Below, piece after piece: positions 1 to 64,000 of a DNA stretch of 64,000 nt (its first letter is position 1; each line of letters begins with the position of its first letter). Location: IMG/VR virus record IMGVR_UViG_3300028829_004911; one strand, given 5' to 3'. The position numbers and the translations under genes are program-made. The notes under the pieces were generated by a model. That model worked only from the letters and a program-made list of their open reading frames with translations, made no database searches and was not told where the DNA came from. Source of the DNA: a virus.

Positions 1-150
1 TTTCGGGAATGGGTTGGTGGATTATTTCGGGAATGGGTTGGTGGATTATTTCGGGAATGGGTTGGTGGATTATTTCGGGAATGGGTTGGTGGATTATTTC
101 GGGAATGGGTTGGTGGATTATTTCGGGAATGGATGGGTGTATTATTTTTG
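1..150. repeat. Tandem array: five perfect 25-bp units TTTCGGGAATGGGTTGGTGGATTAT (1-125) plus a sixth diverged unit (126-150)
   Basis: Read directly. The array begins at base 1, so it may continue upstream or mark a genome end. Confidence 0.95.
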
Positions 151-669
151 TGGTGGGCAGTTCTTGACTGGGTTTTGATCGCGTTACGTTACTCCTAGAA
201 TGATTCGCGGGTTGTGTCAAGCGGAGTGTATTGCGTGTATAGCGGTGTATTACGGGTGTATTGCGTATAAAAACAATACACCGCCCCGATCCACCTATTT
301 TTTAAGGATATAATTAGAAAGAAAGAAGATAGTGTATTGAATGTATTCAATTCCCTTACCTCGCTAGGGCAACCATACTTTTTTTTATAAAAACTATAAC
401 TTAATGCCTTACAGTATGTCGTATATATCGTAAAACGTGTGAAATATGTATTTTTTATAAAAATATGTATGGTTGATATAGAGCGGGGATGGAATCCAAT
501 ACATTCAATACATAATACATTTTTATACACTATTGACATTAAAATGTATGGTCTATATACAGTAGGGAGAAAAGCAATACACAATACACCTAATGTATCT
601 AGTAATATCAATGACTTAGCTGGTGTATTAGGTGAGGTGTGCTGCGGGTGTATTGAAATTCTAATACAC
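137..669. repeat. Dispersed heptamer field GTGTATT / AATACAC with ATGTATT / AATACAT variants
   Basis: GTGTATT at 137,226,245,256,332,623,648. AATACAC at 275,576,583,663. Relaxed copies at 341,446,498,507,514. AT-rich, no convincing gene. Confidence 0.85.
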
Positions 670-781
670 TCATGTTCCATTCGTGGTTACACGGATGCAC
701 CAGATTTTACACAAACCCCGCGTAGCGGGAAGGCTCTGCCTTCTTCTCATGGGTGATTCCACGATTCAAGAAAGGTTAACA

Positions 782-1486
782 ATGAAACACGTCCCTAAGA
801 CCCCAAATATCCGCATCCGCAAGCGCCGAGGAATTGATGACACGATTGGTGTACGCAAAGTCGAACAGATGCAGCGCCGTGAGCGTGCTCGTAATACTGT
901 CGATGTTATTACGTCCGGTCAAGACCCAGAAATTCCTCTCCTACGTAAAGGTGCGACAGAGGAAGAAATTGCGGAGATTGCGGCTGAGCGTGAAAAGCGC
1001 GAACAGCGTGACCTAGCCGAACACATCAAACAACACAACGCCGAGAACAAAGCACGCGTCACGCGCTACTCTAACAATGCCGCAAAAGCTGACGCGCTTC
1101 TCACCCCCACAACGTACACCCGCCTCGACCCCGAAAAGTTGATAGGCAACCACACCATGAAGTTTCGTATTCGATGTAAATTTTGTGGCGAAGTCCGCTA
1201 CACCAATGTAAACTATCCGAATACGTTGTGGCACAAGGGTGGCTACATCACTTGTTCCTGTACCAAGTCTCGTAACAATGTACGTGAAATGCGTAAACAC
1301 CTTCCTGATGGCTACGAGATGGATGGGGACCCAGTCACCCGTCACGCTCATAAGATGACTGTGACCTGCCCCGCTGGGCACGTATCAAATCCCACCTACA
1401 ATTCGTTCATGGCGAAGGCAAAAGCAGATGGGGGTATGTATACATGTAAGCGCTGCGCTGGCACGGATGGGAGATTTAAGCAATGA
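782..1486 (+). CDS. Hypothetical Cys-rich (zinc-ribbon-like) protein
   Basis: Track ORF 683..1486 trimmed to the ATG at 782 behind AGAAAGG. C-terminal CxxC and CxxC pairs. Confidence 0.6.
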   Translation: MKHVPKTPNIRIRKRRGIDDTIGVRKVEQMQRRERARNTVDVITSGQDPEIPLLRKGATEEEIAEIAAEREKREQRDLAEHIKQHNAENKARVTRYSNNAAKADALLTPTTYTRLDPEKLIGNHTMKFRIRCKFCGEVRYTNVNYPNTLWHKGGYITCSCTKSRNNVREMRKHLPDGYEMDGDPVTRHAHKMTVTCPAGHVSNPTYNSFMAKAKADGGMYTCKRCAGTDGRFKQ

Positions 1487-1497
1487 ATAGAGGGCTA

Positions 1498-1526
1498 TTG
1501 ACGAATCATGGTGGGTCCCCTATCAA
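1498..1526 (+). promoter_or_regulatory. Sigma70-like promoter with TTGACGAATCA box
   Basis: TTGACG, 17-nt spacer, TATCAA. 45 nt upstream of the 1572 gene. Confidence 0.6.
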
Positions 1527-1571
1527 CAAACCAGAAGCAGTGCGCAATAACCTAACGAAAGGACTATTAGA

Positions 1572-1844
1572 ATGAATTACGCGAAACTAGACGGCGAAAA
1601 TATCGTCATCACAATCCCCGCCAGCGACCTATCAGGTGCAGCATACCAAGGGCTTGAAGCCGTTGGCTGCGAATATGACGACGACATGGACTATGCTAAT
1701 CTAGCGCGCGATCTTGTGGTGGAATTGAACAGCGAAAGTGAAGACGGAGCCACACTTGTAAGTGCTATGTTGGATGCCGCCGTTAGTAAAATCATATCCG
1801 AGAAAGAAGCGGCAAGCAGACGTATGGAAGAAAAGCGAGTTTAG
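1572..1844 (+). CDS. Hypothetical acidic protein (possible extension to 1942 by a -1 shift)
   Basis: Track ORF, RBS AAAGGA. A start-less coding-looking frame continues 1835-1942. Confidence 0.7.
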   Translation: MNYAKLDGENIVITIPASDLSGAAYQGLEAVGCEYDDDMDYANLARDLVVELNSESEDGATLVSAMLDAAVSKIISEKEAASRRMEEKRV

Positions 1845-1951
1845 AGCGCCTAGCCGCAATCAAAGAGCGAGAAGAGGCCCAGCAAGAAGCAGCCGCATTC
1901 GCCCGTTTCAAAGCCGAAGAGGCAGTGAAGGGGGTAATTTGAAAATAGTGC

Positions 1952-1980
1952 TTGACGAATCACTCAGTGAACCGTATCTA
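1952..1980 (+). promoter_or_regulatory. Sigma70-like promoter with TTGACGAATCA box
   Basis: TTGACG, 17 nt, TATCTA. Confidence 0.6.
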
Positions 1981-2047
1981 TGATTTATTGCAACGATTTG
2001 GAGGACTTCATATGTAGAACTATCCACGCCGCGACGGATCATGGAGC

Positions 2048-2245
2048 GTGTACATCATACAAGCTTTGTACAATAAAGACGCCAAAAAACAGTGGGGAAC
2101 GTACACGTGGGTAGATCGTTACGACAACCGCGTGCGGTGCGAAGCGTTGGGGCTTGTATACGAAGAAACCACATTGCAGGCATCCGGCAAAATCTGGCAG
2201 CAGTCAGGAATTCACGGCACGAAAACCTTGAATACGCTAAGGTAA
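2048..2245 (+). CDS. Hypothetical small protein
   Basis: Track ORF with GTG start and poor RBS spacing. The overlapping Arg-rich ORF 2092..2337 looks less coding. Confidence 0.35.
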   Translation: MYIIQALYNKDAKKQWGTYTWVDRYDNRVRCEALGLVYEETTLQASGKIWQQSGIHGTKTLNTLR

Positions 2246-2409
2246 TTTTACGCCTTTGCCGACAAAATCACCCTGAACATACGCACAGAATTGTTCTGAT
2301 GAATGTGTCACGGGCGACGGTCGAGGTGGCGGCGTGAAGGAGACAGCCCGCAGCCGCTCTTCTTTGGAAGAAGCCTACGAAATTAAAGATAATCGTGAAG
2401 AGGAGAACA

Positions 2410-2859
2410 ATGACACCGGAAACTGAATCAGTGATCGAGAAACTGGTAAACCTTTTGAATCGCGCTGACGCGCGCACACAAACACTTGAGAATGCTTCTA
2501 ACGAACAAACAGATTTAATTGCTGAGCTTCAAGATCAGAAAGACGTTGACGTAGATTACATCCAGAGTTTGGAGGCACAAATCCGCACTCTGATTGATCA
2601 AGCGACGGAGGCACAGCACCGTACAAATCTCCGCACGATTCAACTTGCATGGGATGCGCGGGACAATTATACCAACTATGGTTGGTGGGAATACATGGTA
2701 AATACCGATGACCGTAATAATTTCAGAGCACTTGCTGACGCAATGAGATGCAACGAAAAAATAAATGCAATTAAGTACGTACGCGCCGTGACAGGGTGCA
2801 GCCTTAAAGACGGAAAGAATTTTGTTGAAGGACTATTCCATAAGGAAGACATGGATTGA
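2410..2859 (+). CDS. Hypothetical protein with a ribosomal L7/L12 C-terminal-domain-like segment
   Basis: ATG at 2410 behind GAGGAG. KINAIKYVRAVTGCSLKDGKNFVEG resembles bacterial L12 [25 protein letters not shown]. Confidence 0.7.
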   Translation: MTPETESVIEKLVNLLNRADARTQTLENASNEQTDLIAELQDQKDVDVDYIQSLEAQIRTLIDQATEAQHRTNLRTIQLAWDARDNYTNYGWWEYMVNTDDRNNFRALADAMRCNEKINAIKYVRAVTGCSLKDGKNFVEGLFHKEDMD

Positions 2860-2868
2860 AGAATTGAG

Positions 2869-2897
2869 TTGACGAATCAGTTTGAACAGGCAATAAC
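2869..2897 (+). promoter_or_regulatory. Candidate promoter with TTGACGAATCA box
   Basis: TTGACG present, -10 weak (AATAAC/ATAACG). Confidence 0.45.
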
Positions 2898-2923
2898 GTC
2901 GTTGATAATAAAAGGAGTAGGTA

Positions 2924-3121
2924 ATGAATAAACCATCCGTAGGAAATGCTACCGTGGAGATAGAAATTTCATCTCCTATTTTGCGCAGCGGTTTAACGAT
3001 ACGCACGTGGACAAGTGAAAAATACGTAGACAGCGCGGCGCGGTCTATGTTAAATATAGCGCGATCAATTAACACCAATCCGAACGCCTCGGCTGACACC
3101 GAAATTCAAAATGGAACCTGA
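2924..3121 (+). CDS. Hypothetical small protein
   Basis: Track ORF, RBS AAAGGAG. Confidence 0.65.
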   Translation: MNKPSVGNATVEIEISSPILRSGLTIRTWTSEKYVDSAARSMLNIARSINTNPNASADTEIQNGT

Positions 3122-3176
3122 GTATTTAGGTGACTAACCACCGCACAACAGCACAGGATAAATGATATGAAAAATA

Positions 3177-3205
3177 TTGACGAATCATTCGGCATCATCC
3201 ATAAA
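3177..3205 (+). promoter_or_regulatory. Candidate promoter with TTGACGAATCA box
   Basis: TTGACG, 17-18 nt, CATAAA/ATAAAA. Lies inside track ORF 3167..3352, which argues against that ORF's start. Confidence 0.5.
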
Positions 3206-3232
3206 AGTATCAACAGCAGAAGGAGAAGCGAT

Positions 3233-3352
3233 ATGAAACTCAACGGAAGCCCTATACTGAGCCAAAACATCCTCGCCCAACCGTACCTCGCGAAATTGAA
3301 CGTAACTGCCCCGCTACAAGTTAGGAGAAACCATGTCCGAATTTATTTTTAA
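3233..3352 (+). CDS. Hypothetical 39-aa peptide
   Basis: ATG at 3233 behind AAGGAGA, downstream of the 3177 promoter, in frame with track ORF 3167. Confidence 0.35.
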   Translation: MKLNGSPILSQNILAQPYLAKLNVTAPLQVRRNHVRIYF

Positions 3353-3983
3353 AGCTACTGAGTTTAGTTCCTATGGCACATTAGATACAGCGTTACAGGC
3401 AGCGAAACGCCACCGAAATGTGGCCATCAGCCGTGAATTTAACAACGCACTAGCGCGGTGGGATGAAACCGAAGGAAAACTTCTAAAAGAATGGGAAGAA
3501 GAATGCGATATTTACCGTACAGAACAGAGATGTTCTATGGAAGAACTGCAGAAAATACAACGCGTGATCGCTGATGAGTATGATAAAGCTGTTACAAAGT
3601 ACAAGGCGGGTGGGCTTATTTATAGAATGTTCCACAACATTGAATCGTATAGCAGTTATGAGAAAAAAGTTTTCCAAGCTGCGGGATGGTATAAATATCG
3701 GGGGAGGTGGACACCGCCACGAAAAGAGTATGCGCCTAGTGAATACTACACGGGGGCACGAGAAAATGCGACGGGACGGCCCACGAAACCTGAGATTTCC
3801 AGACCCACACGTGGTCAATATAAAAACCAATTCACAGAGTTTTTGGATCAACTCGCGCCGTTAAAAGCCGCTTTAGCTATGGGCGCGTCTGAAATTCGTA
3901 TAGATGTTTCGATGATGAAAACGTTCCTACGCGCACAGGAAGAATCTGATAAATATCTGAAAGGAATTACAACGTCCATTTAG
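3333..3983 (+). CDS. Hypothetical protein
   Basis: Track ORF, RBS AGGAGA. Confidence 0.8.
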   Translation: MSEFIFKATEFSSYGTLDTALQAAKRHRNVAISREFNNALARWDETEGKLLKEWEEECDIYRTEQRCSMEELQKIQRVIADEYDKAVTKYKAGGLIYRMFHNIESYSSYEKKVFQAAGWYKYRGRWTPPRKEYAPSEYYTGARENATGRPTKPEISRPTRGQYKNQFTEFLDQLAPLKAALAMGASEIRIDVSMMKTFLRAQEESDKYLKGITTSI

Positions 3984-4005
3984 ATACGAGAACGTATAAG
4001 GGGCC

Positions 4006-4034
4006 TTGACGAATCACATACAACTACGTAAATA
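4006..4034 (+). promoter_or_regulatory. Sigma70-like promoter with TTGACGAATCA box
   Basis: TTGACG, 17 nt, TAAATA. Confidence 0.6.
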
Positions 4035-4100
4035 TATACCAACAGAAACATTCAGGAGGTACTAAAATGGGAAGTTTTAATACAACGTGCGCGGTAACCA

Positions 4101-4760
4101 ATGTCGCTGCTTGAATGCGACGACTGCGCCTTCACAGGTGAAAACGTCCCGACCGACTTCCACGAAATCCACATCACCGTGGGCGCTCTTGAGCATAAGA
4201 CGGCAGATTTTGTCGCAGCTTGCGAAGAGTTAGAAGTGAAGCCTATCGTCATATCGTATAACAATCGGGACAACAACACGTTTACATTGTCTGATCCGAT
4301 GACGTCACATAAGTTTCGCGGGACCGAAGTGGAAGCACTGCAGGAGGCAAAGAGAATCAGCGAAGGGCTTAACTTCGCAGGGTTCTACCCAATCCGGTGT
4401 AAGATCGAGACTACCCTCACGAATCCTATTGTGGAACAAGGGAAGGGTTATTTTGAATCTCATATCGGAATCGACCTTCCGAAGGACCGAATCGAGGACC
4501 TACGTGCCAACGCGAAATCCTTGGGCGCACACGTATCCGCGAATGCTTTCAAAGACCATGGTGATGCGGTTACACAAATGGTGACAGTACGCGCTAACGC
4601 GCGTGACACCACACCAGCCAAGTTTCAATACCACATGCGCTGGATGCATGGTATGTTAGACAGCATGGAAGGCTTCAATGCAAATAAGTTGATTGTTGAA
4701 TACTGTTGGTATGATAGCAATCGTGACCACGATAAATTATGGATGGGAGACAAAGTATGA
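4101..4760 (+). CDS. Hypothetical protein with HITV / HIGI histidine motifs
   Basis: Track ORF. A strong RBS at 4054 instead serves a 15-codon ORF (4066-4113) overlapping this start. Confidence 0.75.
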   Translation: MSLLECDDCAFTGENVPTDFHEIHITVGALEHKTADFVAACEELEVKPIVISYNNRDNNTFTLSDPMTSHKFRGTEVEALQEAKRISEGLNFAGFYPIRCKIETTLTNPIVEQGKGYFESHIGIDLPKDRIEDLRANAKSLGAHVSANAFKDHGDAVTQMVTVRANARDTTPAKFQYHMRWMHGMLDSMEGFNANKLIVEYCWYDSNRDHDKLWMGDKV

Positions 4761-5196
4761 AATATGATACCTTTTTAAAAGCCGTCGAGGCTGTGAAGAT
4801 TCCGCAGCATGATTATTCGTCTAACAGAAGCACCGGAGTGGGCACACACGACCTTCGAGAATACGACTGGGGACGTGAAAACGACCGCGACGAAACCGTA
4901 TACGTATATGATCAAGTTTTTTAACTGGCGGAGTCTCAGGTGGATCATGTTGGGAGGACTCTAACCCCACTTCATATACTACAGGAGGTTCTCTTGGAAG
5001 ATTCGGCGCACTGGATAACATTGTGCGTGCGCTGGCTCCAAGCATATCGTTCTCAGAGTATGAAAGTATTCTAGAGAAAGTCGAGCGCGATTCTTATACA
5101 GATTATGAGTATTACGGGAATCAGACGACTTACGTATACCAGCGTATTTCTGTTCTCGATCTGTGGGGAATTCTATCGCAGTGTATGGCCCTGTAA
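4757..5196 (+). CDS. Hypothetical protein needing a -1 shift at a T6 run (4917-4922), or two fragments
   Basis: ORF 4757-4924 ends GTT TTT TAA. A 91-codon coding-looking frame with no start runs 4924-5196 and abuts the next gene. Confidence 0.5.
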
Positions 5197-5565
5197 GTGC
5201 CCGAAATAACTTTCATAATAGGACTCCCCGCGTCTGGAAAAACGACGCTGGGGAGGTCTATGGGGATACCTTTTTTTGAAGATGCCGAGGAAATTCCGAC
5301 AGGAATTGAAGGTGATTTTGCGTTAGATTCTCCTTTCTTTTGTGAAGAGAAATCCCTAGAACGTGCACAACTTTCTGCGAGGAAAATGTACCCGAACCAC
5401 AAACATGTTTTAATATTTTTTGAAAATAACCCACATCAATGCCTAATCAATTCCCACGAGCGCGGGGGTCGTCGGGTTTCTGGTTTTATTAGGCACATGT
5501 CACAAAGATATAGACCACCGTGTGATGCTATACCAGTGTGGGATTATTTTGAAAACAATACTTGA
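5197..5565 (+). CDS. Small P-loop NTPase / kinase-like protein
   Basis: GTG start right after TAA. Walker A GLPASGKTT. Confidence 0.7.
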   Translation: MPEITFIIGLPASGKTTLGRSMGIPFFEDAEEIPTGIEGDFALDSPFFCEEKSLERAQLSARKMYPNHKHVLIFFENNPHQCLINSHERGGRRVSGFIRHMSQRYRPPCDAIPVWDYFENNT

Positions 5566-5590
5566 CAGATAAAACAATCTACGATATTTG
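5562..5590 (+). promoter_or_regulatory. Candidate sigma70-like promoter
   Basis: TTGACA, 17 nt, TATTTG. Confidence 0.4.
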
Positions 5591-5653
5591 TCAGGAGAAG
5601 CATCAAACACAGTGTTTTAAAATACACAACAAATCACAGGAGAGTTTTTACAG

Positions 5654-5821
5654 ATGGATAGCCTAATCGACTTTCTACGAGAAACGAGCACCGCACGGAA
5701 GCTGTACATAGGAGCTACCGCAGCATTCACCACTGCAGGACTTGCGGGCGGAGGTATCGTTTCTGGTGCCTATGTACTTGGATGCTGCCTCTTTTTTGCA
5801 GCACTTTGGGAGGTAGTTTAA
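5654..5821 (+). CDS. Hypothetical 55-aa membrane protein
   Basis: Not in track (<60 aa). ATG behind AGGAGA, hydrophobic C-half, TAATATG junction with the next gene. Confidence 0.5.
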   Translation: MDSLIDFLRETSTARKLYIGATAAFTTAGLAGGGIVSGAYVLGCCLFFAALWEVV

Positions 5822-5822
5822 T

Positions 5823-6284
5823 ATGAGAAAACAAAACAAAAAATGGAATATTGATAGCATCAAAGCTGCTGCCGTTGCTTATGATGACATATCTAACTTT
5901 CGTAAGAATTCTCCGAAAGCCCACGCTGCAGCGCGTCGACTAAAAATTTTAAAAGACGTGACAGCCCATATGATCGAAACACAGGAACAGTGGAACCACG
6001 AAAATGTGGCCAAAACTGCCGCGCAGTACAAAACACGCGGAGAGTTTTCGAAAGCAGCGGCAGGCGGATATACATTTGCACGTCGTAAGGGAATTCTCGA
6101 TGAAATATGTGCCCACATGCCCAGCAATGTTTCCAAAGCAAACGCAAAGTGGACCAAGAGTACAATCATGGCGGAGGCGGCTAAATTTCCTACGAAGTCA
6201 AAATTTCGTACTGGAAACAGATCTGCATATGTAACTGCATCGAAGATGGGAATTCTTGCTGAGCTGTTTGGGGATCTGAAATAG
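5823..6284 (+). CDS. Hypothetical protein built of three ~45-aa repeats
   Basis: Repeats W..x..A..Y....F......Y..A.+.GIL.....HM at aa 6-50, 55-99, 108-152. Confidence 0.8.
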   Translation: MRKQNKKWNIDSIKAAAVAYDDISNFRKNSPKAHAAARRLKILKDVTAHMIETQEQWNHENVAKTAAQYKTRGEFSKAAAGGYTFARRKGILDEICAHMPSNVSKANAKWTKSTIMAEAAKFPTKSKFRTGNRSAYVTASKMGILAELFGDLK

Positions 6285-6488
6285 ATGGCTGATCTAACAT
6301 TATTTGAACGTGTCGAACTGCACACGAAAGGCAATCCAGAGGACAGTCTCGTACCAGATTTGGCGTATGAGATTGGACGACTGCAATATGGGTTGCGGAT
6401 GATCGCGGACAATACATTTTCGGACACCCCCCACACTGCTGTTGAAGACGTGCGTTCATTTGCAGACCACCACTTAAAGGAAGCTTAA
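6285..6488 (+). CDS. Hypothetical protein
   Basis: Track ORF, starts directly after the previous stop. Confidence 0.65.
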   Translation: MADLTLFERVELHTKGNPEDSLVPDLAYEIGRLQYGLRMIADNTFSDTPHTAVEDVRSFADHHLKEA

Positions 6489-6489
6489 C

Positions 6490-6699
6490 ATGTTTTATTT
6501 AGTGGCTTTCGCCTATCTTTTCGGCGTCGCAGTATCTATATATTTGGGGACACACACCACTCCTGTGCCAAAGGACAACGCACCTAGAGGGCAGTGTGAG
6601 GCGTTTCAGTACGGAGATATGATGGTATGTGAAACGTGTAGAACATCATGGTACATCGCCAAATCTTACGCGCCGCCGTGCTTGGGAGACGGAACATGA
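6490..6699 (+). CDS. Hypothetical membrane-anchored Cys-rich protein
   Basis: Track ORF, N-terminal hydrophobic helix. Confidence 0.6.
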   Translation: MFYLVAFAYLFGVAVSIYLGTHTTPVPKDNAPRGQCEAFQYGDMMVCETCRTSWYIAKSYAPPCLGDGT

Positions 6700-7358
6700 A
6701 AAACACCAAACTAAAAGCCTATCTGGTCAACAGTGATTGGGCAGAGGACAACACGTCAATACAGTTTGCACGCCATGCCATAACAGCGCGAGTGAACGGC
6801 TTGAATGACCTGAGTTGTGATACGGATTGCCTAGAAGGATCACGGTGTAACCGCGCCCCCCAATTGGACCAGTACGGGAGTGCTGGAAACGTGCCTGTGT
6901 GGCTTTTGGTAGAAATGGGGTGGGGGGGTTTCGAGTGTTCGGGGTGTGGACTAGAATTCAGCGCGGATTCTTTGAATGAAGAAAACAAGAATATCATAGA
7001 TATCGTAGGAGACTACGGGGGATTGTGTTTTTGCGATATAGCATGCCAAGATGACCACAATCGGTTCCTACACGAGGAGAGAAATTTTGAAGCGATTGAA
7101 ATAGACCGCATAAAAGCGGAGCTGGAGGCAGCGCACCCTAAAGGAATTGTATACGACGAAGTTAGTCAACATTTTCATGCCAGAAAAAATAAAAACGGAT
7201 GGCGTATTGTTCAAGCGCAGATTCATTTCAGATTTCCAGGATCAACTACAAGGACATGTACGGCAAATGTTACAGAAAAAGAGCCTAAGATGTATATTTT
7301 AGTTACGCCAAACGACCTTGTGGCCTATAATACATGGAAAGAAACGCAGTATACGTAG
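6696..7358 (+). CDS. Hypothetical Cys-rich protein
   Basis: Track ORF 6648..7358 trimmed to the ATGA-coupled ATG at 6696. Confidence 0.75.
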   Translation: MKNTKLKAYLVNSDWAEDNTSIQFARHAITARVNGLNDLSCDTDCLEGSRCNRAPQLDQYGSAGNVPVWLLVEMGWGGFECSGCGLEFSADSLNEENKNIIDIVGDYGGLCFCDIACQDDHNRFLHEERNFEAIEIDRIKAELEAAHPKGIVYDEVSQHFHARKNKNGWRIVQAQIHFRFPGSTTRTCTANVTEKEPKMYILVTPNDLVAYNTWKETQYT

Positions 7359-7382
7359 TTATAACATAGGGAGATTTCAAAG

Positions 7383-7694
7383 ATGGATCTTGAATACATC
7401 ATAAACACTACAAGCCGGATGGAGGTTGGACAAAAACTTATTATATCTAGGTACGAACTTAAGGAACTGGGCGGTTATAACTTTTTAACCGGAGAAACCG
7501 TAATCGACCGTATAAAATCCAATATAATTGGTTCTGCAACACAGTTTCGATTTACCTGTGATCTACGTACTGGAGATTTTATAATTGATAGAATACGATC
7601 TGACGGTAAACGCCGACACGTAGATCACGACCGCAGACACTTGTATCACGAGCCTGTTGAGGGGATATTCATGAGGAGAGAATTAAATGCATGA
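7383..7694 (+). CDS. Hypothetical protein
   Basis: Track ORF, RBS GGGAGA. Confidence 0.7.
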   Translation: MDLEYIINTTSRMEVGQKLIISRYELKELGGYNFLTGETVIDRIKSNIIGSATQFRFTCDLRTGDFIIDRIRSDGKRRHVDHDRRHLYHEPVEGIFMRRELNA

Positions 7695-7998
7695 TGACGT
7701 ACTAAAGGAAATGCAGAAAGCGGCGCTGGATATTGGACACGTTGAATGGGGCACAACCCATGCGCGGGATTCAGACGGACATGCAGAGCATATCCGCAAC
7801 ACTATAGATATTACAGCCAAAACGTTTGACCAGACTGGGGATCAAATGATGCACGGACTGTACGTAGAGGGAACTAACATAGTTGTAAGCCATACAGGCA
7901 CATCGCCGAACAGCCCGACGCATGCAAGAATACTGACCGCTCTATGGAATAAATTTGTAGACGATGCGGTGGCACAGATGGAGCAATCAAATGGATAG
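7687..7998 (+). CDS. Hypothetical protein
   Basis: Track ORF, overlaps the previous stop. Confidence 0.7.
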   Translation: MHDDVLKEMQKAALDIGHVEWGTTHARDSDGHAEHIRNTIDITAKTFDQTGDQMMHGLYVEGTNIVVSHTGTSPNSPTHARILTALWNKFVDDAVAQMEQSNG

Positions 7999-8143
7999 AA
8001 TATCGCCTTTATTTTTTGCTTTTACCAGCGGAGCAACATTCGCGATGGCCTGCGCTTCTGCGCCTGCAAGTTTATTTACGGTCTCTGCCGCAGCAGCAGC
8101 TTTGGCGTATTTAGGTACACACCCAAAGGAATCTGCGGGATGA
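7991..8143 (+). CDS. Hypothetical 50-aa membrane protein
   Basis: Not in track. Fills the gap between two plus-strand genes, ATGA-coupled to the 8140 gene. Preferred over minus ORF 7987..8199. Confidence 0.5.
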   Translation: MDRISPLFFAFTSGATFAMACASAPASLFTVSAAAAALAYLGTHPKESAG

Positions 8144-8457
8144 AACAGCCAGAGACCCCCGAAGAGATCGCAGCATACGAGACTTGGACCCGAGCACAAG
8201 TCGCCTCGTCAGAAGAAAAGGCGGCGTACGTATCCAGAATGATGGCAGACATCAAGGCGATTGAGAGTGGCGAAGTGCCTGATGGTTTCGCGGGCCTGAT
8301 CCGAAGCTCTAAAAAAGATGCCCTGAAAGAGGCGGGCGACGTTATCGAGTGCTACCACAAGAACACGGGCATTGATTTAGGCGCGGCGTCAATGATGCCG
8401 TTCTACGACGACACGATGTCCAAAATAGACAACTTGCTAAAGGAAACTGACAAATGA
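8140..8457 (+). CDS. Hypothetical protein
   Basis: Track ORF. Confidence 0.75.
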   Translation: MKQPETPEEIAAYETWTRAQVASSEEKAAYVSRMMADIKAIESGEVPDGFAGLIRSSKKDALKEAGDVIECYHKNTGIDLGAASMMPFYDDTMSKIDNLLKETDK

Positions 8458-8627
8458 TCAAATGGGAGAATAAATTTGCCCGTATTATCAGATCTGAGGT
8501 CGACGCGTATTTATCTGCCATGGGGGCTTTTGGGTGGGAGCTTGTTGCTGCGTCATGTGATGACCACAGGCAGCACGAACTTTATTTCAAGCGTCCCGAA
8601 CCAAAGGAAGGTGAAGCGAATGTCTAA
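8454..8627 (+). CDS. Hypothetical 57-aa protein
   Basis: ATGA-coupled ATG at 8454. The product (MIKWENKFARII..GWELVAAS..) looks more protein-like than the first half of track ORF 8476. Confidence 0.5.
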   Translation: MIKWENKFARIIRSEVDAYLSAMGAFGWELVAASCDDHRQHELYFKRPEPKEGEANV

Positions 8628-8787
8628 CTGGTCTTATAAAAAAGGTGCGGGGAAATGGTGTCCTGAGAACGACGGATCATATCAAGCGGAAATGGCAGCG
8701 ATACACCGTGAAACCGAAGCCCCCGAGGAAACAATGACACGGCTTACTGAAATGGAACTACAAGACGAATTGAACCCGGACATATAA
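8620..8787 (+). CDS. Hypothetical 55-aa protein
   Basis: ATG at 8620 behind GGAAGGTGA. C-terminal part of track ORF 8476..8787. Confidence 0.5.
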   Translation: MSNWSYKKGAGKWCPENDGSYQAEMAAIHRETEAPEETMTRLTEMELQDELNPDI

Positions 8788-8810
8788 ACTGGTATCAGTT
8801 TATGCGTCTA

Positions 8811-9173
8811 TTAATCCTCCCAATAGGAAAGATTAACCATCTCACATCGGGCAAGCGCACGCACATCGCGCCCTCTAAAATTTGTGACGACAACTTTGGT
8901 TTCATTGATAATACTTTGATCAAAAATACCATCCATTTTTTGGCAAGCCTCAAGAGCTATCGCAAAGTAAGGCGTATGATTACTGCCATAGATTCCCAGC
9001 CAAACGGTGCGTTCTCCTAAGAATTTTGCACCGGATAGTTCTTCGATTGGGTTTACATCTGAAATGTAGGTAATGAAACCGTCCTGTAACTCCCGCATTT
9101 CTTCTGGTGTTTGAGCCTCGGCGACGGTGGAAAGCGCGAGCAACGCCGGAGCAATTAATTTATTAATATGCAT
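8811..9173 (-). CDS. Secreted protein (signal peptide), paralog of 11569..11916
   Basis: Only minus-strand gene in the first 62 kb. N-terminal signal ..ALSTVAEA-Q. Shares FL..VWL..G...L..CQ.M...C..V.LS.W with the 11569 product. Confidence 0.8.
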   Translation of the reverse strand: MHINKLIAPALLALSTVAEAQTPEEMRELQDGFITYISDVNPIEELSGAKFLGERTVWLGIYGSNHTPYFAIALEACQKMDGIFDQSIINETKVVVTNFRGRDVRALARCEMVNLSYWED

Positions 9174-9401
9174 ATTTTGGTCCTCCTCTACGGATTAAAT
9201 TATGGCATTTGGCAGCGAAAAACGAATCACCCACCATTACGCTTTCTACTATGCTACATACTTTTATAACGACACGCAAGCGCTTTAATTCAAGAATCCT
9301 CGTCCCAAGAAGTACCTAAAGTAAATACATCTTGAGTTTTTAAAAAGAATCGGTTAGAAAGTTTTAAATACATATATGACCAACAACTGGAGGAACACCT
9401 G

Positions 9402-9824
9402 ATGACTGAATTATTTATTGTATCCTACGTAACTGGAATGGTACCAGAATTGACCGAACACACTGTACCTGTTCGGGCTGACAGTCTATTACAACTACAA
9501 CTATTACTTGACGCGGCAATAAAGCATAAAGAAGCGCAGAGAGACCACCTTATGGAATTATTTGCGCGAGAGCCGAAGCTACCTTATGGAGAAACACTTA
9601 CAGATTGGCCCGCCAATCCTATAATTAAAGAGCAGGTACATTTACAAGAATCTTTGTTGGGGAGTTACAAAGTTAGTGGCCGTTTCTTCGCCTGTTTGGA
9701 TGACTTAAACGGTGTAGAAGATATGGAAATTCTACCGATTGAAAAATGGGAAGACCAATTCAACAATGCCGATGCACAAGATGACGCCCGTCGTCACATC
9801 GCCAACGGGGGCCAAGTAAACTAG
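9402..9824 (+). CDS. Hypothetical protein
   Basis: Track ORF, RBS GGAGGA. Confidence 0.8.
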   Translation: MTELFIVSYVTGMVPELTEHTVPVRADSLLQLQLLLDAAIKHKEAQRDHLMELFAREPKLPYGETLTDWPANPIIKEQVHLQESLLGSYKVSGRFFACLDDLNGVEDMEILPIEKWEDQFNNADAQDDARRHIANGGQVN

Positions 9825-9861
9825 TGGTCAGATTTATGCATAAAAATAAGGAGATATTAGA

Positions 9862-10143
9862 GTGATCATCGGACTAGATTACGACGACACCTGGACCCGT
9901 GACCCCGAAGGATGGTTCACGGCTCTTTTAGTGTTGAAGCGGAGAAACACACTAATTTATGGCGTAACCATGCGCCACCCCCACGAAGCTGGCGGAATGG
10001 ATCATCGCTACGATACTTTGTGTGAAAAAGTATTCTTCACAGGGCGTAAGGCAAAGAAAAAATTTGTCAACGACCGAGGGTTGATCGTGGATGTTTGGAT
10101 TGATGACAACCCCATTTGGGTGGAAGTTGATGCTATAAGATAG
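9862..10143 (+). CDS. Small HAD-like hydrolase candidate
   Basis: GTG start behind AAGGAGA. IGLDYDDT (DxDxT-like) and VWIDDNP motifs. Confidence 0.55.
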   Translation: MIIGLDYDDTWTRDPEGWFTALLVLKRRNTLIYGVTMRHPHEAGGMDHRYDTLCEKVFFTGRKAKKKFVNDRGLIVDVWIDDNPIWVEVDAIR

Positions 10144-10146
10144 TAC

Positions 10147-10175
10147 TTGACACTAACTACTTTGATACGTATCTT
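10147..10175 (+). promoter_or_regulatory. Candidate sigma70-like promoter
   Basis: TTGACA, 17 nt, TATCTT. A GACGAATCA box follows at 10184-10192. Confidence 0.5.
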
Positions 10176-10205
10176 GTAATTAAGACGAATCAATAGGAGG
10201 ATCAT

Positions 10206-10661
10206 ATGCAGCCATTTTTAAGTAACCCACGGGTCGCGCGTGCATTTTACTACATGGTTAATGCCCATAGGGAGCAAATGTACGGCGATTTGCCTTATTT
10301 CACACACCCATTGCATGTAGCCGAAAATCTCCCCAATCCCACTGAGGATGAACTGGTAGCAGCTCTTTTACACGATGTTCCAGAAGACACCGTGTTTACG
10401 TTGTCAGACATTGCACATGAGTTTGGGGACAACGTACACCACATTGTTTCGTTGGTAACAAAAGACCCCACCCTGAATTATCAGGGAAACATTCTACGAG
10501 TAATAAACAGCAAGAACCGCGCAGCAATGAAGGTAAAGTGGGCCGATAATATGGCCAACATGGCATCGGACAAGTCGCATATGAGCGCAGAACGACGCGC
10601 CCGACTCAATAAAAAATACGCAGGTAGTTTTCCACTCCTGTCAGCAGCGTTAGGATTATAA
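10206..10661 (+). CDS. RelA/SpoT-type HD-domain hydrolase (small alarmone hydrolase-like)
   Basis: HP..VA ... LLHDVPEDT ... FG..V..IV..VTKD, as in SpoT/Mesh1 HD domains. Confidence 0.75.
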   Translation: MQPFLSNPRVARAFYYMVNAHREQMYGDLPYFTHPLHVAENLPNPTEDELVAALLHDVPEDTVFTLSDIAHEFGDNVHHIVSLVTKDPTLNYQGNILRVINSKNRAAMKVKWADNMANMASDKSHMSAERRARLNKKYAGSFPLLSAALGL

Positions 10662-10662
10662 A

Positions 10663-10914
10663 ATGATAACACAGATAGATATCGATGGATTTGTGGGTGA
10701 TGATGAGGAGATTCTTAGCGAATTTTACGTATCAGACCAGAATGCATTCGATCATATGGAGTACACGCTAAGCATGGAGGGACCTTTCGCAGAATTGTTT
10801 GAAGAAGAGTTGTTTGATTTCTTCCAATTTGCATACCATTTTTGGGGGGAGTATATCGGCATGGACGGCGTCGATTGGGTGTCCATGTTCTATGTGTGGA
10901 TGGGTGACGAATAA
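10663..10914 (+). CDS. Hypothetical acidic protein
   Basis: Track ORF. Confidence 0.7.
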   Translation: MITQIDIDGFVGDDEEILSEFYVSDQNAFDHMEYTLSMEGPFAELFEEELFDFFQFAYHFWGEYIGMDGVDWVSMFYVWMGDE

Positions 10915-10919
10915 AGCGC

Positions 10920-10948
10920 TTGACGCTTTATGGCGAATCACTTATACC
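10920..10948 (+). promoter_or_regulatory. Sigma70-like promoter, TTGACG-N8-GCGAATCAC variant
   Basis: TTGACG, 17 nt, TATACC. Near-identical layout at 41525. Confidence 0.55.
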
Positions 10949-10980
10949 GATTGTAGAAACAAAGTAAGGAGGACCTCTAA

Positions 10981-11532
10981 ATGCCCTGCAGAAGCGACCA
11001 CATGGAACCAACCGTACGCGAACGACAACAGCTCGAAGCTGCGCAACACCTGGCGTATGTGTATGACAAACTTGACGTTGTAGTTCCGCCCGAAGTAATG
11101 GAAGCTGCAAACAATATTTATGACAACAAAACCGATAAGCACATGAAGACACTGTGCGCATTATTGAAGGAAGCGAGCGAAGATCAGCGCGACGCCCTTA
11201 TCTATAACGCACGAGACCCGCAGGCGCGAAAGCTCGACGATTGGTGGGAAGAACACCAGCGCGAGGATGAAATTTCTCGCAAGGCGGAGGCAGAGAAAAA
11301 CTACCGTCGTGTCAAAGATTTTCTAGGACAAGAAGTTGTTGTAGGAGACCACATTTTCTACAGCACAACAGGACGCAACGCAGAATCTCGCTTGTGCATT
11401 GTTACACGTTTTACGCCTAAGACGATGTTTGCCAAGGTTTTGCGCGGCAACCGGGGGGGATTCACGTTTACCGAGGACGTCGCCGTGAAGAACGATTTTG
11501 TGAAGGTACCCACCCCACGGGAAAATAAATGA
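10981..11532 (+). CDS. Hypothetical protein
   Basis: Track ORF, RBS AAGGAGGA. Confidence 0.8.
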   Translation: MPCRSDHMEPTVRERQQLEAAQHLAYVYDKLDVVVPPEVMEAANNIYDNKTDKHMKTLCALLKEASEDQRDALIYNARDPQARKLDDWWEEHQREDEISRKAEAEKNYRRVKDFLGQEVVVGDHIFYSTTGRNAESRLCIVTRFTPKTMFAKVLRGNRGGFTFTEDVAVKNDFVKVPTPRENK

Positions 11533-11568
11533 AAACTTATACACACATACAACCAGAAAGGAACTATT

Positions 11569-11916
11569 ATGAAAAACATTATCACAGCAGCACTAATTGT
11601 AACCGCGACAGCAACAGCAGCCGACACGGACGAACATCGGGATCGGTTTGAAAATACTACTGTAAGTAAATATACCCAAGCTGGTGTAACTGCCTCCGCT
11701 TTTCTCAACGACAACGTACTTAGAGTGTGGCTAACAGGCGGAGAGGGTGAATACGATCTTCTAGCACTCCATGTCTGTCAAGACATGAACCGCATGTTTC
11801 CTGCTGAAATGGTCAGGGAAGTTACTGTTAAAATCATAGATACTTCGGGTGAAACAGGAATCATCGGTGAAGCACAGTGTGCCTCGGTACGCCTATCAAA
11901 CTGGAATGGGCAGTAA
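11569..11916 (+). CDS. Secreted protein (signal peptide), paralog of 8811..9173
   Basis: Signal-like N-terminus, conserved Cys pair and C-terminal LSNW. Confidence 0.8.
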   Translation: MKNIITAALIVTATATAADTDEHRDRFENTTVSKYTQAGVTASAFLNDNVLRVWLTGGEGEYDLLALHVCQDMNRMFPAEMVREVTVKIIDTSGETGIIGEAQCASVRLSNWNGQ

Positions 11917-11967
11917 CATTCAACTGTGATATTCGTAAATAACTTTGGTAAACGACCAATTTATGGG

Positions 11968-11996
11968 TTGCGAATCATCCATAGTGACGCTATTTA
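11968..11996 (+). promoter_or_regulatory. Sigma70-like promoter, TTGCGAATCA variant
   Basis: TTGCGA, 17 nt, TATTTA, upstream of rIIA. Confidence 0.55.
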
Positions 11997-12029
11997 TAGT
12001 CTATCGTAAAATTCTAGGAGGTATCTATC

Positions 12030-14309
12030 ATGATCACATCAGGACAAAACAAAGCAGCTAAGGTAAAAGTAAACGCTGGAGAACGGTCTGAAATGCAGAT
12101 CGCCGACGTCGCGAAAGTTTTTGATATGCTTTCTACCGGATTATATTCAAACGTCCCGCAATCCATCGCTCGCGAAATCGCCGCAAACGCTCGAGACGCC
12201 CACGCTGATAAGGGAAATCTTGATCAGCCGTGGGACATCACATTCCCGACCTCGTTTAATCCTGTGTTTCGAATTCGGGACTACGGTGTGGGCCTTACAC
12301 ACAAACAAGTTATGGGTTTATATACCAATTTAGGTGAGAGTACTAAAGAGACGTCGAACACAGGCGTAGGTAAATTCGGTATCGGATCGAAGGCTCCTTT
12401 CGCTTATATTGATAGCTTCTCTGTAATTGCGATCATGGATGGATTGAAAACGTTTTACTCTGTAGTAAAAGAGCCTGTTTATAAAGTAATGGACGAAGAA
12501 TCCTCCAACGATGAACTCGTTACATTCGTTCGGTGCGACTCCGCCGGACTTTCCGAAGACGGACGCCAGTTCAACGCCGATGACGTGGTTCCTGCTGGAA
12601 TGATCCCCGCCGTACACGTTATGGGACAGGAAGACACCACCGAAGATACCGGAGTCGAGGTGACATTCCCCATTGAAAGCGGGGACATTGAAAAATTCCG
12701 CACAGCGATTCAGCGTGTCATGTTTGGACATGAAGTGAAGCCCAATGTGGTCGATGCCACGGGCGTACCCGACGCACACTTTGAAGGCTGGAAAGAACTA
12801 CCGACCATTTCGGAAGGCAGAGGGTGGAAACTTCTTGGAGAAAATCTAGAAGGATATCGTGGAAAGGCGTACGCCAAAATGGGGTGCGTGCTGTACCCAA
12901 TCGATGTGGAATCCATCGATGGGCTAGACTATGGACAGCAACACCTACTCAACCATAGCATGATCATTGAATTTCCTTTAGGATCACTGGACATAACACC
13001 GTCCCGTGAAAGCCTTAAGTATGGTCGCCTGTCGCCAACCTCCCCAGCTATCGTAAAGCGTTTAAAGGGCATCATAGAAGACATGGTCAAAGAAACACTG
13101 GCAGTCTATGATAACTGCGACACATACTGGGAAGCGTGTCAAGCGTACCGCGACCACTTACGTAAGAACCTGCCACACGTTGTTCGTGATGCAGTGCGAG
13201 ATAAAGCACGTTGGAATGGCGCAGAGCTTGAGGACATCATTAGTTGGAATCGACCTGAGGGCGTGGGTACACGACTTACAGGTACCGTACTTTGTGGGTC
13301 AAAGCTGTCTAACAGGGTACTACGCCATACAAGCGAAGCAAACTTACACATCACACCTACACCGAAAACCATTTTCGCCTTTGAAGACCTCTCGGCACAG
13401 GGAAAAACCACCAAGCGCGTGGCGGCGCGTATCAGACACTTCGCTGATGCGAATAAATCTGATATTGACACTATAGTGTGGTTTAAATACCGTGGAGGAA
13501 AGGAAGCCAGTGAAGAAGTTTCACGCATCCTTGATTGGGCTGATGGTGCCACTATTCTTGATGTTGCGGATCTTCCAGAACCGCCTAAGAACAGTATAAC
13601 GGGACCACGCCGCCCAGTACAAGTGCGTCGTTTGCGCTACAGTTCTTTTGATGGACGCGTAGACCTGACACCAGAAGACTTTGAAGCAGGCGGATACTAT
13701 ATCCCACTTGAGCGCGGGGTTCCACGCGTTCCAAACGGCTACGCATCCCCTAGTGATATGTTTTCAGTATTGAAATCTTGTGGAGAAATTCCCGTCGGGG
13801 CGGACGTATATGGCGCACCAAAATCTTTGTGGAAGCACTTCGAAGGGACACAGTGGATCAGTTTGTATGAATTGGCTGACGCCACTTTTGCCAAACAATT
13901 TGACGAGGAAGCTGTGAAGCGTTCCAGAGCTATCAGCCTAGTAGTGAAGAATAGTTTCTTCCGCTTCTTAACTGAAAAACTAGACACGAAAAAATTTGGG
14001 GCAAAGAGCACCATCAAAAAAGCGCTGGAATTCCAGCACACCGTGGAAAGCATGCCAAAACCTGCTGTGGATATAATGATACAGTTAGCCCGCGCCGTAA
14101 ACAGAGACGCGGACACGCATCCTGTAAATCACGAATTAGTACTAAAGTCCGCTGATTTTGAAGATGCCACCGATGCTGAGTATCCTTTGCTGCGCGCAAT
14201 CAGCACCCACTGTCGCTATGCCGATGAGGTGCTTGACAAGCTCACAGAATATGTGCATACCTGTGACATCGCGAACGCAGCAACGAATCAAGCCGCTAAC
14301 GCGGCTTAG
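12030..14309 (+). CDS. rIIA: rIIA-like protein with N-terminal GHKL ATPase fold
   Basis: N-box E..ANA.DA and G-box IRDYGVGL...GKFGIGSK. Sits directly before a clear rIIB. Confidence 0.8.
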   Translation: MITSGQNKAAKVKVNAGERSEMQIADVAKVFDMLSTGLYSNVPQSIAREIAANARDAHADKGNLDQPWDITFPTSFNPVFRIRDYGVGLTHKQVMGLYTNLGESTKETSNTGVGKFGIGSKAPFAYIDSFSVIAIMDGLKTFYSVVKEPVYKVMDEESSNDELVTFVRCDSAGLSEDGRQFNADDVVPAGMIPAVHVMGQEDTTEDTGVEVTFPIESGDIEKFRTAIQRVMFGHEVKPNVVDATGVPDAHFEGWKELPTISEGRGWKLLGENLEGYRGKAYAKMGCVLYPIDVESIDGLDYGQQHLLNHSMIIEFPLGSLDITPSRESLKYGRLSPTSPAIVKRLKGIIEDMVKETLAVYDNCDTYWEACQAYRDHLRKNLPHVVRDAVRDKARWNGAELEDIISWNRPEGVGTRLTGTVLCGSKLSNRVLRHTSEANLHITPTPKTIFAFEDLSAQGKTTKRVAARIRHFADANKSDIDTIVWFKYRGGKEASEEVSRILDWADGATILDVADLPEPPKNSITGPRRPVQVRRLRYSSFDGRVDLTPEDFEAGGYYIPLERGVPRVPNGYASPSDMFSVLKSCGEIPVGADVYGAPKSLWKHFEGTQWISLYELADATFAKQFDEEAVKRSRAISLVVKNSFFRFLTEKLDTKKFGAKSTIKKALEFQHTVESMPKPAVDIMIQLARAVNRDADTHPVNHELVLKSADFEDATDAEYPLLRAISTHCRYADEVLDKLTEYVHTCDIANAATNQAANAA

Positions 14310-14335
14310 TATAAACCAGAAACAAGGAGGCCATT

Positions 14336-15841
14336 ATGCCTAGATTTACTTTCACAGCATCACCGCACTCGATCACAGTATTCGTGAACGGGCGACAGCA
14401 CATTATTGGCGCAGACCACAGTGGATTCCGTGCGCTGTCTGAACACCTGAAACTCCCTGAGCACGACGCGCAGTTCATCGAGGACTGTGTGGACAAGGCT
14501 AAGTTCATCAATCGTATGACCGCAGGAAATATCACAGTTCAGGGGTCTACAGTGTATTACATGGGTAATCCTGTACATTCTACGCTAACATCAAAACTGG
14601 TTGAATTGTTGGATCTGGGATACGATGCAGAACCGTGGGCACTGTTTATGGATAACCTTATGCAGAACCCGTCTGAGAATTCAAAATCACAGCTTTTTGA
14701 TTTCCTATCTTCCTTCAACGCACCGTTCACAGAAGACGGATGTTTTCTAGTGTTCAAACGAGTGAGCCAAGACTACAAAGACGTATACACCGGAAAATTT
14801 GATAACAGCATCGGTCAGGTTGTAAAGATGGACCGAAATGAAGTTGTTGATGATCCTAACCAAACATGCTCCGCAGGTCTTCACGTATGCTCGATTGGGT
14901 ATCTGTCCAGCGGCTATGGCTCAACAGGACGTACAGTTGCCTGTAAAGTCAACCCACGTGATGTTGTATCGGTTCCGGTAGATTATAAGTTTGCGAAGAT
15001 TCGATGCTGCCAATACGAGGTCATTGGCGATGTTGATGAAACAGGATCGTACACTGAGGATACAGTTGCAGACGCCACATACGTTGATACCCAAAATCCG
15101 ACACAAGATATGCCTGCAGTTGTAAATGGATCTGGTATTGAATACGAGGTGTCTGGTTACGATATTTACATGGACGAATCTGTATCAGAAGGTGATCATG
15201 CGTATCACCCTGAAAGCGGGCGTGTAGGCTTAGTAGTAAGTGAGTACGTAGCACAGTATAACGATAGAGAACATCCGGAAAACGCGGACTGGCTCAACGG
15301 GTACGCTTCCGGAAATGAAATTTACCCAGTAACCATGTTAGAGGTAGATTTTGGGGATAATGTGGAAACATTCACCCTGTACGAGCATGACGACGATCTG
15401 GTTTTGGCAGAACTCGCGTATGTAACAGACGAAGAAGCCGAAGGGGTTGTTACAGATATGGAAAATGGTGGCGATCTTCATGAGGGAGAATTGATATCAG
15501 TGACACCCATGGGAATCGTATGCTACGTTGACGAAGATCCTGCAGAAATTGAGAAAACTGCACTAGAATGTCGTCTGTTGGGAGCTACACGTGACGATAT
15601 GTGGCCTGCGGGTTACGATGTTGCGGCGCGTGTACCTGCCAACGCTTACTTGCGCCAAGAAAACACAACAGGTATTCCAGAACCAGTGCAACTTGCATCA
15701 CGATCTGGAGTTACAATGGCATTTACGCCATCAGACTTTGTTGCTAAAGTACAAGAATTAGGGCAGCGTGGTTTTGATCGTCAATACGACGTACCGCGCA
15801 CAACAGTTCAAGATGCCTTACGCCGTCTCGGCGACGATTGA
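14336..15841 (+). CDS. rIIB: rIIB-like protein with a ~250-aa acidic C-terminal extension
   Basis: NPSENSKSQLFDFL..FTEDG..FDNSIGQVVKM..DDPNQTCSAGLHVCS..VNPRDVVSVPVDY..KIRCCQYEV matches remembered T4 rIIB. Confidence 0.85.
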   Translation: MPRFTFTASPHSITVFVNGRQHIIGADHSGFRALSEHLKLPEHDAQFIEDCVDKAKFINRMTAGNITVQGSTVYYMGNPVHSTLTSKLVELLDLGYDAEPWALFMDNLMQNPSENSKSQLFDFLSSFNAPFTEDGCFLVFKRVSQDYKDVYTGKFDNSIGQVVKMDRNEVVDDPNQTCSAGLHVCSIGYLSSGYGSTGRTVACKVNPRDVVSVPVDYKFAKIRCCQYEVIGDVDETGSYTEDTVADATYVDTQNPTQDMPAVVNGSGIEYEVSGYDIYMDESVSEGDHAYHPESGRVGLVVSEYVAQYNDREHPENADWLNGYASGNEIYPVTMLEVDFGDNVETFTLYEHDDDLVLAELAYVTDEEAEGVVTDMENGGDLHEGELISVTPMGIVCYVDEDPAEIEKTALECRLLGATRDDMWPAGYDVAARVPANAYLRQENTTGIPEPVQLASRSGVTMAFTPSDFVAKVQELGQRGFDRQYDVPRTTVQDALRRLGDD

Positions 15842-15848
15842 TAACATA

Positions 15849-15885
15849 GGTGGGCTACTGACGTGGCCCACCATTTCATTCTATT
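15849..15885 (+). terminator. Rho-independent terminator candidate
   Basis: GGTGGGC-N10-GCCCACC followed by ATTTCATTCTATT. Confidence 0.6.
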
Positions 15886-16142
15886 GTACACACCTCGAAA
15901 ATTCCGAGAGGGCCGAGACTGTAGCCACCAACGTTATAAAGTCTCCGCCTGCTGAAAACGGTACTCAAGGAAGAAAGCTAATGAAAAGCGCGTCGGAGGC
16001 AGAATTCCCCACACTGACGCTGAAATAGGCGTTAAGAGGATATAATGGGTTAGGTGTGTACTATTGAGTGAAATATTTTGTTTAATTTATGAGTCGTAAT
16101 GGGTAGTAGAACTGTTAATGGCACATTTAGAAAGGTCTTTTC

Positions 16143-16370
16143 ATGGGAAATCTCCCAATCAGCGGCACGCCACGCTACATTTTTTCCCGTTCTGACGGGA
16201 AGATTCAAATCTTTTCGGTCGTGGATAACGTGCAGATGCTCGCAGACTGTGGCAAGGGCAGTAGTGTACAGAATTTTGTTGCAGAATGTGTCGATGAAGA
16301 CGATGCACACACTTTACTTGATCGAATAAACGTACCGCGAAAATATCAACCAAACGTAAAGAAGGGGTAA
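16143..16370 (+). CDS. Hypothetical protein
   Basis: Track ORF, RBS AGAAAGG. Confidence 0.6.
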   Translation: MGNLPISGTPRYIFSRSDGKIQIFSVVDNVQMLADCGKGSSVQNFVAECVDEDDAHTLLDRINVPRKYQPNVKKG

Positions 16371-16374
16371 ATAT

Positions 16375-16797
16375 ATGGGATATTATACACAATACGATGT
16401 ATCCACTGAGGGGGCCGATAAACGCAAAGCCCTCGCGGCGCTGGCATCCACGGTGGAATACGTTGGACAATTCACGGGCGATAACTCTTGGAGTACTGGT
16501 AATCCTGTCAAGTGGTATTCGTGGAAAAGAGACTTAGTATCAGTATCAACAGAATATTCAAATACGTTATTTATCGTGGAAGGTGCAGGCGAAGATAGCG
16601 GCGATATTTGGAAAGCTTGGGGATACAAAGGTGATATTGAAATAGTAACCGCTGTGATCGAGTTTCCGGAGCCTGTGTGGGTTAGCGGCGCTGTCCGAGC
16701 CAGCATAGAACGCGCAGAGGAAGAAAATGCACGTAGAATAGAGATGGAAGAACGTGCCCAACTAGAAATTTTGAAGGCAAAATACGAGAACACATGA
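16375..16797 (+). CDS. Hypothetical protein
   Basis: Track ORF. The antisense ORF 16383..16820 is a shadow. Confidence 0.75.
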   Translation: MGYYTQYDVSTEGADKRKALAALASTVEYVGQFTGDNSWSTGNPVKWYSWKRDLVSVSTEYSNTLFIVEGAGEDSGDIWKAWGYKGDIEIVTAVIEFPEPVWVSGAVRASIERAEEENARRIEMEERAQLEILKAKYENT

Positions 16798-17132
16798 CAC
16801 AGGGTGTATTTGAATTTCATAACGGCGGAAAGTACGCCGTTATGTCAATTCCAAACTACCCAGTCCGTGTTGCAGTTTCTGTCGGACGTTCCGAGGTGTA
16901 CAATAACGACATGTACGGAAATGAAATGGCAGTATTTGATGAAATGTCTCCGTGCGTAAAAGATGTATTGAGGAATAACAAAAACCGCGTTAATATGAGC
17001 GAACTTCTCGCGGATTCGTCTGTACGAATGTTCTACGAGAAGGGCACACCCGAAGACTTCGCCGCGTGGCTTGATAAGCAATTCAAATGGGCGGCGAGAG
17101 AAATACGACAACATTCACGGAGGCAGGGATAA
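16794..17132 (+). CDS. Hypothetical protein
   Basis: Track ORF, ATGA-coupled. Confidence 0.75.
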   Translation: MTQGVFEFHNGGKYAVMSIPNYPVRVAVSVGRSEVYNNDMYGNEMAVFDEMSPCVKDVLRNNKNRVNMSELLADSSVRMFYEKGTPEDFAAWLDKQFKWAAREIRQHSRRQG

Positions 17133-17209
17133 TGGGACCGACTAGAGATGAAGGCAGTAATGCCACACATAAAAACTGGGTTCATTACGTATAGAAGGAG
17201 ATAGAGAAA

Positions 17210-17311
17210 ATGACTGTAAACCATTTATGTTATGATGTAGAGACGACCGGAGCGTGCTCAGGAGAGTATGCCGAAGCACTGTCCCACATAATGACTTTAC
17301 AAAGCCAATGA
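17210..17311 (+). CDS. Hypothetical 33-aa peptide
   Basis: ATG behind AGAAGGAGA, ATGA-coupled to the next ORF. Confidence 0.35.
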   Translation: MTVNHLCYDVETTGACSGEYAEALSHIMTLQSQ

Positions 17312-17556
17312 TAGCTATTCTTATCGCCCGTCCAATAAGTCACGTCATTGAAGATCTAACAAAAGATGGTGCAGAATTTATAGATAGAGATCGTATGCAT
17401 GGTATCTGGCGCGGAAGTGAATTCAAAATATTTCATGCATATAGGAGAGGACACGCGGAACGGTTATGCGGGCACGTATTCACAGATTTTGCATGTTTCG
17501 GACGCATAGATCCAGAGGTACTTCACTACACAAAAACACGGGTAAGAAGATTATGA
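17308..17556 (+). CDS. Hypothetical protein
   Basis: Track ORF 17254..17556 trimmed to the coupled ATG at 17308. Confidence 0.5.
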   Translation: MIAILIARPISHVIEDLTKDGAEFIDRDRMHGIWRGSEFKIFHAYRRGHAERLCGHVFTDFACFGRIDPEVLHYTKTRVRRL

Positions 17557-18206
17557 TTAGATTTATTGGCGACATTCACGGCAAGCTGGATGAATACGAG
17601 ACATTTCTTGATGCGGATGAAACCGTGCAGATTGGTGACTTCGGATTCGGTTGGTTCAACGATTCCCGACTGAACAAGATCGAAGGGTGGCACAGCAATA
17701 AACTGCTTGGCGATCACAAGTTCATTCGGGGCAATCACGATGATCCCGAACAGTGTATGAACGCTACAGGATGGATCAAGGACGGCACTTTCGACGCAGA
17801 GCGCAGCATCATGTATGTTGGCGGAGCATGGTCGATTGACTGGAAAATGCGCACGCCTGGCGTATCTTGGTGGCCTGACGAAGAACTTTCAGGGCGTGAG
17901 TTTATGGATATACACAATCAGTACGTAAAAAACAAACCGCGTATCATGGTAACACACGACTGCCCTGATGACGCAGCGCTGGCGATGTTTACATTCCCTA
18001 ATTACTTTGGAGATTTTCGCAGCACACGCACTGGTGGAGCTTTGCGTGACATGTTTTATGTCCACAAGCCGGACCTGTGGATATTCGGACACTGGCACAC
18101 ACCGCGCGACGTCACGCTGGATGGAACACGTTTCCTATGTCTAGCAGAGCTTGAGGCCGTCGACGTCGATCCAGAAACTTTGGAAGTTTCCTTTGTTGAC
18201 AACTAA
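17553..18206 (+). CDS. Calcineurin-like metallophosphoesterase
   Basis: GDIHG, GDFGFG, GNHDD, HDCP and GHWH motifs. ATGA-coupled ATG at 17553. Confidence 0.85.
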   Translation: MIRFIGDIHGKLDEYETFLDADETVQIGDFGFGWFNDSRLNKIEGWHSNKLLGDHKFIRGNHDDPEQCMNATGWIKDGTFDAERSIMYVGGAWSIDWKMRTPGVSWWPDEELSGREFMDIHNQYVKNKPRIMVTHDCPDDAALAMFTFPNYFGDFRSTRTGGALRDMFYVHKPDLWIFGHWHTPRDVTLDGTRFLCLAELEAVDVDPETLEVSFVDN

Positions 18207-18255
18207 ACTGGTAGCGCCTATACAGGTTATATCGAAACGAATCGGAGGACTTAAT

Positions 18256-18372
18256 ATGAAACATGCTTTTGAACAACTTGCATTGATGACAGCGGTGACG
18301 CTGGGACTGGTGACAGCACCGCACGCGCTGTATTACGACAATCCACGTCTTGTGTTGGGATACTGGAAATGA
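18256..18372 (+). CDS. Hypothetical 38-aa membrane peptide
   Basis: ATG behind GGAGGA. Part of track ORF 18151..18372. Confidence 0.45.
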   Translation: MKHAFEQLALMTAVTLGLVTAPHALYYDNPRLVLGYWK

Positions 18373-18797
18373 GCGCACCAAATGTAATTAAACAGGCATG
18401 GTACTTCCGCGCCGATGCACAAAACAATTTTGGCAAAGCCGTGTATTTGTTCGGCGACAACTGCAAACGCAGAGGCTATGGTGGGCAGGCAAAAGAAATG
18501 CGGGACGAACCAAACGCAATCGGCATCGCCACGAAGAACACACCAACGTCTGGTAGTAATGCTTATTTCAGTGACGATGACTTTATTGAGAACTGTCGTG
18601 TAATTGCTACAGACTTCCGAGCCGCCTTTCAAGCACGAGATGACGGATTGATCGTAATCTTCCCAACCGATGGACTCGGTACAGGGTTGTCCGAGTTACC
18701 TAAACGCGCTCCGCGCACAAACGCATTCCTTGACGAAATCGTGGAAATGCTCTTCTCAGGAGGACAACCCGCATGGAAGCAGATTCTGAACGATTAA
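18369..18797 (+). CDS. Conserved-looking hypothetical protein
   Basis: Track ORF. FGDN..RRGYGGQA..PNAIGIATK and GLGTGLSEL motifs, family not recognised. Confidence 0.75.
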   Translation: MSAPNVIKQAWYFRADAQNNFGKAVYLFGDNCKRRGYGGQAKEMRDEPNAIGIATKNTPTSGSNAYFSDDDFIENCRVIATDFRAAFQARDDGLIVIFPTDGLGTGLSELPKRAPRTNAFLDEIVEMLFSGGQPAWKQILND

Positions 18798-19972
18798 ATC
18801 CTGAATGGCTACAAGGCCCGCTACGCGGGCTATTGGAAACACTCAACAATGATGGCTTTGAAGCCTTCGCTGTTGGTGGATGCGTACGTGATGCTGTCAT
18901 GGGACGCCCATGTAACGACATCGACGTGTCAACCAACGCCACACCTGATCAAGTTTTCAACACGCTTTACGCTGCTAGGTGGAGAATGGTTCCTACAGGG
19001 GTTGAGCACGGCACATGGACAGCGGTCAAAGATCGTCACACATTCGAGGTGACAACTTACCGTCGCGATGTGGCTACAGACGGACGTCGTGCCACCATTG
19101 CATACGCTGATACCATGAACCAAGACGCTGAGCGCAGGGACTTCACCATGAACGCGCTGTACATGGACCTGAACGGGGAAGTATATGACCCAACAAGAAC
19201 AGGCATTGAAGACGCCAAAGCAGGTCGTATCCGATTCGTTGGCGACGCTGCCACACGATGCCGCGAAGACTACCTACGCATATTGCGATTCTACCGATTC
19301 AATGCGACGCACGGCTTCGACAACATGGACAAAGATGGTATGATAGCATGCGAAGCGTACGCTGCCGGACTAAAAGACATATCGCGTGAGCGTGTGCTGA
19401 TGGAGATGCAGAAGCTGTTATCTGCTGTTAATACGCGGTTCGACAATCCGTCAACAAACAACGCCCATCTGTGGCTGGTACTTACCCGCATGCAGTCGCA
19501 TGGGGTGTTGGATGAAGTGTTCCCGCACGGACACACACTGTATAATCTGTTTGATCTACTGAGCGGCGAAAGTGATTTTGGCGGCACGAACACCGACTGG
19601 CGCACGCGTTTATATACTGTATGCGGCAAAAACGTACCGCTACCGTTGGCGAAAAAAGATCGCGTGTTCGTCGAAACGCTGGCGACTTTGTACAGCAATC
19701 CACAGACGCTGTCCCTCGAAGCGTTGGCACAGGTGCACGGCATGCCGCTTGCGCGCGAGCTGGGGTATCTGCGCAAAGACGACTTTACTGGCAGAGCCTT
19801 GCAAGTGGCTTCTGAACAGAAATTTCCTGTGAAAGCAGTAGATTTCATGGATAGGGGGTTTACACAGGGACAAGAACTTGGTAAAGCAATCCGACAGGCC
19901 AGAGAATTTTGGCTGCACAGAAACATGGCGGCAACACGTGACGAGTGCATCGCTGCAGTTATGGGTGACTGA
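18773..19972 (+). CDS. cca: tRNA nucleotidyltransferase (CCA-adding enzyme, class II)
   Basis: GGCVRD..G....DIDV, GVEHGT, TYRRD, RRDFTMNA and ED.LRILRF.RF motifs. Confidence 0.9.
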   Translation: MEADSERLNPEWLQGPLRGLLETLNNDGFEAFAVGGCVRDAVMGRPCNDIDVSTNATPDQVFNTLYAARWRMVPTGVEHGTWTAVKDRHTFEVTTYRRDVATDGRRATIAYADTMNQDAERRDFTMNALYMDLNGEVYDPTRTGIEDAKAGRIRFVGDAATRCREDYLRILRFYRFNATHGFDNMDKDGMIACEAYAAGLKDISRERVLMEMQKLLSAVNTRFDNPSTNNAHLWLVLTRMQSHGVLDEVFPHGHTLYNLFDLLSGESDFGGTNTDWRTRLYTVCGKNVPLPLAKKDRVFVETLATLYSNPQTLSLEALAQVHGMPLARELGYLRKDDFTGRALQVASEQKFPVKAVDFMDRGFTQGQELGKAIRQAREFWLHRNMAATRDECIAAVMGD

Positions 19973-19973
19973 T

Positions 19974-20303
19974 ATGAATGTGCGCAATGTAGAAGAAGTA
20001 GTTGTCCACGGATTCAATTTGACAATAGACCACAACATAGGACACCTTGTGGTATATCACGATGGAAATATCACATGGGACCAGCTACAGGCTGTGAAAG
20101 ATTTTTTGTGGGGGCCGGAAACCGCCGCCATAGAGGTCTACCCACCCGCTTCTAAAGTGGTGCACAGTGTCAATGCTCGCCACCTGTGGCGTTTAGGCAG
20201 CGGCGAATTCTATCCAGATATGCTTGGAGAAGATCGTGGAGCGGACACTCTCCAATCCAGATACGTCCGAACATGGACCGCAGATACGGAGGACAACACA
20301 TAA
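19974..20303 (+). CDS. Hypothetical protein
   Basis: Track ORF 19878..20303 trimmed to the ATG just after the cca stop. Confidence 0.7.
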   Translation: MNVRNVEEVVVHGFNLTIDHNIGHLVVYHDGNITWDQLQAVKDFLWGPETAAIEVYPPASKVVHSVNARHLWRLGSGEFYPDMLGEDRGADTLQSRYVRTWTADTEDNT

Positions 20304-20653
20304 TGTCAATTGAACCTACCTGTGACTTCTGTAATGCCAGCGACAAGTTTCGCTGCAAAACAACAAATGATGCCGCCGGGTGCGAAAGCTACCGTAAGCA
20401 GAACCGCATCCGCGCCTCGATAGGTGGCACAGTCTCAGGACGTGTAAGCCATACTGAACCAAACATGGAAAGCCAACCCAAGGCTGGACAAGAAATTTCA
20501 ATCACGGTGCAGGGCCTACATGGACCAATAACCGTGATGGAATGCGGGACAAAGATTCTCGTACAACGCGACGGAGAATCTATCGCCGTCGATCCCGACG
20601 AGGCTGCGCAAATGATGACAGCACTCAACCAAATCCTAAAACTACGAAAGTGA
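20303..20653 (+). CDS. Hypothetical protein
   Basis: TAATG-coupled ATG at 20303 within track ORF 20186..20653. Confidence 0.7.
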   Translation: MSIEPTCDFCNASDKFRCKTTNDAAGCESYRKQNRIRASIGGTVSGRVSHTEPNMESQPKAGQEISITVQGLHGPITVMECGTKILVQRDGESIAVDPDEAAQMMTALNQILKLRK

Positions 20654-20657
20654 GAAC

Positions 20658-21029
20658 ATGAACACACAACCACAAGTAAGCGTATCCGACATGGTTCTGG
20701 ATTCCGTGAGCGATTCCATCGCGACGGTAAAGAGCATGCTCGGCCTCAAAACAACCACCGAAGTCCTTCCCTTCATGAAGGTCGTCATAGCCTGTCGCTC
20801 GTTAAATGGCGACGCACATGAACAGGTTGTGAAGCCAATCGTCGCTGGCATTCTCGAACAGGTCGAACTGAACCCGGTCGAAAACGCCGCTGACCGTGAG
20901 AAAGCTGTGGAATATGCGGAGCTTATCGCACTGTCCATATCGGACGCGACGCAGCTTATCTATCAGGAGATGCAGCGCCAGGTGCAAGAGCGTGCACAAG
21001 CCTCTGGACAAATCCCACTGGGCAGTTAA
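20658..21029 (+). CDS. Hypothetical protein
   Basis: Track ORF. Confidence 0.75.
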   Translation: MNTQPQVSVSDMVLDSVSDSIATVKSMLGLKTTTEVLPFMKVVIACRSLNGDAHEQVVKPIVAGILEQVELNPVENAADREKAVEYAELIALSISDATQLIYQEMQRQVQERAQASGQIPLGS

Positions 21030-21059
21030 AGAAAAATGATCCTGTCCGCAATTTAGTTG

Positions 21060-21089
21060 TTGACAGGATCACACACCCCTGCGTATACA
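21060..21089 (+). promoter_or_regulatory. Sigma70-like promoter embedded in a 9-bp inverted repeat
   Basis: TTGACA, 18 nt, TATACA. GATCCTGTC (21038-46) and GACAGGATC (21062-70) overlap the -35. Confidence 0.5.
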
Positions 21090-21122
21090 GGGTACACGAA
21101 ACGAGGATTGTTATGAAGCGCT

Positions 21123-21183
21123 CACATGTGTCGGCATACTTCTAATTTTCTTTTTTGAGTAGAGCACAAAGCCTCACGCTTTG
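21123..21183 (+). repeat. Leader repeat copy 1: CACATGTG-N2-GGCATACTTCTA, then hairpin CAAAGC-CTCAC-GCTTTG
   Basis: Read directly. Same two-part unit recurs at 21408-21463. CATACTTCTA alone recurs at 21232-21241. Confidence 0.85.
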
Positions 21184-21252
21184 GCGCTTCTTATCAGTCC
21201 TCGGATTTATGAAAGAGAACGCATTCGTTGACATACTTCTAACAATGGTCAA

Positions 21253-21328
21253 CCTGCGGGTCGTTGGTTCGAATCCAACCTCGGTGCTTGCATCGGGTAG
21301 CTCAGTTGGTAGAGCAGCAGGCTTTAAA
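21253..21328 (+). ncRNA. Circularly permuted tRNA-like element (T arm, then acceptor hairpin capped by CUUG, then D arm, then anticodon-loop-like tail)
   Basis: CCTGC/GCAGG and CTCGGTG/CATCGGG pair. Canonical GTTGG-TTCGAAT-CCAAC and GCTC-AGTTGGTA-GAGC arms. No conventional partner halves nearby. Confidence 0.7.
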
Positions 21329-21407
21329 AGTCGCGAGCTTGTTCTTTTTTATAAATTCGAGATTGACAATATACCACCAATCAAATAGGTGGAACGTAAT
21401 ATCCGAC

Positions 21408-21463
21408 CGCATGTGATGGCATACTTCTATCATGCATTTTAGCAAAGCAAAGCCTCACGCTTT
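21408..21463 (+). repeat. Leader repeat copy 2: CGCATGTG-N2-GGCATACTTCTA, then hairpin AAAGC-CTCAC-GCTTT
   Basis: Direct repeat of 21123-21183. Ends 30 nt before the 21493 start. Confidence 0.85.
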
Positions 21464-21492
21464 AGTCGGACCAAAATAGAAGGAGACGCAAG

Positions 21493-23640
21493 ATGATCGA
21501 CGCCCGCATTATGAGCCTTTTTGGTGCAGTTCTCGTTGAGGACAACGTACCAGCAAACGAAAACGAAGCCACAGTTGTGGACATCGCCGCCTTGGCGCTT
21601 GAATACCGCTACTCGCTGACACCTGAATTCGTTCAGAAGTTGGAAGCGATGACCGGAACCCAGCGTGGCACGATCTTCATACGCATCGGCGAAGCGCTCT
21701 CCACAAACATCGACGGCATCTCGGCGAAGACCTCGCCACTGTACCGACAGTTTCCAAATCACACTATCGTGCCTCTTGAAGCACGTATTTCTGTGTGGAT
21801 GCTGCGTGCACTCGGAGCCGCCCTCGAATTTGACGCACGTGTATATGGTGCTGACCCGGTAACAGGGTTCCAAAGCGACATGCATGGCGCAAACGTGGAC
21901 TTCGATAACGAATACACGCTCGAATTCAAGGCAGAAAAGGGTAACTCTCGCCGCAAGATTCGCTTCTTGAAGCCAATGTCCCATGCGGATTTGGGCGACA
22001 AGGCTGCGGCAATGCTGGGCAACCTAACACCATTCACACCGACCGAACTGGCTTTCGTCAAGTGGTCACTGGATGCTGACATTGTATCGAGTGAAGTTGT
22101 ACGCAACGTGAAGTTCCGCGAAAAGCTGCCCTTGGTAGCCGCAGACCTCTCAGCGGATGTGTATGCCTCTCTCTGTAACTCTGTCACAGATGTTTTACGT
22201 CTCGCTGTACACCTGTCTGGAACGCAAGTCGTTCGCAAGACCGGAACCGGATGGCGCGCACACCTCGTATCCAATGTAACAGTGGAGCCAGACTTGTCTC
22301 TCAACATGAATCCACGCTTCAAGTTGAACAAGAACCAAGGCAAGAAGATGATGAAGATCATCGACGCAATCTTGGAACGCGGCAACACCGATCACGAAAC
22401 AGACTTCATGCGTAACGTTGAATTCTGGAAGCGCTTTGCATCCCACGTTGCAAGCAACCGCCACAACAAGGTCGCGCCGCGTGCCGCCGAAGTCCTGCGC
22501 ACCCTCCGCAAGGGAAACATGCAGTCGTGGGAGCAAAAGTATGCTGCCGCACCTATCGGCTTGAAGATCGATATGGCAATGCAGCGTCCGGGCGAGCTTG
22601 CTCGTCGTATGACTGCGCTTAGCCGTGCAGTTGATGCCGAAGGAAAAGGCCGCAACCGTTTGATCAGCGCCGCGCGTACAGCGTTGCCTGAGGTAAACGC
22701 GATGACATTGCTACAGCTTAACACGCACATGGCGAAAACGGCTAACACCGTGAATCGTTTTCACGCGCTGCCTAACGGCACGTTGATGAAGTCTGAGCGT
22801 GGACGTGAGCCTATCCCGTTTACGGTTAAGGCGGACCTTGAAAAGCACCTTCGCGAACGTCTCGCAGGGACCCTGTCTTTCAGCCGCAAGGGTATTCCAT
22901 CGGATGCCTACGGTATGTTCGTACCTGTCGGTGGTCGCAATGCTTCTGAGGGGGACACGCGTTCCAATCGCGGCGACCGTGTGAAACTGTCCTTCGAAGA
23001 TTCGGATACAATTCGCTTCTTCTTGCATTGGCACGAAAGCTGTGACGTAGACATGTCAGCGGTCGCGTACAATGAAGATTTGGACAAGCTGTTTGATTGT
23101 GCCTATTACAATCTGAATGGGACTGGGATGAAACATTCCGGCGACATTTTGAACGGAAGCAACGGCGCAGCGGAATACATTGACATTGACGTGGCGAAAG
23201 CTAAAGAACGCGGTGTTCGTTATATCCTCATGAACGCGAACGTGTACAGTGGAAACAACTTCGATACGTTTGAATGTAATGTTGGTCTGATGATCCGCGA
23301 CGGGCAAACGGGGCACCACTTCGAGTGCTCAACCGTGGAAAGCAAAATGTCTTTGGACAGCGCCAACCGTAACTGCACGCCAGCCCTGCTGGACCTAGAT
23401 ACGGGTGAAATGATCTATGTTGACCTATCCGGCAACTGGAACCAAGGCGCGAACGTCCACGCCAAGGCTGGAACGCTGAAAGAAACGTTGGATTATTTTG
23501 TCAACTATGGCAAGTACCGCACGTCTTTCGGGGATATAATCGAGTATGCGGGCAGCGACGATCCAGATGCCCCAAAGGCAACGGTAGGTGCCCTACGCGC
23601 CGCACAAGACGAAATCTTGGCTGAAATGGCTGACGCATAA
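21493..23640 (+). CDS. Large protein with a C-terminal TerD-like domain
   Basis: RBS AGAAGGAGA. C-terminal FFLHW..DVDMSAVAY..HSGDILNGSNGAAEYIDIDV..ILMNANVYSG.NF resembles TerD. N-terminal ~500 aa not recognised. Confidence 0.85.
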   Translation: MIDARIMSLFGAVLVEDNVPANENEATVVDIAALALEYRYSLTPEFVQKLEAMTGTQRGTIFIRIGEALSTNIDGISAKTSPLYRQFPNHTIVPLEARISVWMLRALGAALEFDARVYGADPVTGFQSDMHGANVDFDNEYTLEFKAEKGNSRRKIRFLKPMSHADLGDKAAAMLGNLTPFTPTELAFVKWSLDADIVSSEVVRNVKFREKLPLVAADLSADVYASLCNSVTDVLRLAVHLSGTQVVRKTGTGWRAHLVSNVTVEPDLSLNMNPRFKLNKNQGKKMMKIIDAILERGNTDHETDFMRNVEFWKRFASHVASNRHNKVAPRAAEVLRTLRKGNMQSWEQKYAAAPIGLKIDMAMQRPGELARRMTALSRAVDAEGKGRNRLISAARTALPEVNAMTLLQLNTHMAKTANTVNRFHALPNGTLMKSERGREPIPFTVKADLEKHLRERLAGTLSFSRKGIPSDAYGMFVPVGGRNASEGDTRSNRGDRVKLSFEDSDTIRFFLHWHESCDVDMSAVAYNEDLDKLFDCAYYNLNGTGMKHSGDILNGSNGAAEYIDIDVAKAKERGVRYILMNANVYSGNNFDTFECNVGLMIRDGQTGHHFECSTVESKMSLDSANRNCTPALLDLDTGEMIYVDLSGNWNQGANVHAKAGTLKETLDYFVNYGKYRTSFGDIIEYAGSDDPDAPKATVGALRAAQDEILAEMADA

Positions 23641-23645
23641 GAACT

Positions 23646-23680
23646 GACCCCGATTCTGCGGGTCTTTTCATTTTTGGAGG
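23646..23680 (+). terminator. Rho-independent terminator candidate
   Basis: GACCC-N9-GGGTC followed by TTTTCATTTTT. Confidence 0.5.
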
Positions 23681-23709
23681 TTGCGAATCGTTTCATAATT
23701 TCCTATATA
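23681..23709 (+). promoter_or_regulatory. Sigma70-like promoter, TTGCGAATCG variant
   Basis: TTGCGA, 17 nt, TATATA. Confidence 0.6.
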
Positions 23710-23745
23710 CGTTTCAATTGAAATGAAATGATTTGGAGATTTCAC

Positions 23746-24054
23746 ATGATCGAACTTGACGACAGAACTTTTATGCCCACACTGAAAGTATCATCACCGA
23801 TGCTAGTAATGTTTCATGCAAAATGGGCAGGGCCTTGCAATCTGGCGTTACCTAACTTCCAATCAGTGGCACAACGCCGAGGCAATGAAGTTATATTTGC
23901 TACGTTCGATCTTGAAGACAATCCTAAAATTCCTGCGGCGTATAACGTGCGAGCACTTCCTTTATTTCTTTCTTTCTTCGATGGAAAGCCTGTCGGAATG
24001 AAAGCAGGCGCAATCACGGAAGAGTTGATAGAGAGTATGTGCGATGCCGATTAA
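23746..24054 (+). CDS. Thioredoxin-fold protein with a WAGPC motif (first active-site Cys absent)
   Basis: Aligns to E. coli Trx FWAEWCGPC..IRGIPTLLLF as FHAKWAGPC..VRALPLFLSF. ATG behind GGAGA. Confidence 0.85.
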   Translation: MIELDDRTFMPTLKVSSPMLVMFHAKWAGPCNLALPNFQSVAQRRGNEVIFATFDLEDNPKIPAAYNVRALPLFLSFFDGKPVGMKAGAITEELIESMCDAD

Positions 24055-24577
24055 AGAGGACCCCAAGGCTCTTTGGGAAATTCTCGTCCCTTGCCAATAT
24101 AACGACGGCACTCCGGTTACCACCAAACACCACAAAGAGTGGGACCGAAAGGTGATGATGGTGTCCGGCGGACTGACCATCCTAAAACCCGTTACAGGGC
24201 AATGGTCCTTCGGGGGCAAAGTGTATCGGGACCGAAATATTCCTGTACGCATTCTCGGAACGGATGCTGATATTTCCAAGATAATTGGGATGACCATGAT
24301 GCATTACGAACAACTTGCCATCATCGCTTATACTATCAGTGAGCGTGCACAGGTATTCGAAACGCCTCAGGGAATGGTTGACAATTTTTTTTTCGAAAGG
24401 GATCAAATGGCGAGTGAAGATGTAAAGACGGCAGCAGCCGAAGCGTTGACGTATAATCGAATGGGTGGCGTAACTAAAGAAATGATCGAGGACATATGTT
24501 TTGACCATAAAGTCGATATGGGTGATGTTCTTGAAGAAATGGAATGGGGAAGAGACCACTATGACAACGTATCTTAA
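24044..24577 (+). CDS. Hypothetical protein
   Basis: Track ORF, overlaps both neighbours. Confidence 0.75.
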   Translation: MPIKEDPKALWEILVPCQYNDGTPVTTKHHKEWDRKVMMVSGGLTILKPVTGQWSFGGKVYRDRNIPVRILGTDADISKIIGMTMMHYEQLAIIAYTISERAQVFETPQGMVDNFFFERDQMASEDVKTAAAEALTYNRMGGVTKEMIEDICFDHKVDMGDVLEEMEWGRDHYDNVS

Positions 24578-25280
24578 CATTGAATCAATCCCGTTTTGGG
24601 CACCGGAGCAAGTGCGGCTACGCCGCCTAATCACCTCGGCGGTAGCGGATGCGGTAATCCCCGCACTTTCCGAAATCAACAAGGCATGGACGTTCCATGA
24701 AATAGACGGTCCTATCCTAACGCCGCAGATTTGCATGAACAAAGAATACACAGGTGACGACGTGTTCTTCACCCAAGTTTTCAAGTCGGAAAATCAACTG
24801 GCTTTGCGCCCTGAAACCACGCCGTCTTCTTATCAGTATGCGCGTGAGCGCTTCCGTAACAAGAAGAGTTTTCCGGCATGTGTATGGCAAGCCGGAAAAT
24901 CCTTCCGTGTAGAGGCATCAGACGGCGCGCGCGCTGCCACCCTCCGATTCAATGAATTCTACCAACTGGAATTCCAGTGCATCTATGCCAAAGGGACTAT
25001 GGCAGATTATCGCACGCCAGTCACCACCGCGATGCGCACAGCGCTTGACGCCGTGATGTTGGGGACGTCTCGTCTGGTGGAATCCGACCGACTTCCTAGC
25101 TACAGCACGCAGACCATGGACATTGAAATGCCATGGAAAGGTGAGTGGAAAGAGATTGCGAGCATTTCCACCCGAACAGATTTTGGCGACGAATACGAAG
25201 TTCTTGAACTGGCCCTCGGACTTGACCGCGCGGTATTGATTGCGGAACAAAACTACGCCTCACGAAAGGAATCCATGTAA
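24561..25280 (+). CDS. Stand-alone class II aminoacyl-tRNA-synthetase-like catalytic core (GlyRS-like), no anticodon-binding domain
   Basis: LALRPETTPSSY..WQAGKSFRVE...RFNEFYQLEFQ (motif 2-like) and LELALGLDRAVL (motif 3-like). Only 239 aa. Confidence 0.7.
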   Translation: MTTYLNIESIPFWAPEQVRLRRLITSAVADAVIPALSEINKAWTFHEIDGPILTPQICMNKEYTGDDVFFTQVFKSENQLALRPETTPSSYQYARERFRNKKSFPACVWQAGKSFRVEASDGARAATLRFNEFYQLEFQCIYAKGTMADYRTPVTTAMRTALDAVMLGTSRLVESDRLPSYSTQTMDIEMPWKGEWKEIASISTRTDFGDEYEVLELALGLDRAVLIAEQNYASRKESM

Positions 25281-25591
25281 TGCCATTGGTAAAGCGATAC
25301 GACGATGACCCTGATCCAGTGTCTTTCCCGATCACAGGTCACTTGACAACCGCTGACGAAGCTGCGACGTTTTACGAATCATTTCTGAACGATTTGGCCT
25401 GTACCCACGGTGGCACCATCCATCGACTGGCACCAAAGCCAGATCGCAATGCGCATGGCGTTAGATGGACGGTGGGACCAGAGAATTGGGCAAAGGTTTG
25501 CGCCGAAGGTCCTGACATGAAAACTGACGCGTTTACAGTGTTTCACGAGGATGGTGATACGATCTTTTTTCAGGACCGCACCGACCCTTAA
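25280..25591 (+). CDS. Hypothetical protein
   Basis: Track ORF, TAATG-coupled. Confidence 0.75.
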   Translation: MPLVKRYDDDPDPVSFPITGHLTTADEAATFYESFLNDLACTHGGTIHRLAPKPDRNAHGVRWTVGPENWAKVCAEGPDMKTDAFTVFHEDGDTIFFQDRTDP

Positions 25592-25602
25592 TAGGCGAAT
25601 TG

Positions 25603-25653
25603 AATGGAGCGCCCCCATGCTTGTGCGCGTATAAGTGGTCCTCCATTTTTCTT
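25603..25653 (+). terminator. Terminator candidate
   Basis: AATGGAG...CTCCATT with a long GC-rich loop, then TTTTTCTT. Confidence 0.45.
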
Positions 25654-25654
25654 A

Positions 25655-25682
25655 TTGACTACAGGATTTACTACAGTATGTT
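25655..25682 (+). promoter_or_regulatory. Candidate sigma70-like promoter
   Basis: TTGACT, 16 nt, TATGTT. Confidence 0.45.
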
Positions 25683-25720
25683 GGTGGTTATCAGAGAGAA
25701 ATATATAAAGGATTGAACAA

Positions 25721-26141
25721 ATGTCATACACTTGTAAGCACTGGGAAGGGGACGTTGTTAACGGTTTTTGGATTTGTGCGCGGTGCTACGTTAAATTAGG
25801 CGAACGACCCCGAAGATTTTTCAACCCAATGAAGGTTGCCGACTTCTACGCAGACCAGCCCCCAAAACCCCCCCTGTCAAGAAGTAATTGCGGCACCGGT
25901 CGCCGTATATGATGGAATTACGCTGGGTCAGTTCATTAATAGCATGGCGGCGCGAATTGTTGTACGTACTGGAGGCAGTTTCATGCTAGAAGATGCGACC
26001 AATTACGCGATAGACTTACTCCAAAATTACGGGGAGCCGTTTGGCTCTGCTGATATGGCGTGGGACGCTGGCGGTGCATGGGAACTTGTAGACGAAGATA
26101 TGCAACATTGGGATACTGATGAAGGTACCTCGAATCAATAA
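25721..26141 (+). CDS. Hypothetical zinc-ribbon protein interrupted by a frame break at a C7 run (25868-25874)
   Basis: ORF 25721..25912 and start-less ORF 25836..26141 overlap. Only a poorly placed TTG could start the second. Confidence 0.5.
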
Positions 26142-26159
26142 CATGGAGTAACATAATAG

Positions 26160-26405
26160 ATGCCACTTACAAAACCGATGAATGCTGGAATAAAGAACGG
26201 CAGGTTGGTCATTGATATGGCGGAAGCGGATGCGCTTTGGAAAGGACTTACACAAGAGCAACAATATGAGGCAATGTGCATCATGTTCGAGCCAATTATG
26301 GATACAGCGACGAAAATGAAGCGCGCCCTTATCGATGTAGTGGAAGCGGCAGAAAGACAAGGGGCAGGCGTTTGCTATGAGATAGCGCGGGAGGCGTTGG
26401 AATAG
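26160..26405 (+). CDS. Hypothetical protein
   Basis: Track ORF, RBS GGAG. Confidence 0.7.
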   Translation: MPLTKPMNAGIKNGRLVIDMAEADALWKGLTQEQQYEAMCIMFEPIMDTATKMKRALIDVVEAAERQGAGVCYEIAREALE

Positions 26406-26406
26406 T

Positions 26407-26622
26407 ATGGTGAATATACATACCATGATATCTCGATTTAAGCAGGATAGAGCGCGTGTACTGACTTCCATGGGTCTTCGCACCACACACCCATCTAAGG
26501 CGTATGCACAGGGCGTAGAGGACGTGTCAGCACGCATTGCACGACGTGTTCCCAAGGCTTTTCACGAGATTGGGATGGCAGTGGCCCAAACACTCGAAGA
26601 TAATCCATATGAAAAGGATTGA
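26407..26622 (+). CDS. Hypothetical protein
   Basis: Track ORF. Confidence 0.65.
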   Translation: MVNIHTMISRFKQDRARVLTSMGLRTTHPSKAYAQGVEDVSARIARRVPKAFHEIGMAVAQTLEDNPYEKD

Positions 26623-26679
26623 CAGCTAAACAACGATTGTTTACAAAGAATCAACCGCAACAATCATGAGGAGACCACC

Positions 26680-27039
26680 ATGGCTTACCAACAAGAAGTA
26701 AAAGAAACTGCAAAATTTAGTTCATTATTTGTGCTAGTTGCGATTATTTTGGTCGTAGGTATCGGAGGATTTGCTCTTTTTGGCGAGCGCTTTACAAACC
26801 CGTTTCAAGAAGATACGCATACAGCGCTGCAGCACATCCGACAGGTTTCTTGCCAAGAACGGAGCCTGACAATAGATCGAGGGATAGTTGCACACTCCGC
26901 CGCCGAAAGTGCTGCAGAACGTAATGCTGTTTTATTCATCGTACAATTTGAGATTGACAGAACGTCCACGCCTACTACATGTCAACTAGAGGACTGGCAA
27001 ATAAGTTACATGCAGAACGCTGGCGTCTATTTATATTAA
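26680..27039 (+). CDS. N-terminally anchored membrane protein, tandem paralog A
   Basis: RBS GAGGAGA. First ~45 aa about 80 percent identical to the 27053 product. Confidence 0.8.
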   Translation: MAYQQEVKETAKFSSLFVLVAIILVVGIGGFALFGERFTNPFQEDTHTALQHIRQVSCQERSLTIDRGIVAHSAAESAAERNAVLFIVQFEIDRTSTPTTCQLEDWQISYMQNAGVYLY

Positions 27040-27052
27040 AGAGGAGACCATC

Positions 27053-27409
27053 ATGTCTTATAGACAAGAAGTAAAAGAAACTGCAAAATTTAGCTCATTG
27101 TTTGTGTTAGCTGCGATTATTTTGGTTGGAGGTGTCGGAGGATTTGTTATTTTTGGTGAGCGCTTTGTAAAACCGTTCCAAGAAGAAACTCGATACCAAA
27201 CACAGCAAAACAGCCAAGCATACCGCGACGGCCTACGCCAACAGATCAATCAAATGCAGCTTGACTACGCCTCCGCCGATGTCGGAGCACGTAATGCTAT
27301 TCTATCTGTTGCACGCCAGCAGTTTGGGTCACTCGACAGCAGCACGCTAAGCAGCTTACAACAACAACAAAAAGATTTTCTGCGTGAAGCAGGGATCTAC
27401 GTGAATTAA
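27053..27409 (+). CDS. N-terminally anchored membrane protein, tandem paralog B
   Basis: RBS GAGGAGA. Shared M.Y.QEVKETAKFSSLFVL.AIILV.G.GGF..FGERF..PFQE. Confidence 0.8.
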   Translation: MSYRQEVKETAKFSSLFVLAAIILVGGVGGFVIFGERFVKPFQEETRYQTQQNSQAYRDGLRQQINQMQLDYASADVGARNAILSVARQQFGSLDSSTLSSLQQQQKDFLREAGIYVN

Positions 27410-27419
27410 GGAGATATAC

Positions 27420-28001
27420 ATGAAAAATATTTTTAAAGCGCTCGCACTTGTTATTGGCCTGACCAGTATGGGTACTGTCGCGACAGCCTGCGGCGGTTTA
27501 TTTGGCTCCGCCTGTACTGGAAGCGCTTCGGACACAGCAGTTTCCCAGCAATTAGAAGGACTTGTAGCACAAGGCGTACGACAAGTACCAATGCCCGCCA
27601 TCACTAATTTTTTCGAACGACAGATGGTGAAGATGATCTATGAATTGCGCGACAATCCCGAATATCAGACGTACACTTATTTTGTTACGTTGGATGGGAC
27701 ATTTGTATACATTTGTGACAGTGTCGGATACGGTATCAATTCTTCCATTCAATACGCCAGCCCCGTTAAACTGACCCCCGACATCGATTTGGGGGATTCC
27801 CGAGGAGCGATGCCTCTCCCACAAATGGAACCAAACGCTTTGTTCATGCCCGAAGGATTGGCAGCAACTTACGTTATCTGTTCTTTCGATCCGAATACAG
27901 GTCCGGTAGAAGGTGATCTAGGACTTCACGCGGTGTATATGGAACAAGATGCGTTTGTAACGCCCTTTGAAATTCCAACGGCAAACAACCCATACCGATA
28001 A
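27420..28001 (+). CDS. Predicted lipoprotein
   Basis: RBS AAGGAGA. Signal with lipobox-like VATA-C. Confidence 0.75.
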   Translation: MKNIFKALALVIGLTSMGTVATACGGLFGSACTGSASDTAVSQQLEGLVAQGVRQVPMPAITNFFERQMVKMIYELRDNPEYQTYTYFVTLDGTFVYICDSVGYGINSSIQYASPVKLTPDIDLGDSRGAMPLPQMEPNALFMPEGLAATYVICSFDPNTGPVEGDLGLHAVYMEQDAFVTPFEIPTANNPYR

Positions 28002-28067
28002 AAATGGAAGGCGGGGCTTGTCCTCGCCACCCACATCTGAATATACGCCAAAATTTAGGAGGACATT

Positions 28068-28628
28068 ATGGCATCAATACTCACAGTCATTGACGCCCAC
28101 GAAGGGCCAACCGAAATCGACACAACAGTAGGCGGAGTGTTATTCTGCGACGTAGATGGAACTGTTGCTGATTTTACACACCGTCGGCTTGCATCCGAAG
28201 CTGTTCCAAAGGCGTATAAATGGCCCGTGTTTCGGAAGAACATGGATCAGGACCTGCCAATCCAGCCAATCATAGACGCCGTTAAGACGTTGAAAGCTGC
28301 CGGATGGGTCGTGGTTATGATGACAGCCCGCAGTCGCATTGATTTGGAGGTCACCGAAGAGTGGTTAGCAAAATACGGCATAACCTACGATGCAATCTAT
28401 ATCCGCGACGATTGGGTGCGCAATGAAGATGGCTCCATCAAACTGACCCGCAAGGGCAAGCAAATGCCAGACAGCCGTAAAGACGATATCGTGAAAACAG
28501 AGTTATTGGCAAAGGCGCGTGCGGATGGATACGATCCAACACTGGTATTTGATGATCGAAATCAGGTTGTAGATATGTGGCGCTCGCACGGTATCATGTG
28601 TGTTCAAGTTGCAGAAGGAGATTTCTAA
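28068..28628 (+). CDS. HAD-type polynucleotide 3'-phosphatase (Pnkp phosphatase-domain-like)
   Basis: DVDGTVA, MMTARS and VFDDRNQVVDMWRSHGIMCVQVAEGDF, as in the T4 Pnkp C-terminal domain. Confidence 0.8.
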   Translation: MASILTVIDAHEGPTEIDTTVGGVLFCDVDGTVADFTHRRLASEAVPKAYKWPVFRKNMDQDLPIQPIIDAVKTLKAAGWVVVMMTARSRIDLEVTEEWLAKYGITYDAIYIRDDWVRNEDGSIKLTRKGKQMPDSRKDDIVKTELLAKARADGYDPTLVFDDRNQVVDMWRSHGIMCVQVAEGDF

Positions 28629-28900
28629 TGAATTGGTTAACAACAATTTTATGGACGGCAGTGTTGGGAACGGTCGCGGCAGTTTTTTTGTACGAAAAAC
28701 AACCCCATGTTATTACTGAGCGGGAGGTAATTAGAACGGATTATTTTGTTCTACATCTGGAAGAAGACATGCTATATCTGCATGACACATTCACTGGTGA
28801 CTGTTTCAGCTTCCTGCCAACGCTTGGCACAGGGGGACCAGCTATGGCGCATATACCGTGTCGGGACCGCCCCAACATGGTCGAGTTTTCGTCACAATGA
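28628..28900 (+). CDS. Hypothetical membrane-anchored protein
   Basis: TAATG-coupled ATG within track ORF 28577..28900. Confidence 0.65.
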   Translation: MNWLTTILWTAVLGTVAAVFLYEKQPHVITEREVIRTDYFVLHLEEDMLYLHDTFTGDCFSFLPTLGTGGPAMAHIPCRDRPNMVEFSSQ

Positions 28901-29292
28901 TCCTAACGTCTTCGGCGATGTGTATAGCACTCGCCGTGTATTTCGAAGCCCGTGGAGAACCCGTTGAAGGTCAGTACGCGGTCGCCGAAGTAATCCTCAA
29001 TCGCGTGGACAGTCCTCGGTATCCGGATAATGCCTGCGCGGTGACCGCCCAAGACAATGGACCCCGACCGCACGACTGCCAGTTTTCATACATGTGCGAC
29101 GGCTTACCCGAAACTACGCAAGAAACAGAAGCATGGGAACGAGCACAGCAGATCGCTATTGACGTCACGGACGAATCGACTATGTATGTAGAAGGAGCGA
29201 CACACTTTGCCGCAAGCTCGGTGAATAATCGCTGGACCAGACAATTTGAACAAATTGGCACAATTGGAGGCCACACGTTCTACAAAGAATAG
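28897..29292 (+). CDS. SleB-family cell wall hydrolase
   Basis: YFEARGEP..G..AVAEVILNRV.SPRYPD..C.V......QFSY. ATGA-coupled. Confidence 0.85.
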   Translation: MILTSSAMCIALAVYFEARGEPVEGQYAVAEVILNRVDSPRYPDNACAVTAQDNGPRPHDCQFSYMCDGLPETTQETEAWERAQQIAIDVTDESTMYVEGATHFAASSVNNRWTRQFEQIGTIGGHTFYKE

Positions 29293-29301
29293 GAGAACAA
29301 T

Positions 29302-30588
29302 ATGTACCCAGCTATTCAGCATATATCCGAAATACTCCCAGCGGTGGATGGCGATAGCGCCTTCCGCGTGGTCGAAAAGGATTGTGGATATACCTATATC
29401 AACTACAACCATATGGGCAGCGACGTGTTCCCACCAATGCCAACCGATGCGGAGTGGGAACAAGCACAAGGGGATGAATGGGAAAACCACGTTCTCGACC
29501 AAGATTCACTGAGAAGCGCCCTAAGACGCGAATGCCGTGGTATTGCCTTTAATACTGCGTCAGGCTTTATTGCATCCCGCCCTTTCCACAAGTTCTTCAA
29601 CGCTGGCGAACGTGAAGAAGTATCAATGACTGCGCTCCCTTTTAACACCCCACACGTTATCATGGATAAAATGGATGGATCCATGATGCGCCCGTTCTTG
29701 GTCGCAGATAAAGTGCGGTGGGGCACCAAAATGGGTCCTGATACTGACGTTGCAAAAATGGCACAGATTTTCGCAGCACAGTATGATAAGTATGAGAACA
29801 TGGCGCGCGCCTGCATGGAACTAGGTGTTACCCCCATCTTCGAATATGTGTCTAAAGAAAACCGCATCGTCGTATCTTATCCAAAGCGTGACATGGTCTT
29901 GCTGGCTATTCGAGAAACTATAAGTGGGGTATACTGGTCCCGCGAAGACGTTCTCCAAGTCGCAAACGCTTTCGACGTACCTGTTGTAGATGTTTATAAT
30001 GCCGACATCGGCAATAATACAGGATTAGATGCATGGGATACAACTACCAACGAAGGCCTCGCCACAAAGTTTGTCCAAAGTATTCGACAATCTTCGGACA
30101 TTCCCGAAGGCGTCGTCTTGTGGTGGCCTAGTTGGGGCTTTGTAAAGGTAAAGACAGAAGAATACGTTGATTTACACAGAGCGAAAGAGAAGATGGCGAC
30201 GGAGCGAAATCTCATCACCGTTATTCTCTCAGATACAATCGATGATCTTCTTCCCTTACTGGACACCGAAGATCAAGATCGACTAACTGCATTTGTAGAT
30301 TCTTTCTGGGGCGAAATGAATTTGCTTGAAGACAAGATAGAAACCTACTACGAGTGGTCAAAACGGGATTTCGACACAAAACGAGGTTTCGCTGTAAGCG
30401 GTAAATTGGCAGACCAACCTCACATTCGTTCACTCGTGTTCGCATTGTGGGACGGCAAGCTGGAAGACAGCCAGAAAGCAGCAATGAAAGCACTTGAGAG
30501 CGGGCTAGTGTCTGAAACTAAGTGGCGAGAAATAAAAGACAAATGGGAATTCTCATTTGACTGGAACGAAACGGAGGACAATGAATGA
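29302..30588 (+). CDS. ATP-dependent RNA ligase, Rnl1-like
   Basis: Motif I DKMDGS, EGVV, and FVKVKTEEYVDLH resembling T4 Rnl1 HFKIKSDWYVSLH. Confidence 0.8.
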   Translation: MYPAIQHISEILPAVDGDSAFRVVEKDCGYTYINYNHMGSDVFPPMPTDAEWEQAQGDEWENHVLDQDSLRSALRRECRGIAFNTASGFIASRPFHKFFNAGEREEVSMTALPFNTPHVIMDKMDGSMMRPFLVADKVRWGTKMGPDTDVAKMAQIFAAQYDKYENMARACMELGVTPIFEYVSKENRIVVSYPKRDMVLLAIRETISGVYWSREDVLQVANAFDVPVVDVYNADIGNNTGLDAWDTTTNEGLATKFVQSIRQSSDIPEGVVLWWPSWGFVKVKTEEYVDLHRAKEKMATERNLITVILSDTIDDLLPLLDTEDQDRLTAFVDSFWGEMNLLEDKIETYYEWSKRDFDTKRGFAVSGKLADQPHIRSLVFALWDGKLEDSQKAAMKALESGLVSETKWREIKDKWEFSFDWNETEDNE

Positions 30589-31082
30589 ATGATCTTGTAA
30601 CGGCTAATGGAAACATCGCGGGGCCAGTATGTGTTCTGCTTGTGGGTTTACCTGGTTCGGGTAAATCCACATGGCGTACCAGCTTGGGGACCAACTACAC
30701 TTTCTTATCGACAGACGACTATGTCGAGAAAGTAGCGAAAGCATACGGAACCACTTATGACCGTGTTTGGGTGCAACACATCGATGAAGCCACAAAGGCT
30801 ATGGATATCGAATTCCGTGAAGCCATCGAATCGAAAAAATCAATTGCGGTTGATCGCACCAATTTGTCCCTAAAATCACGTAGAAAGTTTTTATCACAAT
30901 TACCTAAGATCTATTCTAAAGTAGCTGTATACTTTGAAATCGATGAAGAACTTAGACAAATGAGAATGAAAGGTCGCGAAGGAAAATTGATACCTGCTGC
31001 TGCGGATGATCGATTACGTTCGGCGTACGTACGCCCAACGAAAGATGAAGGTTTCGACATGATTTTGACAGGTGTCGCATGA
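30585..31082 (+). CDS. Polynucleotide 5'-kinase-like P-loop protein
   Basis: GLPGSGKSTW Walker A, ~165 aa, ATGA-coupled to the RNA ligase. Confidence 0.7.
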   Translation: MNDLVTANGNIAGPVCVLLVGLPGSGKSTWRTSLGTNYTFLSTDDYVEKVAKAYGTTYDRVWVQHIDEATKAMDIEFREAIESKKSIAVDRTNLSLKSRRKFLSQLPKIYSKVAVYFEIDEELRQMRMKGREGKLIPAAADDRLRSAYVRPTKDEGFDMILTGVA

Positions 31083-31612
31083 CAACAATTACTTATCGAG
31101 ACGGCGTCATGGCGGCAGACAGCGGTGAAGCATGGGGTGACGAGATTCGTGCAAACGCCGTCAAAATTTACAATACTGGGAAATATTTAGTAGGACTTTC
31201 TGGGAACTTTGCAGCAGTTGTTTCTTACATCGAGTGGATAACCGATATACAGGATTCACATGATAATCCGTCAACCATGTTTCGAGATAAAGATTTACTA
31301 ATGAATTCTCCCAATAATGGTGTTAACATTCTAATGGTTGACCGAGACGGAGGTATATGGGCAATGACTACGGAAGGCCACGCAACGACACGAGCGTACG
31401 AATATGACTCTATTGGATCTGGCGGCGCATATGCAATGGGCGCGATGCATTGCGGGGCTGGTGCAGAAGAGGCGGTCAAAGCGGCAATCGCATATGACAT
31501 AAATTCAATTGGCCCCGTGTTTCTAACAACTTTCGAGCACGAGACATCCACTTACGGTTCTTTCTTGACAGCACCGAAAGAGTTTGCTAAACAATATACA
31601 GTCGTTGGATAG
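31079..31612 (+). CDS. Ntn-hydrolase, proteasome beta / HslV-like peptidase
   Basis: Starts M-TTITYRDGVMAADS. Later GLSG and IGSGG.YAMGAM motifs. Confidence 0.75.
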   Translation: MTTITYRDGVMAADSGEAWGDEIRANAVKIYNTGKYLVGLSGNFAAVVSYIEWITDIQDSHDNPSTMFRDKDLLMNSPNNGVNILMVDRDGGIWAMTTEGHATTRAYEYDSIGSGGAYAMGAMHCGAGAEEAVKAAIAYDINSIGPVFLTTFEHETSTYGSFLTAPKEFAKQYTVVG

Positions 31613-31645
31613 ACCAACGCACAACATAGCGAGAGGAGTTTTCGC

Positions 31646-32770
31646 ATGACACATGATGTCTTGACCTTTATTGGTCGTTTTCAGCCGTTCCACAACGGAC
31701 ACAAGGCTGTAGTTGATGAAGCACTTACCAAGGCGGAGAAAGTTGCCTTGGTAATCGGGAGCGATCAACAACCGCGCTACGCGCGTAACCCGTGGACTAC
31801 ACAAGAACGCATAGACATGATCACCGCCGTCTATCCAGACGAGGTTGCATCTGGACGCCTCCATTTCTGTCCACAGGTTGATCACACGTACAACTTAGAC
31901 CGCTGGATTGGTGGAATTCAATCAAGTGCAGTTACAGTGGCCCAGAAAACACATAATATGGGTATTATTGGGCACTCAAAAGATGCGTCAAGTTTCTACC
32001 TCAAAGCGTTTCCAACATGGGAAAACATTGAGGCGGCAAACGTGGAAGGCATCAACGCAACTGATATTCGTAAAGATTATCTGGAGAATGAGGACTGGCA
32101 AACGCGCTGGTCTGAGAAACTGCCAGAGGAAGTTTTACATTGGCTGGAGGACTGGCAGGACAGTACTGGGTTCGAACAAGTGGCACAAGAGCATGCGTTA
32201 TTAAAGAAGTACAAGAAACAGTTCATACGTCCGTCTGATAAAGAGATTCGAAAATTCGCTGTAAATAACGGGATGGCAGACTACATCAGTGCTGATGTAA
32301 AAATGCTCAATGATTTCGCTGATGCATATTGTCCAAAATACCCTCCGGTATTCTACACCGCTGACGCGGTTGTAGTGCAAGCGGGTCACATTCTGTTGGT
32401 GAAACGTGGCGGGTTTCCTGGCCAAGGTCTCTGGGCGTTGCCGGGTGGATTTGTCAATGAGACAGAAGATAGCCGCGTAGCGGCTATTCGCGAACTACGC
32501 GAAGAGACCCGTCTGGCGGTGCCACAACCCGTTCTAAACGGATCAATTACCGAGTCACGCGAATTCAGTGATCCGTATCGATCACAGCGTGGACGTACTG
32601 TCACCATGGCATACAAATTCGAACTGTCCGACAATAACGGCGGAGGCCTACCGAAAGTTAAAGGGGCCGATGATGCTGTAAAGGCTGTATGGGTGCCTAT
32701 TTCTGAGCTACGCCGCGACAAAATGTTCGAGGATCACTACGATATTATTGAATGTATGGTGGGTTTATAA
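31646..32770 (+). CDS. natV: Bifunctional NMN adenylyltransferase / Nudix hydrolase (NadM-Nudix type)
   Basis: GRFQPFHNGH motif plus Nudix box GGFVNETEDSRVAAIRELREET. Confidence 0.9.
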   Translation: MTHDVLTFIGRFQPFHNGHKAVVDEALTKAEKVALVIGSDQQPRYARNPWTTQERIDMITAVYPDEVASGRLHFCPQVDHTYNLDRWIGGIQSSAVTVAQKTHNMGIIGHSKDASSFYLKAFPTWENIEAANVEGINATDIRKDYLENEDWQTRWSEKLPEEVLHWLEDWQDSTGFEQVAQEHALLKKYKKQFIRPSDKEIRKFAVNNGMADYISADVKMLNDFADAYCPKYPPVFYTADAVVVQAGHILLVKRGGFPGQGLWALPGGFVNETEDSRVAAIRELREETRLAVPQPVLNGSITESREFSDPYRSQRGRTVTMAYKFELSDNNGGGLPKVKGADDAVKAVWVPISELRRDKMFEDHYDIIECMVGL

Positions 32771-33078
32771 TGGTTGAAGCAATCAAACCAACGGACGTCG
32801 CTGAAACAAAAGCAGCCACTATGCCAGACGCAGTCATTACGGCTTGGAACAACATTATCGCCAAAAATTTCAGCAACGGAAGAGCGTGCGTCCGTCAAAA
32901 TGATATCATCGCCACGCTGATGCCTCACACGAAAGATGGACAGAGCGCGCAAGTTTTCGCGGAAGGGTGGCTTGATATCGAAGAGATTTACCGTGCGCAA
33001 GGGTGGGAAGTTGTATACAACAAGCCTGCATATTCCGAAACAGGCATACCCACATTCATATTCAAGGCCAAGGAATAG
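32770..33078 (+). CDS. Hypothetical protein
   Basis: TAATG-coupled ATG within track ORF 32752..33078. Confidence 0.7.
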   Translation: MVEAIKPTDVAETKAATMPDAVITAWNNIIAKNFSNGRACVRQNDIIATLMPHTKDGQSAQVFAEGWLDIEEIYRAQGWEVVYNKPAYSETGIPTFIFKAKE

Positions 33079-33112
33079 ATTCTAGCCTATAACGAGAGAA
33101 GGAGATTTTCTC

Positions 33113-34510
33113 ATGCATAAACTACTATCACCCATTACACGAACCGACAGTTACAAGGTATCCCACTTCACGCAATATCCAGATAACACAACCCATGTGT
33201 CGTCCTACATTGAAGCCCGTGGCGGTGAATACGATGAGACCGTATTCTTTGGCTTACAAGCTTTCATCAAAGAATACCTGCAAACACCGATCACCGAAGA
33301 GGACGTGCAGGCAGCAAAGGCGCTATTGGAAGCGCACGGAGAACCCTTCAACGAAGAGGGGTGGATGATCATCGTAGATGAACATGAAGGCATCCTGCCT
33401 ATCGAAATTAAAGCAGTTGCCGAGGGCACGGTGATGCCCACAGGCAACGTACAGGTACAGGTGGTAAACACCGATCCACGCCTGCCGTGGTTGACGTCCT
33501 ATGTGGAGACCAAACTACTACGTGCTGTGTGGTATCCATCAACAGTAGCAACACTGAGCCGCGAAGTGAAGAAGATCATCTATCAAGGGCTGGTATTGAC
33601 TGCGGACAATCCTGATGAAGAAATCCCGTTCAAACTACACGACTTCGGCGGACGAGGCGCAACGTGCTCCGAATCAGCATTACTGGGTGGCATGGCACAC
33701 TTGGTTAACTTCATGGGCACAGACACTGTAGAAGGCCTCATTGGACCCATTGCTTATTACAATGCAGAAGGACCCGTAGGGTATTCTATCCCTGCAACGG
33801 AGCACAGCACTGTAACATCGTGGGGGCGTGATGGGGAACCAGCGATGCTGGAAAACCTGCTCGATAACAACCCCACAGGACTGGTTGCCTGTGTTATTGA
33901 CAGCTACGATGCAGAGAACTTCGCCCGAAACATTGTTGGAGGTGTGCTGAAAGAAAAAATCTTGGCTCGCGACGGCGTATTCGTCGCACGCCCCGACAGT
34001 GGTGATCCGGTTCTCATGCCTGTCAACATCATCGAAATCTTGATGGACAAGTTTGGGTTCGAAGTGAACAGTAAGGGGTTCAAGGTTCTTCCTCCGCAGG
34101 TGCGCGTTCTACAGGGTGATGGTATGGATATTGACAAAATCCGTCGCCTCATGATATGTCTACATGATCGTGGGCTGTCTGTATCCAACATTGCCGTTGG
34201 CATGGGAGGCGGCTTGTTGCAGAAGGTTGACCGTGATACGTGTAAATATGCCATGAAAGCTAGCGCGCGTAAGACTGATGATAAATGGTTCGACGTCTAT
34301 AAAGACCCAATCACCGACCAAGGTAAGCGATCTAAGAAAGGTGTTCTTGCGTTGGTAAAACGCGACACAGGGTTTGAAACAATTCGCGCGGAGAACCTAG
34401 TTAAAGGAGGGCACGGTGTTGAGCGTAATTATCTGCGCACCGTGTATCTCAATGGAGACCTGTCTATTGATGACACCTTCGACACGGTACGCGAGCGTGC
34501 AAAAATATAA
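33113..34510 (+). CDS. nadV: Nicotinamide phosphoribosyltransferase (NAMPT)
   Basis: TDSYKVSHF.QYP N-terminus, HDFGGRG and 465-aa length typical of NadV. Confidence 0.9.
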   Translation: MHKLLSPITRTDSYKVSHFTQYPDNTTHVSSYIEARGGEYDETVFFGLQAFIKEYLQTPITEEDVQAAKALLEAHGEPFNEEGWMIIVDEHEGILPIEIKAVAEGTVMPTGNVQVQVVNTDPRLPWLTSYVETKLLRAVWYPSTVATLSREVKKIIYQGLVLTADNPDEEIPFKLHDFGGRGATCSESALLGGMAHLVNFMGTDTVEGLIGPIAYYNAEGPVGYSIPATEHSTVTSWGRDGEPAMLENLLDNNPTGLVACVIDSYDAENFARNIVGGVLKEKILARDGVFVARPDSGDPVLMPVNIIEILMDKFGFEVNSKGFKVLPPQVRVLQGDGMDIDKIRRLMICLHDRGLSVSNIAVGMGGGLLQKVDRDTCKYAMKASARKTDDKWFDVYKDPITDQGKRSKKGVLALVKRDTGFETIRAENLVKGGHGVERNYLRTVYLNGDLSIDDTFDTVRERAKI

Positions 34511-34517
34511 TAGAAAT

Positions 34518-34545
34518 GCGTCACGCGTTAGCGTGGCGCGTCTTT
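34518..34545 (+). terminator. Terminator candidate
   Basis: GCGTCACGC-GTTA-GCGTGGCGC, then GTCTTT. Confidence 0.5.
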
Positions 34546-34561
34546 ACTGAGGAAGGTAATT

Positions 34562-35065
34562 GTGCCTAAGCGATTAACAACAGAAGAATTTATCGAGAAA
34601 GCAATAAGCGTGCACGGAGACGTGTACGATTATTCCTCTGTTGAATACGTACATAGTAAGGAAAAAATAGAAATAATTTGTAATAAGCATGGAGCTTATA
34701 CGCAAGAACCAGCCAATCATTTAAGTGGAAATGGATGTCCTAAATGCACCGATTACTCTACAGGCTCCTTAGTATACCTAATAGAAGTCGAGCACGGATT
34801 AGATCACTTTGCCAAAATTGGGCTAACAACCCACTCGGCGGAGAAGAGATTTCCATTCTTAGCTGAAAATATCACAACACACTTATCCCATGATTTTGGA
34901 GAATCCGCACGCGAAACAGAGCGTGCTATATTGGATTATTTAAAGACAGTCGACGGGTTAGAACCCGCCCAATGTCTTATCGGAAACGGGAGTACAGAGA
35001 CGTTTAAGGTCGGATTGATACCAGATGTTTTTAAATTATTATCTGAAAAAGTTCTTGCAAAATGA
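34562..35065 (+). CDS. T5orf172 / GIY-YIG-superfamily homing-endonuclease-like protein
   Basis: GTG start behind GGAAGG. N-terminal FIEKA..VHG..YDYS..Y...K..IIC..HG...Q....HL.G.GCPKC and SLVYLIEV....FAKIGLT....KRF. Confidence 0.65.
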   Translation: MPKRLTTEEFIEKAISVHGDVYDYSSVEYVHSKEKIEIICNKHGAYTQEPANHLSGNGCPKCTDYSTGSLVYLIEVEHGLDHFAKIGLTTHSAEKRFPFLAENITTHLSHDFGESARETERAILDYLKTVDGLEPAQCLIGNGSTETFKVGLIPDVFKLLSEKVLAK

Positions 35066-35114
35066 GCTGTGTAGGATATAAGAGCGTAAATTAAAACAAA
35101 TACGGAGATCTCAT

Positions 35115-35468
35115 ATGCTAAAATTTCTATCATTAATCCCCAAAACACTATACAAAGTGTACGATACTTTAGGTTTTGCCGTGGGGGTTTTACTTTTCCT
35201 CGCGAGTTTCGCCGGACTTATTCTGGCGGTGACGGTCGTTCTACTAAGTTTTTTAACCGCTTGGGCGCTGGCGGTGGTGTTGTCTGTTCCAAGCAATATT
35301 CTACAGCGTTGGGCACAAGCTTGGGACTCTAATTATAATTCTCCCCCTAAATTACAGGCAGTATTAGGGTCTTTATCAGCAAAAACCACCGATGACAGTG
35401 CCCTTACACCGAAGAACGGCCTAGGAGATTTACAGGATCTCGTTGCTCAAAAAGAAAGCGGTTATTGA
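35115..35468 (+). CDS. Hypothetical membrane protein
   Basis: Track ORF, two hydrophobic helices. Confidence 0.7.
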   Translation: MLKFLSLIPKTLYKVYDTLGFAVGVLLFLASFAGLILAVTVVLLSFLTAWALAVVLSVPSNILQRWAQAWDSNYNSPPKLQAVLGSLSAKTTDDSALTPKNGLGDLQDLVAQKESGY

Positions 35469-35496
35469 TCTAAGTAATTTACCACTGTGTTTAAAG

Positions 35497-35531
35497 TCTC
35501 CAAAAAGGCGAAAACTCTTTTGGAGATTTTT
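35497..35531 (+). terminator. Rho-independent terminator
   Basis: TCTCCAAAA-N12-TTTTGGAGA followed by TTTTT. Confidence 0.7.
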
Positions 35532-35580
35532 AAACTGAGGTAATGCGGCAACACTGATCACTTTTTGATTGTATAATATT

Positions 35581-35609
35581 TTGACGAGATTACACTAGGT
35601 AGTGTACTA
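35581..35609 (+). promoter_or_regulatory. Candidate promoter with an embedded palindrome TACACTA-GG-TAGTGTA
   Basis: TTGACG at 35581. Palindrome at 35591-35606. -10 poor (GTACTA). Confidence 0.35.
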
Positions 35610-35744
35610 CGTTTTAGTAATATCAAGAATTGGGGCAATAGCTTACGTGCCTACTGAATCAAATGTAATAAAAACACCTAGCACCTGTTGTGTGTGGGGA
35701 TAAATGTGTGTAGTTTCTGACATCTGCACTATAAGGATGACGTA

Positions 35745-38700
35745 ATGAATTTGGCTGAACTTCTCGAACTGATTTTTGAAGAGCCTGTTGGCATAGAAAT
35801 ATTTGATCAGCTTGACGAGAACAACGACAACGATAACGATTTCATCGTAAGCAGTTTTGACAAGGTGGATCTAGGTGTCGCGTTGATGCAAGGTCCTTGT
35901 GTTTCTCTTATTATTGACGATGAAGTATTTGCCGTCGCCTCTTGGGAAGAGAATGAACACGCCACCGTGTTGTTGAAAAATGACGATGGACGTGTGCTAT
36001 CTATTTGGGTACTGGAAGATCCTTTACATGCTGACAAGCTGTCAGACGAAAATCTATTAACAGAGATACCATTGACGTGGAAAGTCCATTCTGGAACTGG
36101 AAACCTTTATGGGATGGGAGACGTGCATGCTTTGGCACAAGACGACAATATTGTGGAACCGACTACGCTGGAAGTGGAAGATGAAACAAGCGATCAAGGA
36201 ACAGAACAAGCACCTAATGAAGATGGGACTACCCCCCCGCAAGAACCTACTCTGATCAACGACGCACAGGTAATTGGTGACGCTGCCCATCCGGATATGC
36301 AAGAGATTCTCGCCAAACCTGTTACATTCATGACCGGGGAGTTATGGGATCAAGGGAATCGCCGTAATACGCAGTCAGGCGGATGGCAGAAGAATGAGCA
36401 AACGTGGTTAAGCTTGCTAATGGCAGAGTGGTCACCATTTACGGTTCATGCCGAATCTAAAGGAAAGCAAGGCGCGGCCATCGTCGTCGGGGAGACAATC
36501 GAAGGAAATCGAAACGCGGAATCTGTCAAGTCAATCGGCGCAGTTGTGCTAGATATCGACAGCGGACCAACATATGAATCAGTGCGCGACCAATTGGAAG
36601 AGCTTGGTCAATTCGCGATCATGTACACCAGTTTTAACAACAAAAAAACGGAAATCGTGCTAAAACACGACGAGGTTGTACGTAAGCTGAAACTGGACGA
36701 CACGCCAAATCGCCTCCAGGTGATAGAGTACATAAAATTGCATCATAAGGACCGATACGATGCCGCATTTTTGCAAGGGATCGAAATCGTAGACGCCCGA
36801 CACCACGGGCCAAAGGGCCTGCAAATAATCCTGAAAACCCCGCCCCTTCACAAGTTTCGTGTTGTTCTTCCTCTCTGGGAGCCTGTAGAGTTGGCTTCAT
36901 TGGGGACAACAAGTGCGCAGTGGAAAAATGCGTGGGCAGATATTGTCACTGGATACTGTGTTTCCACGCTGAAAATAAGTTTCGATAGCACTAGCTGTGA
37001 CGTTAATCGCCTGTTTTATACCGCCCGGCATCCAAAAGGCGGTGACTGGGAAGCAACCGTAATCCAAGGCCGCGCACTGCGTGTTGACGAAGTCGAGACC
37101 TATTCCAAGAACGCTTACCTCAAAAATCGTGAACCGTTAGATCCTTTTGTAGCAGCGGGTACGGGCGGAGATGTTGATGATGACCGTCCACCGCAGTGCC
37201 TGACTCCCTCCGGTATGGTGCTCAATGCCTGGCATACCAAAGCAAAAGAGCGCTTTTTGCTAGACGAAGTAATTATGGTAGAGGCCTCCGACAAAATCCG
37301 CCGTGAAGTAAGCGACGGAAAAATCGAGATTGAGTGCCCCTTCGAACATGAGCATTCCAGTGAAGGTGGCACAGGGACGTTGGCAATGTCCCCGCACGTA
37401 AACGAGAACGGCTACTGGAGCATCAGTTGCCCACACGACGCCTGCCAAGGCCGTCACAAGCTTGCACACCTCGCAGAGATGCTTAAGGCTGGATGGTTTG
37501 ATGAAGACTGCTTGACGAGTGAAGAGTATCTGATCCCAAGCGACGAAGACGACGAAGAGGAAAAGATTGAGAAAGCGCGTGCGGAAGCTCCAAAGGATGC
37601 GGACGGAAATATACGAACGCCCATCGCGATGACACGCGATCTTCCTGACACCATCACAGATGATAAAGTGGTGGCTTTCATGAAACGTATCCGCAGCATG
37701 GGTGTGGATCAGTCTACACGCAACATGATAACAGACATTCTAGAAAAAAAGACAGCACTGACTAAGGGAAATCTGAACAAAATGTGGCGCGGACTTGAAC
37801 GCGACGCAACTGCAGAACAAAAAGAAATTGCTGCCGAAGACCTGACTAATTTCAAAGGGGTACCAATCGTGAACCAATGGGATTATGATATGCAGGTAGA
37901 ATACGCGCGCCTACGTATCCATGATGAAAACACGAAGCACCCATTCCTGTTTCACTACATGGATGAAATGGCCCGAATCGAACAAGACGGTGAAGGTGTG
38001 CCAAAAGTTCGCATGCTATCGCAAGATCAATTTGGAGCGGAACTCAATACAATGACAAAGTGGAACACCATATCATTTGCAGGGGAGACGCAAGTTGAGC
38101 GCGGGGTGCCAGCACCAATCGAAGTCGTAAAACATCTGTACAACGCACGCCGTAACGCACTTCCCCCGCTACGCGGGATGGTGACGTCTCCCATCTTCAC
38201 TAAGAAGGGAGAGCTACTCACTACAGCAGGATATCACACATCAAGTGGGCTATATTATGAGCCGGATTTATCTGTAGACATTCCGAAGGTGAGTACAAAA
38301 CCAACGCAAGAAGAAGTTGATGGCGCACTAGAACTTTTAGTTGATACCATTGCTGACTTTCCACTTGGAGGCATGGCCCGTAAAGAAATAGTTGAGAAAG
38401 CATTCAGTGAAGAAGGTATTCCAGCGGTTACGCACTGCCTATCAATGATTCTTTTGCTGTTCGCCCGTGAAATGGTTGCAGGTTCTACGCCGGGACACTT
38501 GATGACCAAGCCTGCTCCTGGTACAGGTGCGTCTTTACTGAACGACGTTTGTTCTATTATTGCCACAGGGCAGCCAACACCTGCTGTTGCCATGCCACGT
38601 AATCCAGAAGAGATGTCAAAAACATTAATTACGTTCATGGCTGACGGTTCTCCAATCATCTACTTTGATAACATTAGTGCGGGAGTGGATAGTGGCGAGC

Positions 38701-39443
38701 TTGCGTCAGCAATGACGGCACCAAAGTACAAGGCGCGTATGCTGGGGAAATCTCAGACGGTTGAAGCCGAAGTACGCTGTGTGTGGGTGTTTACAGGTAA
38801 CAACGTACAACTATCGAGTGAACTATTGCGCCGTTTGGTTATGATCGATTTAGACGCCCGTATGGCCAACCCTGAAATGCGTACTAAATTTAAGCGTAAA
38901 GATATTGTAACATGGGCCAAAGAGAATCGAGGCATACTTGTACACGCGTGTTTGACCATAATTCAAAACTGGATTGCACAAGGTAAACCTGAATACGAAG
39001 GTCCTATTTTAAATTCATTCGAGAACTGGTCTCGTGTTATGGGCGGAATTCTCACCACTGCTGGTTTGGGCGGATTCCTTGGAAACCGTGATGAGTTGAA
39101 AGAAATCGCCAGCGATGATGCGGACGATGACATCGTTCCGTTGTTAGATACATGGTGGGATCTACACCCAGAAGACAAGGTTGTGGTTAAGCTGAACAAG
39201 GATATTCCAAGTCTTATGGAAGTAGCGCTGGAAAATGACATTCAACTACCCATTAGAATGAAAGTGACGGTAGACGGTGACCGAACACTTGACGGACGCG
39301 CTTTCGGTAAACTTCTATCACAACATCGCGGACGTGTGTTCGTACTGACAAGCGGCGAAGAAGTCATGATTGAAAAATTGGCAACACGTCATAAGCACGG
39401 CACCCTTTGGACACTTATACCTGCAGGCGGGGAGGAAGACTAA
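35745..39443 (+). CDS. Large replication protein, primase-polymerase-like with a C-terminal NTPase-like region
   Basis: 1232 aa. VVLDIDSG (DxD-like), Zn cluster CPFEHEH...CPHDACQGRH, P-loop-like APGTGAS lacking the Lys. Confidence 0.5.
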   Translation: MNLAELLELIFEEPVGIEIFDQLDENNDNDNDFIVSSFDKVDLGVALMQGPCVSLIIDDEVFAVASWEENEHATVLLKNDDGRVLSIWVLEDPLHADKLSDENLLTEIPLTWKVHSGTGNLYGMGDVHALAQDDNIVEPTTLEVEDETSDQGTEQAPNEDGTTPPQEPTLINDAQVIGDAAHPDMQEILAKPVTFMTGELWDQGNRRNTQSGGWQKNEQTWLSLLMAEWSPFTVHAESKGKQGAAIVVGETIEGNRNAESVKSIGAVVLDIDSGPTYESVRDQLEELGQFAIMYTSFNNKKTEIVLKHDEVVRKLKLDDTPNRLQVIEYIKLHHKDRYDAAFLQGIEIVDARHHGPKGLQIILKTPPLHKFRVVLPLWEPVELASLGTTSAQWKNAWADIVTGYCVSTLKISFDSTSCDVNRLFYTARHPKGGDWEATVIQGRALRVDEVETYSKNAYLKNREPLDPFVAAGTGGDVDDDRPPQCLTPSGMVLNAWHTKAKERFLLDEVIMVEASDKIRREVSDGKIEIECPFEHEHSSEGGTGTLAMSPHVNENGYWSISCPHDACQGRHKLAHLAEMLKAGWFDEDCLTSEEYLIPSDEDDEEEKIEKARAEAPKDADGNIRTPIAMTRDLPDTITDDKVVAFMKRIRSMGVDQSTRNMITDILEKKTALTKGNLNKMWRGLERDATAEQKEIAAEDLTNFKGVPIVNQWDYDMQVEYARLRIHDENTKHPFLFHYMDEMARIEQDGEGVPKVRMLSQDQFGAELNTMTKWNTISFAGETQVERGVPAPIEVVKHLYNARRNALPPLRGMVTSPIFTKKGELLTTAGYHTSSGLYYEPDLSVDIPKVSTKPTQEEVDGALELLVDTIADFPLGGMARKEIVEKAFSEEGIPAVTHCLSMILLLFAREMVAGSTPGHLMTKPAPGTGASLLNDVCSIIATGQPTPAVAMPRNPEEMSKTLITFMADGSPIIYFDNISAGVDSGELASAMTAPKYKARMLGKSQTVEAEVRCVWVFTGNNVQLSSELLRRLVMIDLDARMANPEMRTKFKRKDIVTWAKENRGILVHACLTIIQNWIAQGKPEYEGPILNSFENWSRVMGGILTTAGLGGFLGNRDELKEIASDDADDDIVPLLDTWWDLHPEDKVVVKLNKDIPSLMEVALENDIQLPIRMKVTVDGDRTLDGRAFGKLLSQHRGRVFVLTSGEEVMIEKLATRHKHGTLWTLIPAGGEED

Positions 39444-39444
39444 A

Positions 39445-39621
39445 TTGTATAATAAGCCATCGAAAGCAGATAGAACTAGAATTGAAGAAATGTATGATTG
39501 GCAACGCGCAAGCGGTGACTGCATCTGTGATATTTGCGGACATCTATTCTATGATCATCACCCAGTACCGGGGTATAATTGGCTTCGCATGTTATGTGAC
39601 GGAGGGCTTGTGAAACTATGA
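39445..39621 (+). CDS. Hypothetical small Cys/His-rich protein
   Basis: TTG start 9 nt after GGAGGA. Tail of track ORF 39370..39621. Confidence 0.45.
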   Translation: MYNKPSKADRTRIEEMYDWQRASGDCICDICGHLFYDHHPVPGYNWLRMLCDGGLVKL

Positions 39622-39809
39622 GTGAATGCACCTGCCCGAAAGATGGGAGAGAGATCGACCGAGATTACCGTGTATACGTGTATAGTCCAGAAGCCGATGT
39701 GACAGTAATGACACAACAAGGACCTGAACGACGTGTGGACGGGAATCAGGTTCATATATTCCACAAAGATTGCCCGAAACATGGATATAAGGTCCTAAAT
39801 GATGAATAA
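39618..39809 (+). CDS. Hypothetical small protein
   Basis: Track ORF, ATGA-coupled. Confidence 0.6.
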   Translation: MSECTCPKDGREIDRDYRVYVYSPEADVTVMTQQGPERRVDGNQVHIFHKDCPKHGYKVLNDE

Positions 39810-40203
39810 TACGACAAATATCGAAGACTTTTTTGAGCAATACGACGAATTAGCCACTCACGTGTGTTCGGATACTATTCCAAATATTGGTTCAGGGGTG
39901 GAGCACACTAACGAACAGATGTGTGACGAAATCTGTGAGATAGAAGATGTGGATCATTTCGATCTTTTTGCTGACCTTGATCCAGAGGCAGTCATGGAAA
40001 GTGGTGATTCTACCATAACAAAATCCACTGCATTCAAATACCTCCTCAGATATCAAACGTTCCGCACGGCAGAAGAATACGGTGTAGGAGACGCCACCTT
40101 TAACGAGTTGGCAATTGCGCATAGCGAATTGTGGTACATAAAACTGACACACAAATATGCGGAATTGTGTGGGGTCGAAACCGATAATACGTGGATGCAT
40201 TAA
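39799..40203 (+). CDS. Hypothetical acidic protein
   Basis: Track ORF. Confidence 0.7.
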   Translation: MMNNTTNIEDFFEQYDELATHVCSDTIPNIGSGVEHTNEQMCDEICEIEDVDHFDLFADLDPEAVMESGDSTITKSTAFKYLLRYQTFRTAEEYGVGDATFNELAIAHSELWYIKLTHKYAELCGVETDNTWMH

Positions 40204-40210
40204 AAAATAC

Positions 40211-40240
40211 TTGATTTCTTTCTACCGAATTTGGTATACA
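40211..40240 (+). promoter_or_regulatory. Candidate sigma70-like promoter
   Basis: TTGATT, 18 nt, TATACA, followed by (AAT)5 and an inverted TGATTCG box. Confidence 0.45.
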
Positions 40241-40275
40241 ATAATAATAATAATACTGATTCGTAGGAGAATATC

Positions 40276-40533
40276 ATGGACAACGGCTGGAACGCAGACT
40301 TAACTACTATTCCTAAAGATGGCACTGTGTTTGACGTGTGGACAATAGAAGGGATCCGGATCCCCGACTGCGCCTTTGTCTATCCATGGGAACCGAATCG
40401 AGCACCGCCTAGTCAACCAGAAACCATTTGTAGCTACGAACAAGTTGACTACGATGGGGTTGAGGGATGGGATCCGGTCGAAAATGAGCGCGTAACACAC
40501 TGGCGTTTTGCACCAGAAGGACCGAAAGGATAG
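40276..40533 (+). CDS. Hypothetical protein
   Basis: Track ORF, RBS AGGAGA. Confidence 0.75.
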   Translation: MDNGWNADLTTIPKDGTVFDVWTIEGIRIPDCAFVYPWEPNRAPPSQPETICSYEQVDYDGVEGWDPVENERVTHWRFAPEGPKG

Positions 40534-40536
40534 GTA

Positions 40537-41211
40537 ATGGCTAATTCACATGCACCAATTTTGGATCGGAGCGGCTTAACTGATTTGCTTGATCAGGTTT
40601 TGAAAAGCAACCCGCAACCACAGGTAATGTCCGTGGCTTTTATGCTATCGTATTACGCAGGAATGCGTGTTCAAGAAATTGCTGGACTACGCTGGACACC
40701 ACACGTCATTGATCATCGGGGGGAGGTTCGTACACACGAATACCCCATTACCGAGGGACCGGGGAATCTACTTCGGGACAACCTTGGGAATATTGTCAGT
40801 GAAAGACTTCCCACCATTTTCATTGGCTCAGATATTTCAAAATACACGGGTGAACGTGAAATACCTTGCCACACCGATTTGAAAAAAGAATTAGAATCAC
40901 TTTATTCTGTCAGCGAAAGTGAGTGGGTCATTCCGAGTGGAAACTCAGGCGCACGAGAAAATCTAAAGCATCGTGCGCACGCCCTGCGTATGCGGATTAA
41001 ACGCGTGTACACAAAATTAGGGTTAGAAGAACACTCTTCTCATAGTGGGCGGCGTTCGTATATTACAAGAGGCGCGCGTGTCGCCAATATGAATGGAGCA
41101 TCTATTCGCGACATTCAAAGTATGGCAGGACACGCCAGCATCAAGACGACTCAAGCATACATTGACGAAAATCTGTCAGGACAGGCACGTACAACAGAGG
41201 CCATGTGGTAA
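40537..41211 (+). CDS. Short tyrosine recombinase / integrase-family protein
   Basis: GMRVQEI (Arg I), HSGRRSY (HxxR) and GHASIKTTQAYI (His, Tyr). Only 224 aa, no arm-binding domain. Confidence 0.85.
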   Translation: MANSHAPILDRSGLTDLLDQVLKSNPQPQVMSVAFMLSYYAGMRVQEIAGLRWTPHVIDHRGEVRTHEYPITEGPGNLLRDNLGNIVSERLPTIFIGSDISKYTGEREIPCHTDLKKELESLYSVSESEWVIPSGNSGARENLKHRAHALRMRIKRVYTKLGLEEHSSHSGRRSYITRGARVANMNGASIRDIQSMAGHASIKTTQAYIDENLSGQARTTEAMW

Positions 41212-41235
41212 TTACAGGGATGTTTGGAGAATTCT

Positions 41236-41487
41236 ATGAGCAGAACTAAAAAGCACTTCCGTGATGTTGAATCAGTTGTCGGCGAACTTTTTACCGACTA
41301 TGACATTGTACAGGGAAAGAAACATATTGATATTGTTGTTCGACATTCGGGCAGGGCCAGAAAGATAACGGCGAGCAGTACCCCCTCATGCCGACATGCC
41401 ACAAATCAATTGAGACGCGATATGCGTAAAATCTTACACGAACTGACAACTGGAGCAGAATCTGGTTCAGGCTGGACGAAAGGATGA
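41236..41487 (+). CDS. Hypothetical basic protein
   Basis: ATG behind GGAGA within track ORF 41224..41487. Confidence 0.65.
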   Translation: MSRTKKHFRDVESVVGELFTDYDIVQGKKHIDIVVRHSGRARKITASSTPSCRHATNQLRRDMRKILHELTTGAESGSGWTKG

Positions 41488-41524
41488 ATAATGGAGAGGC
41501 TATTTCGAAAGTATTCAAAACCAC

Positions 41525-41553
41525 TTGACGATGTAGGGCGAATCACTTAGGTT
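41525..41553 (+). promoter_or_regulatory. Sigma70-like promoter, TTGACG-N8-GCGAATCAC variant
   Basis: TTGACG, 17 nt, TAGGTT. Same layout as 10920. Confidence 0.55.
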
Positions 41554-41581
41554 CAGCTACAACAACAAATAGGAGGACCTA

Positions 41582-42571
41582 ATGTCACATATCAAATTTC
41601 CAAGCATCGAGAGCTACGCACACGTATACCGCAGCCAACAACGTTTCGACGTACCTTCATCGGTAAAGTATGGCGCGAAGATCAAACTCCACGGCACCAA
41701 TGCCGCCGTACGTATTTCAGCGAAGGGGGACGTGGTAGCGCAGGGACGCAACCGCGATATATTCGTAGGAGAAGATCAATTTGGTTTTGCAGGTTTCGTG
41801 GACAAGAACGACAGCGACTGGCGCGTAGCTGCCACTAAATTCCTGACGGCACTGAGCCTACAACGCGATGACGTAGTGGTTCACGGAGAATGGGCAGGTC
41901 CGGGCATCCAGAAAAAAGATGCAGTCTCTACGTTGGCAAAGAAATACTTCTTCATTTTTGCGGTACAAGTTGGGGACGCCATGTACACAGATCCTGACGT
42001 GATCGAAGCAGCCGTGCCTGATCTTGACAACCTTTTAGTTCTGCCATGGTTCATCGAAGTTCCTAATATGATGAATTTCGCGGATGCCAGTTTGTGTGAC
42101 TATTTTGCCAGTTGGGCAAATCGTCAGGCAAATATCATCGGTGAACGAGATCCTTTCATAGAAGAAATTTTCGGCGTAGAAGGTCCTGGGGAAGGTCTGG
42201 TGTTCGTTCCAATGGCGCAGGGCATCGACCGAAACGTGTACAGTGCGCTAACGTTCAAAGCCAAGTGCGAAGGACACGGTGCTAAAGCGGGTCCAGCGGT
42301 CGTTCGTGATTTGGTCATTCCAAAAGGTGTAGAAGACTTTGTGAAGACGTTTGTTACCGAAGCACGCTGTGAACAGGCTGTTTCCGAAGGGTGTGGCGGG
42401 ATTGCAACACTGGAAAAGACTGGCGACTTTCTCAAGTGGATTGGACAAGACGTGGCGAAAGAAAGTGGCGAAGAACTCTCTGAAATGGATCTCGAATGGA
42501 AACAGGTGCAAAAGTACGTCATCACCGCAGCGAAACTGTGGTTCCGCGCCAAAGCGACGGCAATCGTATGA
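41582..42571 (+). CDS. RNA ligase, Rnl2-like
   Basis: Motif I KLHGTN. HGEWAGPGIQK resembles T4 Rnl2 FGEFAGPGIQK. 329 aa. Confidence 0.8.
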   Translation: MSHIKFPSIESYAHVYRSQQRFDVPSSVKYGAKIKLHGTNAAVRISAKGDVVAQGRNRDIFVGEDQFGFAGFVDKNDSDWRVAATKFLTALSLQRDDVVVHGEWAGPGIQKKDAVSTLAKKYFFIFAVQVGDAMYTDPDVIEAAVPDLDNLLVLPWFIEVPNMMNFADASLCDYFASWANRQANIIGERDPFIEEIFGVEGPGEGLVFVPMAQGIDRNVYSALTFKAKCEGHGAKAGPAVVRDLVIPKGVEDFVKTFVTEARCEQAVSEGCGGIATLEKTGDFLKWIGQDVAKESGEELSEMDLEWKQVQKYVITAAKLWFRAKATAIV

Positions 42572-42762
42572 TGGATATAACTGCGCAAACAAAACTTATT
42601 GGCGAGAAGACGGCGGAGCTGAACGATCTTATTTATCAACTTCCGCGAACCTGTAAAGTCGAGGTCGTTGTAACAGAACGCCTGGCAGTGCAAAGCCAAT
42701 TCCCCCCACCACACGTATCGGTAACTGTATTTCAGTGGCTAGGAGGAAATAGAAGTGGGTGA
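42568..42762 (+). CDS. Hypothetical protein
   Basis: ATGA-coupled ATG within track ORF 42496..42762. Confidence 0.6.
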   Translation: MMDITAQTKLIGEKTAELNDLIYQLPRTCKVEVVVTERLAVQSQFPPPHVSVTVFQWLGGNRSG

Positions 42763-43102
42763 ACCTATCATACCGTACACGTGGGACCATTTCGATGATG
42801 GGCACCGCCCTCCCACTGCGTTCGAATTGGCCGTGGATATTTGTGATGAATTCCACGAAGCCGAGTTAATATCGGTGCATCACAAAATTTGTTCAATGAA
42901 TCATTCTCAACAAGAATCCGTAACAATATACATGCACATTGGCGCGCACACTAATCCAGGCGAGATAAACGGAGAGTCGTATGATTTTATTGGCATGCAA
43001 GGCCCTGCCAAGGTGATGTTTCGAACCGTATCCATATCAAACTATTCATCAAATATGTATAGTCAAGCCGCAACACTTGAAGGACAAGTATATTATGACT
43101 GA
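42755..43102 (+). CDS. Hypothetical protein
   Basis: GTG start behind AGGAGGA. Confidence 0.7.
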   Translation: MGEPIIPYTWDHFDDGHRPPTAFELAVDICDEFHEAELISVHHKICSMNHSQQESVTIYMHIGAHTNPGEINGESYDFIGMQGPAKVMFRTVSISNYSSNMYSQAATLEGQVYYD

Positions 43103-43577
43103 CATTCTAAAAGACGCAATTTTATCTGAGGATGGCGTGTACCGCTACAATCTAATCCGTGAATGGGATTCGATGGATCCGGTGATGCTATTCATCATGC
43201 TGAACCCATCGACCGCTGACGCGGTTGACGATGACCCTACAATACGTCGCTGTACTAGTTTCGCCCAACGAGAGAACTGCGGCATGATCGAAGTTGTAAA
43301 CCTATTTGCCTTCCGCGCCACTGACCCAAAAGAGTTGAAGACGGCGGAAGAACCAATCGGTGCGGACAATGATGAAATCATTGTGATGGCAGCAGAAGAG
43401 GCTGATATCATCGTATGTGCTTGGGGAACTAACGGCGCATTGTACGAACGAAATGAAAAAGTTATTTCTTTGTTGCAATCGGTGGAGAAACCTATTATGT
43501 GTCTTGGTAAGACAAAGGACGGACACCCGAAACACCCGTTGTATCTTCCCGCTAACGCGGAGTTAATTGAATTATAG
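43095..43577 (+). CDS. DUF1643-like protein
   Basis: YRY.L.R.W....+MFIMLNPSTAD...DDPTIRRC..FA ... NLFA.RATDP ... AWG ... HPLYL pattern. Confidence 0.7.
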   Translation: MTDILKDAILSEDGVYRYNLIREWDSMDPVMLFIMLNPSTADAVDDDPTIRRCTSFAQRENCGMIEVVNLFAFRATDPKELKTAEEPIGADNDEIIVMAAEEADIIVCAWGTNGALYERNEKVISLLQSVEKPIMCLGKTKDGHPKHPLYLPANAELIEL

Positions 43578-43586
43578 GAGGAATTT

Positions 43587-43877
43587 ATGGTGGATTTAAA
43601 TTGGAATGAAGAAGGAGACGCCGTAATTCCATGCATTGGGTGCGCTTACTCTGTGGGACAGAATCATGTGACCCATCCAATCAGGCCGACTTCTGGATAC
43701 AGTTTTGGATTCTTTACCTCGCTGGAACAATACGATGAATTTGACACAAGATTGCTCGCACAAGAATCGAAATATTTTCCGGTTAATTTTGTGACAGGAT
43801 TCGACACCGAAACGCATGCAACCGCTGCAGCAGAAAAACACTTTCAAAACCTACTATCCACAATAAAAGGAGACTAA
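43587..43877 (+). CDS. Hypothetical protein
   Basis: Track ORF, RBS AGGAGGA. Confidence 0.75.
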   Translation: MVDLNWNEEGDAVIPCIGCAYSVGQNHVTHPIRPTSGYSFGFFTSLEQYDEFDTRLLAQESKYFPVNFVTGFDTETHATAAAEKHFQNLLSTIKGD

Positions 43878-43878
43878 C

Positions 43879-44181
43879 ATGCACAAGACACCTGCACTCT
43901 GGTACATGGATAGCGATGTATTGATGGGCTTTTATTGCTCAGACGTGATTGTCGCAGCCACCGACCGCGATGACGCAATTCAGCAAGCCCTACACGCGTA
44001 TGATTTATGGGTGAAAGAAGGCCTTGACGAATATGGTTTTCATTGCCTCATCAGTGATTGCTATCCCACCGACGAATATTTCATACAGCAATCAAAAGAT
44101 AAACGCGTCGAATTTCATGAAGAGGTGAAAACTCGCTTGAAGCAACAAACACGGCGCTGTCTTATCAAGACTGTGTCATAA
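43879..44181 (+). CDS. Hypothetical protein
   Basis: Track ORF, RBS AAAGGAG. Confidence 0.75.
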   Translation: MHKTPALWYMDSDVLMGFYCSDVIVAATDRDDAIQQALHAYDLWVKEGLDEYGFHCLISDCYPTDEYFIQQSKDKRVEFHEEVKTRLKQQTRRCLIKTVS

Positions 44182-44215
44182 ACAGGTGACAGAATTTTCG
44201 ACGGAAAAGTTACTC

Positions 44216-44243
44216 TTGACTACGAAACCCAAGATGATAGTAT
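44216..44243 (+). promoter_or_regulatory. Candidate sigma70-like promoter
   Basis: TTGACT, 16 nt, TAGTAT. A CGAATCA box follows at 44254-44260. Confidence 0.5.
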
Positions 44244-44278
44244 AGGTTATTATCGAATCATATCATAAGGAGACCAAC

Positions 44279-44500
44279 ATGAATACCAACACTCCCACAC
44301 GCCAAGTACTCCGCGCCGAGAATCGCCGAGCAGAAAAATATCGCAGACGACACGAAAACGAGGTTGTTAAGGGAAAAAATATTTCACGAATGAAATCTCC
44401 CCTACCACTCAATCGTGCGGGGCGTCGTAAATTCACGTCTAACACGTGTCCACAGGATTTCCGCTTGGCGGTTATCCAACACATGGCTGGAACTGCGTGA
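44279..44500 (+). CDS. Hypothetical highly basic protein
   Basis: Track ORF, RBS AAGGAGA. Confidence 0.7.
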   Translation: MNTNTPTRQVLRAENRRAEKYRRRHENEVVKGKNISRMKSPLPLNRAGRRKFTSNTCPQDFRLAVIQHMAGTA

Positions 44501-44970
44501 TGCGTCGCTGGGTATCTTTAATTGCCCTGATTACATGTTCATCTGCATATGCAGATGGGCATGGCATCTACCTAGAACATGGAGACGGAAGCAGAACTGC
44601 ACCTTGCTGTGGACAGAGTACAGAGCCTTTCAAAGGCACTGAAAACAGGCCGTTTACATCTCCAGCCGTCTCCAGAGCAGCCGTACATACTCCTATGCTG
44701 ATAGCTGTTGAAAGTCCTGCCGAAGGTGAGTTTCACTTTGCTGACGTGACTATCCACAACCGATTGGTGTTCGCGGATACGACACACACTCGGTACGACT
44801 TTCAGATAAAAGGTGAAGTTGTTATTGTTGTGCCAGAACCGCGTAGCGGTAATGACCCTGACACGTTTACGGTGATTCCTCCTGATGGTTATATCGCGGT
44901 TCCTGACAGAGTCACGCTTGAGGAAGGTGAAAACGCTGTTATTAAAATCTTTTCCAATCTACTAGGATAA
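44500..44970 (+). CDS. Secreted protein (signal peptide)
   Basis: Coupled ATG at 44500 within track ORF 44446..44970. MRRWVSLIALITCSSAYA signal. Confidence 0.7.
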   Translation: MRRWVSLIALITCSSAYADGHGIYLEHGDGSRTAPCCGQSTEPFKGTENRPFTSPAVSRAAVHTPMLIAVESPAEGEFHFADVTIHNRLVFADTTHTRYDFQIKGEVVIVVPEPRSGNDPDTFTVIPPDGYIAVPDRVTLEEGENAVIKIFSNLLG

Positions 44971-45008
44971 ACTCAAGTTTCTCTAATCCGTTAAGGTGTT
45001 TCGATTTC

Positions 45009-46802
45009 ATGACCCAATTTGACCGTATTGATGGTAAGTTTGTAACCACACGTAAATACGAGAAAGATCGTTTTGCACTGAAACGTGCTAAGTGGAAGTA
45101 CGACTTCCGTCGAAAGCATTGGTGGACTGCTGATGAAGAAAAAGCTCTACTTGTAAAGGATTGGGCGATTGGTGCAGCTAAAGAGTACCTTGACAACGCC
45201 CTAGCGATCCGTCAGGCGGCGATTGACGCATCTTGGGCAGAAGACACCGTGGCAGAATTCCCTGCCCCTGAGGGGCTTGCTTACATGCCCTTCCAACGCG
45301 CTGGGATAGAGTACGCCTCCAAGCGCTCCAGAACTCTGATAGCCGACCCTCCGGGGCTGGGTAAAACGATTCAGGCTATCGGATTACACAACACCAAGAA
45401 ATTGAATAAAATCCTTATCATCTGCCCTGCGTCATTGAAACGCAATTGGAAGCGTGAGTGGGAGCGCTGGGACGTTCACGGGTTATCTGTGGGACAAACT
45501 GCGTCAATATTGCACAATGATCCGGTGTTCATGCCTAACGGAGGCCGAGCGCGGGATCACCGCGATAAGCCTATATCAAAATCGCGTACGGAACACTTCT
45601 GGCCTGCCGCTGATGTGTGTATCGTCAACTACGACATGCTTGAAGCGTTCGATGATCAGATCAAAAAAGTCGAATGGGACCTTGTTATCTGCGACGAAGC
45701 CCACCTGTTAAAAACGGCAACGTCACTACGATCCATGTGTGTTTTTGGCGGAGAGCGTAAGGCAAGTCGAAAGAAAGGAATATCGAAAAAAGTATTCACG
45801 CCTATCGAGGCTGCACACCACCTGTACCTAACTGGGACGCCAATTCTTTCAAAACCATCAGAACTTTGGACGATTATTAGAGCGTGCGACCCTGAGGGAC
45901 TAGGGCTGAACTGGAGAAAATACGCACTAACGTACTGTGACGCACAGGAATCGTTCGGGGGCCTTGATTCGTCCGGCGCGTCAAATCTTGAAGAACTTAA
46001 CCGTCTCCTGCGTGAGCGTTTCATGGTACGTCGCGATAAGCAATCGGTGCTGAAAGAGCTGCCCGACAAAAACCGCGAAATGGTTCTACTTCCAAAAGAC
46101 AAACTGGAAGCACCTGTCAAGAAAGAGCAAAACCGCGTCGAGAACGCGTTGGAAGCCTACGAGAAATCAGTACTGGGAATCGATACTTCAAATCTGTTCC
46201 GATACATCGACAACCTTTGTGACAAATTGGCAGCAGCTTTGGCAGAACAATCAGGAGAAGAACCTGATTGGGGCGAGGCGGTAAAAACGCTCTCCGCACC
46301 AGAACAAATCATGTTCACCGAAATCAGCTCGGCACGTGAAGAAGTGGCACTAGCCAAGGTCGGATTGGTGGTAGAGCACGTCGAGAAACTGGTCCAGTGC
46401 GGCGAGCCTGTAATTTGTTTTGGATACCACAAGTCGGTAATCAAATCGATCAAAGAGCGCCTTGAAAAGAAAGGAATTCGCGTCGGTGTGATTACCGGAG
46501 ACGTCCATCCAGACAAGCGCCAGGACATCGTGGACGATTTCCAAGACGGGCATCTCGATGTGATACTTGGAAACATCATTGCTATGGGTGTTGGTTTTAC
46601 ATTGACGCGCGCGCGCTTTGTTGTATTTGCGGAACTAGATTGGGTTCCTGCGATGATTGAGCAAGCCGAAGATCGTGCATGGCGACACGGACAATTAAAT
46701 GCTGTACTTGTACAGCACCTTGTGGTAGACGGGTCCATTGAAAGCCGAATGGCGATAGCCTTGTTAGAAAAAATGGGCGTAATTAAAGAGGCACTGGATT
46801 GA
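45009..46802 (+). CDS. SNF2-family helicase / ATPase
   Basis: PPGLGKT, DEAH box (ICDEAHLLK), LTGTP and QAEDRAWR motifs. Confidence 0.9.
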   Translation: MTQFDRIDGKFVTTRKYEKDRFALKRAKWKYDFRRKHWWTADEEKALLVKDWAIGAAKEYLDNALAIRQAAIDASWAEDTVAEFPAPEGLAYMPFQRAGIEYASKRSRTLIADPPGLGKTIQAIGLHNTKKLNKILIICPASLKRNWKREWERWDVHGLSVGQTASILHNDPVFMPNGGRARDHRDKPISKSRTEHFWPAADVCIVNYDMLEAFDDQIKKVEWDLVICDEAHLLKTATSLRSMCVFGGERKASRKKGISKKVFTPIEAAHHLYLTGTPILSKPSELWTIIRACDPEGLGLNWRKYALTYCDAQESFGGLDSSGASNLEELNRLLRERFMVRRDKQSVLKELPDKNREMVLLPKDKLEAPVKKEQNRVENALEAYEKSVLGIDTSNLFRYIDNLCDKLAAALAEQSGEEPDWGEAVKTLSAPEQIMFTEISSAREEVALAKVGLVVEHVEKLVQCGEPVICFGYHKSVIKSIKERLEKKGIRVGVITGDVHPDKRQDIVDDFQDGHLDVILGNIIAMGVGFTLTRARFVVFAELDWVPAMIEQAEDRAWRHGQLNAVLVQHLVVDGSIESRMAIALLEKMGVIKEALD

Positions 46803-46839
46803 CACTTCGCAGATTGCGGGGATATTTTAAATTTAAGTA

Positions 46840-46867
46840 TTGACACCAACAAGTTTTATGATAAAAG
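46840..46867 (+). promoter_or_regulatory. Candidate promoter with an extended -10
   Basis: TTGACA, then TG-A-TAAAAG. Confidence 0.45.
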
Positions 46868-46890
46868 AACCAAACCAATGAGGACAACGA

Positions 46891-47472
46891 ATGACACACC
46901 CGTATATCACAACCGCGACCGGACGTAAGTTTCACTTCGGTCCTCACGATCCATCTGAATTTTATCTACCGGATATTGCACGAGCGCTAAGCCGTATCTG
47001 CCGATTCACAGGACATCTCTCAGACAGATACGAAGACGACATATACTCAGTTGCGCAACATAGCGTGTACGTTGAGCGTCTTTTGGTACAGCGAGGAGCA
47101 CCAGAGTATGTACGCAAGTGGGCTTTGACCCACGACGCCCCTGAATACGCATGGGGCGATGTAAACTCTCCCCTCAAATCACTTTTACCAGACTACCGCC
47201 GTTTCGAAAACGGAAGTGCTCAAGCATTCCGCACACGTTACGGCGTTCCATATGACGATGGCATTGAAGCCTACGTCAAGTGGGCAGACATTCAACTGCT
47301 TTATGCGGAAGCCGAAGAGCTTACGACAACCTCGCCGTGGGAGTGGGACCAGTTCCCCGGCCGCGCCGAGCAGACACTTTACGAAATCGACTCGGACTTT
47401 TATCCGTGGCGACCAAAGAAAGCGCGTGACGAATACCTCGCCGCGTGCGATGCACTCGGAATCAAGGAGTAA
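46891..47472 (+). CDS. HD-domain phosphohydrolase (YfbR-like 5'-deoxynucleotidase)
   Basis: SVAQHS..V and LTHDAPEYAWGDVNSPLK resemble YfbR. Confidence 0.7.
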   Translation: MTHPYITTATGRKFHFGPHDPSEFYLPDIARALSRICRFTGHLSDRYEDDIYSVAQHSVYVERLLVQRGAPEYVRKWALTHDAPEYAWGDVNSPLKSLLPDYRRFENGSAQAFRTRYGVPYDDGIEAYVKWADIQLLYAEAEELTTTSPWEWDQFPGRAEQTLYEIDSDFYPWRPKKARDEYLAACDALGIKE

Positions 47473-47475
47473 ACA

Positions 47476-48018
47476 ATGCCAACACATATGAACCTGCGCT
47501 GGACCGAAATGGAAGACGCACTCGAAGCCACTGACAAGCTGAAACACCTCGCCAAGTCGTACGGCATCGCGGACCCATTCTCGGACAACGGCGTAAAAGT
47601 CCTGCAAATCGCGATAGCAACTGGTCTAGATATCCACCCAGGACGTCGCGGTCCAGACGCCATGGATCGCATTGGAAACGAATACGAAATTAAAACGGTC
47701 GATTTGAACAAAAAGAACTCAGGATTCTCAACAAATCATCACCTGAATACCGCAGTTATCGACCGATTTATGGCACGCCGTTTCGTGTTTGCTACATATA
47801 AAGATAGTACCCTTGTCGAAGCCTACTTGGTTGAATCGGCTGCACTTATGCCTGTGTTCGCCAAGTGGCGACGCTCTTTAAAAGGGCGTACACACTTGAA
47901 TAATCCTAAAATTCCAATCGACTACGTGCGTGAAGTCGGTACAGCGATGTATCTGAAAGACGTGACACCGTCATGGGCTTCCAAGGAAACCACTACTGAG
48001 GATGTAGCGGCGGCGTAA
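47476..48018 (+). CDS. PvuII-family type II restriction endonuclease homolog
   Basis: Collinear with remembered R.PvuII: DNG.K.LQ..GL...PGR.G.DA.D..G.EYE.K, GFST.HH.N, NNPKIP..YV.E.GT..Y. Catalytic D/E/K kept. Confidence 0.85.
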   Translation: MPTHMNLRWTEMEDALEATDKLKHLAKSYGIADPFSDNGVKVLQIAIATGLDIHPGRRGPDAMDRIGNEYEIKTVDLNKKNSGFSTNHHLNTAVIDRFMARRFVFATYKDSTLVEAYLVESAALMPVFAKWRRSLKGRTHLNNPKIPIDYVREVGTAMYLKDVTPSWASKETTTEDVAAA

Positions 48019-48142
48019 ATAATTAATGTGTCTATCGACACGCTGCCAATACGCGTGACTCTGTTTGTTATCAGCCCCCGACCTGTTACGGCAGAGTCAC
48101 GTTATTAACTCAACAACTAATCGAAATGTGGACATTAAAACA

Positions 48143-50398
48143 ATGACTTACTCATTCAATCCAATCCAGATCGTGACGGGCGAATTCGAAGAAGTAATAT
48201 TCGATATCGAGACCAACGGGCTTTTACCCGAACACGTCGAACCACCGTTCTGCATGGATCGAATTCACTGCCTTGTGATCAAAGATATTCACACTGAAAA
48301 GACGATAGAATTTGTTAACAACGATGAAGGAAATAACCTCGAAGAAGGTGTAAAAATCCTGATGGATGCGAAGACAATCATCGGACACAACATCATCGAC
48401 TTTGATATCCCCGCGATTGCACTTATATATCCATATTTCGTTCCCGAAGCCCGTATTGTTGACACACTGGTCATGGTTCGCATGTGTTTTGCAGATCAAA
48501 AGGAAAAAGATTTTCGATTAGCGTCAACAGGTAAACTGGCTGGGCGACTAATTGGTACACAGGGCCTTGAAGGCTGGGGCCAACGTCTTGGGATGCATAA
48601 AGGCGACTATAAGAAAGACCGTGAAAACGAACTAAAGGATATTCACAAAGAAAAAGGACTAGATGCACCGACTACAGAGGAGTTACACCACTACGTCTGG
48701 GGCACGTGGAGTCAGAATATGCACGACTACTGTATCAACGATGTTGACGTTAACATGTTGGTGTGGACAAGTATTCTACGCTGCAATTGGTCCCGCGAAG
48801 CTACCATTATGGAGCACCAAATACATGATCTAATGGTAAAGCAAGAGCGTAATGGGTTTGTGTTTGACAAAAATAAAGCGGACAAACTGGCTCAAGATTT
48901 TCAGACGCAATACGATGCACTCGCAGAGGAAGCTACGGCGGATATCGGAAAATGGCATCGACCGTTAAAAGCCCACACGGACGAATTTGTAACAGAACAT
49001 GGAGAACACCACGCCCGCCGCACATGGGGAAACGTTGATACCTACAAGCGCAACATAGACAGAAGTAAATCTCGTGCAAAGGCTGCGGCTGGTGGAGACT
49101 TTCGTAAGATGATGCCAGATGTTTATGCGGATGTTCCTCTAGTGAAAATTGAATTGAAAGAATTCAACCCCAATTCACGTCCTCAAATTACAGATCGTTT
49201 AAAAACGTTGTATGGGTGGGAACCGCAAGACTTCACGGAAAAAGGTGCAGCCAAAGTTAATGATGAAATCCTACGAGATCTTGCTGATGATGTTCCTTTG
49301 GCTGCAACATTGGCGGAATTATTCTTTTACAAAAAACGACTAGGACAAGTATCTGACGGTAAAAATGGATGGCTGAAATTACTCCGCAGTGACGGACGAA
49401 TCCACGGACGTGTAAATGTAGGTGGAACCGTATCAGGACGTGCTACACACTCTTCCCCAAACATCTCACAGGTGCCGGGGGTAAATGCGGTGGAATTTGG
49501 AGCTAACGAAGACAAAGGAATAACTCCTGAAATGGCGAAAGAAAAAGGAGAGGAGTTTCTTTCTAAAAACGCTGGGAACGTAAATAGCTGGAGTGCGCCT
49601 ATCATCGTATCATCAAAGTGGAAAGAGAATAAATCTGAGTGGTCTATCGTGGCACGCGGACGCGCGGGGGATTACGGATACGATTGCCGCGAATTGTTTA
49701 CCGTACCTAAAGGCTATAAGCTGGTAGGATGCGATCTCTCGGGAATCGAATTTCGTTGCCTAGGGAATCTTACGTTCCCGTTTGATGGTGGAGAAATCGT
49801 GGACGTAGTACTCAACGGAGATATTCACGCTCGAAACGCCCAGTTGGCGGGAATTACACGATCAGTGGCTAAGCGCCTCCTGTACGCCGCCATGTATGGC
49901 GGAGGGGACGGAAAGCTTGGTTCTATTGTTGAGCCATTCTCATCCGCAGCCCGTCAGCAGTCTTTAGGTAAGACACTTCGATCAAAGCTCATGGCGGCGA
50001 TGCCTTCACTACAGAAGGCGATCCGTGAAATTCACAAAGAGATGCGAAAGAACTCTAACACCATTCGCGGACTGGACGGACGTCGATTATATGCACGCTC
50101 AAAGCATTCTGCGTTGAATCTTCGCCTGCAATCTGACGGTGCGCTAATTGCGAAGAAATGGTGTCTACTTGTTGACGATATGTTCTATGAAGAAGGGTGG
50201 GATCACGGCCCCAATTTAGAATATTTCTTCTGCTCGTGGTCTCACGACGAAATTCAGATCGCAGTACGCGAAGACTTGGCAGAACGCGCCGCTGAAATAA
50301 TGGAAGCTGCGGCACCTCTTGCAGGGGAGCATTTTAATTTCAACTGCCCTGTAACCGCCGAATCCGCTATTGGTATGACGTGGGCCGCTACTCACTAA
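48143..50398 (+). CDS. Family A DNA polymerase with a 3'-5' exonuclease domain
   Basis: Exo I FDIETNGL, motif B R..AKRLLYAAMYGG, motif C SWSHDEIQI. Start uncertain (weak RBS). Confidence 0.9.
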   Translation: MTYSFNPIQIVTGEFEEVIFDIETNGLLPEHVEPPFCMDRIHCLVIKDIHTEKTIEFVNNDEGNNLEEGVKILMDAKTIIGHNIIDFDIPAIALIYPYFVPEARIVDTLVMVRMCFADQKEKDFRLASTGKLAGRLIGTQGLEGWGQRLGMHKGDYKKDRENELKDIHKEKGLDAPTTEELHHYVWGTWSQNMHDYCINDVDVNMLVWTSILRCNWSREATIMEHQIHDLMVKQERNGFVFDKNKADKLAQDFQTQYDALAEEATADIGKWHRPLKAHTDEFVTEHGEHHARRTWGNVDTYKRNIDRSKSRAKAAAGGDFRKMMPDVYADVPLVKIELKEFNPNSRPQITDRLKTLYGWEPQDFTEKGAAKVNDEILRDLADDVPLAATLAELFFYKKRLGQVSDGKNGWLKLLRSDGRIHGRVNVGGTVSGRATHSSPNISQVPGVNAVEFGANEDKGITPEMAKEKGEEFLSKNAGNVNSWSAPIIVSSKWKENKSEWSIVARGRAGDYGYDCRELFTVPKGYKLVGCDLSGIEFRCLGNLTFPFDGGEIVDVVLNGDIHARNAQLAGITRSVAKRLLYAAMYGGGDGKLGSIVEPFSSAARQQSLGKTLRSKLMAAMPSLQKAIREIHKEMRKNSNTIRGLDGRRLYARSKHSALNLRLQSDGALIAKKWCLLVDDMFYEEGWDHGPNLEYFFCSWSHDEIQIAVREDLAERAAEIMEAAAPLAGEHFNFNCPVTAESAIGMTWAATH

Positions 50399-50408
50399 AT
50401 TTTTCTTG

Positions 50409-50437
50409 TTGACATACGAGATATATAACTATACAAA
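50409..50437 (+). promoter_or_regulatory. Candidate sigma70-like promoter
   Basis: TTGACA, 17 nt, TACAAA. Confidence 0.45.
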
Positions 50438-50446
50438 GGCAAAGCA

Positions 50447-51058
50447 ATGAACAAAAACGTACTCTTTTTCGATACTGAAACCACTGGATTAAAGTTGGAT
50501 AAGTTCGAAGATATTCACCCGAGACAGCCTATGGCTGTACAAATAGGTATGAAGCTGGACGGGATGAACCGTAACGAGCGTGGTGCCTTTAATTACTGTA
50601 TCCGTACAAACGGAGATTGGATTGTAAACCCAAAAGCTGCCGAAATTACCGGAATTGACAACGATATCGCCGACGAGTATGGATGTGACCTGATAACAGG
50701 TGTTGAAATGTTTCTTGATATGATGGAAAACGCTGACACAATTGTGGCACATAACATCGCTTTTGACGTCACGGTGATGCGCCGTATGTGTAAAGTGTAC
50801 AGCGAGCGCACAGATCAAAAATACACCGACCCGTTTATTGGAAAAACCTTAGCGTGTACAATGGTGAACTCAACGAACATCGTTAAGGCCCTGCCTATGC
50901 GCTACGGTAAATATAAGTGGCCTAAGCTGGAAGAATGTATGATGCACTTTTTCGGCGAAGAACTAGACGGTGCCCACGACGCCTTGGTTGACGTTAAAGG
51001 GACTGCAAAAGTATTCTACCATCTACTGGATTTAGGAGTGTTCAATGGAACCGAATAA
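50447..51058 (+). CDS. DEDD (DnaQ-like) 3'-5' exonuclease
   Basis: FFDTETTGL, AHNIAFDV and GAHDALVD motifs. Confidence 0.85.
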   Translation: MNKNVLFFDTETTGLKLDKFEDIHPRQPMAVQIGMKLDGMNRNERGAFNYCIRTNGDWIVNPKAAEITGIDNDIADEYGCDLITGVEMFLDMMENADTIVAHNIAFDVTVMRRMCKVYSERTDQKYTDPFIGKTLACTMVNSTNIVKALPMRYGKYKWPKLEECMMHFFGEELDGAHDALVDVKGTAKVFYHLLDLGVFNGTE

Positions 51059-51314
51059 TAACTACAATAACCCGACATCTACTCAAGATACAGGGTCTAA
51101 TGAAAATCCTCTTTACAACGAACGTATTTCAGTGTATATGAGTGATATCACTCGCGGAGGGGAACGCTTGGTACAGAAAGTCTCCAACGACATCAATGAA
51201 ATAAGCATTAGACGTGCAATGCAGATCGGATACATGATGGCGTGTCAGGACCACAATTTGAAGGTACCACAAATGGATGATCCAGCAAAATCAATGGGGT
51301 ATGGTAACGTATAA
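51045..51314 (+). CDS. Hypothetical protein
   Basis: Track ORF. Confidence 0.65.
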   Translation: MEPNNNYNNPTSTQDTGSNENPLYNERISVYMSDITRGGERLVQKVSNDINEISIRRAMQIGYMMACQDHNLKVPQMDDPAKSMGYGNV

Positions 51315-52474
51315 TGAGCTATTACGAAGAACTCATGGCGACAGGTGTCCCTAAGGACATCCCTGCGGGCGGGTTCACGTTTGAGGATTGTTTTGACGAA
51401 TTCGTCGCCAGCCACCAGAAGACGTGGAAATATGACCGTAATGAAATGGTAGGTGCCTCCGAATGTTTTGGGTGCATCCGTAAGACTTGGTTCGGGAAGC
51501 ACGGAAAGAAATTTGGACACGAAGTAGATAAAGACCACGAAGAGAACTGGGGCGCGATGCGTCGTGGGGATATAATGGAGAACTATCTTATCGTCCCCGC
51601 AATCCGCCAAGGTTTGAACCGTCGTGGACTTGATTTGATTATGGAAGGAGACGATCAAGAGACAATTCGTGATGGATGTAATTCTGCAACACTGGACGGA
51701 TTAATCGTTCCCATTGATCCAGAAATGGGTGGTAAACTACCCAAAGATTTTTTAGAATACTACGGTTTCGAAGGAGATTTAGACGCCGACAGTGTTGTTT
51801 TAGAGATGAAGTCTTTTGACCCTAGAATTGAAATCAAACAAGCTAAAGCCATTCACCACGGACAGACGCAGATGCAGATGGGACTTGTGCGCGACACTAC
51901 GGAGTACAAACCCGAATACGCTATTGTCATATACGTGAATGCCTCTTGGTATGATGACATTCGCCCGTTTTTAGTACCGTTCTCGGAGAGCGAATACCAA
52001 ATCGGACGCGAGCGTAATAAAAAGGTTTTCGAAGTGGAAGATCCTGCGCTGTTTGCTCCAGAAGGAAAATTAGACGGGGATTGTAAGTACTGTAAGTTTA
52101 AAGACGCATGCAGCATCGTATCAACTGGACGTGTTCCTGAAAAACGTGACCCTCTGAAAGCTGGAGAGATTGACGGACAGGATCCAGATATGATATCACG
52201 CATGGACATTCTTGTCGCTAATCAAGCTAAATTGAAAGCATTGGAAAAGCAGACCGAGAGAGATGTCAAGGAAGCTAACGAGGCTATTCGACAAGAAATG
52301 ATAAACGCTGGAACAAGTCGAGCGGTGGGTGAGAATTGGAAAGTCTTTTACAGTGCACAAGCTGGCGCAAAACGACTATCTACGGCACTCATGGAAGAGG
52401 CTGGACTAGATCCAGAAGACTACAAAGAACAAGGGAATGGTTTTGAAAAATTAACCGTAACCGTATCGAAATAG
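51314..52474 (+). CDS. PD-(D/E)XK Cas4/RecB-like nuclease with a Cys cluster
   Basis: N-terminal ECFGC, VLEMKS, C-terminal CKYCKFKDAC (CxxCx5C). Confidence 0.75.
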   Translation: MSYYEELMATGVPKDIPAGGFTFEDCFDEFVASHQKTWKYDRNEMVGASECFGCIRKTWFGKHGKKFGHEVDKDHEENWGAMRRGDIMENYLIVPAIRQGLNRRGLDLIMEGDDQETIRDGCNSATLDGLIVPIDPEMGGKLPKDFLEYYGFEGDLDADSVVLEMKSFDPRIEIKQAKAIHHGQTQMQMGLVRDTTEYKPEYAIVIYVNASWYDDIRPFLVPFSESEYQIGRERNKKVFEVEDPALFAPEGKLDGDCKYCKFKDACSIVSTGRVPEKRDPLKAGEIDGQDPDMISRMDILVANQAKLKALEKQTERDVKEANEAIRQEMINAGTSRAVGENWKVFYSAQAGAKRLSTALMEEAGLDPEDYKEQGNGFEKLTVTVSK

Positions 52475-52494
52475 CGCCGCGCTAGCGGTACTAT

Positions 52495-52522
52495 ATGTAA
52501 AACGAACCCGTGCGTTTTACAT
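52495..52522 (+). other. Perfect 10-bp hairpin ATGTAAAACG-N8-CGTTTTACAT
   Basis: Read directly. No T-tract follows. Confidence 0.8.
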
Positions 52523-52574
52523 TTAATGAAAACGGGTATGAATGTAAAAATAAAATCGAAGAAGGAAAGAAAAT

Positions 52575-53375
52575 ATGAACGCACTTGTTGAAGCGCAAAA
52601 CGCAGGCCTAGCGGTCGCAGGCGCAAACCCATTTGCTCAAGCTGGTGCTGGGGCAAGCGGAACAACATATGTCAAGTTTAAAGGTGTAACTGGACAATTT
52701 GTGGCGGGACAAGACGAAACAGAGTTGGACCACGGAACGCAGTTCGCTGCTGATGTAGAAAATTCTCTATGGTCTTGGTCATTCTGGTGGGATGGGGAAG
52801 TTCTCGAAACTGTTGACGTAATGTTGACAGCGGATCCAAACGGATGGAAAAACGGTCCTAACCGTCTCCCAGACGATCCAGAAGAGAAGGTTGACATGTC
52901 TCTTGACGAAATTCGTGCAAAGCAGAATGACCGCAGCAATAACTTCATGGATGGTTGGACCTGTCAAGCCGTTCTGGGCATGCGCCCTGTTGACGGAGAT
53001 GAAGAAGAGTACACTATCAAGCTAAACCAAGGCGTAGCCTTAAACGGTTTCCGCACACTAGTGGCTCAATTCGGCAAGTCCTACAAAATTAAAGCAGGCC
53101 TTACACCGATCATCGAAATTGATGCGAACAAGTACAAGGCAAAGGCTAAAAACGTGGGATGGCGCTATGCTCCCCAACTGAAAATTGTTGACTGGGCTTC
53201 GGAAGAAGAACTGCTGGCTATGGTTGGAGAAGATGGCGGCGATTACGATCAAGAGCCAGAAACTAACGAGGAGTCTGTACAAATCGAAGACCAATCCGAA
53301 GGGGCTGACGATTCAACTCCTACCGAAGATGAAGCTCCGAAGCGACGCGGTCGCCGTGGTGCCAAAAACTTCTAA
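52575..53375 (+). CDS. Hypothetical protein with an acidic C-terminal region (ssDNA-binding role is only a positional guess)
   Basis: Track ORF, RBS GAAGGAAAG. Lies between a nuclease and a helicase. Confidence 0.8.
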   Translation: MNALVEAQNAGLAVAGANPFAQAGAGASGTTYVKFKGVTGQFVAGQDETELDHGTQFAADVENSLWSWSFWWDGEVLETVDVMLTADPNGWKNGPNRLPDDPEEKVDMSLDEIRAKQNDRSNNFMDGWTCQAVLGMRPVDGDEEEYTIKLNQGVALNGFRTLVAQFGKSYKIKAGLTPIIEIDANKYKAKAKNVGWRYAPQLKIVDWASEEELLAMVGEDGGDYDQEPETNEESVQIEDQSEGADDSTPTEDEAPKRRGRRGAKNF

Positions 53376-53383
53376 ATGAAAAA

Positions 53384-53413
53384 GGTCAAGGACATCCGAT
53401 TTTGTCCTTGACC
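53384..53413 (+). other. Perfect 11-bp hairpin GGTCAAGGACA-N8-TGTCCTTGACC
   Basis: Read directly. An A-run precedes it, no T-run follows. Confidence 0.8.
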
Positions 53414-53477
53414 ATCTACCCCCCTGCATGTAGAAAGGCTTTAATAAAATGAATCCATCTGAACAACGGAATTATAC

Positions 53478-54917
53478 ATGTCTATCACATTAACAGACGA
53501 ACAATTTAGCGGTGTCAAAGAAGGTGCACTGTGGTATGAAAATTGCGAGAACTCCATTGATCAATATGGATTTGAAGTTGAGACAAAAACATGGAACGAA
53601 GAGCGTGAATCGTATGATTACGCCTCCAGAAATGTAGCTCCCTCTAGCATTCAGCCTTTCGTGTTTACAGGATTTGCGGGTAGTGGTAAATCCACTTGTG
53701 TTGGATCCATGATCGAACATATAGGATTAACACCAGATGAAGTAATGTTCATGGCTCCGACAGGCAAGGCGGCGAAAGTGCTGTCCAGAAAACTAAAGGA
53801 GAGTGGTTGGCCGTCTGGTGCAACAACTATTCACAAAGCCATCTACATGCCTAAATCTGCACGTGCCGATGCCCTTGAAATACAGATAAAAGGGATTGAG
53901 AACCACGTATTATTTTTACGTACAAACGGAGACGCAGGCGCAAAACACCCCGATCATTCCATTGCTTCCATGGATGTAAAGACCGCAGAATCTAAAATTG
54001 CTGGTCTTATCATAGAGTTAGGAGACGCAATGAACAATGAGGGTCCGAAATTTAACCTAAAATCAGCGTCAGAGCTTCCTCCCGAAGTTAAGCTGATCGT
54101 TATCGATGAGGCTTCCATGGTGGGCACCGAAATCGTTGCGGATCTTGAATCTTTTGGTATTCCAATTATGGCCATCGGTGATCCGGGGCAGCTCCCTCCT
54201 GTAGGAGACTCTTGGGGCTTCGATATGGAAATGCCGAATGTGTTTTTAAAAGAAATACATCGCCAAGCTGCAGACAACCCCATAATTCGTTTAGCCACGA
54301 TGGCCCGAGAGGGGCGCAATATTCCTATCGCTGATTATGGTGACGATGTACGCGTGGTCGCCCGCCGAAATGATGACGTCACGTTCAACATGAAACGCGA
54401 TGCAATGGTTCTTGTTGGTACTAATAAAAAGCGTTGGGATGTCACAGCCAAAATCCGTACGGAGTGTGGGTGGGAAGAAACTGGACCAATGAAAGATGAG
54501 CCTTTACTGGTATGCCGCAATTCGAGACAGTACCCAGGACTGGTGAACGGAACGCTCCTTCGTTGTACAGAAGACATTGGAAATCTCAACAACGCGAGCG
54601 CCCGAATCAACTTGAAAGCCATTGATGAAGACGTTGGCGGGATGGAATATGATATATGGGCTACCCAAGGCCTATTCGAAGAACATGCATTCCGTAACAA
54701 GGGGTCACATTCTGCCCCCGACCGTGAAGCATTTCGTGCCAATAAAGAGTGTGAACATGTTGACTGGGGCCACGCTATCACGGTCCACAAATCACAGGGT
54801 TCAGAGTTTGAAGATGTGGCGCTGCACGACGAAAGTCCCGTGTTCCGCCAAGACGCGCAACGCTGGTTGTATACGGGGATAACCCGCGCCAGCCACAAAT
54901 TAACGGTGATCGTATAA
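53478..54917 (+). CDS. SF1 helicase, Dda/RecD-like
   Basis: GFAGSGKST, VIDEASMV, IHRQ and TVHKSQGSEF motifs. Confidence 0.9.
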   Translation: MSITLTDEQFSGVKEGALWYENCENSIDQYGFEVETKTWNEERESYDYASRNVAPSSIQPFVFTGFAGSGKSTCVGSMIEHIGLTPDEVMFMAPTGKAAKVLSRKLKESGWPSGATTIHKAIYMPKSARADALEIQIKGIENHVLFLRTNGDAGAKHPDHSIASMDVKTAESKIAGLIIELGDAMNNEGPKFNLKSASELPPEVKLIVIDEASMVGTEIVADLESFGIPIMAIGDPGQLPPVGDSWGFDMEMPNVFLKEIHRQAADNPIIRLATMAREGRNIPIADYGDDVRVVARRNDDVTFNMKRDAMVLVGTNKKRWDVTAKIRTECGWEETGPMKDEPLLVCRNSRQYPGLVNGTLLRCTEDIGNLNNASARINLKAIDEDVGGMEYDIWATQGLFEEHAFRNKGSHSAPDREAFRANKECEHVDWGHAITVHKSQGSEFEDVALHDESPVFRQDAQRWLYTGITRASHKLTVIV

Positions 54918-55201
54918 TGTCAGAAGTAACCTATGAAACAATCATCGCAGATCAACGCAAAGTGATCCACGAACTTCGCCAAACAATTGTGGCGCAGGAT
55001 ATAGAAATCTCAGGACTCGAATCGCGTGAATCGGACCTTGAAGAAGAGGTCTACACCGTCACGACAGAACGTGATAATAACGAAATGCGTGCCGACGTAC
55101 TGCAATACGAAATCGATGATCTTGAAAGACAGCTTGACGAAGTTCGCGACGAATTGTTCGAAGCCGAAGCTGCTTTAGATGCATCCGAAGGAGGATACTA
55201 A
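54917..55201 (+). CDS. Hypothetical coiled-coil protein
   Basis: Track ORF, coupled to the helicase stop. Confidence 0.7.
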   Translation: MSEVTYETIIADQRKVIHELRQTIVAQDIEISGLESRESDLEEEVYTVTTERDNNEMRADVLQYEIDDLERQLDEVRDELFEAEAALDASEGGY

Positions 55202-55447
55202 TGCTTTTTGGAACAATCAATAACATGAGACCGGATCGTGAACCAGACTTCTTGATCGGTCCCGAAGGTGACCCATACATGGAACGCTGGTATCTCGTAC
55301 CACGCAATCCTGAATTCAATATTTATTACCACCGCATCCGTTGTGTACCTCTGCGTCGCCCCGCCTAATTGGGACCCAGCAATTCGCTGGAAAGAGGTGC
55401 AGAACGGTACTAGACCCAGTTTCTTTGGAAAGGCAGACTACGAATGA
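55201..55447 (+). pseudogene. Small gene with a frame break near a C4 run (55359-55362)
   Basis: A TAATG-coupled ORF ends at 55368. A second open frame (55256-55447) is ATGA-coupled to the next gene. Confidence 0.4.
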
Positions 55448-55821
55448 AACGAGAAATTGAAGACTTCCAAACATGGATTTGGAACTGGATGCAGGAATGT
55501 TTCGGCACGCCAGAAGAGGTGGCGAAAGATCGCCCGATGCGCTTTTTTGAGGAAGCCTTGGAACTGGTCCAAGCAACGGGATTAACGAAATCTCAAGTGC
55601 TGGAACTGGTAGATTATGTCTATGACCGTGAAGCCGGAGACCCTTTCTCCGAAGTCGGTGACGTTATGCTGACGCTGGCAGGGCTGGCTTCATCACGCAA
55701 CATCTCCATGGACAAGTCGGCGTATGCCGTGATGTATCGCGCACACAAGAACCGTGACAAAATTATCGCAAAGCGTAAGCTCCGCCCAACAGACGGCTCA
55801 GCACTACCAGTTGAATCGTAG
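55444..55821 (+). CDS. mazG: MazG-like nucleotide pyrophosphohydrolase
   Basis: FFEEALELVQA ... GDVMLTLAGLA helical MazG pattern. Confidence 0.7.
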   Translation: MKREIEDFQTWIWNWMQECFGTPEEVAKDRPMRFFEEALELVQATGLTKSQVLELVDYVYDREAGDPFSEVGDVMLTLAGLASSRNISMDKSAYAVMYRAHKNRDKIIAKRKLRPTDGSALPVES

Positions 55822-55859
55822 TAATCACCCGCTACGCGGACAAACAGAAAGCCATAAAT

Positions 55860-56339
55860 ATGCCAACACGTGATGCCGTTTACCGCGCAATAAACACCGA
55901 ACGCGCCTATCAAGATGCCCAACGTGGCAATGCGAAACGCCATGAAGGACAACCTGCAATGACACCCGGCGAGTACATTCTCTGTATGGAGAAATGTCTG
56001 GCAGATGCACGCGAGGCTTGGTACAAGCCAAATGGTGGCGAGGCATGCATGGAACATATCCGCAAGGTCAGTGCTCTCGGCGTAGCCGCAATGGAACGAT
56101 ATTCTGCACCTTTGCGTGGTAAAGTTATCCCACCTGAACAAAAGGAAGAATTCATCGAAAGACTGCGTGAATCAGGACTAATTACAGCAGAGCCACACGT
56201 AAACTGGATCACCCGCTACGCGGGAATAGGCCAAGACATGAAACCCATCCCCATCAAAGAAGCTGACTTGATCGCTTGCCAGTACGGCTGCGATCAGGTG
56301 ATCATATACGCCCGAAAAGTGGGTCCTGATGGGGGGTGA
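55860..56339 (+). CDS. Hypothetical protein (N-terminal half MazG-like all-alpha pattern)
   Basis: Track ORF. I..ER.YQD...G ... RKVSALGVAAMERY. Confidence 0.7.
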   Translation: MPTRDAVYRAINTERAYQDAQRGNAKRHEGQPAMTPGEYILCMEKCLADAREAWYKPNGGEACMEHIRKVSALGVAAMERYSAPLRGKVIPPEQKEEFIERLRESGLITAEPHVNWITRYAGIGQDMKPIPIKEADLIACQYGCDQVIIYARKVGPDGG

Positions 56340-56423
56340 GCATATGACAACCTATGGCGTCAACAAGGCACACTGTGGGGCTGCTGCAAAGATAGGCAAC
56401 TTCCTTAAATACAAAATTATGGG

Positions 56424-56615
56424 ATGGATAAAATGAAATATCTAAAATCTTTCATGTGGCACGCACGTCGTGGCGAAGTTTCTTGGCAGGCGCATGGCTT
56501 TCGTTTCCTACCATGGGCTGCACACCTAAACGGAGCCGACGACTTTTCTGGTGTTGAATACACCCGAATATTCGCGGGCTGGCTATTTCTTCAATTCAAC
56601 TGGACACACGTATAA
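56424..56615 (+). CDS. Hypothetical protein
   Basis: Track ORF. Confidence 0.55.
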   Translation: MDKMKYLKSFMWHARRGEVSWQAHGFRFLPWAAHLNGADDFSGVEYTRIFAGWLFLQFNWTHV

Positions 56616-57052
56616 TGAGCAAAACAGAAGTATGGATGCACGTCAAATCTGGCGGAGTATACCGCGTCAGCGGTAACTGCCTGATTGAGGCGACGATGAC
56701 TGAGGCGGTGATTTATCAGAGCCTAGAAGATGGTCAGACGTGGGTGCGACCCGCCCACGAATTTTATGACGGACGTTTTGCCAACATCGATTCCGAAGGA
56801 CTCAAGATAGAGATAATGGCAGAAGATGATTCAGATGAACTGTTTCTTCTGACAGGCAAGCGTCAACCAGAAGACTGGATGGGTCAACCCGAATTCGAAG
56901 GCGTCACGATTCACGACCCTGATGGATGGGATCGTGCCAACTGGGAAGAAAGCTGGTCCATCGCTTTGACCCTCGAAGAAATGCAGACACGCGTCTCTCG
57001 ATGTACGGTGTCGATCACCAGAGACAGTCCGATGTATACACAAAATATTTGA
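56615..57052 (+). CDS. Protein with an N-terminal DUF1653-like domain
   Basis: GGVYRV.G..L.EAT..EAVIYQS..DGQTWVRP..EF.DGRF. Confidence 0.65.
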   Translation: MSKTEVWMHVKSGGVYRVSGNCLIEATMTEAVIYQSLEDGQTWVRPAHEFYDGRFANIDSEGLKIEIMAEDDSDELFLLTGKRQPEDWMGQPEFEGVTIHDPDGWDRANWEESWSIALTLEEMQTRVSRCTVSITRDSPMYTQNI

Positions 57053-57063
57053 AGGAAACCCCC

Positions 57064-57243
57064 ATGACACAACGATACATTATCGCCAGTAACGACAGCG
57101 GGGACCACTTCTATATCCCCATCGAGAAACAAGATGAATGGGACGCGTGGCTGTTCTCCGAATTGTGGGAGATGGGCGAAACACCTGACTACGCGAGGCA
57201 CATCGACGGAACCTTCACCTTCACAGACCCGAAAGTAGAATGA
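57064..57243 (+). CDS. Hypothetical 59-aa protein
   Basis: ATG within track ORF 56926..57243, after the previous stop. Confidence 0.6.
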   Translation: MTQRYIIASNDSGDHFYIPIEKQDEWDAWLFSELWEMGETPDYARHIDGTFTFTDPKVE

Positions 57244-57797
57244 TGGCATACGCAGGCATGGACAGCGACCACCAATCGTCGCGACCAAACATACTGATCC
57301 TAGGATACGCCCGCCACGGCAAAGACACTGTTGGTGAAATCCTGCGCGATGATTACGGTTTTAAGTTCACATCTTCATCCGAGTTTGTCGGACGCGAAGT
57401 CATGTGGGACAACTGGGGCTGCGCGGTGTACAAAGACTTTGATGAAATGTTCGCAGACCGTGTCAACAACCGTGTCTTGTGGATGCAAATGATCAGCGCG
57501 TTCAACACGCCAGACAAAACCATGACAGCAAAGACGATGTTGAAACGTGGATTCAACTTGTACGTCGGCATGCGCCGTCTCGATGAATTACAGGCATGTC
57601 AGGCGCAAGGCATTTTCGACGCAGTGATTTGGGTTGATGGTAGCGACCGCCATCCACCAGAAACAGGTTCGATGGATATTACATACGAGAACAGTGGCGC
57701 TGACTACCGCATCGACAACAACCGTTCTCTGGAAGACCTTCACCAGAACGTCGCTGATATTGTTCCTAAACTGGATCAAAAAACGTTTACAGTTTAG
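57240..57797 (+). CDS. Deoxynucleoside monophosphate kinase-like
   Basis: GYARHGKDT P-loop variant typical of phage dNMP kinases. ATGA-coupled. Confidence 0.7.
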   Translation: MMAYAGMDSDHQSSRPNILILGYARHGKDTVGEILRDDYGFKFTSSSEFVGREVMWDNWGCAVYKDFDEMFADRVNNRVLWMQMISAFNTPDKTMTAKTMLKRGFNLYVGMRRLDELQACQAQGIFDAVIWVDGSDRHPPETGSMDITYENSGADYRIDNNRSLEDLHQNVADIVPKLDQKTFTV

Positions 57798-57886
57798 TGG
57801 AATTTACTGTATAACTAACTGAACATAAACGACAATCACGTACATTAAACCGGACATTTAGCCAGACAACATCGGCAAGGAACACC

Positions 57887-58885
57887 ATGACAATCACAGC
57901 TAAAATAATCGCAGACAGCGTTGGACCAAAATCTCCACGCATTACCACATTTGAATTGCACTACCCGCGCTTCATTCATGCCGAATTAATGACCCACCGC
58001 ATGTTCAGCCGTAACGCTTCGTCGTCCCGCGCCATTCCTGTAGAGCGTCAAATTGCCGCAATTATCGAAGACACGGCGATGCCCGTACACTGGGGGATGA
58101 ACCAGTCGGGCATGCAGGCGGAGCAAGAAACTGACGCCGCTGTATTTGTCAACGGATTTGAATATTACGATGATGGTGATGATCGTTGTGGTCTGCTTGA
58201 ACATAGAATTATGTACTCGGCAGAAGGTGCTTGGAACGAAGCCCGAGATCGCGCCATCGAAGTCGCCGAGGCATTTGTCGCCGCAGGTTATCACAAGCAA
58301 GTGGTCAACCGCATCCTCGAACCATTCTCACACATCAAGGTAGTTGTCACCGCAACAAACTACGATAACTTCTTCCACCTGCGCAGCCACAAAGACGCCC
58401 AGCCGGAAATCAAAGTTTTGTCCGATCTGATGATGGCAGCATATGCGGAATCAACACCGCGCGAGCTATCCAACGAGGACTGGCACCTGCCGTATGTGAC
58501 GGACGCCGAGCTTGATTACATCCAGTCGGCGGAAAACCTTGTACATGACGCGGTGCCTATGACGGTGGACGATCTTATCAAGGTCAGCGTCGCTCGCTGC
58601 GCCCGTGTGTCGTACAAAACGCATGACGGTACACCAACATCCGTTGAAGCAGACATGGCCTTGTACGAACGCCTCCTTGGCTCTGTACCGCTACATGCAT
58701 CTCCTGCAGAACACCAAGCAAAGATGGACACTTTAACGTACTTTGGTTGCAGCGGCGTAGATGTGGCTAAGTGGGAGAATGAACATTTGTCGGGAAACTT
58801 CGGCGGCGGGTGGATTCAGTATCGCAAGACGCTGGACCATGAATCCATTCGAACACCACAATGGGACGACGATATCTATGACTGA
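57887..58885 (+). CDS. thyX: FAD-dependent thymidylate synthase ThyX
   Basis: ThyX signature THRMFSRNASSSRA. Confidence 0.9.
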   Translation: MTITAKIIADSVGPKSPRITTFELHYPRFIHAELMTHRMFSRNASSSRAIPVERQIAAIIEDTAMPVHWGMNQSGMQAEQETDAAVFVNGFEYYDDGDDRCGLLEHRIMYSAEGAWNEARDRAIEVAEAFVAAGYHKQVVNRILEPFSHIKVVVTATNYDNFFHLRSHKDAQPEIKVLSDLMMAAYAESTPRELSNEDWHLPYVTDAELDYIQSAENLVHDAVPMTVDDLIKVSVARCARVSYKTHDGTPTSVEADMALYERLLGSVPLHASPAEHQAKMDTLTYFGCSGVDVAKWENEHLSGNFGGGWIQYRKTLDHESIRTPQWDDDIYD

Positions 58886-59105
58886 TCAACTGTGTGAATA
58901 CTTGAGAGAGTTTTTCGAAATTCTGGACCTAGTCGAGGAAACGGATTCGGGTGAAAAATTTCACCCAACATCCATTCACTCTTCCCGCACATCACATGTT
59001 GAACGCCTTTCTGTTATTCTCCCTCGAATGCGCCAATACATTAATGACGAGGAACGCGCTGATCAAGAATCTTTGGATGCGTTCGCCTTGGGGAGAACAC
59101 ATTGA
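58878..59105 (+). CDS. Hypothetical protein
   Basis: ATG overlapping the thyX end, within track ORF 58761..59105. Confidence 0.65.
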   Translation: MTDQLCEYLREFFEILDLVEETDSGEKFHPTSIHSSRTSHVERLSVILPRMRQYINDEERADQESLDAFALGRTH

Positions 59106-59356
59106 GAGCCGCAATAATTCTTCGAGACCTGCGTGACGGTACGGTCGAGATGACGACAGAAATGGAAGAGGTCACATCCCTAGAGAACCAATCACCGCCT
59201 ACGGCGGCGAGTGTTATGATGTTAGGTGCTATGGCTTTATTTGAAACGGGCATACTTGCGCAAGCGGGGGCTATTGCTGTCAAAGCCCTTGAAAATGAAA
59301 TACCGCCTACGGCGGCAGTAAAGGAAAGATACGGAAATGGTGACACCGACCCGTGA
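59102..59356 (+). CDS. Hypothetical protein with an internal EN..PPTAA repeat
   Basis: Track ORF, TTG start. Confidence 0.5.
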   Translation: MRAAIILRDLRDGTVEMTTEMEEVTSLENQSPPTAASVMMLGAMALFETGILAQAGAIAVKALENEIPPTAAVKERYGNGDTDP

Positions 59357-59687
59357 AGAGATTGTAGCTCTCCGAGAGCAGGGATTAACAAGAGAAAAGA
59401 TTGCCGAACATTTTGATGTGAGTATCACAACTATCCGACGATGCATCAAACAGTACAGAATCCCCCGCCCCTCAAAACAAGCCCGACGAAAGCGTGAAAG
59501 CCACCTATCACGTAATGGTGAGATCATCGTGCACCTAAAAGATGATCGATCCATGCTCGAACAGGCGCAAGAGATATTGGGGGATAGATTTACAGAAAAA
59601 CGCCATATCGGGTACTTACTGGACGGTCGCCCCGCACACATCGACAGAATCATCGAAGCGGCGGGGCTTATCCCCCACAAATTATAA
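59337..59687 (+). CDS. Helix-turn-helix DNA-binding protein
   Basis: LREQGLTREKIAEHFDVSITTIRRCIK HTH pattern. Confidence 0.7.
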   Translation: MVTPTREEIVALREQGLTREKIAEHFDVSITTIRRCIKQYRIPRPSKQARRKRESHLSRNGEIIVHLKDDRSMLEQAQEILGDRFTEKRHIGYLLDGRPAHIDRIIEAAGLIPHKL

Positions 59688-59712
59688 CCGCACGGCCTTG
59701 ACATCATTTAGT

Positions 59713-59741
59713 TTGACATCCTGATTTTTTCGAGGTAAATT
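59713..59741 (+). promoter_or_regulatory. Candidate sigma70-like promoter for the RNR gene
   Basis: TTGACA, 17 nt, TAAATT. A second TTGACATC lies at 59698. Confidence 0.5.
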
Positions 59742-59860
59742 ACAAGTCTTACCCATTTTCGGGTTATCGCATACCACCTATAGTGTTGTCGTTCACGTAA
59801 TCATCTTTGATAGAGGTGAATTTGACGTCACTATCCCATCCCATTTTCGGAGAATATCGA

Positions 59861-61915
59861 ATGATTGAACAAAGCGCACGCGCTCAAATTGTAGAGCGTC
59901 GCACGTATCTACGCCCCACAAACAAAAACGGCACAGAATTTGAAACCCCTGATCAGGCGTGGCGACGCGTCATTGATCATCAGCGTTGGTTGTGGGAACG
60001 TGCGCAGGGCGATGCGCTTGATGCAGACCAAGCAGATGAACTAGAAGAACTTTACCAACTATTTATTGATCGAAAGGCTACCGTGTCAGGGCGTACACGC
60101 TGGCTGGGTGGAACAGATGTGGCGAAAGAACGTGAAGCCTCCCAATTCAATTGCTCATTCGGTGAAGTCCAGACCGTACATGATGTGGTAGATACAATTT
60201 GGCTTCTTCTACAGGGTTGTGGTGTCGGCTTTCGCGGAAATGTAGGAGTTCTGAACGGGTTCACTGCTCCCGTTGAATTGGAAATCATTCGTTCGACTAA
60301 GGTCCTCCCGCACGACGAAGCTGGAAATCCAATTTCTGATCCAGCTCTAAAAGGACGCCCTAACAACCGTGAGTTTTTTAATAAGCGTACAGGTGTATGG
60401 ACGATCAAGGTCGGAGACAGCGCGGAGGCTTGGGCAAAGCTTTTCGGTAAAATCATGGCAGGTAAGAAACGTGCCAAAAAGTTGATCATTGATTTATCTG
60501 AAATCCGTCCTGCTGGTTATCGCCTGTCAGGTTACGGTTGGATCAGTTCTGGAGACGAACAGATTACGACGGCACTTCACGGTATTGTGGGGGTCATGAA
60601 CAGAGCTGCGGGTGAACTTCTCACCGCAATCGATATTCTAGACATTGAAAATTTCTTGGGGACGATTCTGTCATCCCGACGTTCTGCTGAAATCGCTCTC
60701 TATCCATTCGGTGAGCCTGAGTGGAAAGAATTTGCAACAGCCAAGAAAGGTCACAACGAGAACGGGTTGTGGCATCGTGGTATGTCCAATAATTCGTTGC
60801 TGTTTTACCACACTCCAACTAAATCTGACTTACACGAAATATTTGAACTGATGGAGGATGCAGGGGGGTCGGAGCCAGGCTTCATCAACGCCATCGCAGC
60901 GCTAAAGCGTGCGCCACACTTTAAGGGTGTAAATCCCTGTGCGGAGATCTTGCTTGGGGACAAATCATTCTGTAACCTCGTAGAGGTTGCCGTATCCCGC
61001 TTCAATGGAGATCTTGCAGGACTTCACCGCGCAATATATTTGATATCCCGCGCAAACTATCGCCAAACCTGCGTCAACCTTAAAGATGGCGTGCTTCAAG
61101 AGACGTGGCACGAATTGAATGAGTTCCTCCGCTTGTGTGGAGTGGGTCTGACAGGGATTATTGGATGGGAAGGCCACACGAGTGCCGAACAGCTCGAAGG
61201 GCTTCGTACAGTCGCGCATAACGGCTGTGACAGCATGGCAGATGAGCTGGGACTACCACGCGCGAAACTGAAAACCACTATCAAACCATCGGGAACACAA
61301 TCTAAAGTGTTTGGCCTAGTTGGCGACGAAGTATCGGAAGGTGCGCACCGTCCTCTAGGTAAGTATCTTTTCAACCGCATCAACTTTTCTGGTGCAGATC
61401 CGATGTTAAAAGCTTTGGAGGCGGCGGGGTACAAAACCGAGCCAAACCCATACGATCCTACAGCACGCTTGGTTGTGATTCCTGCGGAATACAGTAATGT
61501 AGATTTCGACACAGTAGAAGTTAACGGTGTCAACGTTGAGGTTAATATGGAGCCTGCTCTAGATCAACTTGAACGATACAAGATGATGCAGGATCACTAC
61601 GTTGATCACAACTGTTCAATCACAATTTACTATGATTTAACAGAAGTGGAGACTATCATTGATTGGTTATTGGCTAATTGGGATTCTTACGTAGGTGTGT
61701 CATTTTTGTACCGCCCCGATCCTGTAAAGATGGTTAGCGATCCAGAAGGATACGCAAAAGACGCTGGATATTCGTATCTACCGCAAACGCCCGTGTCACA
61801 AGACGACTACGCAGCGTATGTCGTGACCCTAAAAGCAGTGAACTTCGAGGGCACTGATCAGGAAGGACTTCTAGATCTTGATGAATGCGCGGGGGGTGCG
61901 TGTCCGATCCGATGA
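59861..61915 (+). CDS. nrdJ: Class II (adenosylcobalamin-dependent) ribonucleotide reductase
   Basis: ERRTYLRP, NPCAEI active-site Cys and C-terminal CAGGACP. ATG behind GGAGAA within track ORF 59807. Confidence 0.85.
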   Translation: MIEQSARAQIVERRTYLRPTNKNGTEFETPDQAWRRVIDHQRWLWERAQGDALDADQADELEELYQLFIDRKATVSGRTRWLGGTDVAKEREASQFNCSFGEVQTVHDVVDTIWLLLQGCGVGFRGNVGVLNGFTAPVELEIIRSTKVLPHDEAGNPISDPALKGRPNNREFFNKRTGVWTIKVGDSAEAWAKLFGKIMAGKKRAKKLIIDLSEIRPAGYRLSGYGWISSGDEQITTALHGIVGVMNRAAGELLTAIDILDIENFLGTILSSRRSAEIALYPFGEPEWKEFATAKKGHNENGLWHRGMSNNSLLFYHTPTKSDLHEIFELMEDAGGSEPGFINAIAALKRAPHFKGVNPCAEILLGDKSFCNLVEVAVSRFNGDLAGLHRAIYLISRANYRQTCVNLKDGVLQETWHELNEFLRLCGVGLTGIIGWEGHTSAEQLEGLRTVAHNGCDSMADELGLPRAKLKTTIKPSGTQSKVFGLVGDEVSEGAHRPLGKYLFNRINFSGADPMLKALEAAGYKTEPNPYDPTARLVVIPAEYSNVDFDTVEVNGVNVEVNMEPALDQLERYKMMQDHYVDHNCSITIYYDLTEVETIIDWLLANWDSYVGVSFLYRPDPVKMVSDPEGYAKDAGYSYLPQTPVSQDDYAAYVVTLKAVNFEGTDQEGLLDLDECAGGACPIR

Positions 61916-61941
61916 ACACGTGTGGGGTCTGCATCTAAATC

Positions 61942-61970
61942 ACGCCGCATTTTCTGCGGCGTTTTCACTT
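61942..61970 (+). terminator. Rho-independent terminator
   Basis: ACGCCGCA-N5-TGCGGCGT, then TTTCACTTT. Confidence 0.75.
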
Positions 61971-62022
61971 TAAATTACTTTAACTCTTGTCCATTAGGAC
62001 AATAAATGCTAGGAGAACTACC

Positions 62023-62151
62023 ATGAGTGTACTATCGCTTGGAATTGGCATCTTAATCGGTGCCGCACTTGGTCCAGTAGCCCGCATGACCATCAACGGT
62101 TGGCGCAAATGGGCTATTGGTGAAGTAACTGATTTAGTAACAAAGGACTAA
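62023..62151 (+). CDS. Hypothetical 42-aa membrane peptide
   Basis: Not in track. ATG behind AGGAGAA, hydrophobic N-half. Confidence 0.5.
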   Translation: MSVLSLGIGILIGAALGPVARMTINGWRKWAIGEVTDLVTKD

Positions 62152-62155
62152 ACTT

Positions 62156-62611
62156 ATGCTCCCGACAAAACTACTTACGAACACTGCCACGCTCCCGACG
62201 CGTGGGTCCGAAACTGCCGCAGGATTAGACTTATATTGGGATGAGGCATCACAGTACGGGATCAATCAAAAGCCTGCTGCCACGTTCTTTCTCGACACAA
62301 ACGAACGCGCGGTTCTTAAAACTGGTATCGCCGTGGCTATTCCTGACGGGTTTTATGGTCAGATCGCCCCGCGTAGCGGGCTAGCCGTAGCACACGGATT
62401 GGAAATTCTCGCAGGAGTAATCGATTCTGATTACCGTGGTGAGATAATGGTAGCTGTGTTAAACTCTGGCGAGTACCCTATAGCATTTAATCACGGGGAT
62501 CGTATCGCTCAGATGCTAATACTGCCGTGTGAATTGAGCACGCCATGCGTAGTTGAAGATCTTGATGACACGGCGCGTGGGTCGGGTAAATTCGGTTCTA
62601 CAGGACGTTGA
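62156..62611 (+). CDS. dut: dUTP pyrophosphatase
   Basis: AAGLDL, PRSGLA, GVIDSDYRGEI, GDRIAQM and RG..GFGSTG motifs. Confidence 0.92.
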   Translation: MLPTKLLTNTATLPTRGSETAAGLDLYWDEASQYGINQKPAATFFLDTNERAVLKTGIAVAIPDGFYGQIAPRSGLAVAHGLEILAGVIDSDYRGEIMVAVLNSGEYPIAFNHGDRIAQMLILPCELSTPCVVEDLDDTARGSGKFGSTGR

Positions 62612-62625
62612 TATACCTATTAATT

Positions 62626-62653
62626 AAAGGGCCTTTCACGGCCCTTTAATTTT
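62626..62653. terminator. Bidirectional terminator at the strand switch
   Basis: AAAGGGCC-N6-GGCCCTTT flanked by an A-run and a T-run. Overlaps the 3' end of the minus-strand lipoprotein gene. Confidence 0.7.
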
Positions 62654-62971
62654 ACCTGACTTCATCGCGTTTTGACGACGTATTTCTGCCTGATAATTAC
62701 GTATTACACGTACTAATCCATCTTGACGATCCGCACAGGTTTCTAGTGCTCCGTGAAGCGCCAACGTCCATGCAGCGACAACACTTTGGGCTTCTGCACC
62801 AAGCGATTCAAGAGTTGCACGAGTAGGCGGTACGGGAATATTACAGGAAGCCATAAGCGTCTCCGGAACTTGTATATTTATATATACGGGTTCCACCACT
62901 GTCACTTCTTTAGGCACGGCGCACGCCGTTAAAAGGCACAAAACCGAAATACATGTTGCCAATTTATTCAT
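62636..62971 (-). CDS. Outer-membrane lipoprotein, o-spanin candidate
   Basis: Lipobox LLTA-C. Overlaps the i-spanin candidate by 8 nt. Confidence 0.7.
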   Translation of the reverse strand: MNKLATCISVLCLLTACAVPKEVTVVEPVYINIQVPETLMASCNIPVPPTRATLESLGAEAQSVVAAWTLALHGALETCADRQDGLVRVIRNYQAEIRRQNAMKSGKIKGP

Positions 62972-63341
62972 TGGAAAACTCTCTAATTGTATCTAAAGCA
63001 TCTAGTAGAACTGGGGCCACCGCACCGTTGTCTTCTGGATCCACTTGCAGAGCGCGCTGACGCGCAGATTCAATTTCTACAGATCGCTGTATTTCCGAAT
63101 TCAATATTTCCTCCGCTACAGCCGTTGCCTCATTCGCTAAGTTAAGCGACGTTACGAGGCCATCTATTCTTATCTGATTTTGCTGAATCACTGTTCGCTG
63201 CATACGTACTTGATTCTCTAGCTCATATTTCTCGGCAATGAATAGTGTCGCCATATACACTACGTACATCAATACAAGTGCGCCGCCTAGTACGAGCAAA
63301 CGTTTTGGATTGAACCAACTCAGTAAAGCTAAAATATTCAT
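62964..63341 (-). CDS. i-spanin candidate
   Basis: N-terminal TM helix, then a coiled-coil-like periplasmic region. Confidence 0.7.
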   Translation of the reverse strand: MNILALLSWFNPKRLLVLGGALVLMYVVYMATLFIAEKYELENQVRMQRTVIQQNQIRIDGLVTSLNLANEATAVAEEILNSEIQRSVEIESARQRALQVDPEDNGAVAPVLLDALDTIREFSNE

Positions 63342-63658
63342 TACCCTTTTGCCTCTTCTTGCTTCGGAGGTGCATACGGATCTTCCTGACTGTCTCGTCG
63401 GAACATGTTTCCAAACCCGCCGTTGTAGTCAATTGACGATCCGCCCACATAGGCAACAGTTGAGATTCCTGCGAGACCTAGCGCGGCTTCCACATACAGT
63501 GTAATTAGCGAAGCCTGCGTTGTCAATAGTCCTAAACCAGCCAAGGCTGTGAACACGGTGGCAGATATTAAGGCGTATCCTACAACAAGAAATATGAAAT
63601 AGGATCGTCTAGATCGGCTTACGGGTTCGGAGAGGACTTTATTAGTATCTTTAGACAT
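63341..63658 (-). CDS. Holin-like membrane protein
   Basis: Two to three hydrophobic helices, charged C-terminus, directly upstream of the spanin pair. Confidence 0.6.
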   Translation of the reverse strand: MSKDTNKVLSEPVSRSRRSYFIFLVVGYALISATVFTALAGLGLLTTQASLITLYVEAALGLAGISTVAYVGGSSIDYNGGFGNMFRRDSQEDPYAPPKQEEAKG

Positions 63659-63669
63659 TATTTATCTCC

Positions 63670-64000
63670 TCATGTGTCCGGTTCATGGGGATCTTCCCCA
63701 TCGGTTTCATCTTGGGACTGAACCGAGTATATACTACCATTGCAGCGTGTGCCTGGGCGAGGGTTTTTTGGAAAAGACTCCACTGCAGCGTTAAAACGAT
63801 TAGCAGCACCTTCAACCAGCGCGCTTATTACGGGGATATCCATTGTATCCACCTTGTATTCTTCGTTGGAATCGTCAATCTCAGGATCAGTAGTCTCTTC
63901 TAGATTTAAAATTCCTTGATTGATTATACTCGCGGCATTAATTCCATCTTTAACACGTCTAGTATTTTCTGTATACGAATGCTGTGCAGTGTACGTATCA
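63670..64000 (-). CDS. C-terminal part of a protein whose start lies beyond the window
   Basis: The minus-strand frame of track ORF 63670..63852 stays open to base 64000. Confidence 0.6.
   Translation of the reverse strand, partial: DTYTAQHSYTENTRRVKDGINAASIINQGILNLEETTDPEIDDSNEEYKVDTMDIPVISALVEGAANRFNAAVESFPKNPRPGTRCNGSIYSVQSQDETDGEDPHEPDT

What the first reader, a model, noticed from the sequence alone, without database searches (positions are those of the whole stretch)
47476..48018. Orphan PvuII-like restriction endonuclease in a window that appears to contain no CAGCTG
The 180-aa product is collinear with R.PvuII as I remember it. It keeps the catalytic D...E-x-K (PDAMDRIGNEYEIK) and the recognition histidines (GFSTNHH). 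No DNA methyltransferase is recognisable in the 64 kb.

I read the whole window for the palindrome CAGCTG and found none. One-off neighbours are common: dozens of AAGCTG (for example 1086-1091), plus GAGCTG, TAGCTG, CAGCTT, CAGCTC and CAGCTA. I logged roughly 150 or more AGCT cores by eye, an approximate hand tally. With that many, around ten or more CAGCTG sites would be expected by chance.

This suggests self-protection by site avoidance, with the nuclease used against host or competitor DNA rather than as part of an R-M pair.
Basis: partly seen in the sequence, partly recalled or inferred. Interest (0 to 1): 0.8.

Follow-up and report, generated by a model that had tools for sequence, protein, structure and literature searches.

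The report
Methylase-less PvuII-type nuclease in phage
A family of large marine phages keeps a PvuII-type DNA-cutting enzyme without its usual protective methylase and is safe because its genome has no CAGCTG sites, but that absence is part of a general avoidance of restriction sites shared with related and unrelated phages that lack the enzyme, so it did not evolve to protect against the enzyme.

Summary
ORF 47476-48018 encodes a genuine PvuII-family endonuclease: Pfam 116 bits, model-to-PvuII TM 0.9, and catalytic D/E/K plus base-contacting residues intact. The 64-kb window has 0 CAGCTG against 10-16 expected, and no DNA methyltransferase.

The gene is truly solitary: 0 of 16 phage-clade loci have the M.PvuII-type methylase that flanks 85 of 93 cellular or distant viral homologues. 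It is conserved and under purifying selection (dN/dS 0.07-0.09). Its clade has 0 CAGCTG in 470 kb.

CAGCTG avoidance is neither specific nor tied to the gene. Eight 6-bp palindromes are absent from the window. Ruegeria phage RpAliso lost the gene and still has 0 sites in 140 kb. Five outgroup phages and an unrelated N4-like phage of the same host, all without the gene, have 0-1 sites. Host DNA carries the site at chance frequency.

Best reading: generic anti-restriction site avoidance made the genome immune, which let it keep a methylase-less restriction enzyme. The gene is translationally coupled to a T5 Dmp-type dNMP phosphatase. It sits where relatives carry a T5 A1-like gene. I infer that it cuts host DNA. 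Activity and specificity are untested.

The parts
47476..48018 (+). Solitary PvuII-family type IIP restriction endonuclease gene (180 aa). PvuII core is residues ~9-160, followed by a clade-specific C-terminal tail of about 20 aa.
   Evidence: ORF. PF09225 at 116 bits. PDB phmmer about 1e-30. AF2 model pLDDT 89.5, TM 0.89-0.91 to R.PvuII. D61/E71/K73, D37, T86, H88, H89 and N142-N143-P-K145 are conserved in all clade members. dN/dS 0.07-0.09.
47464..47469 (+). Shine-Dalgarno AAGGAG, 6 nt upstream of the ATG, lying inside the last codons of the upstream HD gene (stop TAA at 47470-47472). This suggests translational coupling.
   Evidence: Read directly from the sequence.
46891..47472 (+). HD-type deoxyribonucleoside 5'-monophosphate phosphatase (T5 Dmp-type), the first gene of the two-gene unit.
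   Evidence: phrog_318 at E=3.4e-51. No Pfam hit. Annotated 'HD superfamily hydrolase' in DSS3P8, RcXuper and RpAliso. Directly upstream of the nuclease in 14 of 14 clade loci with flanks.
46799..46828 (+). Promoter-like element (TTGACA-16-GATATT) in the SNF2-HD intergenic region.
   Evidence: Consensus scan, 10 of 12 matches. This is a consensus match only, not shown to function.
45009..46802 (+). SNF2-family helicase, the upstream neighbour (context).
   Evidence: PF00176, PF00271 and PF04851. Syntenic in all relatives.
48143..50398 (+). T7-like family A DNA polymerase, the downstream neighbour (context). The ORF listing start at 48065 (TTG) is probably too early.
   Evidence: The Logan gene call gives 751 aa with PF00476. 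62-66% identity to clade polA.
50447..51058 (+). RNase T/DEDDh 3'-5' exonuclease. It is a possible downstream processor of cut DNA (inferred only).
   Evidence: PF00929 at E=1.2e-11.
51314..52474 (+). RecE-like exonuclease. It is a possible downstream processor of cut DNA (inferred only).
   Evidence: phrog_434 at E=1.4e-24.
1..64000 (.). Whole window free of CAGCTG and of seven other 6-bp palindromes. This is the genomic condition that makes the solitary nuclease harmless to its own genome.

Best explanation
The ORF encodes an active, solitary (methylase-less) PvuII-type restriction endonuclease. It is a vertically inherited core gene of the DSS3P8-like group of ~147-kb marine siphophages.

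The phage genome contains no CAGCTG, so the enzyme cannot cut it. Host DNA carries the site about every 4 kb.

The absence of the site was not created for the enzyme. It is one item in an extreme, lineage-wide and host-range-wide avoidance of restriction palindromes, most likely imposed by host restriction-modification systems. That pre-existing immunity allowed an R gene to be captured and kept without its M and C partners.

The nuclease is translationally coupled to a T5 Dmp-type dNMP phosphatase. It lies in the pre-polA slot where related CbK-like phages carry methylases and a T5 A1-like gene, which in T5 is the host-DNA-degrading nuclease.

The inferred job is to make double-strand breaks in the host chromosome. 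Exonucleases would then process the ends to dNMPs, and the phosphatase would dispose of them, while the phage makes its own dNTPs with its RNR, ThyX and dUTPase.

Shown: family membership, fold, conserved active and recognition sites, solitary status, purifying selection, site absence in the phage, site presence in the host, the generality of avoidance, and the gene context. Inferred: CAGCTG specificity, activity in vivo, and host DNA as the substrate.
For: Family and fold.

Catalytic and base-contact residues are invariant in 16 clade loci and 81 environmental clade proteins. H83N also occurs in methylase-linked cellular homologues.

Solitary status: 0 of 16 clade loci against 85 of 93 others have a PF01555 methylase within 3 kb. 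No methylase is in the window. None is annotated in the 252 features of DSS3_MAL1.

Functional constraint and vertical descent: dN/dS 0.07-0.09, identity pattern congruent with polA and SNF2, synteny in 14 of 14 loci, and 84 environmental clusters.

Self-immunity: 0 CAGCTG in 470,483 bp of clade DNA, including the complete DSS3_MAL1 genome, where about 44 are expected.

Host substrate: 12 sites in 50 kb of the R. pomeroyi DSS-3 megaplasmid against 14.7 expected.

Avoidance independent of the gene: RpAliso 0 in 140 kb, outgroups 0-1 per 42 kb, N4-like DSS3phi2 0 in 50 kb, and each genome lacks 8-23 palindromes.

Context: upstream gene is phrog_318 dNMP phosphatase, and the outgroup slot holds phrog_1745, the T5 A1 family. 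T5 A1 is necessary and sufficient for host DNA degradation and Dmp enhances virulence (preprint 10.64898/2026.04.02.716235).

Precedent for immunity by site absence: PacI (PMC3488263).
Against: - No biochemical or infection data exist for any clade member. The two phage papers never mention the gene.
- Specificity is inferred from conserved contacts. His83 is Asn in the whole clade, and the proteins carry an extra C-terminal tail.
- RpAliso is viable on R. pomeroyi without the gene, and shows no A1-like gene in the 140 kb examined, so the function is dispensable.
- T5 A1 is a pre-early gene, whereas this gene lies in the replication module and its timing is unknown.
- A small metallophosphatase elsewhere in the clade (window 17466-18206) could be the real host-DNA nuclease.
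- A host methylated at CAGCTG would be immune.
- Only 64 kb of the ~140-kb genome of this particular phage was available.
Confidence: 0.55

Rival explanations
1. One reading: the phage purged CAGCTG from its genome as an adaptation to its own nuclease, so site avoidance evolved for self-protection.
For: 0 CAGCTG in all 470 kb of nuclease-bearing clade DNA. In the window, avoidance of several other palindromes has relaxed (GGATCC 9, AGATCT 10, ATCGAT 20) while CAGCTG stays at 0. An active enzyme would make any new site lethal, so it probably does reinforce the avoidance today.
Against: RpAliso lost the gene, is about 28% diverged in DNA from all gene-bearing relatives, and still has 0 sites in 140 kb. 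Five outgroups and an unrelated N4-like phage of the same host lack the gene and have 0-1 sites. CAGCTG is one of 8-23 palindromes avoided in each genome, and no matching nucleases are known for the others.
Confidence: 0.1
2. A weapon against competitors: the nuclease cuts co-infecting phages, plasmids or resident prophages (superinfection exclusion or counter-defence), not the host chromosome.
For: It is sequence-specific, solitary and its own genome is immune. Phage nucleases used as counter-defence are typically sequence-specific (citing refs 35-37 of the T5 preprint).
Against: Every co-circulating phage tested is itself free of CAGCTG, so these at least would be immune: DSS3phi2 and RpAliso on the same host, and the CbK-like relatives. 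Coupling to a dNMP phosphatase fits bulk DNA breakdown better.
Confidence: 0.15
3. Changed function or specificity: the protein keeps the PvuII fold but recognises another sequence or structure, nicks, or serves phage replication or recombination in the helicase-polymerase module.
For: It is located between the SNF2 helicase and polA. Clade-wide substitutions include H83N and D138H, and E66 is variable. There is a conserved extra C-terminal segment (LKDVxPxW).
Against: All residues that contact bases or metal in PvuII are invariant (D34, T82, H84, H85, N140, N141, K143, D58, E68, K70), and H83N occurs in ordinary methylase-linked homologues. The model superposes on PvuII at 1.6-2.0 A. A CAGCTG-specific enzyme has no substrate in its own genome, so a role on phage DNA would require a new specificity.
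Confidence: 0.12
4. A split restriction-modification system: the cognate methylase is encoded elsewhere in the genome, for example the ~210-aa gamma-type methylase-like gene in the tRNA region of relatives.
For: RPALISO_15, MAL1_00026 and their homologues have motif I (EPCAGDG) and motif IV (NPPW) and match phrog_799 'DNA methyltransferase' at 2e-31. The gene is present in all five gene-bearing GenBank phages. Separated R-M systems exist (PMC3488263).
Against: The same methylase is in RpAliso, which has no nuclease, and in 33 other alphaproteobacterial phages with no PvuII homologue. It is unrelated to the beta-class PF01555 methylase that accompanies 85 of 93 other homologues. With zero CAGCTG sites there is nothing for it to protect.
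Confidence: 0.04
5. A selfish or decaying passenger: a homing-endonuclease-like mobile gene, or an inert remnant of a captured R-M system.
For: It is precisely absent from one clade member, where the HD stop overlaps the polA start. Variable small ORFs lie between the nuclease and polA in MAL1 and MD18.
Against: dN/dS is 0.07-0.09. It holds the same position in 15 of 15 clade loci, including the window. Its divergence parallels polA and SNF2. No frameshifted copies were seen. The gene-less genome has no CAGCTG, so it could not be a homing target.
Confidence: 0.04

Closest known systems
R.PvuII of Proteus vulgaris (type IIP, CAG|CTG; PF09225; PDB 1pvi, 1pvu)
   Same: Same family and fold: 116 bits, about 39-45% identity, TM 0.9. 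Same small size. Same catalytic D58/E68/K70 and same base-contact residues D34, T82, H84, H85, N140, N141 and K143.
   Different: There is no adjacent M.PvuII-type N4-cytosine methylase and no C (controller) gene. The gene is phage-borne, sits in a replication and nucleotide-metabolism operon, and is coupled to a dNMP phosphatase. His83 is Asn. It has an extra ~20-aa C-terminal tail. Cleavage is untested.
R.PacI, a solitary restriction enzyme tolerated because the producer's genome has no PacI sites (cited in Ershova et al. 2012, PMC3488263)
   Same: The principle is the same: a restriction enzyme without a methylase, with self-immunity through complete absence of the recognition site in the carrier genome.
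   Different: PacI is a cellular HNH enzyme with an 8-bp AT-only site, which is rare by composition in a GC-rich genome. Here the enzyme is a 6-bp cutter in a phage, where 10-16 sites per 64 kb (about 44-86 per genome in DSS3_MAL1) are expected and have been removed by selection. That selection acts on many sites and also on relatives without the enzyme.
Phage T5 pre-early pair A1 (host-DNA nuclease) plus Dmp (dNMP phosphatase)
   Same: A nuclease gene is paired with a Dmp-type phosphatase (phrog_318). Relatives carry a true A1-family gene (phrog_1745) in the same slot. The phage has its own de novo dNTP synthesis genes.
   Different: The nuclease is not homologous to A1, which is a metallophosphatase, whereas this is a PD-(D/E)XK enzyme. 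It would be site-specific. Self versus non-self discrimination would be explained here by site absence, whereas it is unresolved for T5. Expression timing and host-DNA degradation have not been shown for this clade.
Chlorovirus-encoded restriction-modification nucleases that degrade host DNA (from my own knowledge of the field; the review PMC7019647 is in the library but I did not read it for this point)
   Same: A virus-encoded type II-like site-specific endonuclease is proposed to attack host DNA early in infection.
   Different: Chloroviruses protect their own DNA with cognate methyltransferases. This clade has no cognate methylase and instead has no sites.
Solitary REases in phage genomes (Oliveira et al. 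2014, PMC4176335: 12 solitary REases against 143 solitary MTases in 831 phages)
   Same: It belongs to this rare and unexplained category.
   Different: Here the category gains a concrete, conserved example with a site-free genome, a natural loss variant and a functional context.

Membership tests
PvuII restriction endonuclease family (PF09225) | Significant full-length match to the family profile, above the curated cut-off | tested here: met
   116.3 bits against a cut-off of 25, profile positions 5-155 of 155. E of about 1e-30 to R.PvuII chains.
PvuII restriction endonuclease family (PF09225) | PvuII three-dimensional fold | tested here: met
   AF2 model pLDDT 89.5. Foldseek top 12 hits are all R.PvuII, with TM 0.86-0.91 (monomeric entries, target-normalised) and rmsd 1.6-2.6 A.
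PvuII restriction endonuclease family (PF09225) | PD-(D/E)XK catalytic residues (PvuII D58, E68, K70) | tested here: met
   D61, E71 and K73 are present in the window protein and in all 16 clade loci.
PvuII restriction endonuclease family (PF09225) | Base-contact residues for CAGCTG (D34, S81/T82, H83-H85, N140, N141, K143) | tested here: inconclusive
   All are conserved except H83, which is N in the whole clade. H83N also occurs in 6 of 80 cellular and 4 of 13 distant viral methylase-linked homologues. The list of contact residues comes from my recall of the PvuII-DNA structures; only D34 is supported by a tool output (PDB 3pvi title). Some of these positions lie inside the search patterns used to collect the loci.
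PvuII restriction endonuclease family (PF09225) | Homodimer that cleaves CAG|CTG to blunt ends with Mg2+ | not testable with these tools
   Requires expression and an in vitro assay.
Type II restriction-modification system (PvuII R-M: R + M + C genes) | Cognate methyltransferase gene closely linked to the R gene | tested here: not met
   0 of 16 clade loci have it within 3 kb. It is present in 73 of 80 cellular and 12 of 13 distant viral loci, median gap 260 bp, and is PF01555. The flanking genes here are the HD phosphatase and polA.
Type II restriction-modification system (PvuII R-M: R + M + C genes) | Cognate methyltransferase anywhere in the genome | tested here: inconclusive
   None is in the 64-kb window. 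The rest of this genome is unavailable. Relatives have a small gamma-type methylase-like gene that does not co-vary with the nuclease.
Type II restriction-modification system (PvuII R-M: R + M + C genes) | Controller (C) protein gene upstream of R | tested here: not met
   The upstream ORF is a 193-aa HD phosphatase whose stop lies 3 nt before the ATG. No small HTH ORF is present.
Solitary REase immune by absence of its site (PacI-type) | Carrier genome lacks the recognition sequence | tested here: met
   0 in the 64-kb window. 0 in the complete 149.6-kb DSS3_MAL1 genome. 0 in 470 kb of clade DNA. The remaining ~76 kb of this phage's own genome was not seen.
Solitary REase immune by absence of its site (PacI-type) | Enzyme is active | not testable with these tools
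   Support is indirect only: intact active site and dN/dS of 0.07-0.09.
Phage host-DNA degradation module (T5 A1/Dmp type) | Nuclease gene associated with a dNMP 5'-phosphatase | tested here: met
   The upstream gene is phrog_318 at 3.4e-51. It is translationally coupled. The pairing is conserved in 14 of 14 loci.
Phage host-DNA degradation module (T5 A1/Dmp type) | Nuclease homologous to T5 A1 | tested here: not met
   The nuclease belongs to the PvuII family. A1-family homologues (phrog_1745) are found in phiCbK, Bajun, RXM and Lacusarx but in none of the clade DNA examined. It may work like that module but is not a member of the A1 family.
Phage host-DNA degradation module (T5 A1/Dmp type) | Host chromosome is degraded during infection in a nuclease-dependent way | not testable with these tools
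   No published data for this clade.
Homing endonuclease / mobile nuclease gene | Sporadic distribution incongruent with the host-genome phylogeny, and a target site in gene-less alleles | tested here: not met
   The position is the same in all clade loci and divergence parallels polA and SNF2. The gene-less RpAliso has no CAGCTG.

The most novel reading that the evidence does not exclude
A widespread group of marine phages has replaced the T5 A1-type host-DNA nuclease of its CbK-like relatives with a captured, methylase-less type II restriction enzyme. It uses the enzyme, together with a Dmp-type phosphatase, to demolish the host chromosome. Self and non-self are told apart purely by sequence: the phage genome was already purged of CAGCTG by anti-restriction selection. 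This would be the first phage case of PacI-style immunity by site absence. It would show an anti-defence trait (restriction-site avoidance) being exapted to license an offensive weapon. It would also give a simple answer, in one lineage, to a question still open for T5: how a host-DNA-degrading phage spares its own unmodified DNA.
Probability: 0.4. Interest if true: 0.65.

Novelty: new variant of a known kind. Interest (0 to 1): 0.5.

Why it matters
Solitary restriction enzymes in phages have been counted but never explained. Restriction-site avoidance has been seen only as a defensive adaptation.

If the model is right, avoidance also allows a phage to carry a restriction enzyme with no methylase and turn it on the host. 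That would be a very simple way for a virus to tell its own DNA from the host's. How phage T5 spares its own DNA while degrading the host's is still unknown, so this question is open.

The system is experimentally tractable. Cultured phage-host pairs exist: DSS3P8 and RpAliso on R. pomeroyi DSS-3, MD18 on P. inhibens, and RcXuper on R. capsulatus. RpAliso is a natural knockout.

Practically, the clade may also be a source of PvuII isoschizomers that can be expressed without a methylase only in site-free backgrounds.

It is also a caution for genome scans. The absence of one palindrome should be judged against all palindromes and against relatives before it is linked to a nearby gene.

Tried and rejected
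- Megablast of 8 kb around the gene against GenBank phages found nothing. The window is a novel phage at the DNA level. tblastn was needed to find relatives.
- My first methylase-motif regex was too strict: it found only 5 of 80 methylases even next to cellular homologues. I replaced it with a looser motif plus homology clustering and a Pfam check.
- Pfam gives no hit for the HD protein, the small methylase-like protein or the A1-like protein. PHROGs was needed. A PDB sequence search with the small methylase found nothing.
- The literature search for PvuII contact residues (His84, Asn140 and so on) returned no papers. The contact list therefore rests on my recall plus PDB titles.
- The DSS3P8 and MD18 papers contain no mention of restriction, endonuclease or methylation.
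- One paper search failed because a term was too short.
- I considered and rejected a cognate split R-M system, homing or selfish behaviour, and base hypermodification as the protection. No modification genes were found in the window, although modification cannot be excluded from sequence alone.
- I did not obtain the remainder of this phage's ~140-kb contig, because the tools return at most 10 kb of flank.
Full report
**1. The observation**

The ORF at 47476-48018 (+) is real and encodes 180 aa. It matches Pfam PF09225 (Endonuc-PvuII) over the whole profile at 116 bits against a cut-off of 25. It matches R.PvuII chains in the PDB at about 1e-30. An AlphaFold2 model built on 81 clade sequences is confident (pLDDT 89.5). 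It superposes on R.PvuII at TM 0.89-0.91 and rmsd 1.6-2.0 A for the best entries.

The window has no CAGCTG. The expectation is 11.25 +/- 3.4 from dinucleotide shuffles and 10.4-16.3 from Markov models of order 0-4. From the window's own protein sequences and codon usage, about 11.9 sites are expected inside genes. None of 34 Gln-Leu dipeptides is written CAG-CTG.

No DNA methyltransferase is detectable in the window. Pfam finds none on 39 ORFs of at least 150 aa, and motif scans find none.

**2.

CAGCTG is one of eight 6-bp palindromes wholly absent from the window. The others are CCCGGG, CCGCGG, CGATCG, GAGCTC, GCCGGC, GGCGCC and GGGCCC. CTCGAG, ACCGGT and CGGCCG occur once each. CCWGG is about five-fold depleted, and CTGAAG/CTTCAG is absent. 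The genome shows general restriction-site avoidance.

**3. Whose genome this is**

The window has no close DNA relative in GenBank phages. The exact protein lies on metagenomic contigs of up to 139,686 bp.

Protein searches place the window in the DSS3P8-like group of ~147-kb siphophages of Rhodobacterales. Members are Roseobacter phage DSS3P8, Ruegeria phage vB_RpoS-V10, DSS3_MAL1, Phaeobacter phage MD18 and Rhodobacter phage RcXuper. The nuclease is 55-60% identical (58-61% by tblastn) and polA 62-66% identical. [quoted passage not shown]

The order SNF2 helicase, HD hydrolase, PvuII-like, polA is conserved in all GenBank members and in the 14 of 14 clade loci whose flanks are available. At least 84 protein clusters of this clade type exist in metagenomes. 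In NJ trees of polA and SNF2 the window phage is the earliest branch of the clade.

**4. Is the enzyme functional and solitary?**

All 16 clade loci keep the catalytic D58/E68/K70 equivalents. They also keep D34, T82, H84, H85, N140, N141 and K143 (PvuII numbering). H83 is Asn in the whole clade, but it is also Asn in some methylase-linked cellular homologues. The closest pairs give dN/dS of 0.07 and 0.09. The gene is therefore under strong purifying selection, and its divergence parallels polA and SNF2.

Of 80 cellular and 13 distant viral homologues (32-47% identity), 73 and 12 respectively have a homologous ~335-aa methylase within 3 kb, at a median gap of 260 bp. The methylase belongs to PF01555, the M.PvuII family. 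None of the 16 clade loci has one. No methylase is annotated in the complete DSS3_MAL1 genome.

Relatives do carry a ~210-aa gamma-type methylase-like gene in the tRNA region, with motifs EPCAGDG and NPPW and a match to phrog_799. It is also present in the nuclease-less RpAliso and in 33 other alphaproteobacterial phages without any PvuII homologue. It is not a cognate partner, and with no sites in the genome there would be nothing for it to protect.

**5. Is the site absence linked to the nuclease?**

The whole clade lacks the site. DSS3_MAL1 has 0 in 149.6 kb against about 44 expected. The 40-kb stretches of MD18, RcXuper and DSS3P8 have 0. Eleven IMG/VR clade contigs have 0 in 135 kb. In total there are 0 sites in 470,483 bp.

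The controls contradict a causal link.

- Ruegeria phage RpAliso is nested within the clade as sister to RcXuper. It has cleanly lost the gene, so that the HD stop overlaps the polA start. It differs by about 28% in DNA from every gene-bearing relative. It still has 0 CAGCTG in about 140 kb, where about 41 are expected.
- Outgroups that lack the gene are equally depleted. phiCbK has 0, Mesorhizobium phage Cp1R7A-A1 0, Brevundimonas phage Bajun 0, Citromicrobium phage RXM 1 and Sphingobium phage Lacusarx 1, each per 42 kb with expectations of 3-26.
- The unrelated N4-like podovirus DSS3phi2 infects the same strain as DSS3P8 and RpAliso. It has 0 in 50 kb against 12-27 expected.

Each of these genomes lacks 8-23 different palindromes. 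In all, phages without the gene have 2 sites in 400,896 bp.

The host does not avoid the site: 50 kb of the R. pomeroyi DSS-3 megaplasmid has 12, with 14.7 expected. Cellular loci that carry PvuII-type R-M systems also contain the site.

The avoidance is thus a general property of virulent phages of these alphaproteobacteria. Selection by host restriction systems explains it most simply. It is both older and wider than the nuclease gene.

**6. How it most likely works**

A CAGCTG-specific enzyme has no substrate in its own genome, yet the gene is strongly conserved. The selected function must therefore involve other DNA.

The context points to the host chromosome. The gene's Shine-Dalgarno sequence (AAGGAG, 47464-47469) lies inside the end of the upstream gene, whose stop is 3 nt before the ATG. 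That upstream gene is a deoxyribonucleoside 5'-monophosphate phosphatase of the T5 Dmp type (phrog_318, 3e-51).

In RXM, Lacusarx, phiCbK and Bajun, the same pre-polA slot carries DNA methylases and a protein of the T5 A1 family (phrog_1745, 5e-167). No A1 homologue was found in any DNA examined from the DSS3P8-like clade, including the complete DSS3_MAL1 genome.

In T5, A1 is necessary and sufficient for host chromosome degradation. Dmp dephosphorylates the released dNMPs and enhances virulence. How T5 DNA escapes A1 is unknown (preprint 10.64898/2026.04.02.716235).

The window also encodes exonucleases (RNase T-like and RecE-like), a RecD-like helicase, a class II RNR, ThyX and dUTPase. This is the equipment for finishing degradation and for making dNTPs de novo.

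I therefore propose that the clade uses a captured restriction enzyme as its host-DNA nuclease. Self-immunity would be a by-product of pre-existing site avoidance. Once the enzyme is present it would make any new CAGCTG lethal, and so it would reinforce the avoidance.

This functional part is inference. RpAliso shows that the gene is dispensable. Expression timing is unknown. A small metallophosphatase elsewhere in the clade is an alternative nuclease candidate.

**7. Comparison with what is known**

The protein is a member of the PvuII family. The locus is not a PvuII R-M system, because the defining linked methylase and controller gene were tested for and are absent.

Immunity by absence of sites is known for the cellular solitary enzyme PacI (PMC3488263). 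Solitary REases in phages have been counted (12 in 831 genomes) but not explained (PMC4176335). Virus-encoded restriction enzymes that attack host DNA are known in chloroviruses, where the virus uses cognate methylases; this point is from my own knowledge.

PHROGs lists the phage family as 'unknown function' (phrog_28628). The two papers on these phages do not mention the gene or the site avoidance, although three GenBank records label it a restriction enzyme.

**8. Verdict**

The claim that avoidance is an adaptation to the nuclease is refuted.

It is a new variant of known kinds: the PvuII family, solitary REases immune by site absence, and phage host-DNA degradation modules. The conserved solitary enzyme, its Dmp-type partner, the replacement of A1 in the same slot and the natural knockout together make a testable hypothesis.

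Noticed in passing
window, whole; e.g. GGCGCC, CGATCG, CCGCGG (0 each; 12-20 expected): Apart from CAGCTG, seven 6-bp palindromes are absent and three occur once. CCWGG is about five-fold depleted (18 against ~89 expected). The asymmetric CTGAAG/CTTCAG is absent on both strands (6-21 expected). GGATCC, AGATCT and ATCGAT are fully avoided by most of the GC-rich relatives but occur at near-normal frequency here, which suggests a different host restriction landscape for this 47% GC phage.
   Followed up: partly
window 46891-47472 vs L118:16964-19934, L009:15740-19993, L117:15290-19980: The slot between the SNF2 helicase and polA is a variable 'DNA warfare' cassette across the wider lineage. The DSS3P8-like clade has an HD phosphatase plus the PvuII-like nuclease. 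RXM has HD, a methylase and a T5 A1-like gene. phiCbK and Bajun have two methylases plus an A1-like gene. Mesorhizobium phage Cp1R7A-A1 has HD plus a methylase.
   Followed up: partly
L011:9230-9862 (RpAliso), L002:12212-12838 (DSS3_MAL1); not in the window: A ~210-aa gamma-type amino-methyltransferase-like protein (EPCAGDG ... NPPW). It has no Pfam hit but matches phrog_799. It sits among the tRNA genes, is conserved in all six GenBank clade members, and occurs in 33 other phages, nearly all of alphaproteobacteria (one infects Microcystis). Its target sequence is unknown.
   Followed up: partly
window 47953-48015 (residues ~160-180 of the nuclease): Phage-clade proteins carry a C-terminal extension beyond the end of R.PvuII with a conserved LKDV-x-P-x-W motif. 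It is predicted with low confidence (pLDDT 55-75). It could be a protein-interaction tail.
   Followed up: no
window 31646-32770 and 33113-34510: A bifunctional NMN adenylyltransferase/Nudix gene (NadM type) and a nicotinamide phosphoribosyltransferase form an NAD+ salvage pair conserved in all relatives. From my own knowledge, this resembles phage NAD+ reconstitution pathways that counter NAD-depleting defence systems.
   Followed up: no
window 18773-19972, 24501-25280, 28068-28628, 29302-30588, 30585-31082, 41582-42571: A dense RNA and tRNA repair set: CCA-adding enzyme, a class II aminoacyl-tRNA-synthetase-like core fragment (259 aa), PNKP phosphatase, T4 Rnl1-type ligase, a P-loop kinase and an Rnl2-type ligase. 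This suggests countermeasures against anticodon nucleases. No tRNA genes lie in this window, although relatives carry about 30.
   Followed up: no
window 59807-61915: The ribonucleotide reductase here gives only a weak, sub-threshold match to the insertion domain of B12-dependent class II RNRs (E about 1e-4, 23 bits against a cut-off of 27). The GC-rich relatives are annotated with class Ia NrdA/NrdB. This may be a swap of RNR class within the clade.
   Followed up: no
window 35745-39443: A 1232-aa ORF with no Pfam hit. ORFs of similar size lie at a similar position in relatives (MAL1_00146, RPALISO_130, about 3.9 kb), but homology was not tested. Function unknown.
   Followed up: no
window 43077-43577: A strong full-length DUF1643 protein (E=6e-48; phrog_3230, unknown function), two genes upstream of the SNF2 helicase.
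   Followed up: no
window 17466-18206: A 246-aa calcineurin-like metallophosphatase (PF00149), annotated also in DSS3_MAL1 and RpAliso. T5 A1 is a predicted metallophosphatase, so this small protein is an alternative candidate nuclease. BLAST shows no homology to the A1-like protein of RXM.
   Followed up: partly
window 48065-48142: The mechanical ORF start of polA (TTG at 48065) is probably wrong. An independent gene call and alignments to relatives support ATG at 48143 (751 aa). That leaves a 124-nt spacer after the nuclease gene, containing a small hairpin (GTGTCTATCGACAC).
   Followed up: partly
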